Assembly (NCBI GenBank): GCA_046597015.1
Contig: JBKJLJ010000107.1
Location: forward strand, 1 to 29,299
Source of the DNA: Bryobacteraceae bacterium
GTDB taxonomy: Bacteria; Acidobacteriota; Terriglobia; Bryobacterales; Bryobacteraceae
Length of the DNA stretch: 29,299 nt
Direction: 5' to 3'
Positions within the stretch are counted from its first letter, which is position 1. Each line of letters begins with the position of its first letter. The notes under the pieces were generated by a model. The model was not told the DNA's origin. It was given only the letters and a program-made list of their open reading frames with translations, and did no database searches. This document shows, piece by piece, positions 1 through 29,299 of the stretch. Both the position numbers and the translations under genes were made by a program.

Positions 1-368
1 TTCTCTCCCCGGTCGTACGCTTCGGTCGACTTGGAAAGTACTTCGATGAGCACGACAGGGTTCGCCACCGCCATTGAATGCGTTCCGCCAAACTGGGGCT
101 CTCCGCAGACCACCGAGACGTCCGGGTAGGTCTCTAGGCCCGTCGCCAGCACCACGATCCGCACGTCCGAGCCCAGTGTCTCGCAGCCCTTCCCTTCCAG
201 CAACCGCTGAAGCCCTCCTAGTAATCGCGCCGAAATCTGACCGTGCGGAAACTTCCCCCCGCTCATCGCAAACACTTCGCCGTTCAAATACTCGAACCGC
301 TCCCCCGTCTCTTCTTCGAGTTTCATGTACTCATCGGGGCTAATTCGAGGAATCGGTACGGTAGCCAT
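1..368 (-). CDS. Uma2 family (DUF820) putative restriction endonuclease-fold protein, 3' end runs off the window
   Basis: Not in the ORF track; translated by hand from ATG at 368: MATVPIPRISPDEYMKLEEETGERFEYLNGEVFAMSGGSFPHGQI...YPDVSVVCGEP...NPVVLIEVLSKSTEAYDRGE. The EYxxGEVFAM, YPDVSVVC and PxxLIEVLSxST motifs are typical of Uma2. Confidence 0.9.
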   Translation of the reverse strand, partial: MATVPIPRISPDEYMKLEEETGERFEYLNGEVFAMSGGKFPHGQISARLLGGLQRLLEGKGCETLGSDVRIVVLATGLETYPDVSVVCGEPQFGGTHSMAVANPVVLIEVLSKSTEAYDRGE

Positions 369-372
369 ACCC

Positions 373-1842
373 CTATCGTACTCCCGTCACCATCGCCTCG
401 ACGTCCTTGCTCAACTGAGCCAGCGCCGGCTTCACGCTATAAAACATATGCCCCGCTTCGTACATCCGTGTCGTGATGTTCTTCTTGTACTCCGCCGGCA
501 AACCCATATGGCTAAACGTATACTCCGTCGCAAAATAAGGCGTCGCCAAGTCGTAATAGCCCGACCCGATATACACCTTCATGTACGGATTCTTCGCAAA
601 CGCATCGCGCAAAATATCGGCCGTTTCAACATACTTGTTCTGCCCGCCCGCCCCGTAGTCCCAAGGCCCAATACCCCCACCCAAAATGTAATATTGCAGA
701 TCGGACTCATAGCCCAACTCCCGCCGCGCGTAGTCGTTAAACGCCGCCGTATAAGGCGCCCGAATCGCCGTCATCGATGGGTCAAACCCCGCCACCTCGT
801 CCCCGTTGTTTCCTTCCACCGCCGTCAACCGGCCATCCAAGCGCCCAACCACCTTCCCCTCGCTCCGCCGTAACTCCTTTATGAAATGCATAATCTCCGG
901 CCGCAGATTGTTCCGTTCCAGATACTCCTTGCCCAATCCCGTCAGCCGGCTTAACTTGTCGAGCGTCGCTTGCCGCTCCTCCGCCGTCAGCCGGTCGCCC
1001 TTCATCAAAGCCACCGAGTACTCATTCAACGCGAACTTCTCCGCCTCCGCGGTCGCTTCTTTCAATCCGGCCTGCTGCAGCGAAGCCGGCAGCTTCTTGT
1101 GGTACCAGGCAATGGCGGTATAGGTCGGGAGAAACAGCGGATACGGCAGATCGTTGCCCTTCGAAAACCGCGCCGTCTGATACTGCAAAATCGACGAGAC
1201 CAGCACGATGCCGTTGCACGCCATACCCCGATCCACCAGCCAACCGGACAGCCCGGCCGCGCGGAACGTGCCGTAACTTTCCCCGATCAGATACAACGGC
1301 GAGGCCCAGCGGTTATACCTTCCCAGGTACAGTCGAATGAACTCCCCGACGCTCGAAATATCCCCCTGCACCCCCCAGAACTTCTTGCCCAATTCGGGCT
1401 TGGCCGCCCGGGAGTATCCCGTCCCCACCGGATCCACAAACACCATGTCCGTAAACGGCAGAAACGTCTGCGGGTTGTCCTTCACCTGATACGGCGGAGG
1501 AGGATACGACCCGTCATCCTGCATCGGAATATAGCGCGGTCCCAGCACCCCCAAGTGCAGCCACACGGTCGCCGACCCCGGCCCTCCGTTGAAAGCTACC
1601 ATCAGCGGCCGCTTGTTCACCGGCGTCGGCGTATCCAGCGTATACGCCACATAAAACATGTGCGCCTCCGGCTCGCCCGCCTCGGTGAGCAGCGGCATCC
1701 GCCCGGTCGTCGTCGTGTAGTTCAGGGTTTTGCCGCCGATCACAATCGAACTTTTTTTCTGTACGGGCGGGGGCTCCACCACCGGTTTTGCCGGCTGGGC
1801 CAGCAACGAAAAGGAAAACAGGGCAACGACGAGAAAGCGCAT
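373..1842 (-). CDS. Secreted serine carboxypeptidase, peptidase family S10
   Basis: Signal peptide (MRFLVVALFSFSLLA-Q). S10 motifs FNGGPGSA, FVDPVGTGYS, nucleophile GESYG, YDLATP and catalytic His in YEAGHM. Confidence 0.93.
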   Translation of the reverse strand: MRFLVVALFSFSLLAQPAKPVVEPPPVQKKSSIVIGGKTLNYTTTTGRMPLLTEAGEPEAHMFYVAYTLDTPTPVNKRPLMVAFNGGPGSATVWLHLGVLGPRYIPMQDDGSYPPPPYQVKDNPQTFLPFTDMVFVDPVGTGYSRAAKPELGKKFWGVQGDISSVGEFIRLYLGRYNRWASPLYLIGESYGTFRAAGLSGWLVDRGMACNGIVLVSSILQYQTARFSKGNDLPYPLFLPTYTAIAWYHKKLPASLQQAGLKEATAEAEKFALNEYSVALMKGDRLTAEERQATLDKLSRLTGLGKEYLERNNLRPEIMHFIKELRRSEGKVVGRLDGRLTAVEGNNGDEVAGFDPSMTAIRAPYTAAFNDYARRELGYESDLQYYILGGGIGPWDYGAGGQNKYVETADILRDAFAKNPYMKVYIGSGYYDLATPYFATEYTFSHMGLPAEYKKNITTRMYEAGHMFYSVKPALAQLSKDVEAMVTGVR

Positions 1843-1847
1843 ACGGT

Positions 1848-3098
1848 CTAGTGTAAAGCGATCTTCCGCGTCGGGTTAATAAAGATCCAGCAAACGGCCC
1901 CAAGCAATAGCAGCGCGCCGGTCAGGTTCAACGGCGTATTCCAATCGCCCGTCTCGCGGATCAAGTAGGCAAGCACAATCGGACTCAAAAATCCGCCAAT
2001 CTGCCCCGCCGTGTTCATCACCGCTCCCACCACCCCCGCATGCGGGCCCGAAATATCCAAACACGTTCCCCAAGCCGCTCCTAAACAAAACGCTCCCCAC
2101 CCAGCGCCCAGCGCCAGGTACAGGGCGGCGGTCGTCGGATCCGCCGCGCCCGCCCCGAGGATCGTGAACAATCCCGCAAAAACGAACCCGCTACCCCCCG
2201 CAATCGTCCGTCCTAGCCGTAGCCCAAAACGCTTGGTCATCGCATCGGTGGCAATGCCGCCGGTCAGATCGGCCACCATGCAAGCCACCATCGGCGCCCC
2301 GGCGAACAAACCTAAATCCGTCGCCTTGAACCCTCGAATCCGCTCCAGGTACGTCGGCATCCACGTCAGATAAAAGTAGAAACCGTACGTCTGTACGAAG
2401 TACATTACGCACAGCAGCATCACGTTTCGATCCCGGAGAATATTGCCCCACGGTACATTGCCGTGCCCGGCGTGCTCCTCCCGGCCCTCCATGATCAGCG
2501 CCAGTTCCGCCGCGTTCACTTCCGGGTGATCCGCCGGCTCACTGCGAAACCAGCGATACCACGCGAACGCCCAAACGAACCCGACCGAACCTAAAACCAC
2601 GAACACCATGCGCCAGGGAAGAAACGTCAACATCCACGCAATCAGCAGCGGCGAGTAAGCTCCGCCCCCGTGCGCCCCCATGAAAAAGATGCCCTGCGCC
2701 CGCCCCCGCTCCGTCTTCGGAAACCATCGGGAAAACGTCTTTGCCGAATTCGGCCACGCCCCGGCCTCCCCGATTCCAAACAAAAACCGGACTACAAGTA
2801 AACTTCCGAAGCTCCACGCGGCCGCCGTGAGCATCGTGAACATCGACCACCAGGACACAATCCGCATCAGCACACTGCGGGTTCCCACCTTGTCGCCCCA
2901 CCAACCCGTCGGGATCTCGAACAACCCGTAAGCCAGCGTAAAAGCGCTAAAAACATAGCCCATTTGCTGATCAGTCAATCCTAAATCGTGGGTGATCTGC
3001 TTCGAGGTGATCGAAATCGCAATGCGATCCATATACGTAATGGCACCCAGGGCCACCCCGAAAGCGAGGACTTTGTAACGAACGCGGCTAGCAATCAT
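1848..3098 (-). CDS. MFS transporter, anion:cation symporter (glucarate/galactonate-type) family
   Basis: About 12 hydrophobic segments; ITYMDRIAIS, FEIPTGWWGDKVGTR (motif A), RFLFGIGEAGAWP, RWFPKTERGRAQG. Confidence 0.92.
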   Translation of the reverse strand: MIASRVRYKVLAFGVALGAITYMDRIAISITSKQITHDLGLTDQQMGYVFSAFTLAYGLFEIPTGWWGDKVGTRSVLMRIVSWWSMFTMLTAAAWSFGSLLVVRFLFGIGEAGAWPNSAKTFSRWFPKTERGRAQGIFFMGAHGGGAYSPLLIAWMLTFLPWRMVFVVLGSVGFVWAFAWYRWFRSEPADHPEVNAAELALIMEGREEHAGHGNVPWGNILRDRNVMLLCVMYFVQTYGFYFYLTWMPTYLERIRGFKATDLGLFAGAPMVACMVADLTGGIATDAMTKRFGLRLGRTIAGGSGFVFAGLFTILGAGAADPTTAALYLALGAGWGAFCLGAAWGTCLDISGPHAGVVGAVMNTAGQIGGFLSPIVLAYLIRETGDWNTPLNLTGALLLLGAVCWIFINPTRKIALH

Positions 3099-3144
3099 CG
3101 TCTAGAGGTTGTATCACGGGTACGCTAAAATTGTTGATACGCGA

Positions 3145-3945
3145 ATGTTGAATATTTCGAAATGGTCCGCCACCCTCATGGCGATGTTCTGTCTGGGTGT
3201 CACCGGACTCCAGGCCCAGGCTCCGGCCCCTACCCCGGCGCCCGCCCCTTCCGCCAACGCCCAGCCGATGGAAAAGCGCATTAAATACGTGCGCCGTTTC
3301 TCGCTCGGGGCTGGCCTCTCGGTCATGGTGCTCGACACGTTGAATAACGGCACGCTCTCCCGCTCCGTCACCTCCCCTCCCACCGTCGGCAACTACGCGA
3401 CCACCGTTCAGCGCTATCGCGTTGGCTACGGCGGCATCGGTCAAGTACTCATCACCAGTCGGTTCGCGGCCACCGTCGGCTTCTTCTTCCGGCGCGTTGC
3501 CTACACCCGCGAAGGCGAAGTGTTCAGCGGCGTCGATAGTCCGCTTACCGCCGCTGACGAACGCCGCTTCGCCACCGTGTTTGAAGACACCCGCGCTCGC
3601 TTCTATGACATCCCGGTCACCGTCCGCTTCTTCGGCAAAGATCGCGAGAAGGCCGGCGGCCGCTGGTTCGTTGAAGGCGGCGGCGTGATGCGCAAGGTTT
3701 CGAACGTCAAGTCCAGCGTCGTCACCACCCTTGGTGCCGAGGAACCGACCTGCTGCAAACCCACCGTCCCGAATCAGAATGTCCGGGGGCTCGTCGCCGG
3801 GTTCGGCGGCCAGTTGATCGACCAGTTTGGCATTCGGGTCATGCCGAGTGTTCGCTTTACGCGCTGGCTGGGAGAAAGCTTCAACTCCTTCTCCACAGTC
3901 AGCAAACGCAACCAGATCGAAGCCATCATCACGATCGGTTTCTAA
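3145..3945 (+). CDS. Exported hypothetical protein, probable outer-membrane beta-barrel
   Basis: Signal peptide ending LQA-Q, Pro/Ala linker, alternating amphipathic strands (FSLGAGLSVM, FAATVGFFF, WFVEGGGVM, VMPSVRFTRW), C-terminal IITIGF with terminal Phe. Start set at ATG 3145 rather than the track start 3109. Confidence 0.72.
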   Translation: MLNISKWSATLMAMFCLGVTGLQAQAPAPTPAPAPSANAQPMEKRIKYVRRFSLGAGLSVMVLDTLNNGTLSRSVTSPPTVGNYATTVQRYRVGYGGIGQVLITSRFAATVGFFFRRVAYTREGEVFSGVDSPLTAADERRFATVFEDTRARFYDIPVTVRFFGKDREKAGGRWFVEGGGVMRKVSNVKSSVVTTLGAEEPTCCKPTVPNQNVRGLVAGFGGQLIDQFGIRVMPSVRFTRWLGESFNSFSTVSKRNQIEAIITIGF

Positions 3946-4382
3946 TGCTTCCTCTCCGGGCCGGCGCCGTCTACTTTCTCCTCGTATTCGGCACCGGCTT
4001 CGTGCTTGGAACCCTTCGCGTTTTCCTCGTTGTCCCCGTCTTAGGCGCGCCCACCGCCGAACTCCTCGAAACTCCCTTCATGCTCGTAGCGATCTGGTTC
4101 GCCGCCCGCTGGCTTGTCCCGCGGCTGGCCCCTCGCGCCGCCCTACCCGCCGGGCTCATCGCCCTCGCCTTCACCCTGGTCGCCGAAGTTTCCGTCGGCG
4201 TGTTTCTCCGCCACCTCACCCTGTCCCAAATAGCCTTCCCCCAACCGCTCCTCCCCCGCCTCGTCTATTACGCGGCCCTCCTGGTCTTCACCCTCCTCCC
4301 CTACTTCCTCACGCCCAATCCGGGAAAAACGCCTTCCAGTTCTCGTACAGAATCATATCCTGCACCTCCTCCGGAATCGTAG
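3945..4382 (+). CDS. Small integral membrane protein of unknown function (about 4 TM helices)
   Basis: ATG overlaps the upstream TAA. Strongly hydrophobic, with GAVYFLLVFGTGFVLGTLRV and AELLETPFM. Pro/Ser-rich tail overlaps the convergent gene. Confidence 0.72.
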   Translation: MLPLRAGAVYFLLVFGTGFVLGTLRVFLVVPVLGAPTAELLETPFMLVAIWFAARWLVPRLAPRAALPAGLIALAFTLVAEVSVGVFLRHLTLSQIAFPQPLLPRLVYYAALLVFTLLPYFLTPNPGKTPSSSRTESYPAPPPES

Positions 4383-5211
4383 GCAGCTTCGTCCCCTCCA
4401 CCACCTGGTTCACGTTCCGCAACCCCGCGACGATATTCGCCATCGTACCCGAAGGAAAGTCCGACCCCGGCAGAATCTTGTGCTCCACCCCGTACTCCAT
4501 CGCCGTCACCATCGCCTGCCAATAGCGCCACGGTCGATAGTGCACCGCGCTAATGTCGGTATACAAATTGGGGCACTTGCGAATCAGCACGATCAAATCC
4601 GTCTCCCACGGATGCCCCATGTGCGCAATGATCATCTTCATATCCGGGAAGTCCATCGCCAGGTCCTCCAGTTGCAAAGGCAGCCCCCATTTCAACTTCG
4701 CCGCGGAAGGAAACGTCGTCCCCTGGTGCCACATAGTCGGCAAGCCATGGTGCTGCACGCGTTTGAAAAACGGCCAGTGCTTTCGGTCCTGCGGGTCAAA
4801 GTGCTGGTACACCGGCCCCAGTTTCAGGCCCTTCAGCTTCAGCGTGTCCACGCAATAGTCCAAGTGCTCAATGCAGTCCGGCCGCGTCGGGTCCACCGAC
4901 GCCCAGCCCTCCATCCGCCCCGGATGCTGCGCGACATAGTCGGCAATCACCTCATTCGGAATATCCAGCCCGCAAGCCTTGGCCTGCAACCCAAACACCA
5001 CCACGTGCGCCATCCCCTCCGATGCCTTCAAATGAGTCTCCGGCGTCGAGTCATAAACGTGCTTATCCAGGTTTGCCGCATACGCCAACCCTCCGCTCCG
5101 CTTCAGCTTCACGAGCTTCGCAGCCAGCGCCTCCTCGGCGTACTGCTCGCTGATATGGTCCGGATACCACATTAAGTGGGTGTGGCAATCAATCATCTTT
5201 CGCTCGTTCAT
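4309..5211 (-). CDS. Amidohydrolase family protein (Amidohydro_2, TIM-barrel metalloenzyme)
   Basis: IDCHTH (HxH metal motif), GLKLGP, MWHQG, IAHMGHPW, LYTDISA, GSDFP. ATG at 5211 overlaps the upstream stop (ATGA). Confidence 0.9.
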   Translation of the reverse strand: MNERKMIDCHTHLMWYPDHISEQYAEEALAAKLVKLKRSGGLAYAANLDKHVYDSTPETHLKASEGMAHVVVFGLQAKACGLDIPNEVIADYVAQHPGRMEGWASVDPTRPDCIEHLDYCVDTLKLKGLKLGPVYQHFDPQDRKHWPFFKRVQHHGLPTMWHQGTTFPSAAKLKWGLPLQLEDLAMDFPDMKMIIAHMGHPWETDLIVLIRKCPNLYTDISAVHYRPWRYWQAMVTAMEYGVEHKILPGSDFPSGTMANIVAGLRNVNQVVEGTKLPTIPEEVQDMILYENWKAFFPDWA

Positions 5212-6329
5212 ATTTCCACCATCATAGATTTCACCGCGTCCCAATCCAACTCCACCCCCAACCCCGGCCCCGGCGGCGGCGTCAACCAACCACCCGTAAT
5301 CATCCCCGGCCCGGCAATGATGTCCCGTTCGTACCGCAACGGCCCGAACGTCTCAATCGCATACGGCAACCACGGCAGCGCCACCGCCAAGTGCGCGCAG
5401 GCCGCTGTCGCAATCCCCATCTCCGCCTGGCTGCCCAGAATGCACGGCACCCCCACCGCCGCTCCCAAACTGAAAATCTCCGCCGCCGCCCGCAATCCAC
5501 CCGCCTCGGCCACGTACACGTTCCACACGTCGGCCGCCTCCGTCCGCGCCAACTCGTAAGCGTCCCGCAACGTTTGGCAGCTCTCATCCGCCATCACCGG
5601 CAACCCCGTCTGCTGCCGCAACGCCCGCAGACCCTCCAGGTTCCGCTTCCCCAACGGTTGTTCGAACCAGGCGACCCGCGCCGCCCCTGCGAGCGTCCGC
5701 ATCGCCCGCGCCGCCTCCGCCGTACTGGGCCACGCCATGTTCGCGTCCAAACGCAAGGGCACCTCCACAGCCCTTGCTACCGCCGTCACCGCCGCTAAAT
5801 CCTCCTCCAGCCGCCGACCCACCTTCAGCTTGATCGCCTGAAACCCCGCCGCCCATCCCGCCGCCGCGTCCGCCGCCATCTCCTCCGGGGACTTTTGATA
5901 GATCCCCCACGCGAGTCCCGCCCGCTCTCGCATCCGCCCCCCTAGCAATGCCCACACCGGCACCCCGAAATGCTTCCCCGTAATGTCCAACAGCGCCATC
6001 TCAAACGCCGCCCGCAGATACGGCGCGCTCAACTCCCCGCCCATCACCCGGTCAATCTCCGCCAGCACCAGCGGCGTCGCCAAGGCGTCCATCCCTGTAA
6101 TCGCCGGAGCCAGCATCCGCTTCGCCGCATGGCACAGCGAAAAGCCAATCCGCGGAAACGTAATCGATATCTCCCCCAATCCCTCCACCCCGTCCTCGGT
6201 CAGAATCCGCACAATTCCGAACTCGGAAGCCGTCACCGGATCCGCCAGGTTCAGCCCAGACCGCACCGCCTCCTTCCGCGGCGCCCGAATCGGCATCACT
6301 TCCACCAATCGAATCCGCGTCCCGTTCAT
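5208..6329 (-). CDS. Enolase-superfamily enzyme, muconate cycloisomerase (MLE)-like subgroup
   Basis: N-terminal capping domain (TEDGVEGLGE; AAFEMALLDITGKHFGVPVWALLGG), KxK (IKLKVG), metal ligands in LDAN, FEQP and ADES, ETFGP, PGLGVELD. ATGA overlaps at both ends. Confidence 0.9.
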   Translation of the reverse strand: MNGTRIRLVEVMPIRAPRKEAVRSGLNLADPVTASEFGIVRILTEDGVEGLGEISITFPRIGFSLCHAAKRMLAPAITGMDALATPLVLAEIDRVMGGELSAPYLRAAFEMALLDITGKHFGVPVWALLGGRMRERAGLAWGIYQKSPEEMAADAAAGWAAGFQAIKLKVGRRLEEDLAAVTAVARAVEVPLRLDANMAWPSTAEAARAMRTLAGAARVAWFEQPLGKRNLEGLRALRQQTGLPVMADESCQTLRDAYELARTEAADVWNVYVAEAGGLRAAAEIFSLGAAVGVPCILGSQAEMGIATAACAHLAVALPWLPYAIETFGPLRYERDIIAGPGMITGGWLTPPPGPGLGVELDWDAVKSMMVEI

Positions 6330-7204
6330 AGGTACCTCTTCGCAATCTTCCCGGCCACCGCGCCCCCGCTGTAGTACCCCACCGAGATCTGCCCCGCATG
6401 GGTCAGCAAATCATACGCCTTCCATCGGTCCCATCCATAGTCAGCCTCCATCCAAAAAATCAGCCACGCATAGGCCTGCGCGATTCCCCGTTCCAGCGGC
6501 GTCGCCGACGATACGCAAACCAGCTCCGTCTCGTTCTCAATCCGCGGACCCGGAATCGTCCAGCCCTTTTTCACACCCACCGTAATTTCGGTCTCCGCCG
6601 GCATCTCCAGCCCCGAAGCCGATAGCTCCCCGTGGCCCATCGCCGCATGCGCATCGCCCAAATACAAAAGCGCTCCCGGCACAAACACCGGCAAATACAG
6701 CGTGCTCCCCGGAGCCACCTCCACAATGTCCATATTCCCCCCGTGCGGCCCCGCCGGGTTCGTCGTCGGCACCCCCCAATCCGGCGCCGTGCCGATACAC
6801 CCCAACATCGGTCGATAGGGAATCGTCACCGTTTCATTCCAGTGAATTCCTTCGTCGGTAATCGCGCAAACATGTGTCCCGTGCGGGCAATCCATGCCCA
6901 ACCACTCGGCCAGCATCTTCGGATCCGACGTCCGCGTGTAGCACTCCCCCCGCGTTGGCCGAATGCTGTGAATCGTCACCGCCAGCGCGTCGCCCTTCTC
7001 TGCACCGCTCACGTAGATCGGCCCCGTCGTCGGGTTCGAATACGGCATCGTAACCTTATTCCGCCGATCGGCCTCCGTCCGGATTTGCCCCGAGAAAGCG
7101 TCCTGACTCTCCACCACCAATCGTGTGCCCGGTTCCACCCGTGCCAGCGGCGTATCCAACCGATTGAACTCATAACAGAGTTTGCCTAAAGGGATTCGTT
7201 CCAT
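6326..7204 (-). CDS. Acetamidase/formamidase family protein
   Basis: ESQDAFSGQI, NPTTGPIYVSGAEKGDALAV, PMLGCIGTAP, PHGGNMD, LYLPVFVPGALLYLGDAHAAMGHGE. Confidence 0.9.
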   Translation of the reverse strand: MERIPLGKLCYEFNRLDTPLARVEPGTRLVVESQDAFSGQIRTEADRRNKVTMPYSNPTTGPIYVSGAEKGDALAVTIHSIRPTRGECYTRTSDPKMLAEWLGMDCPHGTHVCAITDEGIHWNETVTIPYRPMLGCIGTAPDWGVPTTNPAGPHGGNMDIVEVAPGSTLYLPVFVPGALLYLGDAHAAMGHGELSASGLEMPAETEITVGVKKGWTIPGPRIENETELVCVSSATPLERGIAQAYAWLIFWMEADYGWDRWKAYDLLTHAGQISVGYYSGGAVAGKIAKRYL

Positions 7205-7233
7205 GCGTCTTCATAGGATAGAATCCGTACGTA
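7205..7233. promoter_or_regulatory. 29-bp divergent promoter with overlapping -10-like hexamers
   Basis: TAGAAT (+, 7219-7224) lies 9 nt before the esterase ATG. TATCCT (-, 7220-7215) lies 10 nt before the acetamidase ATG. No SD for either gene. Confidence 0.5.
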
Positions 7234-8316
7234 ATGTGCGCACTCCTCTTCCTCGTCCCCTTTGCTTTACTGGCCCAAGCTCCCCCGCCTCGTCTAGTTT
7301 CGCCGGAGGTCCATCCCGACCGCCGGGTCACCCTTCGCTTCCGCGCGCCGAACGCCGCGAAGGTCACCCTGAACCGCGAAGGCGGCCGCCCTGTCGAGAT
7401 GACGAAGGACGACAAAGGAGTCTGGTCCGTCACAACGGAAGCGCTCGCCCCCGACATGTACGGCTACTCCTTTAACGCCGACGGTGTGAGTCTGATCGAC
7501 CCCGGTAATCCCTCCATGAAGCCGAACCTGCTCGGCACCACGAGCATGTTCCATGTCCCCTCTGGCGATGCCTCTCTGCTGTGGGAGACACGCGACGTGC
7601 CGCGGGGTACCGTTCATCACCACTTCTTCCGCTCCGCCATCTGCCAGGACCAGCGCGATTTCTTCGTCTATACCCCGCCCGGCTACGACCCCAAGGCCAA
7701 GACGAAATACCCCGTCCTGTACCTGCTCCACGGCTTCTCGGACGATGCCAGCGGTTGGACCTCCGTCGGCCAGGCCCATGTGATTCTGGACAACCTCATC
7801 GCCCAAGGAAAAGCCAAGCCTATGCTCGTCGTCATGACCCTCGGCTACGGCACGATGGAGGTACTCCAGAACCGCACGGTCGGCAAAAAGAGCTTCGATC
7901 TGTTTGGCGAGTCGCTTTTAAAAGAGGTAATCCCGACAGTGGAGAAGACCTACCGAGCCTCCACCAACCGCAGCCAACGCGCGCTAGCGGGTCTATCGAT
8001 GGGCGGAGCCGAAACCCTCGTTGTCGGTCTGAACCATCTCGAAACGTTTTCCCAACTCGGGGCTTTCAGCTCGGGCGGCGTCCCCGCGGATTTCCCGCAG
8101 ACTTTCCCCAATCTCACGGCCAAAGCCAACGACCAGCTCAAACTCCTCTGGATCGCCTGCGGCAAGGACGACCGCCTCCTCGACGCCAACAACAAGTTCG
8201 TGGCGTTCCTGAAAGAGCGCAACGTGAAGCATGAGTATGTGGTCACCGAAGGTGCCCACACCTGGCTCGTCTGGCGGCGCTCCCTCTCCACCCTCGCCCC
8301 GCAACTCTTCCGCTAA
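7234..8316 (+). CDS. Secreted esterase (CE1/enterochelin-esterase-like alpha/beta hydrolase with N-terminal CBM48/E-set-like domain)
   Basis: Signal peptide; N-terminal RVTLRFRAPNA...GVWSVTT...YGYSFNADG module; YTPPGY, VLYLLHG, nucleophile GLSMGG, His in GAHTW. Confidence 0.9.
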   Translation: MCALLFLVPFALLAQAPPPRLVSPEVHPDRRVTLRFRAPNAAKVTLNREGGRPVEMTKDDKGVWSVTTEALAPDMYGYSFNADGVSLIDPGNPSMKPNLLGTTSMFHVPSGDASLLWETRDVPRGTVHHHFFRSAICQDQRDFFVYTPPGYDPKAKTKYPVLYLLHGFSDDASGWTSVGQAHVILDNLIAQGKAKPMLVVMTLGYGTMEVLQNRTVGKKSFDLFGESLLKEVIPTVEKTYRASTNRSQRALAGLSMGGAETLVVGLNHLETFSQLGAFSSGGVPADFPQTFPNLTAKANDQLKLLWIACGKDDRLLDANNKFVAFLKERNVKHEYVVTEGAHTWLVWRRSLSTLAPQLFR

Positions 8317-8420
8317 TCGGTCGCTTTACAACCCATTTGGCGCGAGCGGACTGCGACTTGGTACCGTGCAGGGACGGGCGCTGGTCTTCGGCTCCCTATG
8401 CGCTTACAAAGGAGCTATTC

Positions 8421-8900
8421 TTATTCTCCGGAAGGCGCGTTCTCTTGCAGTTGCCGACAAAGCCCTTCTACAACAAAGAGTGCCGACTCAATTTCCCGAA
8501 CCTTCGTCCCCTCCGCTAAGCCGTTGGCCCAGGGAACCTGCAATCGTGTCATCGCCTCAAACGCCAGGTGTCCTCGATCGGTGAGTACTAACAAGGTCGC
8601 GCGTTTATGGCGGGGGTTGGGATCAAACGAGAGTAGCCCGGCCGCTGCGAGATCGTCCACGACCCGCTGAACAGATTGCCGTGCCAGACCCATGTCGCGA
8701 GCGACCCAGGCAACTGTTCTGGGCTCGGAAGAGCGGGCGACGGCGCTTAAGACCTGCCAACGGGCACTGGTTAGGCCCACGCTTTGTGTCAGCCGGGCGC
8801 CCGCGGCAAGTAGCAAGCCGTGTAATCGGAAGGACGCTAGGATGAACTGGGTCATCACCGCCCCCTCCTCAGTGTGCCCCGTGTAGAAGCCCTTCCTCAT
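8421..8900 (-). CDS. MarR family transcriptional regulator
   Basis: GLTSARWQVL, wHTH VARDMGLARQSVQRVVDDL, wing NPRHKRATLLVLT. Start chosen at ATG 8900; ATG 8855 is an alternative. Confidence 0.88.
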   Translation of the reverse strand: MRKGFYTGHTEEGAVMTQFILASFRLHGLLLAAGARLTQSVGLTSARWQVLSAVARSSEPRTVAWVARDMGLARQSVQRVVDDLAAAGLLSFDPNPRHKRATLLVLTDRGHLAFEAMTRLQVPWANGLAEGTKVREIESALFVVEGLCRQLQENAPSGE

Positions 8901-8918
8901 CTCGTTTATTCTTTCAAC

Positions 8919-8963
8919 TTGACAGCGTGCTGTCAATGCTGTAATTTGACAGCACGCTGTCAA
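8919..8963. promoter_or_regulatory. Double palindromic operator overlapping divergent sigma70-type promoters
   Basis: TTGACAGC-GT-GCTGTCAA (8919-8936) and TTGACAGC-AC-GCTGTCAA (8946-8963) are exact reverse complements, 9 bp apart. Plus strand: TTGACA 8919, 17 bp, TAATTT 8942. Minus strand: TTGACA 8936, 17 bp, AAGAAT 8913, then 7 nt to the MarR ATG. Confidence 0.85.
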
Positions 8964-9004
8964 CTGCGCCCTCGCGTCAATGGGACAGCAAAAGGAGACA
9001 CTTC

Positions 9005-9574
9005 ATGCTCAGATTCAACCTCGAATACACCGCCGTGATCCTGGTCGACCATCAGGTCGGGACCAACACTTGGGCCAGCTCCACTCCGCTCGAATTACTG
9101 CAAAGGAATGTGATCATCCTGGCGAAGTTCGCCCAGGGGACCGGAATGCCGGTGGTGCTCACGTCAAGTCAGGAAACTAACGTGAATGTTCAGGGGCCCC
9201 TCATGCCCGAACTGAAATCCATCCTGCCGGAAGCCTTCGCCGCCCGCATCAAACGCCAGGGTGTGGTCAATGCCTGGGATGACGAAAATTTTGCCAATGC
9301 CTGCCGTAACGCCGGCCGGCGCAATCTGGTGATGGCGGGGGTAACCACAGACGTTTGCATGGTGTCACCAGCCATCAGTGCGCTGGAAGAGGGCTTCCAC
9401 GTCCAGGTGGTTTGCGATGCATGCGGGTCGTCGAATCAGATTGCGGAAGAGATGTCTTGGCGACGGATGGAGGCTGCCGGAGTTCGCCTCACCAGCACCA
9501 ACGCCATCGTCGCCGAGCTGGTTAAGAATTGGGCCAGCCCAGCCGGCGCCGTGGCTTTTCCGCTGCTGACGTAG
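9005..9574 (+). CDS. Isochorismatase-family cysteine hydrolase, YcaC-like
   Basis: SD AAGGAG 7 nt upstream. Catalytic D (LVDHQ), R (IKRQG..NAW) and C (AGVTTDVC); VVCDACGS. Confidence 0.9.
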   Translation: MLRFNLEYTAVILVDHQVGTNTWASSTPLELLQRNVIILAKFAQGTGMPVVLTSSQETNVNVQGPLMPELKSILPEAFAARIKRQGVVNAWDDENFANACRNAGRRNLVMAGVTTDVCMVSPAISALEEGFHVQVVCDACGSSNQIAEEMSWRRMEAAGVRLTSTNAIVAELVKNWASPAGAVAFPLLT

Positions 9575-9589
9575 AAGGAGGATTCGGCC

Positions 9590-9735
9590 ATGAGTAATCT
9601 CTTTCAAGCCTGCAAAAGTGACGCCACCATGGCACAGACGGGCTCCGGCCCGCCGTATGCGCGTCGCCCTTAGCCGGTCCCAATGGCCTACTCCCAACCG
9701 GCCGAGGCTCATACGTTACCGCCGAAGGGCCCCGA
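9590..9735 (+). pseudogene. Possible decayed 5' remnant of an Old Yellow Enzyme (NemA-like) gene, or a 27-aa small ORF
   Basis: Strong SD (AAGGAGG) before ATG 9590 gives MSNLFQ..., stopping at 9673. A shifted frame reads RMRVALSRSQWPTPNRPRLIRYRRRA, loosely resembling the OYE N-terminus (MAPLTRxR...PN..M..YYxQRA). Confidence 0.3.
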
Positions 9736-9828
9736 AAAACCCAGCGGCGATCAAATGCCCCCATTCCTCAACAACCGCTGGAGCCGCAAGCCGAATCCCT
9801 CTTGCGCGGCAAAAACAGGACCGAAAAT

Positions 9829-10764
9829 ATGAAAGCGATTCGCATCCATCAATACGGGGATCCGGACGTTCTGACCCTCGTCGACGCGCTTCAGCCCGTC
9901 CCCACCCCGGATGAAGTTCTCATTCGTGTCGTAGCCACCTCGATAAATCCCATTGACTGCAAGATCCGCGCCGGCGGGATGACCCGGAGCCACCCGCTTG
10001 TGCTTCCTGCCACGCTCGGCTGGGATGCGTCGGGCATCGTGGACTCCATTGGTGCCAACGTGACCCGCTTCAAACCCGGCGACGCTGTGTTCACCTGCCC
10101 GGCGTTCGGAACGCCCGGTACCTACGCCGAGTTCGTGGCAGTTAAAGAGTCCCAAGTCGCTCTGAAGCCGAAGACGATCTCTTTCGTGGAGGCGGCCGCG
10201 CTGCCCATGACGGCCCAGGCGGCCTGGATGGCGGTGATCAGCGTGGGACAGGTCTCAGCCGGTCAGCGCGTGCTCATTCACGGCGCTTCGGGAGGGCTTG
10301 GCTCGGTCGCCGTACAACTCGCCAAGTGGCGCGGTGCCTACGTCATCGGCACGGCATCCCGCGACAATCTTGAACTCGTACGTTCGCTCGGGGCGGATGA
10401 AGTCATCGACTATCGGAGCACGCCGTTCCAGAGCAGGGTCCGCGACGCGGATATGGTGCTCGACACCATCGGCGGGCAGACGCAAGAAGACTCTTGGGCG
10501 GTGCTCAAACCCGGTGGCCTGCTCGTAGCCACCGCGATGCCGCCGTCGCCCGAACGCGCCAAGGCAGCCGGCGTCCGTGGAACATTTATCTTTACTCAGC
10601 CCAGCGGTGACGTACTCACGCAGATCGCCGAGGTTGTCGATACGGGCAAGCTGCGCCCGATCATCGGTGGGGAGTTCGCTCTCAACGACGCGAGCAAGGC
10701 ACACGAGCAGAGCGAATCGGGCCGGGCGCGAGGAAAACTCGTGCTCTACGTCGGACAACCATAA
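9829..10764 (+). CDS. NADP-dependent oxidoreductase (MDR superfamily, quinone oxidoreductase-like)
   Basis: MKAIRIHQYGDPDVL, SINPIDCKIRAG, LGWDASG, GTYAEF, Rossmann LIHGASGGLG, RARGKLVL. No Zn-ligand Cys set seen. Confidence 0.92.
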   Translation: MKAIRIHQYGDPDVLTLVDALQPVPTPDEVLIRVVATSINPIDCKIRAGGMTRSHPLVLPATLGWDASGIVDSIGANVTRFKPGDAVFTCPAFGTPGTYAEFVAVKESQVALKPKTISFVEAAALPMTAQAAWMAVISVGQVSAGQRVLIHGASGGLGSVAVQLAKWRGAYVIGTASRDNLELVRSLGADEVIDYRSTPFQSRVRDADMVLDTIGGQTQEDSWAVLKPGGLLVATAMPPSPERAKAAGVRGTFIFTQPSGDVLTQIAEVVDTGKLRPIIGGEFALNDASKAHEQSESGRARGKLVLYVGQP

Positions 10765-10776
10765 AGGTATTCAGTC

Positions 10777-11244
10777 ATGAACCTATTTACAGCCATCACT
10801 ACCGCATCCAACGAAGGCGAGAGCATGGATACCCTCGGGCCGCATATGACCGTGAAGCTTTCCAGCGCGGCAACCAATGGCCTCTATTTTCTCGCTGTCG
10901 AAGAGACTCCGCCGGGAGTGGGTCCCGCGCTCCATGTGCATCATCAGCAAGATGAGCTCTTCCACGTCCTGGAGGGCCACTACCGCTTTCAAGTGGGATC
11001 GCAAACCGTTGAGGCACCCATGGGTACGACCGCGGCCGTTCCACGCGGCACGCCCCACGCTTTCGTGAATGTGTCAGATCAGCCGAGCAGACTTCTCTTC
11101 GTCTTGTCTCCTGGTCTCGACGCCGAAGGGTTCTTTCGAGCACTCTCTCGACTGCCACAAGACGCTCCTCCCAAACCTGTTGAACTGGCCGCGATCGGCG
11201 CCAAGTACGCTACCGAATTCGTCGGCCCGCCGCTCAGGCGCTAG
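10777..11244 (+). CDS. Cupin domain protein (quercetin dioxygenase-like)
   Basis: GPALHVHHQQDELFHVLEG (HxH...E) and VPRGTPHAF (second cupin motif). Confidence 0.88.
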   Translation: MNLFTAITTASNEGESMDTLGPHMTVKLSSAATNGLYFLAVEETPPGVGPALHVHHQQDELFHVLEGHYRFQVGSQTVEAPMGTTAAVPRGTPHAFVNVSDQPSRLLFVLSPGLDAEGFFRALSRLPQDAPPKPVELAAIGAKYATEFVGPPLRR

Positions 11245-11304
11245 AAATCAGACCGAGAACCCACGAACCGGTAACGGCCGCTTGGGGCCATCTCTAGTCC
11301 CTCC

Positions 11305-12114
11305 CTATTTCCCCAGCGCCCGAATCTTAATACTCCGAAACCACGCCGCGTCCCCATGATTCTGCAGCGTAATCGGGCACATCTTCACCGGCTGATTCGC
11401 CAGCGCCTGATAGATCAACGACTCCTTCGTCCACCGGTCCGCCGTCTTCGCCAGCGCCGCCGGCGAATCCATCTCCCCTTCCGCCACCTTCACCCCGTTC
11501 AGCCAATGCTCGAAATGCTTCCCCTTCACCATCACCCGCGCCTGGTTGAACTCGCCTACCGGCTTCGAAGCCGCCTGCGCCGCCGGAACCATCCCATACA
11601 GTGCGCCCGCCTGATAGTAAGCACCCCGCTGCGCGTCCTTGTGCTTGGCGTTGTCGATCACCTGATACTCAAAGCCCACGATGTACTCCTGCGTCCCGTC
11701 CTTCCGCGTCCCCTTCCGGTTCCGCACCGCGTCGTTGGCCAAATCCTCAAACTTCTTGAACTCCTTCATCCGCCGTTCATCCAACCAGAACCGATCCTGC
11801 ACCCGATACTTCACCCCGCTGTTCCCGCCCGGAGAAATCTTCCACTCAAACGCCAGTTCGAAATCCGCATACTTCGCCGCGGAAAACAGATCTTCCCGCA
11901 ACTTCGGGTGCGGCACCGACTTCAAACAGCCGTCTTCAATCACCCAACCATCTCCCGGCGGCGTCGCCTTCCGAACGTCCTCCCAACCTTTCATCGACTT
12001 ACCGTCAAACAGCAACTTCCAGCCCGCCGCTTTCTCCTCCGCGGTTAGCTGATTCGGTTCCGCCGCGCTCAAGGTTGCGGCCATCATCAAAAAGAGGGAA
12101 AAACAAATACGCAT
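11305..12114 (-). CDS. Secreted DUF1080 (3-keto-disaccharide hydrolase-like) protein
   Basis: Signal peptide from ATG 12114; GWKLLFDGKS..GW, YADFELAFEWKISPGGNSGV, EYQVIDN, HWLNG, ITLQNHGDAAWFRSIKI. Confidence 0.9.
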   Translation of the reverse strand: MRICFSLFLMMAATLSAAEPNQLTAEEKAAGWKLLFDGKSMKGWEDVRKATPPGDGWVIEDGCLKSVPHPKLREDLFSAAKYADFELAFEWKISPGGNSGVKYRVQDRFWLDERRMKEFKKFEDLANDAVRNRKGTRKDGTQEYIVGFEYQVIDNAKHKDAQRGAYYQAGALYGMVPAAQAASKPVGEFNQARVMVKGKHFEHWLNGVKVAEGEMDSPAALAKTADRWTKESLIYQALANQPVKMCPITLQNHGDAAWFRSIKIRALGK

Positions 12115-12157
12115 AGCCTCTAAACTACCAAAGCTCGTCTTGCGACATAATCTCTGC

Positions 12158-13036
12158 ATGCGCCTTGCTCTCCTTCTCGCCGCCCTCGCCCTCCCAGCCT
12201 TCGCCCAACCCTTGAAATATCCGCCCATTCTCGCCGGTGCTCGCGAAGAAGTCTACCAGCGCATCGGCGATTTGGAACTGCGCCTCTGGATTTACAACCC
12301 CGCCGGCCACGCCGCCACGGACTCCCGCCCCGCCATCGTCTTCTACTTCGGCGGCGGCTGGGCTAACGGCTCCCCCGCTCAATTTGAAAACCAAGCCAAG
12401 CTCCTCGCCTCCCGCGGCATGGTCGCCATCACCGCCGACTACCGCGTCGCCTCCCGCCATCAGGTCAAAGTCGATTCCTGCGTCCGCGACGCCAAATCGG
12501 CCCTCCGCTACGTCCGGCTCAACGCCAAGCGGCTGGGCATCGACCCCAACCGCATCGCCGCCGGCGGAGGCTCCGCCGGGGGCCACCTCGCCGCCCCCAC
12601 CGCCACCGTCCCCGGCTTTGAAGAAGCCAGCGAGATCGCAAAAGCCAGCTCCCGCCCCAACGCTCTCGTCCTGTTTAACCCCGCCCTCGTCCTCGGCGCC
12701 GTCCCCAACGTCGACCTTCCGGTGGACTCCATCCGCCTCTCCGAGGAACGCTTCGGCGTCCCCGCCGTCGACCTCTCCCCCTTCCACCATCTCCAACGCG
12801 GAGCCCCGCCCACCATCATTTTTCACGGCGAAGCCGATACCACCGTCCCCTTCCGCACCGCCGAACTCTATCGGGATAAAGCCGTCTCCCTGGGCGCAAA
12901 ATGCGAACTCGTCTCCTACCCCGGCCAGACCCACGGCTTCTTCAACCACGGTCGCGCCAACAACGAATACTACGACAAAACCACCCGCCGCATGCTCGAT
13001 TTTCTCACCGGTCTCGGCTATTTAGCCGCCCGGTAA
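12158..13036 (+). CDS. Secreted alpha/beta hydrolase (HSL/BD-FAE-like esterase)
   Basis: Signal peptide (AFA-Q); oxyanion FGGGW, nucleophile GGSAGG, HGEADTTVP, HGFFN. Confidence 0.9.
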   Translation: MRLALLLAALALPAFAQPLKYPPILAGAREEVYQRIGDLELRLWIYNPAGHAATDSRPAIVFYFGGGWANGSPAQFENQAKLLASRGMVAITADYRVASRHQVKVDSCVRDAKSALRYVRLNAKRLGIDPNRIAAGGGSAGGHLAAPTATVPGFEEASEIAKASSRPNALVLFNPALVLGAVPNVDLPVDSIRLSEERFGVPAVDLSPFHHLQRGAPPTIIFHGEADTTVPFRTAELYRDKAVSLGAKCELVSYPGQTHGFFNHGRANNEYYDKTTRRMLDFLTGLGYLAAR

Positions 13037-14661
13037 TCGAGCACCTGCCCATCTTTTTCCAGCCTTCCCCGCAGCTCGGCATACGGCACATCCTGCACCG
13101 CCAAGCCCTTTTCGATCGCCATCACCGCCGCTGTCGCCGCCGACTGGCCCAGAATCATAAACACCGGCTCCATCCGGATCGAGCCGTAAGCGATATGCGA
13201 ACTCGATAGGCAAACCGGCACCAGCAAATTGGCCACCTGCCCCCGCTTCGGCACGAGCGACCCATACGAGATCTGATAAGGCCCATTCGTGCTCACCCCG
13301 ATATCGCCCTCGTTCTGCACGTAGCCTTCCGGCGTAATGTAGCGCTGAATATTGTGCGAATCCATCCCGTACGAACCCATCCCCACCGGCTCCGGCGTCG
13401 CCCGCTTTTTCAGCAGTTCATTCTCGGTCATCACATACTGCCCCGTCATCCGCCGCGCCTCGCGGATGTACATCTGGTGCGGCCAATGGGCGCTCCCCTG
13501 GAACTCATCCTTCGCCAGGCCCCACTTCGCCATCTCGGTCCTCACGTCCTCCGGCACCCGCGGGTCATTCGCAATGAAATAAAGCCACCCCTGCTGATAC
13601 TGCGCGTGTTCCTGTTCAATCTCCTTCCGCCGCGCATAGCTCGCTTCCGGATAGTCCCAGTTCCGGCCGATGTTGTCCGTGCTGAAAGGGCCATGGTTGT
13701 TCGTATCCGTCTTCCCGTTCGGAATCGCATCGAACTTCTGGAACGTCTCCCGCCAGCCGGCTTCGAAGATGCGAGCCATCAACTCATACTCCTTCGGGTC
13801 ATATCCGGCGGGCTTCGCAAACGGAACCCGGTTCTCCGGCACCTTCGTCAGGCACATCCGGAAGCAGTAAGCCTGAATCTTGTTATCGGCCTCCCCGTAG
13901 TTCCCGGGCGGCGCGGTGCTGATCCGCGCCAGCACCCCGCTCTTGGGGTCACCCGGCACGACATAGGGCGAAATCGCCGTCTTCACGGCCCCAAAATGGT
14001 GCCGGTGGTGCAGCACGCCCGTTTGTACGCCGGCCCACTTTTCGTTGTAAGTGCTCACCGCCTCCCGCCCCACGTGATAGCTGACGCCAGCCGCAGCCAT
14101 CAGGTCGCCTTCGTAAGTCGCATCCAGGAACATCTTCCCGGCGTAGGTCTTCCCGTCGAGCATAGTGATGGAAACGATCCGGTCGCCCTTCTTCTTGACG
14201 CCTTTTGCCCGATCGAGCCAGGCGTTCCGAACCACTGGGATCTTGATCTCGTTCACCCACTGTTCGTAGACCTGTTCGGCCACATGCGGCTCGAAGATCC
14301 ACATGGTCCGCGATTCTTGATCGAGCGCGACGGTGCCTTGGCCCTGATTGCCGAACTCGGCTTGCTTCTGCCATTTCCAGGCTTCCGGCTTGGCGTAGTG
14401 CTGCCAGACGCGATGGTAAAACTCGCGCGAAAGCCCCCCGATGACGGCCTTATTCCCGGAGTCGGTCCATCCCAAGCCCCCCGCCGTCAACCCGCCCAGG
14501 TGCTTCTCCGGGCAAACCAGGACCACGGTCTTGCCCATCTTCTTCGTCTGCACCGCCGCCGTCACGGCCCCCGATGTGCAGCCATACACGACGACATCAA
14601 ATTGCCGCGGAGCGGCGAAGGCACCTAGAGCCAGCATCGAAAGGAGAAAGAGCGTTTTCAT
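13018..14661 (-). CDS. Exported FAD-dependent oxidoreductase (FAD_oxidored family)
   Basis: SD GAGGAG; signal peptide; Rossmann DVVVYGCTSGAVTAA; FLDATYEGDL, GREA, QAYCFR, YIREARR, SSSHIAYGSIRMEPVFM. Confidence 0.92.
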   Translation of the reverse strand: MKTLFLLSMLALGAFAAPRQFDVVVYGCTSGAVTAAVQTKKMGKTVVLVCPEKHLGGLTAGGLGWTDSGNKAVIGGLSREFYHRVWQHYAKPEAWKWQKQAEFGNQGQGTVALDQESRTMWIFEPHVAEQVYEQWVNEIKIPVVRNAWLDRAKGVKKKGDRIVSITMLDGKTYAGKMFLDATYEGDLMAAAGVSYHVGREAVSTYNEKWAGVQTGVLHHRHHFGAVKTAISPYVVPGDPKSGVLARISTAPPGNYGEADNKIQAYCFRMCLTKVPENRVPFAKPAGYDPKEYELMARIFEAGWRETFQKFDAIPNGKTDTNNHGPFSTDNIGRNWDYPEASYARRKEIEQEHAQYQQGWLYFIANDPRVPEDVRTEMAKWGLAKDEFQGSAHWPHQMYIREARRMTGQYVMTENELLKKRATPEPVGMGSYGMDSHNIQRYITPEGYVQNEGDIGVSTNGPYQISYGSLVPKRGQVANLLVPVCLSSSHIAYGSIRMEPVFMILGQSAATAAVMAIEKGLAVQDVPYAELRGRLEKDGQVLDYRAAK

Positions 14662-14732
14662 AGCGACTCCTCTATCCTATGCCGAGGACAGCTATCGCGC
14701 TTCGGACGCCTAACAAGGAAAGCTCGATTGGC

Positions 14733-15560
14733 CTAAAACTCGCTGCCGCTGGTGATGTTCTCGTTCAGGCCGTTGTCCATTGAGAAGGTCTTGTGAGCCA
14801 CCCAGGTTTTCGAGCGCGGAAAGAGGGACGCGCCATCGCCGTTCAAGTCGAGATAGACCTAGCACCGCGAGAGCGGCACCTGAAAATGTCCTTGTCGGCG
14901 GGTTTCTTGCCCGGCGGGTAATGCCCCTCGGCTTCAATAGCATGGCGCTTCTCGGACACGCCAAAAGTGATAGTACCGATGTTTGCGGGGCTGCCCGAGA
15001 CGTGTGTCATCTGCTGGGTGCCGGCATCGAACAACAACTTCGGTTTGTGGACAGCGTCTCCGTTCCAGGTAGTCTCAAACTCGATGTAGAACTTGAAGGC
15101 GGGCTGGATTAACCCGAGTCAGAGGTGGACCGTCATGGGGCCTTTGCTTTCGAGTTGGAAGGCACCGAGGAGGGTTCACAGCGCAGTGAGCTGGACGTCG
15201 AAGTTCCCTTCCAGGAGACGAACGTTTCGAGGTCTGAGTCTGAGGTGTAGAAACGTGACCCAGCCGGCGAACGTAAGAATGCCGCCGACGAGCACCGTGG
15301 CTAGGCCGGGAGCGAGACCAACGACGGTGGTCCCCGCACCGGGACCCCAAAGGGTCATCGCGGAGCCAATGCCAATTAGGTCGGCACCGATGCCGACCAT
15401 GGCGGAGTAGTCGTTGCGGGCAGCCAGGGCGTACGAGTCGTTGCTGTCGCAGGCTACATTGGCTACTGCGGAGGCGATGCCGGCCTTCAAGAACAGTTTC
15501 GCGGCCTTCTGCAAAAAAGAGGCCCCACCCGCCCGCCCCATCCAGTTCTCCCGCCACCAT
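14733..15560 (-). pseudogene. Decayed 3' part of a large gene with glycine-rich hydrophobic helices (VasX/colicin-like membrane-toxin appearance)
   Basis: Hand reconstruction gives one protein-like reading of roughly 260 codons. It is broken by frameshifts at T-runs (about 15251-15253 and 14883-14886), a compensating shift near 15215, and in-frame stops at 15178-15176, 15121-15119 and 14861-14859. It ends TAG 14735-14733. Confidence 0.6.
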
Positions 15561-15645
15561 CTTGCCCGCTGGGCCGAAGCCCTCCTCCTCAAAACTTGCG
15601 TTAACAATCTTGAAATGTGTGTCGAAGTGTTTAACGAGGTTAGAA

Positions 15646-16842
15646 ATGCACGCCACTTCCTTTGGCTACAAAGTCCTGCTCGTAGAGGACAACGCCGGCG
15701 ACTCCGAACTCATTCAGCAAATGATGCTCGAAATGGAGGGCCTCACGTTTCAAGTCCAATCGGCCCGGTCTTTGCTCGAAGCGATGCAGCACCTCGCCGC
15801 TCCGGACCGGCCTGACCTCATCCTGCTCGACCTCTTCCTCCCCGATAGTCAAGGACTCGATACCTTCGCCCGGGTCTTTGAAAAACATTCCCACATCCCC
15901 ATCATCGTTCTCACCGGGTTGCAAAGCGATACGATCGGCGTCGAAGCCGTCTCGCGTGGCGCTCAGGATTTCCTTGTGAAAATGGAACTCAGCTCCGACC
16001 AACTCGCCCGTTCCGCCCGCTTTGCCATCGCCCGGCGCCGCTATGCCGGCGCCGAAGCACCTGCGCTGTCTACCTGCCGCTCGGTCGGCTTCGTCGGCGT
16101 GAAAGGGGGCGTCGGCACAACTTCGCTGGCCTGTTGTTTCGCCTCCCGCCTCAAGCGCCAGATCGATTCCGCCGTGCTCGCCCTTGATTTGGAACTCGAA
16201 AGTGGCGCTCTTGGCTTCTTACTGCAAGCCACCTCCTCGTTCTCGCTTGCCGACGCGGTCGAAAAACTCCACCAACTCGACCAGGAATATTGGCGCCGTC
16301 TGGTCTCTCCGGGCGCTGGTGAGTTCGATGTACTCCAGTCGCCCGCTTCGGTGGGACGTCTCCGCCGTCCCACTGCCGAAGCCGCCGCCTGCGTCTTCCG
16401 TTTTGCTCGGACCCAATATCAATGGATCGTCGCCGACCTCGGCCGCTATAACGAATTTTCCGCCGGCCTCGCCATCGAGTTCGACACGCTGGTCCTGGTT
16501 ACCAGCCCCGATCTGCTCTCTCTACGGGCTACCAAGAAGGTTTACGACACTTTAGTGGATGATGGCTTTCCGCTCGACCGCATCCGCCTCGTCGAAAATC
16601 GTGCCCCCGACCGCCACCATTCTTTGATCGCCGATGTGACGGGACAGCCCGCCTTCCACACGGTCCCGGAGCTCCCTTACAGCCTCACCGATTGCTTCCT
16701 CCATGCCGCCCTCAGCCGCGATACCCACGGCGACCACGATTCCCTCATCCTCCTCACCGCAAAGCTCGCCGGCCTCCCGCTATCCAAACTCTCCTGGGTA
16801 GAGCAATTCTACGGCCTGTTTCATCGCCGAGTGGCCGCATGA
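15646..16842 (+). CDS. Receiver domain fused to a CpaE/TadZ-like (MinD/ParA-family) ATPase domain
   Basis: SD GAGGT. Intact REC (VEDN, LLDLFLP, VLTG, FLVK). Then deviant Walker A GVKGGVGTTS (16102-16122), DLELESG, WIVADLG and TSPDLLSLRATKK. Confidence 0.88.
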   Translation: MHATSFGYKVLLVEDNAGDSELIQQMMLEMEGLTFQVQSARSLLEAMQHLAAPDRPDLILLDLFLPDSQGLDTFARVFEKHSHIPIIVLTGLQSDTIGVEAVSRGAQDFLVKMELSSDQLARSARFAIARRRYAGAEAPALSTCRSVGFVGVKGGVGTTSLACCFASRLKRQIDSAVLALDLELESGALGFLLQATSSFSLADAVEKLHQLDQEYWRRLVSPGAGEFDVLQSPASVGRLRRPTAEAAACVFRFARTQYQWIVADLGRYNEFSAGLAIEFDTLVLVTSPDLLSLRATKKVYDTLVDDGFPLDRIRLVENRAPDRHHSLIADVTGQPAFHTVPELPYSLTDCFLHAALSRDTHGDHDSLILLTAKLAGLPLSKLSWVEQFYGLFHRRVAA

Positions 16843-18101
16843 CTCTCCTCGCCCCTTTTCCGGCCAAAGCCACCGGCGTGGTGTGCTTCGCGTTAAGTCT
16901 TGCCCTTTGTGGCTGGATCAAATTCGATCCCAAAGCCGCGTCCGCCATACACCTTCCCCTCGCCTTGACCATCTTGATCTTAGTCGGCTTTTACATGGCC
17001 TGTCTCGTCGCTCGCGCCAAAGGGGCCGCCGAGCATACCGTCGATAGTTTCTTCTCCGTTTCTAATTCGCTGCTCTGTGTTCTCGGCTACGATGGCAACG
17101 CCCGGCGCCTCAATCGCGCTTGGGAGAAATTGCTCGGCGTCCCACTCAATACGCTCCAGTCCCAGCCTCTCTTCACCCTCATCCATCCCGACGACAGCGC
17201 CGCCACCGGCGAAACCCTTTGCCACATCGCCTCGGGCGACCACGTTACTAGCTTTGAAAATCGCATGCGGTGCGCCGATGGCTCCTATCGCTGGCTCGCA
17301 TGGAACGCCACCGCCGTCCCCGGAGAACGCAGCTTCTTCTGTACCGTAAAAGACATTACCGAACGCAAGCAAGAACAGATTTCCGACCAGACCGCCCACC
17401 TCTGTCTCCTCCGCTCGAATGATGACCTGGAACGCTTCGCCTTCATGGCCTCTCACGACCTCCAGGAACCGCTCCGCATGGTCGCCAGCTTCGCTCAACA
17501 ACTCGAAAAACACTACAAAGGCCGATTGGACGACCGGGCCGACCGGTACATCAATTATGTCGTCGACGGCGCTCTCCGGATGCAGAATCTCATCGGCTCC
17601 TTGCTCTCTTACGCCCGCCTCGAACAAAGCACACCCGTGTTCGCCAACATCCCCACCGAAAGCAGCCTGCGGAACGCCATCCACAATCTACAATCGGCCA
17701 TTCAGGAATCGAGCGCTGACATTACCTTCGCCCCCCTTCCCGTCCTGCACGCCGATGCCTCGCTACTCACCCATCTCTTCCAAAATCTACTCGCCAACTC
17801 CATAAAGTTTCATGGTTCCCAACCACCGAAAATCCATATCTCGGCTGAACGCCAAGGCCCCGATTGGATCTTCCAGGTCGAAGACCACGGCCTCGGTGTC
17901 CCCGCCAACGAATCCGAGCGCATTTTCGGGCTCTTTCAGCGCCTTCACTCCAAGTCCGAATACCCCGGCTCCGGCATGGGCCTCGCCATCTGCCAGAAGA
18001 TCCTCGAATACCACGGTGGCCGCATCTGGACCGACCCCTCCGCCGTCTCCGGAGCCCGCTTCCTCTTTAGCCTCAAATACCAAATGGACCCCCTCCCATG
18101 A
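16839..18101 (+). CDS. Membrane-anchored PAS sensor histidine kinase (bacteriophytochrome-type HisKA/HATPase core)
   Basis: ATGA overlap at 16839. Two TM segments; PAS (IHPDD...FENRMRCADGSYRWLAW...KDITERK); H-box ASHDLQEPLR; N-box LFQNLLANSIKF; G2 GSGMGLAIC. Confidence 0.92.
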   Translation: MTLLAPFPAKATGVVCFALSLALCGWIKFDPKAASAIHLPLALTILILVGFYMACLVARAKGAAEHTVDSFFSVSNSLLCVLGYDGNARRLNRAWEKLLGVPLNTLQSQPLFTLIHPDDSAATGETLCHIASGDHVTSFENRMRCADGSYRWLAWNATAVPGERSFFCTVKDITERKQEQISDQTAHLCLLRSNDDLERFAFMASHDLQEPLRMVASFAQQLEKHYKGRLDDRADRYINYVVDGALRMQNLIGSLLSYARLEQSTPVFANIPTESSLRNAIHNLQSAIQESSADITFAPLPVLHADASLLTHLFQNLLANSIKFHGSQPPKIHISAERQGPDWIFQVEDHGLGVPANESERIFGLFQRLHSKSEYPGSGMGLAICQKILEYHGGRIWTDPSAVSGARFLFSLKYQMDPLP

Positions 18102-18571
18102 TCCACGAATTCCATCCCTCCCGGCCAGTCGAAATCTTACTGGTCGAGGACAATCCGGCTGATGTCGAACTCACCATTGAGGCCCTCGAATCCGGCCGCC
18201 TTCTCAACCACGTCTCCCTGGCCCGCGACGGCATTGAGGCCATGGCCATCCTCCGTAAACAGCCTCCCTACGCCAGTTACCCCCGTCCTGATATCATCCT
18301 CCTCGACCTCAACTTACCACGCAAAGACGGTTTCTACGTTCTTGCCGAAGTCAAATCCGATCCCGCCCTCGCCACCATACCCATCGTCGTCCTCACCACC
18401 TCCAACTCCGATCGCGACATCGTCCGCAGCTACGACCTCAGCGCCAATTGCTATGTCTGCAAACCCGTCGAACTCGACGAATTCCTTAAATTCATCCGTA
18501 CCACCCAAGAGTTTTGGTTGCAGATCGTCCGGCTTCCGCCCCCGATTCCGGGCAGCGCGAACGCCACTTAA
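18098..18571 (+). CDS. Single-domain response regulator, Rcp1-like
   Basis: ATGA overlap. EILLVEDNPADVEL, LLDLNLPRKDG, VLTTS, SYDLSANCYVCKP, FWLQIVRLP. Confidence 0.93.
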   Translation: MIHEFHPSRPVEILLVEDNPADVELTIEALESGRLLNHVSLARDGIEAMAILRKQPPYASYPRPDIILLDLNLPRKDGFYVLAEVKSDPALATIPIVVLTTSNSDRDIVRSYDLSANCYVCKPVELDEFLKFIRTTQEFWLQIVRLPPPIPGSANAT

Positions 18572-18723
18572 GCTCGGCCAATCGGTTTCTGCACCGCTGG
18601 ATTCCAACCCACCTGCGCCGGAGCATAGAACACAATAAACCGCTTCTGGTTCCCCTCGTATACCCCCGGGATCTCCACGCGTGCCCCCGTGATAAACTCG
18701 GCGCCTAGCCGAGTCCTTCCACC

Positions 18724-20037
18724 ATGAACCGCCGCGACTTTTTCCTTCTCCCCCTTGCGGCCGCCGCGTCCACCCACCGCCGTCCCAACGTCATCTTCAT
18801 CCTGGCAGACGACCTCGGTTGGGGAGAGCTAGGCTGCTACGGAAACACCTTTAACCAGACACCCCATTTGGATCGGTTAGCGGCCGAAGGCGTCCGCTTC
18901 ACCCACGCCTACGCGGCCGCCCCGGTCTGTTCGCCTACCCGCACCTCCATCATGACCGGGCAGCACCCCGCCCGCATCGGGATCACCGATTACCTGCGCG
19001 CCGACGACCCCAATCACCTGCGTCCCACCGTCCCCAGCCTTCCCAGGATGTTCAAGCAAGCGGGTTACCGCACCGGCTTGATCGGCAAGTGGCACCTGAT
19101 GGGGGACTACCAAACCCGTCGAGGCGATCCTAAGTTACATGGCTTCGAAGAGGTGATCTGCTCGGAATCGAGTTACATCGGTCCCGGTTACTATTGGCAT
19201 CCCTATAAGCATCTGGCGGGCTTGCCTGCCCGCACCCCGGGCGAGTACCTCACTGACCGTCTGAATCAAGAGGGGGTCGACTTCATCGGGCGGAACGCCA
19301 AGCAGCCATTCTTCCTCTTCCTGGCCCACTACGCGCCCCACACGACCCTCGCTGGCAAGCCGGATCTGGTGGCGAAATACAAGGCGCTGCCCGGCGCCGG
19401 CAAGACGAAAAACAATCCGGTCCTGGCCGCCATGCTCGAGTCCATCGACCAGGGCGTCGGCATGATCCTCGGCGAACTCCGCCGTCAGGGGATCGACCGC
19501 GAGACCATCGTGATCTTTAACTCTGACAACGGTGGCGAGACCAATGTCACCACCAACGCCCATCTGCGAGGCGGAAAGTCACAGCTCTATGAGGGAGGCC
19601 TCCGTGTCCCCTTGCTGGCGCGTTGGCCCGGGAAGATTCCCGCCAGCGAAGTATCTTCCGCCCCGGTAGTGAGCACCGATCATTACCCCACACTGCTCGA
19701 GTTGGCGGAGGCGAAGCCTCCCGTCGGCCACAAGCTGGACGGACTCTCCATCGCCCCGCTACTGAAGAACCCGAAGAAGACGCCGAAGGAGCGCGAAATC
19801 GTCTGGTACTACCCGTTGGAAAAGGATCACTTCCTGGGCGGCAAGAGCGCCATGGCTATCCGGCGTGGTCCCTGGAAACTGATCGAATTCCTGCAAACCG
19901 GGGAAAAGCAGTTGTTCGACCTCAAGAACGATCCGTCGGAAAAACAGGATTTATCGGCGGCCAAACCAGACCTGGTGAACCAACTATGCCGGCGCCTCGC
20001 CGTATGGCGTCAGACCACGGTCAAGGAGTCTACGTGA
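18724..20037 (+). CDS. Formylglycine-dependent sulfatase (arylsulfatase A-like), Tat-like signal
   Basis: MNRRDFF; PNVIFILADDLG; CSPTR (CxPxR); GKWHL; SDNGG; KSQLYEGGLRVP. Confidence 0.93.
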   Translation: MNRRDFFLLPLAAAASTHRRPNVIFILADDLGWGELGCYGNTFNQTPHLDRLAAEGVRFTHAYAAAPVCSPTRTSIMTGQHPARIGITDYLRADDPNHLRPTVPSLPRMFKQAGYRTGLIGKWHLMGDYQTRRGDPKLHGFEEVICSESSYIGPGYYWHPYKHLAGLPARTPGEYLTDRLNQEGVDFIGRNAKQPFFLFLAHYAPHTTLAGKPDLVAKYKALPGAGKTKNNPVLAAMLESIDQGVGMILGELRRQGIDRETIVIFNSDNGGETNVTTNAHLRGGKSQLYEGGLRVPLLARWPGKIPASEVSSAPVVSTDHYPTLLELAEAKPPVGHKLDGLSIAPLLKNPKKTPKEREIVWYYPLEKDHFLGGKSAMAIRRGPWKLIEFLQTGEKQLFDLKNDPSEKQDLSAAKPDLVNQLCRRLAVWRQTTVKEST

Positions 20038-23000
20038 ATAGAATATTGCAAATGTCGCTCGCTGTGACGGTGCTGACTGCCGTCTCCATGTTCGCCCAAG
20101 GCACCACGGCCCAAATCGTCGGCACCCTCTCCGACCCCACCGGCGCGCCGGTACCCGGTGCCCTCGTGCGCGCCACCAATATCGATACCGGGAGTGCGCG
20201 GGAAACCAGGAGTAGTGACGCGGGCGCTTACGTGCTGCCCCTCCTACAACCAGGCCGATACCGCCTCGCGATCTCGAAGGACGGTTTCCGGCCCGTGTCG
20301 CGCATCGGGATCAACCTCATGGTGGATCAAGTCGCCCGCGCCGACCAACAACTGGAACTGGGCTCCCTCAACCAGGAAATCCAAGTCTCCGCCGCCGCGC
20401 CGCTACTCGAAACGGAGACCTCCGCGATTGGCCAGGTAGTCGATAGTGCCAAGATCCAAAGCATTCCGTTAAATGGCCGTAGCTCCTTCCGCCTGGTGCA
20501 GTTGACACCCGGACTCCTCGCCTCCCCAGCCGCGAACGGCCAGTTCGGCGACATCCCGGTCAACACGAATCAGGACTCTACGTTTTCGATCAACGGCGGT
20601 CGACAATTAAGCAACGAAATCCTCATCGATGGGGTGCCCAGCACGACCGGCCAATTCAATAGCATCACCACCATTCCTTCAATCGAAGCGACGCAGGAGT
20701 TCAAGGTGCAAAGCAGCAACCTCTCTGCCGAATGGGGCCGCTTCGGTGGGGGCGTCGTGAACGTCTCCACGCGCTCCGGCACCAATCAGGTGCATGGTGC
20801 GCTGTACGAATATCTGCGCAACAACGTCTTCGATGCCAATGAGTTTTTCAATAAGACCGCCGGCCTGTCGATTCCGCCCTTCCGCTTGAATCAATTCGGC
20901 GGTGCGGTCGGGGGCCCCGTGAAGATTGGAAAACTTTACGATGGCAAGAACCGAACCTTCTTCTTCACCGACTACCAGGGCACCCGCTATCGGCGCGGGG
21001 ACACGACGCGTTTCAGCCTGCCCACCGCGGCGCAGCGCGACGGAGACTTTTCGAGAACGCTAAATCAGGCCGGATCGTTGGTCACCGTCTACGATCCCTC
21101 CAGCACCCAGCCCGATCCGACTCGCGCCGGCCAATCCATTCGGATTCCCTTTGCCGGAAACAGGCTCCCGGCCAGCCGCATCGACCCGATCGCCCGCAAG
21201 CTGATGGCGTATTACCCGGAACCGAACTCGGCCGGCGAGCCGTTCACCGCTTTAAATAACTTTGGCAAAAATGCCAGCCGCAGCGTGGACCAAAATCAGC
21301 TCAGTGGCCGCGTGGACCACACGTTCACCAGCGCCTACCGGATGTTTGGCCGATTCGCGCACAACCGGACGGTGCTCGGGCAACCGGATTCCTTCGGCAA
21401 CGTCGCCACCTCGGGGAACGGCTCGGTGGGCGTCAGCCCGTTCCGCCAAACCACCTTCGCGCTTGACCATGCCGTCAACCTGAGTCCGACCTCGATCTTC
21501 AGTCTAAAATACGGCGTCGCCCGCTGGTATCAGGAACGCAAGACCCGCAGCTATGGCTTTGACCAACGCACTCTCGGCTATCCCGATGCGCTCGTCCGCC
21601 AGTTTCAAATCCCCGTTTTTCCCGCCATTGGGCTCGATCAGTACGACGGACTCGGCGGCCAAAGCTACTTCACGAGCGGCAACGACACCCACTCCATCAT
21701 CGGCGCCTGGACCAAGATCAGGGGCAAGCAGACATTAAAGATCGGTGGCGAGATGCGCCTTCGCCGCACCAATTTCATCCTCGCCCAAGGCGGCGGCGGG
21801 GCGTTCAACTTCGATCGCGCCTTCACTCGAGGCCCGAATCCCCTGCAGTTTTACGACAGCGCCGGCAACAGCATCGCCAGTCTCCTGCTCGGCACCGCCG
21901 CGTCTGGTTCCGTGCCCATTGTCTCCGGCGTGTCGGCCCAGAACTTTTACACCGGCGGCTACGTCCAAAGCGATTTCCGTGTCACGCCTCGTTTGGCGAT
22001 CAATGCCGGTCTGCGTTATGAAACGGAGTCCCCCTTCACGGAAAGATACAACTCACTCAACTACTTTGACCGGGATCTACCGTCGCCCGTGAAGAACCCC
22101 CAGTTCCCGGCCCTCACCGGAGGGTTGGTCTTTGCGAACCCCGGCCAGCGTAATGTCTGGCAATCGGATCGGATCAACTTCGCGCCGCGTTTGGGCTTTG
22201 CCTGGTCGGCGCTGCGGAAGACCGTAGTCCGGGGCGGCGGAGGCTTTTTCTTTGCCCCGGCCGAAACCTCGAATGTCGCGACGGCGTTCGCCTCGAATGC
22301 GGGTTACGCGGCCAATACGCCCTACGTCGCCTCGGTCGACGGTGGCCTGACGCCGTTTCGCACGCTTAGCAATCCCTACCCCGATGGCTTGGTGCCGCCG
22401 GTGCGGAATTCGCTGGGCGCGGCGACGTTTCTCGGGCAAGGGTTAGCCGTCTGGGATAACCGGCAAGTGATGCCCGTCACCTACCAATGGAACTTGGATC
22501 TGCAGCGCGAACTGCCGGGACAGATCTTGGTAGACGTAGCCTACGTAGGCAGCCGCGGAGTCCACTTGGCGTTCAAGAACCGGCAAATGAATGAACTCGA
22601 TCCGCAATATCTCAGCTTGGGTCCGGCGCTCAATCAGCAAGTGCCCAATCCCTTTTTCGGCTCGATCAACGTGGGCACGTTGGCCCAACGGACGGTCACG
22701 CGGCGGCAACTGCTGCTGCCGTTCCCTCAATTCACGAATGTCAACGTCATCAACATGACGATGGCCAATAGCATCTACCATTCGCTGCAGCTCAAGGTGG
22801 ATAAGCGCTTTTCAAAGGGCATGAGCATTCTGGTGGCCTACACCCTGAGCAAGTTGATTACGGACTCAAACAATACCGTCTCGAACAACGGCGGGCCCGC
22901 CGCCAACAATACGACCAATACGCAAAACTGGTACAACCTGCGCTCGGAACGAAGTCTGTCGGAGACGGACGTACCCCGAAACCTGGTGGTTAGCTTTGTC

Positions 23001-23501
23001 GCCGAATTGCCCTTTGGGCCAGGCAAGAGATTCTTCTCCGCGAGCCGGGGCGTAGGCGCCAGATTGGCCGCCGGCTGGCAATTGAATGGCATCACGTCCT
23101 ATCGCGCGGGTTTCCCATTGAGCATTTCGGCAAATATTGCCGGCGGCGGCAATCGTCCGAACAGCACGGGCCAAAGCGCGTCGCTCAGTTCGCCCACCCT
23201 GAACAAATGGTTTGATACAACGGCGTTTCTCCAGCCGGCCTCCTTTAGCTTGGGCAACGTGGGCCGCACCCTGCCGGACACGCGCGGGCCGGCGATTTTC
23301 AACCTGGATCTCTCCTTGCTCAAGAACGTCAAGCTTACCGAGCGAGCCCAACTCCAACTGCGCTTTGAGTACTTCAACGTCACCAACACTCCCCCGTTCG
23401 GACTGCCGAACACCGCGTTGGGCAGTGGCGCCTTCGGCCGGGTGCAATCGACCCTACTCCTCCCCAGGGTGGGTCAGGTGGCGGCGAAAATTATCTTCTA
23501 A
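20034..23501 (+). CDS. TonB-dependent outer-membrane receptor with carboxypeptidase-regulatory-like N-terminal domain
   Basis: GTG at 20034 with SD AAGGAG, overlapping the sulfatase stop. Signal peptide (MFA-Q); IVGTLSDPTGAPVPGA; plug SINGGR...IDG and EFKVQSSNLSAEWGR; barrel strands (LAINAGLRYE); terminal KIIF. Confidence 0.92.
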   Translation: MNRILQMSLAVTVLTAVSMFAQGTTAQIVGTLSDPTGAPVPGALVRATNIDTGSARETRSSDAGAYVLPLLQPGRYRLAISKDGFRPVSRIGINLMVDQVARADQQLELGSLNQEIQVSAAAPLLETETSAIGQVVDSAKIQSIPLNGRSSFRLVQLTPGLLASPAANGQFGDIPVNTNQDSTFSINGGRQLSNEILIDGVPSTTGQFNSITTIPSIEATQEFKVQSSNLSAEWGRFGGGVVNVSTRSGTNQVHGALYEYLRNNVFDANEFFNKTAGLSIPPFRLNQFGGAVGGPVKIGKLYDGKNRTFFFTDYQGTRYRRGDTTRFSLPTAAQRDGDFSRTLNQAGSLVTVYDPSSTQPDPTRAGQSIRIPFAGNRLPASRIDPIARKLMAYYPEPNSAGEPFTALNNFGKNASRSVDQNQLSGRVDHTFTSAYRMFGRFAHNRTVLGQPDSFGNVATSGNGSVGVSPFRQTTFALDHAVNLSPTSIFSLKYGVARWYQERKTRSYGFDQRTLGYPDALVRQFQIPVFPAIGLDQYDGLGGQSYFTSGNDTHSIIGAWTKIRGKQTLKIGGEMRLRRTNFILAQGGGGAFNFDRAFTRGPNPLQFYDSAGNSIASLLLGTAASGSVPIVSGVSAQNFYTGGYVQSDFRVTPRLAINAGLRYETESPFTERYNSLNYFDRDLPSPVKNPQFPALTGGLVFANPGQRNVWQSDRINFAPRLGFAWSALRKTVVRGGGGFFFAPAETSNVATAFASNAGYAANTPYVASVDGGLTPFRTLSNPYPDGLVPPVRNSLGAATFLGQGLAVWDNRQVMPVTYQWNLDLQRELPGQILVDVAYVGSRGVHLAFKNRQMNELDPQYLSLGPALNQQVPNPFFGSINVGTLAQRTVTRRQLLLPFPQFTNVNVINMTMANSIYHSLQLKVDKRFSKGMSILVAYTLSKLITDSNNTVSNNGGPAANNTTNTQNWYNLRSERSLSETDVPRNLVVSFVAELPFGPGKRFFSASRGVGARLAAGWQLNGITSYRAGFPLSISANIAGGGNRPNSTGQSASLSSPTLNKWFDTTAFLQPASFSLGNVGRTLPDTRGPAIFNLDLSLLKNVKLTERAQLQLRFEYFNVTNTPPFGLPNTALGSGAFGRVQSTLLLPRVGQVAAKIIF

Positions 23502-23689
23502 TGCTGAGTTAGGAGCCATTTTCACGTCCGGGCCTTCGCAAGGAAGCATTGTCCGATGGGTTGATCACAAGGAGCAAGCCTCAATGGAGTTGGCTCGGAT
23601 AGGCCTGCACTGCTGGTGGGTGCGGCAACAGAGCGGCAATCCGGAGCTGGTTCTTTGGCGGCGGCATCCTGTTAATCTAGTTCTTGATT

Positions 23690-24787
23690 GTGAAGAAATC
23701 TTTTCTATTCTTAACTAGCGTTCTGATTGTCGCGGCGGCCGAGCCGAAAGCCAAAAACGTTGTGGTATTCCTGGGCGATGCCGGCGGCATTCCAACCCTT
23801 CATGCGGCGAGCATTCATGGGTTTGGTACTCCAGGGAAGCTCTTCATCCAGCAGATGCCCCACATAGGATTATCCGAAACGTCGCCCGTGGGAGCTTGGG
23901 TTTCGGATTCGGCCGCCGGCATGACCGCGATCGTCACGGGACACAAGACAAAGAATTCCGTAATTTCGCAGTCGGCGGATGCGGTGCCGGGCAAAGCGGA
24001 CGGCGCTGCGTTGAAGACGATTCTGGAATATGCCGAAGAGCATGGCCTGTCCACGGGCGTCATTTCCAACATGTCGATGGCGGATGCGACGCCGGCGGCT
24101 TGCTACGCCCACTCCAACCACCGCCGAAAGTTCGCCGAGATCGTGGCGCAGATTGCGAAGCCGCGGTTTGGCGACGGCGTGGACCTCGTAATCGGCGGCG
24201 GGCGGAAGGGGATTTTCGCGGCGACCGCGAGCGCGGGGTACGACTTCCGCAAGGCATTGGGGGACAAGGGTTACGCGATGTACGATCGGCCCGAGGAGAT
24301 CCCGGCGGAGGCCAAACGAGTGGTGGCTCTGTTCGATGAACGCTTTGATCCAATGCCTGTCGTGAAACGGGCGATCGAGATTTTGTCGCGGAATCCAAAA
24401 GGGTATTTCTTAATGGTGGAGTGGGACATGCACACCGACAAGCTGCGTCCCGGGCTAGACCAGGCGGTCACGATGGATAAGCTGGTGCGGCAGACTGCGG
24501 GGCAGGTAAGTAGCCGGGATACGTTGATCCTGTTCACGGCGGACCATTCCTTCGATTTGCGCGTGCGAAGCGGAAAGCCGGGCGAGCCCCTGCTGCCCGT
24601 GACGCCACCCGAGGACGAAGCCACGGCGGCCGTGCGGATCAACAACACGCATACGGCGGAAGAGGTGCTGGTGGCGGCCATGGGACCCGGCGCGGCGCGA
24701 GTGAAGGGATATATGCCGAACACCCAGATCTTCCATATTTTGATGGCAGCGTATGGCTGGAAAGAGACGGGCGCGACTAAGCAGTAA
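23690..24787 (+). CDS. Alkaline phosphatase (PhoA-fold), compact atypical variant
   Basis: Signal peptide from GTG 23690. FLGDAGG, nucleophile SDSAAG, DATPAA, FLMVE, TADH, HTAEEV. TTG 23684 is an alternative start. Confidence 0.86.
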   Translation: MKKSFLFLTSVLIVAAAEPKAKNVVVFLGDAGGIPTLHAASIHGFGTPGKLFIQQMPHIGLSETSPVGAWVSDSAAGMTAIVTGHKTKNSVISQSADAVPGKADGAALKTILEYAEEHGLSTGVISNMSMADATPAACYAHSNHRRKFAEIVAQIAKPRFGDGVDLVIGGGRKGIFAATASAGYDFRKALGDKGYAMYDRPEEIPAEAKRVVALFDERFDPMPVVKRAIEILSRNPKGYFLMVEWDMHTDKLRPGLDQAVTMDKLVRQTAGQVSSRDTLILFTADHSFDLRVRSGKPGEPLLPVTPPEDEATAAVRINNTHTAEEVLVAAMGPGAARVKGYMPNTQIFHILMAAYGWKETGATKQ

Positions 24788-24825
24788 GCGTAAGGGAAGG
24801 CGCCCACCTTGGGCAACGCAAAATC

Positions 24826-25179
24826 TCAACCGGCAACGACGTAGATCTGCGCCGTTACTTCGCCCTCTGGCAAACGGATTGGTGTGACCACACGCCGGTA
24901 TTCAGGGCCTTCAAACTCGTCGAGCCGCGCCCAGTGATCACGCAGTTCCACTGACTCCAGAACGTAAACCTCCACCGGAGAACCTAATGGATCCAAGGTC
25001 AACCCAGGAAAGCCTAGCGCGGCTCCCCAGCCGTCGTCGCTCAGCTTGCCGAGCACCGTTCCGCGCTGCCAGCGTCCCTTCAGGTCCGCCAAATGGTGGT
25101 GATTCACCCGGCCTGGCGCTAAAGTTCCGTAGACGGCCAGACGCGGAACTTCATCTTCGCTGCAATCACGCTCGGACAT
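24826..25179 (-). CDS. Gamma-glutamylcyclotransferase (AIG2-like) family protein
   Basis: LAVYGTLAPG, GFPGL, VYVL, LDEFEGPEYRR, AQIYV. SD-like GGGGGAG upstream of ATG 25179. Confidence 0.88.
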   Translation of the reverse strand: MSERDCSEDEVPRLAVYGTLAPGRVNHHHLADLKGRWQRGTVLGKLSDDGWGAALGFPGLTLDPLGSPVEVYVLESVELRDHWARLDEFEGPEYRRVVTPIRLPEGEVTAQIYVVAG

Positions 25180-25204
25180 GCTGATTCGCTCCCCCCACTC
25201 CATT

Positions 25205-25312
25205 ATGATCATCCCCGACGACGGCGAGCCTTTGACTCGATTTGCAAATGAAATCAAAACGACAATGAAAGCCGGCGGCCTCACCACCAACCTCAACCAG
25301 TCCACACGCTAG
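25205..25312 (+). other. Small ORF or degenerate short-peptide gene (…IKTTMKAGGLTTNLNQSTR)
   Basis: 35-codon ORF from ATG 25205. One added A after ATG 25248 gives the 21-aa peptide MKIKTTMKAGGLTTNLNQSTR. No SD. Confidence 0.35.
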
Positions 25313-25561
25313 TCTCTGGCCTTTATCCCTCAAGACCCTCCGTCGACTGACATCCACCCACGGACGCGTTCGCCCCTCCGCTCTATGTCGTTAACCTATT
25401 GATCGATAGGCAACTTATGGGCAAAATGGCCCCTAATTAGGACCTCGGCGACCTGCCCAAAGCGGCCTAACTCGCCACCTAGACCTCTTACCCCCAACGG
25501 CTACGGGAAACTCAGGTCCGTTTTGCAATATTCCCTTAGCTCCAAACAGATTTGCCTTAGT

Positions 25562-25593
25562 TTGACAAATTTAGCGCAGATTCTTCGCATGAT
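25562..25593 (+). promoter_or_regulatory. Candidate promoter for the DUF1800-DUF1501 operon
   Basis: TTGACA at 25562-25567 and CATGAT at 25588-25593, 5 nt before GTG 25599. The 20-bp spacing is non-canonical. Confidence 0.4.
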
Positions 25594-25598
25594 CAGGT

Positions 25599-28121
25599 GT
25601 GCGGACAACAACCCTTTCCATCATCGCTTCCCTGGTCCTGGCCCCACTGGCCCTCGCCCAGATCACAATCTACCCCGGAGCCTCCGGGATCCCCAAGGGC
25701 ACCACCCGGCAAATGTCGGCCTACGTGCCCCTCTCGCCGAACACCGTCACCTGGGCCATCAATGACACCGTCGGAGGCAGCGCCACCTACGGCATCGTTA
25801 CCTCCACGGGCAAATACACCGCCCCGGCTCTCATCCCGCCCGACAACCAGATCACGATCAAGGTCACGAGCACCGCCGACGCTACCAAGTTCAGCACCGC
25901 CCAAATCTCCATCACCCAGCCCCTCGTTTACATCTGGGGCTCCTACCCGAACACCGTCACACCCGGAGCCATCTCGCTCAGCATCAATGGTGCCGGCTTC
26001 GTTCCTGGCGCGGTCATCACCATCAACGATCAACCCCTGTCCACCGCCTACCTCTCTCCCACCGCGCTGAAGGTCACCGGCAACGTCCCTGCCTCCATGC
26101 TCGGGGTCGCCAAACTCAAGGCGATCAATCCCGGCCCCGGCTCCACCATCAGTGACCCCGTCAATCTAACCGTCAAGTCCTCCGCTGTCAGCCTTTCGAT
26201 CAGCCCCTCCTCCATCAACTTGCCCATCAACGCCAGCCAAGCCTTTACCGCCACCGTCACCGGCAGCGCTAACACGGCCGTCACCTGGTCAACCAACGTC
26301 GGAACCATCTCCGCCGCCGGTCTCTACACCGCCCCTGCCGCTCTGCCCAATCCGCCCACCGCCACCGTAACGGCCACGAGCGTCGCCGATCCCCTCGTCG
26401 CCGTCTCGGCCGTCGTCACGCTCAATCAGCCCGCGGTCACCGTCACCGTCTCCCCCGCCTCGGCCCAACTCTTTCTCAACGGGACCCAGCAGCTTACGGC
26501 CACCGTCGTCGGCAATGCCAATACCGCCGTAACCTGGTCCGCCTCCGCCGGCACCATCACCCCGGCCGGCCTCTATACGGCCCCTGGCGCCATGCCCAAT
26601 CCGGCCAGCGCAACCATCACGGCCGCAAGCGTCGCCGCCCCCGCTGCCCTCGGCAAGGCGTTCATCACCATCAAGCTCGCCCCCCCGGCGATGCCGAACC
26701 TCTCGCACGCCCGCTTCCTCGACCAAGCCGCCTTCGGACCCACCTCCGCCGAACTCCAAAACCTCGGCCAAATGGGCATCGACGCCTGGCTCGCTAACCA
26801 GTTCAACCTTCCCGCCAGCCCCATCGCCATCCCCGCCACCAACAACCTGGCGCAATCGCAGTACCTCAACCGCATCGTCAACGCTCCTGACCAACTGCGC
26901 CAGCGAGTCATCGCCGCCCTGAACAAAATCATCGTCGTCTCTGCTCAGAAGAACCCCTACTCGGAAGAAGTCGTCCCCTACCTGCAGATCCTCAGCAAAC
27001 ACGCTTTTGGCAGCTATCGCCAACTTCTGTCCGACATCACCCTGAGCCCCCAAATGGGTAAGTATCTCGACCTGGCCAACTCGAAGCCCCCGGCCGCCAA
27101 CGAGAACTATCCCCGCGAACTGATGCAGCTGTTCTCCACCGGGCTCGTCCTGCTGAACTCCGATGGCACCCCCCAGCTCGACGCCCAGAACAACACCATT
27201 CCGACTTACAACCAAACGGTGGTCGCCCAAACCGCGTTAGCCCTCACCGGCTGGACCTATCCCACCGCCCCCGGCGGAACCCCCAACGTCTCCAACTGGG
27301 AAAATTTCAGCGCCCCGGCCATGGAAGCCCGCGAACAGTTCCACAACAAGTCCGCCAAAACCATCATCGGCGGCTGCCCCATCCCCGCCGGACTCACGGT
27401 CGCCGTCGAAACCAACGCCGTCCTCGATTGCGTCTTCAACCATCCCAACACCGCGCCCTTCATCGTCACCCGCCTCATCCGCGACCTCGTCACGAGCAAC
27501 CCCTCCCCGGCCTATGTCCAGCGCGTCGTCGACGTCTGGAATACAAACGGACCAGCCGGTAAGGGCGATCTGAAGGCCGTCGTCACGGCGATCTTGAAGG
27601 ACGCTGAAGCCCGTCAGGATCAGGCTTCGGTCAACCAGGGCCGCCTGAAGGATCCCGTCTATCACATCGCCGCGTTCCTCCGCGCCATGAACGGCAACAT
27701 CACCCCGGATAACCTTCGCGGCTGGAACTTCTTCCAACTCGGCCAAGCTCCGCTGGCCCCCGCCTCCGTCTTCGGTGCCTACTCGCTCACCTACCGGATT
27801 CGGGGCGGTGCCCTCGCCGGTCCCGAGTTCCAAATCTATACCCCGACCGAGTCCATGCTCCGTGGCAACTTCATCCACGAGATGCTCACGAACCCGAACC
27901 AGTCGGATCTCACCATTAACTTGGGCCCCTTCCTGGCGCTCGCTGCCGACAAGAGCGCCGTCATCGAACAGGTCAATGCCACGCTCCTCTACGGACGCAT
28001 GCCGCAGTCTCTCAAGAACAGCCTCGCCACCGCCATGGCCGCTGCCTATGACAACAATCAGGCGGTCATCACCGCCCTCTACCTCACGGCTCTCAGCGGT
28101 TACTACACCGTCCAATACTAA
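25599..28121 (+). CDS. Exported DUF1800 family protein with four N-terminal Ig-like/IPT domains
   Basis: Signal peptide (ALA-Q); Thr/Ala/Val-rich beta-sandwich repeats (VTW...G.YTAP). DUF1800 motifs ARFLDQAAFGPT, DQLRQRV, SPQMGKYLD, NENYPRELMQLFSTG, HPNTAPFIVTRLIRDLVTSNPSPAYV. Confidence 0.9.
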   Translation: MRTTTLSIIASLVLAPLALAQITIYPGASGIPKGTTRQMSAYVPLSPNTVTWAINDTVGGSATYGIVTSTGKYTAPALIPPDNQITIKVTSTADATKFSTAQISITQPLVYIWGSYPNTVTPGAISLSINGAGFVPGAVITINDQPLSTAYLSPTALKVTGNVPASMLGVAKLKAINPGPGSTISDPVNLTVKSSAVSLSISPSSINLPINASQAFTATVTGSANTAVTWSTNVGTISAAGLYTAPAALPNPPTATVTATSVADPLVAVSAVVTLNQPAVTVTVSPASAQLFLNGTQQLTATVVGNANTAVTWSASAGTITPAGLYTAPGAMPNPASATITAASVAAPAALGKAFITIKLAPPAMPNLSHARFLDQAAFGPTSAELQNLGQMGIDAWLANQFNLPASPIAIPATNNLAQSQYLNRIVNAPDQLRQRVIAALNKIIVVSAQKNPYSEEVVPYLQILSKHAFGSYRQLLSDITLSPQMGKYLDLANSKPPAANENYPRELMQLFSTGLVLLNSDGTPQLDAQNNTIPTYNQTVVAQTALALTGWTYPTAPGGTPNVSNWENFSAPAMEAREQFHNKSAKTIIGGCPIPAGLTVAVETNAVLDCVFNHPNTAPFIVTRLIRDLVTSNPSPAYVQRVVDVWNTNGPAGKGDLKAVVTAILKDAEARQDQASVNQGRLKDPVYHIAAFLRAMNGNITPDNLRGWNFFQLGQAPLAPASVFGAYSLTYRIRGGALAGPEFQIYTPTESMLRGNFIHEMLTNPNQSDLTINLGPFLALAADKSAVIEQVNATLLYGRMPQSLKNSLATAMAAAYDNNQAVITALYLTALSGYYTVQY
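26187..26672 (+). repeat. Intragenic tandem duplication of two Ig-like domains
   Basis: About aa 197-275 (ATVTGSANTAVTWSTNVGTISAAGLYTAPAALPNP) and aa 280-358 (ATVVGNANTAVTWSASAGTITPAGLYTAPGAMPNP). Confidence 0.8.
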
Positions 28122-28131
28122 GGAACTCACC

Positions 28132-29299
28132 ATGACGAACTCCAACTCTCTCTCCCGTCGCTCGCTCCTCCGCCTCGCCACCATGGCCGGCGCCGCCAGC
28201 TTTGCCCAGCGGAACGCCTTGGCCCAAGCTGCGGACTATAAAGCCCTCGTGTGCATCTTCTTCTCCGGCGGCAACGATGGTCACAATATGGTGATCCCCC
28301 AGACCGCCAGCCAGTACAACCTGTACAAGGCCAACCGCGGCGCGCTCTCGGTGCCGGACAACAACGCCAAGCTGCTTCCCATTCAAACCAAAAATGGCAC
28401 GCCCTACGCCCTCAACGATGGCCTCTCGTTCATCCATGCGCTCTGGGGGCAACAGAAACTCGCCGTCGTCGCCAACGTCGGCAACATCGTGCAGCCCACC
28501 ACCCGCGCCCAATTCCTCAACTCCACGGTGAACCTGCCGACCAATCTGTTCTCCCATCCGGATCAATACGTCCAGATGCAAACCGCCACCGGCGGTACGA
28601 GCAGCGGCACCGGTTGGGCCGGCCGCTCCGTCGATTCCCTCAACAGCCTCAACGGGGCGGCGACCTTTCCAGCGGCCATCTCCATGTCCGGCCAACAGAT
28701 CTTCTGCGTGGGCAATATCGTCCAATCCGCCAGCCTCATCCCCGGCTACGACATGGTCCCGGCGGGCATGAATCTCTGGCCCGCCTCTGCCGCCACCGCT
28801 CGCCAAACGGCGCTCCAGCAGATCCTAACCATGGACAGCGGCCTAGCCGTCGTCCAGGCCGCCAACAAGGTCCGGCAGGACGGACTCGACCTGTCCGTCA
28901 TGCTGAAAGGCCTGAACGCCGGCAGCCCGTTTGTCACAAGCTTCCCCGGCACCTCGATCGGTCAACAGTTGAAGCAGGTCGCCCAGATCATCAAGCTCCG
29001 CGGCTCCACCGGCATGCGTCGTCAAGTCTTCTTCTGTTCCGTCGGCGGCTTCGATACCCATGGCGGCCAAGCTTGGCAACAGTGGGACCTGTTCAAACAG
29101 ATCTCGGATGCCATGAACGCCTTCTATCTCTCCACCCAGGAACTCGGCGTCGCTAACGACGTCACGACGTTCACCGAATCCGAGTTCGGCCGCTCGCTGC
29201 AACCCAGCGGCTCCGGCTCCGATCACGGTTGGGGCAGCCACTTCCTCGTCCTGGGCGGTGCCGTGCAGGGGGGCGACCTCTATGGACAGTTCCCCGATC
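28132..29299 (+). CDS. DUF1501 family protein with Tat signal, 3' end runs off the window
   Basis: Not in the ORF track; translated by hand from ATG 28132 (SD AAGGA): MTNSNSLSRRSLLRLATMAG..., YKALVCIFFSGGNDGHNMVIP, LFSHPDQ, GWAGR, GGFDTH, SEFGRSL, GSDHGWG, GGAVQGG. Confidence 0.92.
   Translation, partial: MTNSNSLSRRSLLRLATMAGAASFAQRNALAQAADYKALVCIFFSGGNDGHNMVIPQTASQYNLYKANRGALSVPDNNAKLLPIQTKNGTPYALNDGLSFIHALWGQQKLAVVANVGNIVQPTTRAQFLNSTVNLPTNLFSHPDQYVQMQTATGGTSSGTGWAGRSVDSLNSLNGAATFPAAISMSGQQIFCVGNIVQSASLIPGYDMVPAGMNLWPASAATARQTALQQILTMDSGLAVVQAANKVRQDGLDLSVMLKGLNAGSPFVTSFPGTSIGQQLKQVAQIIKLRGSTGMRRQVFFCSVGGFDTHGGQAWQQWDLFKQISDAMNAFYLSTQELGVANDVTTFTESEFGRSLQPSGSGSDHGWGSHFLVLGGAVQGGDLYGQFPD

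Follow-up and report, generated by a model that had tools for sequence, protein, structure and literature searches.

Genes 1 to 3 of the stretch described here are best read, with somewhat better than even confidence in module and mechanism taken together, as one two-component module, in which a membrane-anchored histidine kinase would act on a phosphorylation-switched TadZ-type output. The window (the whole 29,299-nucleotide stretch that was analysed, equal to the whole of contig C636) contains the three genes as open frames on the + strand. Gene 1 (15646..16842, 398 aa) encodes a TadZ/CpaE-type ATPase of the ParA/MinD fold (~143-372) with a canonical receiver (~residues 9-135) fused on its N-terminal side and a tail at the C-terminus, gene 2 (16839..18101, 420 aa) encodes a membrane-anchored PAS histidine kinase, and gene 3 (18098..18571, 157 aa) encodes an Rcp1/RcpA-like single-domain response regulator. 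ATGA overlaps are read from the sequence between genes 1 and 2 (16839-16842) and genes 2 and 3 (18098-18101), and the earlier note was right both about this coupled trio and about the absence of tad, cpa and flp genes from the 29 kb: the genome search found no Tad genes across the window, and the T2SSE and T2SSF matches of the source genome are on other contigs. A promoter and terminator scan of the stretch returned nothing exceeding chance. The source organism is a soil acidobacterium; sequencing runs containing the stretch were DNA runs from soil and sediment only, with none among RNA runs.

In the gene 1 receiver, matched by Pfam as Response_reg over residues 10-114 (E 3e-17), all five active-site residues are retained. 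By motif reading these are the acidic pair E14/D15 (codons 15685-15690, +), the predicted phospho-acceptor D62 (15829..15831, +), T90 (15913-15915, +) and K112 (15979-15981, +). Alignment with 30 relatives (A2) shows D15, D62 and K112 to be invariant and E14 almost so, and the T90 position is T or S among the tabulated relatives. With this full residue set and an overlapping kinase gene, gene 1 has the attributes of a response regulator. Its receiver is 45-52% identical to receivers with HisKA-HATPase, GGDEF, PP2C or STAS outputs, and 42% identical to the receiver of gene 3, the top value among receiver matches to gene 1 in the source genome. Receiver-controlled histidine kinases such as LvrB, and other proteins with LLDLxLPDSQG receivers, possess a related receiver, but in gene 1 the output is instead a TadZ-type ATPase. 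The canonical receiver and its LLDLxLPDSQG type had both been claimed from the sequence and stand; the accompanying view that an output had been swapped for a positioning ATPase does not, since the direction of change cannot be assigned.

ParA/MinD-type ATPases position pili, flagella, division sites and DNA, and their usual switch is ATP hydrolysis triggered by a partner. In TadZ and CpaE, the P-loop is crippled and the receiver is dead. Gene 1 resembles TadZ/CpaE (E. rectale TadZ, 3fkq, and Caulobacter CpaE) in joining a receiver fold to a ParA/MinD-fold ATPase, in a Walker A of K/RGGxGxS/T type without the P-loop lysine, and in a candidate C-terminal amphipathic tail. The deviant Walker A KGGVGTT (residues 153-159; 16102..16122, +) keeps the signature lysine K153 and has T158 in place of the canonical P-loop lysine, and it is followed by the switch I region DLELESG (residues 181-187; 16186..16206, +) and by PDLLSLR (residues 288-294), so that the Walker A and CpaE-type motifs pointed out previously are all in place. 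The KGGVGTT string is identical in the Tad-locus CpaE of contig C809 and conforms to the TadZ Walker A consensus K/RGGXGXS/T (bioRxiv 10.64898/2026.07.08.737194). Gene 1 shares its fold, signature lysine and candidate membrane-targeting helix with MinD, FlhG (FleN) and ParA; unlike them, it has an N-terminal receiver and lacks the second lysine of KGGxGK[ST], the mark of a classical MinD or ParA that is present in the ParA and Mrp of the source genome (KGGVGKT or KGGCGKT).

The P-loop glycines, D181, D264 (16435-16437, +) and N318 (16597-16599, +) are invariant in the relatives' alignment, the last two, like D181, being conserved nucleotide-site residues. In gene 1 and the four relatives nearest to it, Glu stands at the position of the second Asp in the D-x-D switch I motif. 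For TadZ, ATP binding is reported to serve dimerization. Because the ATP-site residues are kept and the catalytic P-loop lysine is missing, as in TadZ, the gene 1 protein probably binds ATP to dimerize rather than to cycle through hydrolysis. The signature lysine has been lost in several sublineages of its relatives, which fits ATP binding without hydrolysis. The domain is recognized weakly by Pfam (a ParA-type match, BcsQ, at residues 146-290, E 2e-4), and on that account nucleotide binding could be impaired. After the ATPase domain, a helix is predicted at residues 379-397, although its hydrophobic moment is unremarkable (78th percentile within the protein). The basic amphipathic segment SWVEQFYGLFHRR (16792..16830, +) is a candidate membrane-targeting sequence by its likeness to the basic/hydrophobic tails of relatives (GLRRFFSK, GIRGLLRKV, GLFGFLKRGG); the C-terminal amphipathic helix of CpaE is reported to bind the inner membrane (bioRxiv 10.1101/2025.11.05.686773).

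The AF2 model of gene 1 has a pLDDT of 87, with low values in the linker (137-141), and the mutual orientation of the two domains is not confident. ParA/MinD folds match it with TM by target of 0.71-0.81. The best match of the ATPase domain, in both structure and sequence, is the C. tepidum ParA-family ATPase 3ea0 (E 2e-17, TM 0.85), which differs from gene 1 in having no receiver. Only TadZ 3fkq (384 columns aligned) and M. tuberculosis Rv3660c (residues 12-378) match both domains structurally. Rv3660c, or Ssd, with a reported role in septum placement, is also the best two-domain match in Swiss-Prot, and the best NCBIfam match is the CpaE_hom_Actino/Ssd model, with a score far under the cut-off.

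Phylogenetic analysis of the ATPase domain, a careful IQ-TREE run in which the source genome's ParA and Mrp/ApbC fell outside the ingroup, places gene 1 in a 34-row clade whose receivers are canonical or near-canonical. The sister group of this clade consists of six Tad-locus CpaE proteins from Acidobacteriota, all verified (joint clade 97/97), and a split with 99/92 support separates ParA/Mrp from the ingroup. The comparison with Tad-locus CpaE had been suggested in the earlier note, for which clustering with unrelated ParA, MinD or CobQ proteins would have been damaging; the sister grouping is far from ParA/Mrp, and as judged from its sequence the gene 1 ATPase is of the CpaE/TadZ type and not a generic ParA/MinD. 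Elsewhere in the source genome are two complete Tad loci, both of which encode a separate pseudo-receiver CpaE, and a CpaE of its own is present in each Tad locus of this genome and of five others examined. The idea that CpaE receivers are degenerate in Tad loci is valid for the source genome's paralogues, which are without the receiver acidic pair and Lys, but not for the Chloroflexia Tad-locus CpaE L107, where the receiver residues are canonical (DD..D..S..K). A canonical receiver on CpaE is consequently not unique to the kinase-linked module, a proposal rejected on the evidence of L107.

The gene 2 kinase has two N-terminal hydrophobic segments (~9-29 and 37-59) ahead of its PAS domain (73-178), and its Pfam domains are PAS_3, HisKA and HATPase_c (306-414). 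The HisKA motif ASHDLQEPLR contains H206 (codon 17454-17456, +), and the N, G1, F and G2 boxes are all present. The core, composed of HisKA with SHDLQEPLR and HATPase, has its nearest matches in bacteriophytochrome kinases (E 2e-34). The gene 3 receiver possesses the phospho-Asp D70 (motif reading; codon 18305-18307, +) and K122, and its nearest solved structures are RcpA (E 4e-41) and Rcp1 (E 6e-39). An Rcp1-like regulator with a phytochrome-type kinase is thus what the matches confirm, and the kinase core and regulator are like those of Cph1-Rcp1 and bacteriophytochrome pairs. Unlike Cph1-Rcp1, gene 2 has no PAS-GAF-PHY photosensory module, its single PAS following two membrane segments (Pfam gave PAS-family matches only, at residues 73-178, and none to GAF or PHY), and there is an extra receiver protein with an ATPase output, gene 1. 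Among the six SHDL[QRK][EA]PLR kinases of the source genome, four have a small receiver gene at or just past their end, and for a fifth the nearest lies ~360 bp downstream.

The genetic linkage of REC-CpaE and kinase is conserved, which the architecture and synteny search proposed for this locus bears out over many loci with varied gene orders. Across a broader set of loci with the gene 1 receiver type (31 after removal of redundancy), taken with a 3 kb neighborhood cut-off for kinase, CpaF and secretin, a histidine kinase is present within 3 kb in 21, against an expected share of ~5% from a density of 6.4 kinases per Mb. The H-box FA[YF][VM]ASHDLQEPLRMV or a close variant is common to 14 of the 21 neighboring kinases. 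About a third of the loci (10/31) have no kinase within 3 kb, and neither CpaF nor secretin occurs within that distance at any of the 31. All five members of the gene 1 subclade (49-52% identity) are directly followed by an orthologous PAS kinase (50-56% identity), with the small receiver gene next wherever the contig extends far enough, and the flanking genes differ among these loci. At least four gene orders are found for REC-CpaE/kinase loci, besides REC-CpaE-HisKA-HATPase fusions; at one locus a sensor-less kinase is the sole companion of REC-CpaE, and a second kinase-linked clade exists beyond the 34-row clade. The neighborhoods of orphan members that were inspected have no effector in common: a Bryobacteraceae copy (L029) is flanked by sugar oxidoreductases, and a Chloroflexia copy (L067) by ComM/DprA. 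Distribution of the gene 1 module among relatives is patchy, and it was not found in three genomes of the same genus, though CpaE-like matches exist there.

In the module that we favor, the gene 2 kinase would autophosphorylate on H206, and the phosphoryl group would pass to D70 of gene 3, D62 of gene 1, or both. The TadZ/CpaE-type nucleotide-binding domain of gene 1 would be the output, with receiver phosphorylation setting its dimerization, its membrane association through the C-terminal helix, its partner binding and any effect on localization. In its genomic setting, the gene 1 type differs from the TadZ/CpaE of Tad loci, being found in a kinase operon and never beside CpaF, secretin or TadB/C, and it differs again in that its receiver is canonical rather than atypical.

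What might gene 1 act on? Its partner is not encoded locally. The earlier note's answer was that the phosphorelay switches a distant pilus or polar machine; on this reading gene 1 would work in trans on Tad machinery, by binding CpaF or pairing with a Tad-locus CpaE, and the kinase would decide the site or timing of the Flp/Tad pilus. The sister relationship to acidobacterial Tad-locus CpaE (joint 97/97), the TadZ-type Walker A and C-terminal helix, and the two full Tad loci of the source genome are in keeping with this, and CpaF is present in five of five other REC-CpaE genomes tested, a co-occurrence with no diagnostic value, given that nearly all members of the order and groups concerned have Tad loci. 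The predicted complex of gene 1 with CpaF (contig C901) scored 0.01 and counts neither way. However, CpaF and secretin are missing from the neighborhood at every one of the 31 loci, every Tad locus examined has its own adjacent CpaE, and the module was not found in the three same-genus genomes in spite of their CpaE-like matches, leaving action on Tad machinery a minority possibility, at about one chance in four.

It is less probable still, and in our view doubtful, that gene 1 binds and tunes the adjacent kinase as a phosphorylation- and ATP-dependent dimerization module. It would then be a scaffold, a sink for phosphate or a feedback element, and the true output would be the Rcp1-like protein. 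In the fusions P0011, P0012 and P0129, the CpaE-like domain is between the receiver and HisKA-HATPase, i.e. in a sensor or transducer position, but these fusions are on a branch of the tree other than that of gene 1. Such tuning would likewise suit genes 1 and 2, whose translation is tightly coupled and whose proteins are both predicted to be at the membrane, whereas the 10 of 31 loci without a nearby kinase, and some relatives that have Glu for the phospho-Asp and no kinase, point to a function not requiring a kinase as target. That gene 1 is a decaying duplicate of a Tad CpaE, beside a kinase by chance and with its ATPase degenerating, is disfavored and very improbable. The weak Pfam score of the ATPase domain, the missing P-loop lysine and the patchy distribution could be viewed as signs of decay, but the frames are open and the motifs conserved at 30-52% identity over dozens of lineages, the kinase partner co-evolves, and working TadZ/CpaE proteins likewise lack the P-loop lysine, its absence being typical of the family.

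Returning to the two-component module, a more far-reaching reading, which we regard as tentative and rather unlikely, is that proteins like that of gene 1 form a response-regulator class of their own: Asp phosphorylation would take over the switching role of the ATP-hydrolysis cycle in a positioning protein of the ParA/MinD type, and a sensor kinase could directly set machine placement. If true, a membrane-associated machine would be placed or assembled on a kinase signal, whether Tad pili in trans or other cargo. The trio does not appear to have been described already: our literature search, which did not extend to older response-regulator censuses, found no account of a kinase-linked REC-CpaE module, and CpaE, TadZ, MinD and ParA outputs are unmentioned in a 2025 pseudo-receiver review. 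The REC-CpaE family offers a tractable route to control of a TadZ-type domain by receiver state, and may reveal the former role of the pseudo-receiver of true TadZ. It is common in soil Acidobacteriota and Chloroflexota; Chloroflexota matches with receivers of a different type (~30% identity, DDD[TS]K) were left out of the family. At least 34 REC-CpaE genes are present in the loci examined, automatically annotated merely as 'response regulator' or 'CpaE family', and ESM Atlas clusters with the gene 1 architecture contain 432, 97 and 96 members.

What kind of protein heads the three-gene operon at 15646-18571, and what might it control? The three genes described in the earlier note are real, lie on the forward strand at the coordinates it gave and are joined by ATGA overlaps at 16839-16842 and 18098-18101. 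Gene 1 (15646-16842) encodes a 398 aa protein in which Pfam recognises a receiver domain (residues 10-114, E 3e-17) and gives a weak hit of ParA type to residues 146-290. All five canonical receiver residues claimed for it are present (E14, D15, D62, T90 and K112), as are the quoted ATPase motifs KGGVGTT (153-159), DLELESG (181-187) and PDLLSLR (288-294). The AlphaFold2 model (pLDDT 87) is closest to 3ea0, a ParA-family ATPase of Chlorobium tepidum (TM by target 0.85). The Eubacterium rectale TadZ, which also has two domains (3fkq, 384 aligned columns), ranks next, ahead of MinD and FlhG. Against Swiss-Prot models, the CpaE-like Rv3660c comes first, with an alignment spanning both domains. The Walker A motif is without the canonical P-loop lysine and fits the TadZ/CpaE signature K/RGGXGXS/T (bioRxiv 10.64898/2026.07.08.737194). 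In TadZ, ATP binding is reported to serve dimerisation. CpaE is reported to bind the inner membrane through a C-terminal amphipathic helix (bioRxiv 10.1101/2025.11.05.686773), and gene 1 and its relatives are predicted to have short basic, hydrophobic C-terminal helices that may be of a like kind, although the hydrophobic moment of the one in gene 1 is unexceptional. The P-loop glycines do not vary across an alignment of 30 relatives, nor do D181, D264 and N318, which indicates that the nucleotide site is under selection; the signature lysine of Walker A has also been lost in several sublineages.

An exhaustive search with the gene 1 ATPase domain returned 4383 representative proteins at E <= 1e-3 (689 at E <= 1e-10), and the best 150 of the 4383 divide into two kinds, one with canonical receivers (EDD[ST]K) and Walker A KGGVG[TA]T, the other with degenerate receivers and KGGCGAT. 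A tree was built from 77 ATPase domains, each labelled with its genomic context. In it the CpaE-type ingroup separates from ParA-partition and Mrp/ApbC proteins of the same genome, used as outgroup, at 99/92. Gene 1 belongs to a subclade of five members (100/100) nested in a 34-row clade (94/85) that comprises 21 kinase-linked and 9 orphan proteins, all with canonical receivers, and 4 orphans that deviate at 1-2 active-site positions. The sister of this clade includes six acidobacterial CpaE proteins verified to lie in Tad loci (the two groups together have 97/97 support), so the domain is of CpaE type, as first proposed, and does not group with unrelated ParA, MinD or CobQ proteins. Kinase-linked REC-CpaE proteins (a receiver fused to a CpaE-type ATPase) from several phyla are also found in a second clade, apart from this one (100/99).

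The other two genes would supply its signalling partners. Gene 2 (16839-18101, 420 aa) has two N-terminal hydrophobic segments, a single PAS domain, a HisKA domain with H206 within ASHDLQEPLR and a complete HATPase domain; the nearest solved structures to its catalytic core are bacteriophytochrome kinases (E 2e-34). Gene 3 (18098-18571, 157 aa) is an RcpA/Rcp1-like receiver, nearest to RcpA (E 4e-41) and Rcp1 (E 6e-39). Its receiver is 42% identical to the gene 1 receiver, the highest among same-genome receiver matches to gene 1, which fits a kinase shared by both. An orthologous PAS kinase (50-56% identity) abuts downstream in all four metagenomic relatives of gene 1 (49-52% identity), followed by a small receiver in close relatives wherever the contig is long enough, and the flanks of these operons differ from those in the window. 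Sorting all CpaE-like genes of the loci fetched gave 34 with EDD[ST]K receivers, at 31 non-redundant loci. A histidine kinase lies within 3 kb at 21 of the 31, compared with roughly 5% expected by chance at the density of 6.4 probe-detectable kinases per Mb in the window's genome, and this linkage supports the proposed coupling; neither CpaF nor a secretin was found within 3 kb at any of the 31. In contrast, degenerate-receiver CpaE-like genes mostly adjoin CpaF. The H-box FA[YF][VM]ASHDLQEPLRMV or a close variant occurs in 14 of the 21 linked kinases. Gene order varies (REC-CpaE/kinase/REC, kinase/REC/REC-CpaE, REC/kinase/REC-CpaE, kinase/REC-CpaE and divergent arrangements), and there are tandem duplicated cassettes and REC-CpaE-HisKA-HATPase fusions. 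Our literature search found no published description of this kinase-linked module, whose ATPases are automatically annotated as 'response regulator' or 'CpaE family'.

Gene 2 would phosphorylate gene 3, D62 of gene 1, or both, and receiver phosphorylation would control whether the TadZ-type domain dimerises with ATP, associates with the membrane and binds a partner. Could the partner be Tad machinery acting in trans? The source MAG (6.55 Mb, 1093 contigs, 89.5% complete) has Tad loci on contigs C901 (secretin, CpaE-like, CpaF, TadB, TadC) and C809 (two TadE genes, CpaE-like, CpaF, TadB, TadC), and the window, which is the whole of contig C636, has catabolic or envelope genes on either side of the operon; it holds no Tad gene, as the earlier note had observed. 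However, every Tad locus examined, in this genome and in five others also carrying REC-CpaE, has its own adjacent CpaE, which counts against this rather unlikely target. Less probable still is that gene 1 acts on the adjacent kinase itself, a relationship suggested by the natural REC-CpaE-HisKA-HATPase fusions. Such fusions, of 684-688 aa, are found at L016 2398-4452 (P0012) and in P0011 and P0129. At L016 a separate REC-CpaE gene follows, and a divergent REC-PAS-kinase and small receiver precede.

The acidic pair and lysine are absent from the receivers of all three CpaE-like paralogues in the genome, the third being on contig C603 (L125 3324-6655; Walker A KPGVGAS). Judged by these residues, gene 1 is an extra CpaE-type copy and the only CpaE-like protein of the genome with a predicted phosphorylatable receiver. 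The C603 gene adjoins a 549-aa TPR protein and a 649-aa protein lacking a Pfam match, and no other Tad gene is present on that 17-kb contig. The gene 1 receiver is 45-52% identical to receivers with kinase, GGDEF, PP2C or STAS outputs and has no detectable similarity to the pseudo-receivers of the same-genome Tad copies. The domain exchange implied by the idea of a swapped output fits this pattern, which does not tell its direction. The module is accessory, since only some seven to ten of 121 genomes of the order have full-length canonical matches, and none was found in the three same-genus genomes.

A Glu-for-Asp sublineage of the gene 1 clade (L036 5752-7242, L038 5938-7257; P0211, P0240 and P0209) has replaced the phospho-acceptor Asp (e.g. 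IVSELNLPDS) and partly lost the acidic pair. These proteins may be constitutively 'on' versions; no kinase lies within 3 kb at either locus seen, a hint that activity goes with the phosphorylated conformation. Also recurrent is a pair in which the gene right after a canonical REC-CpaE of the gene 1 clade encodes a CpaE-like protein with a degenerate receiver, from the second, distant clade (L031 5965-7206 with 7167-8375, likewise in L116; L113 7094-8371 with 5868-7328; L044 5674-7212 with 7074-8441), and the two may form a heterodimer. Among Bryobacteraceae MAGs, L028 carries tandem kinase/small receiver/REC-CpaE cassettes at about 3-2534 and 2488-7221, and in L023 and L115 the REC-CpaE gene alone is doubled in tandem, facing a divergent kinase and receiver.

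A phosphorylatable TadZ receiver is not unique to this module: a Chloroflexia CpaE directly beside CpaF (L107 2957-4243; Walker A KGGVGRTT) has the canonical residues DD..D..S..K. Orphan REC-CpaE genes are also numerous in Chloroflexota, with a receiver of a different type. Other Chloroflexia loci encode a CpaF-like protein with an N-terminal receiver (L073 8466-10388) and long CpaF homologues with open frames of 674-702 aa (L110 and L111), and at L067 5992-10141 the DNA-uptake genes ComM (Mg-chelatase-like) and DprA lie downstream of an orphan REC-CpaE in the same orientation. In the window itself, the region upstream of the operon (14733-15600) has short ORFs lacking a Pfam match (15075-15656, minus strand). 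Downstream, 18724-29298 holds genes for a sulfatase, a large outer-membrane beta-barrel protein with CarboxypepD_reg (1292 aa), an alkaline phosphatase and a DUF1800/DUF1501 pair; such sets for nutrient scavenging are typical of acidobacteria, and nothing evident links this one to the operon.
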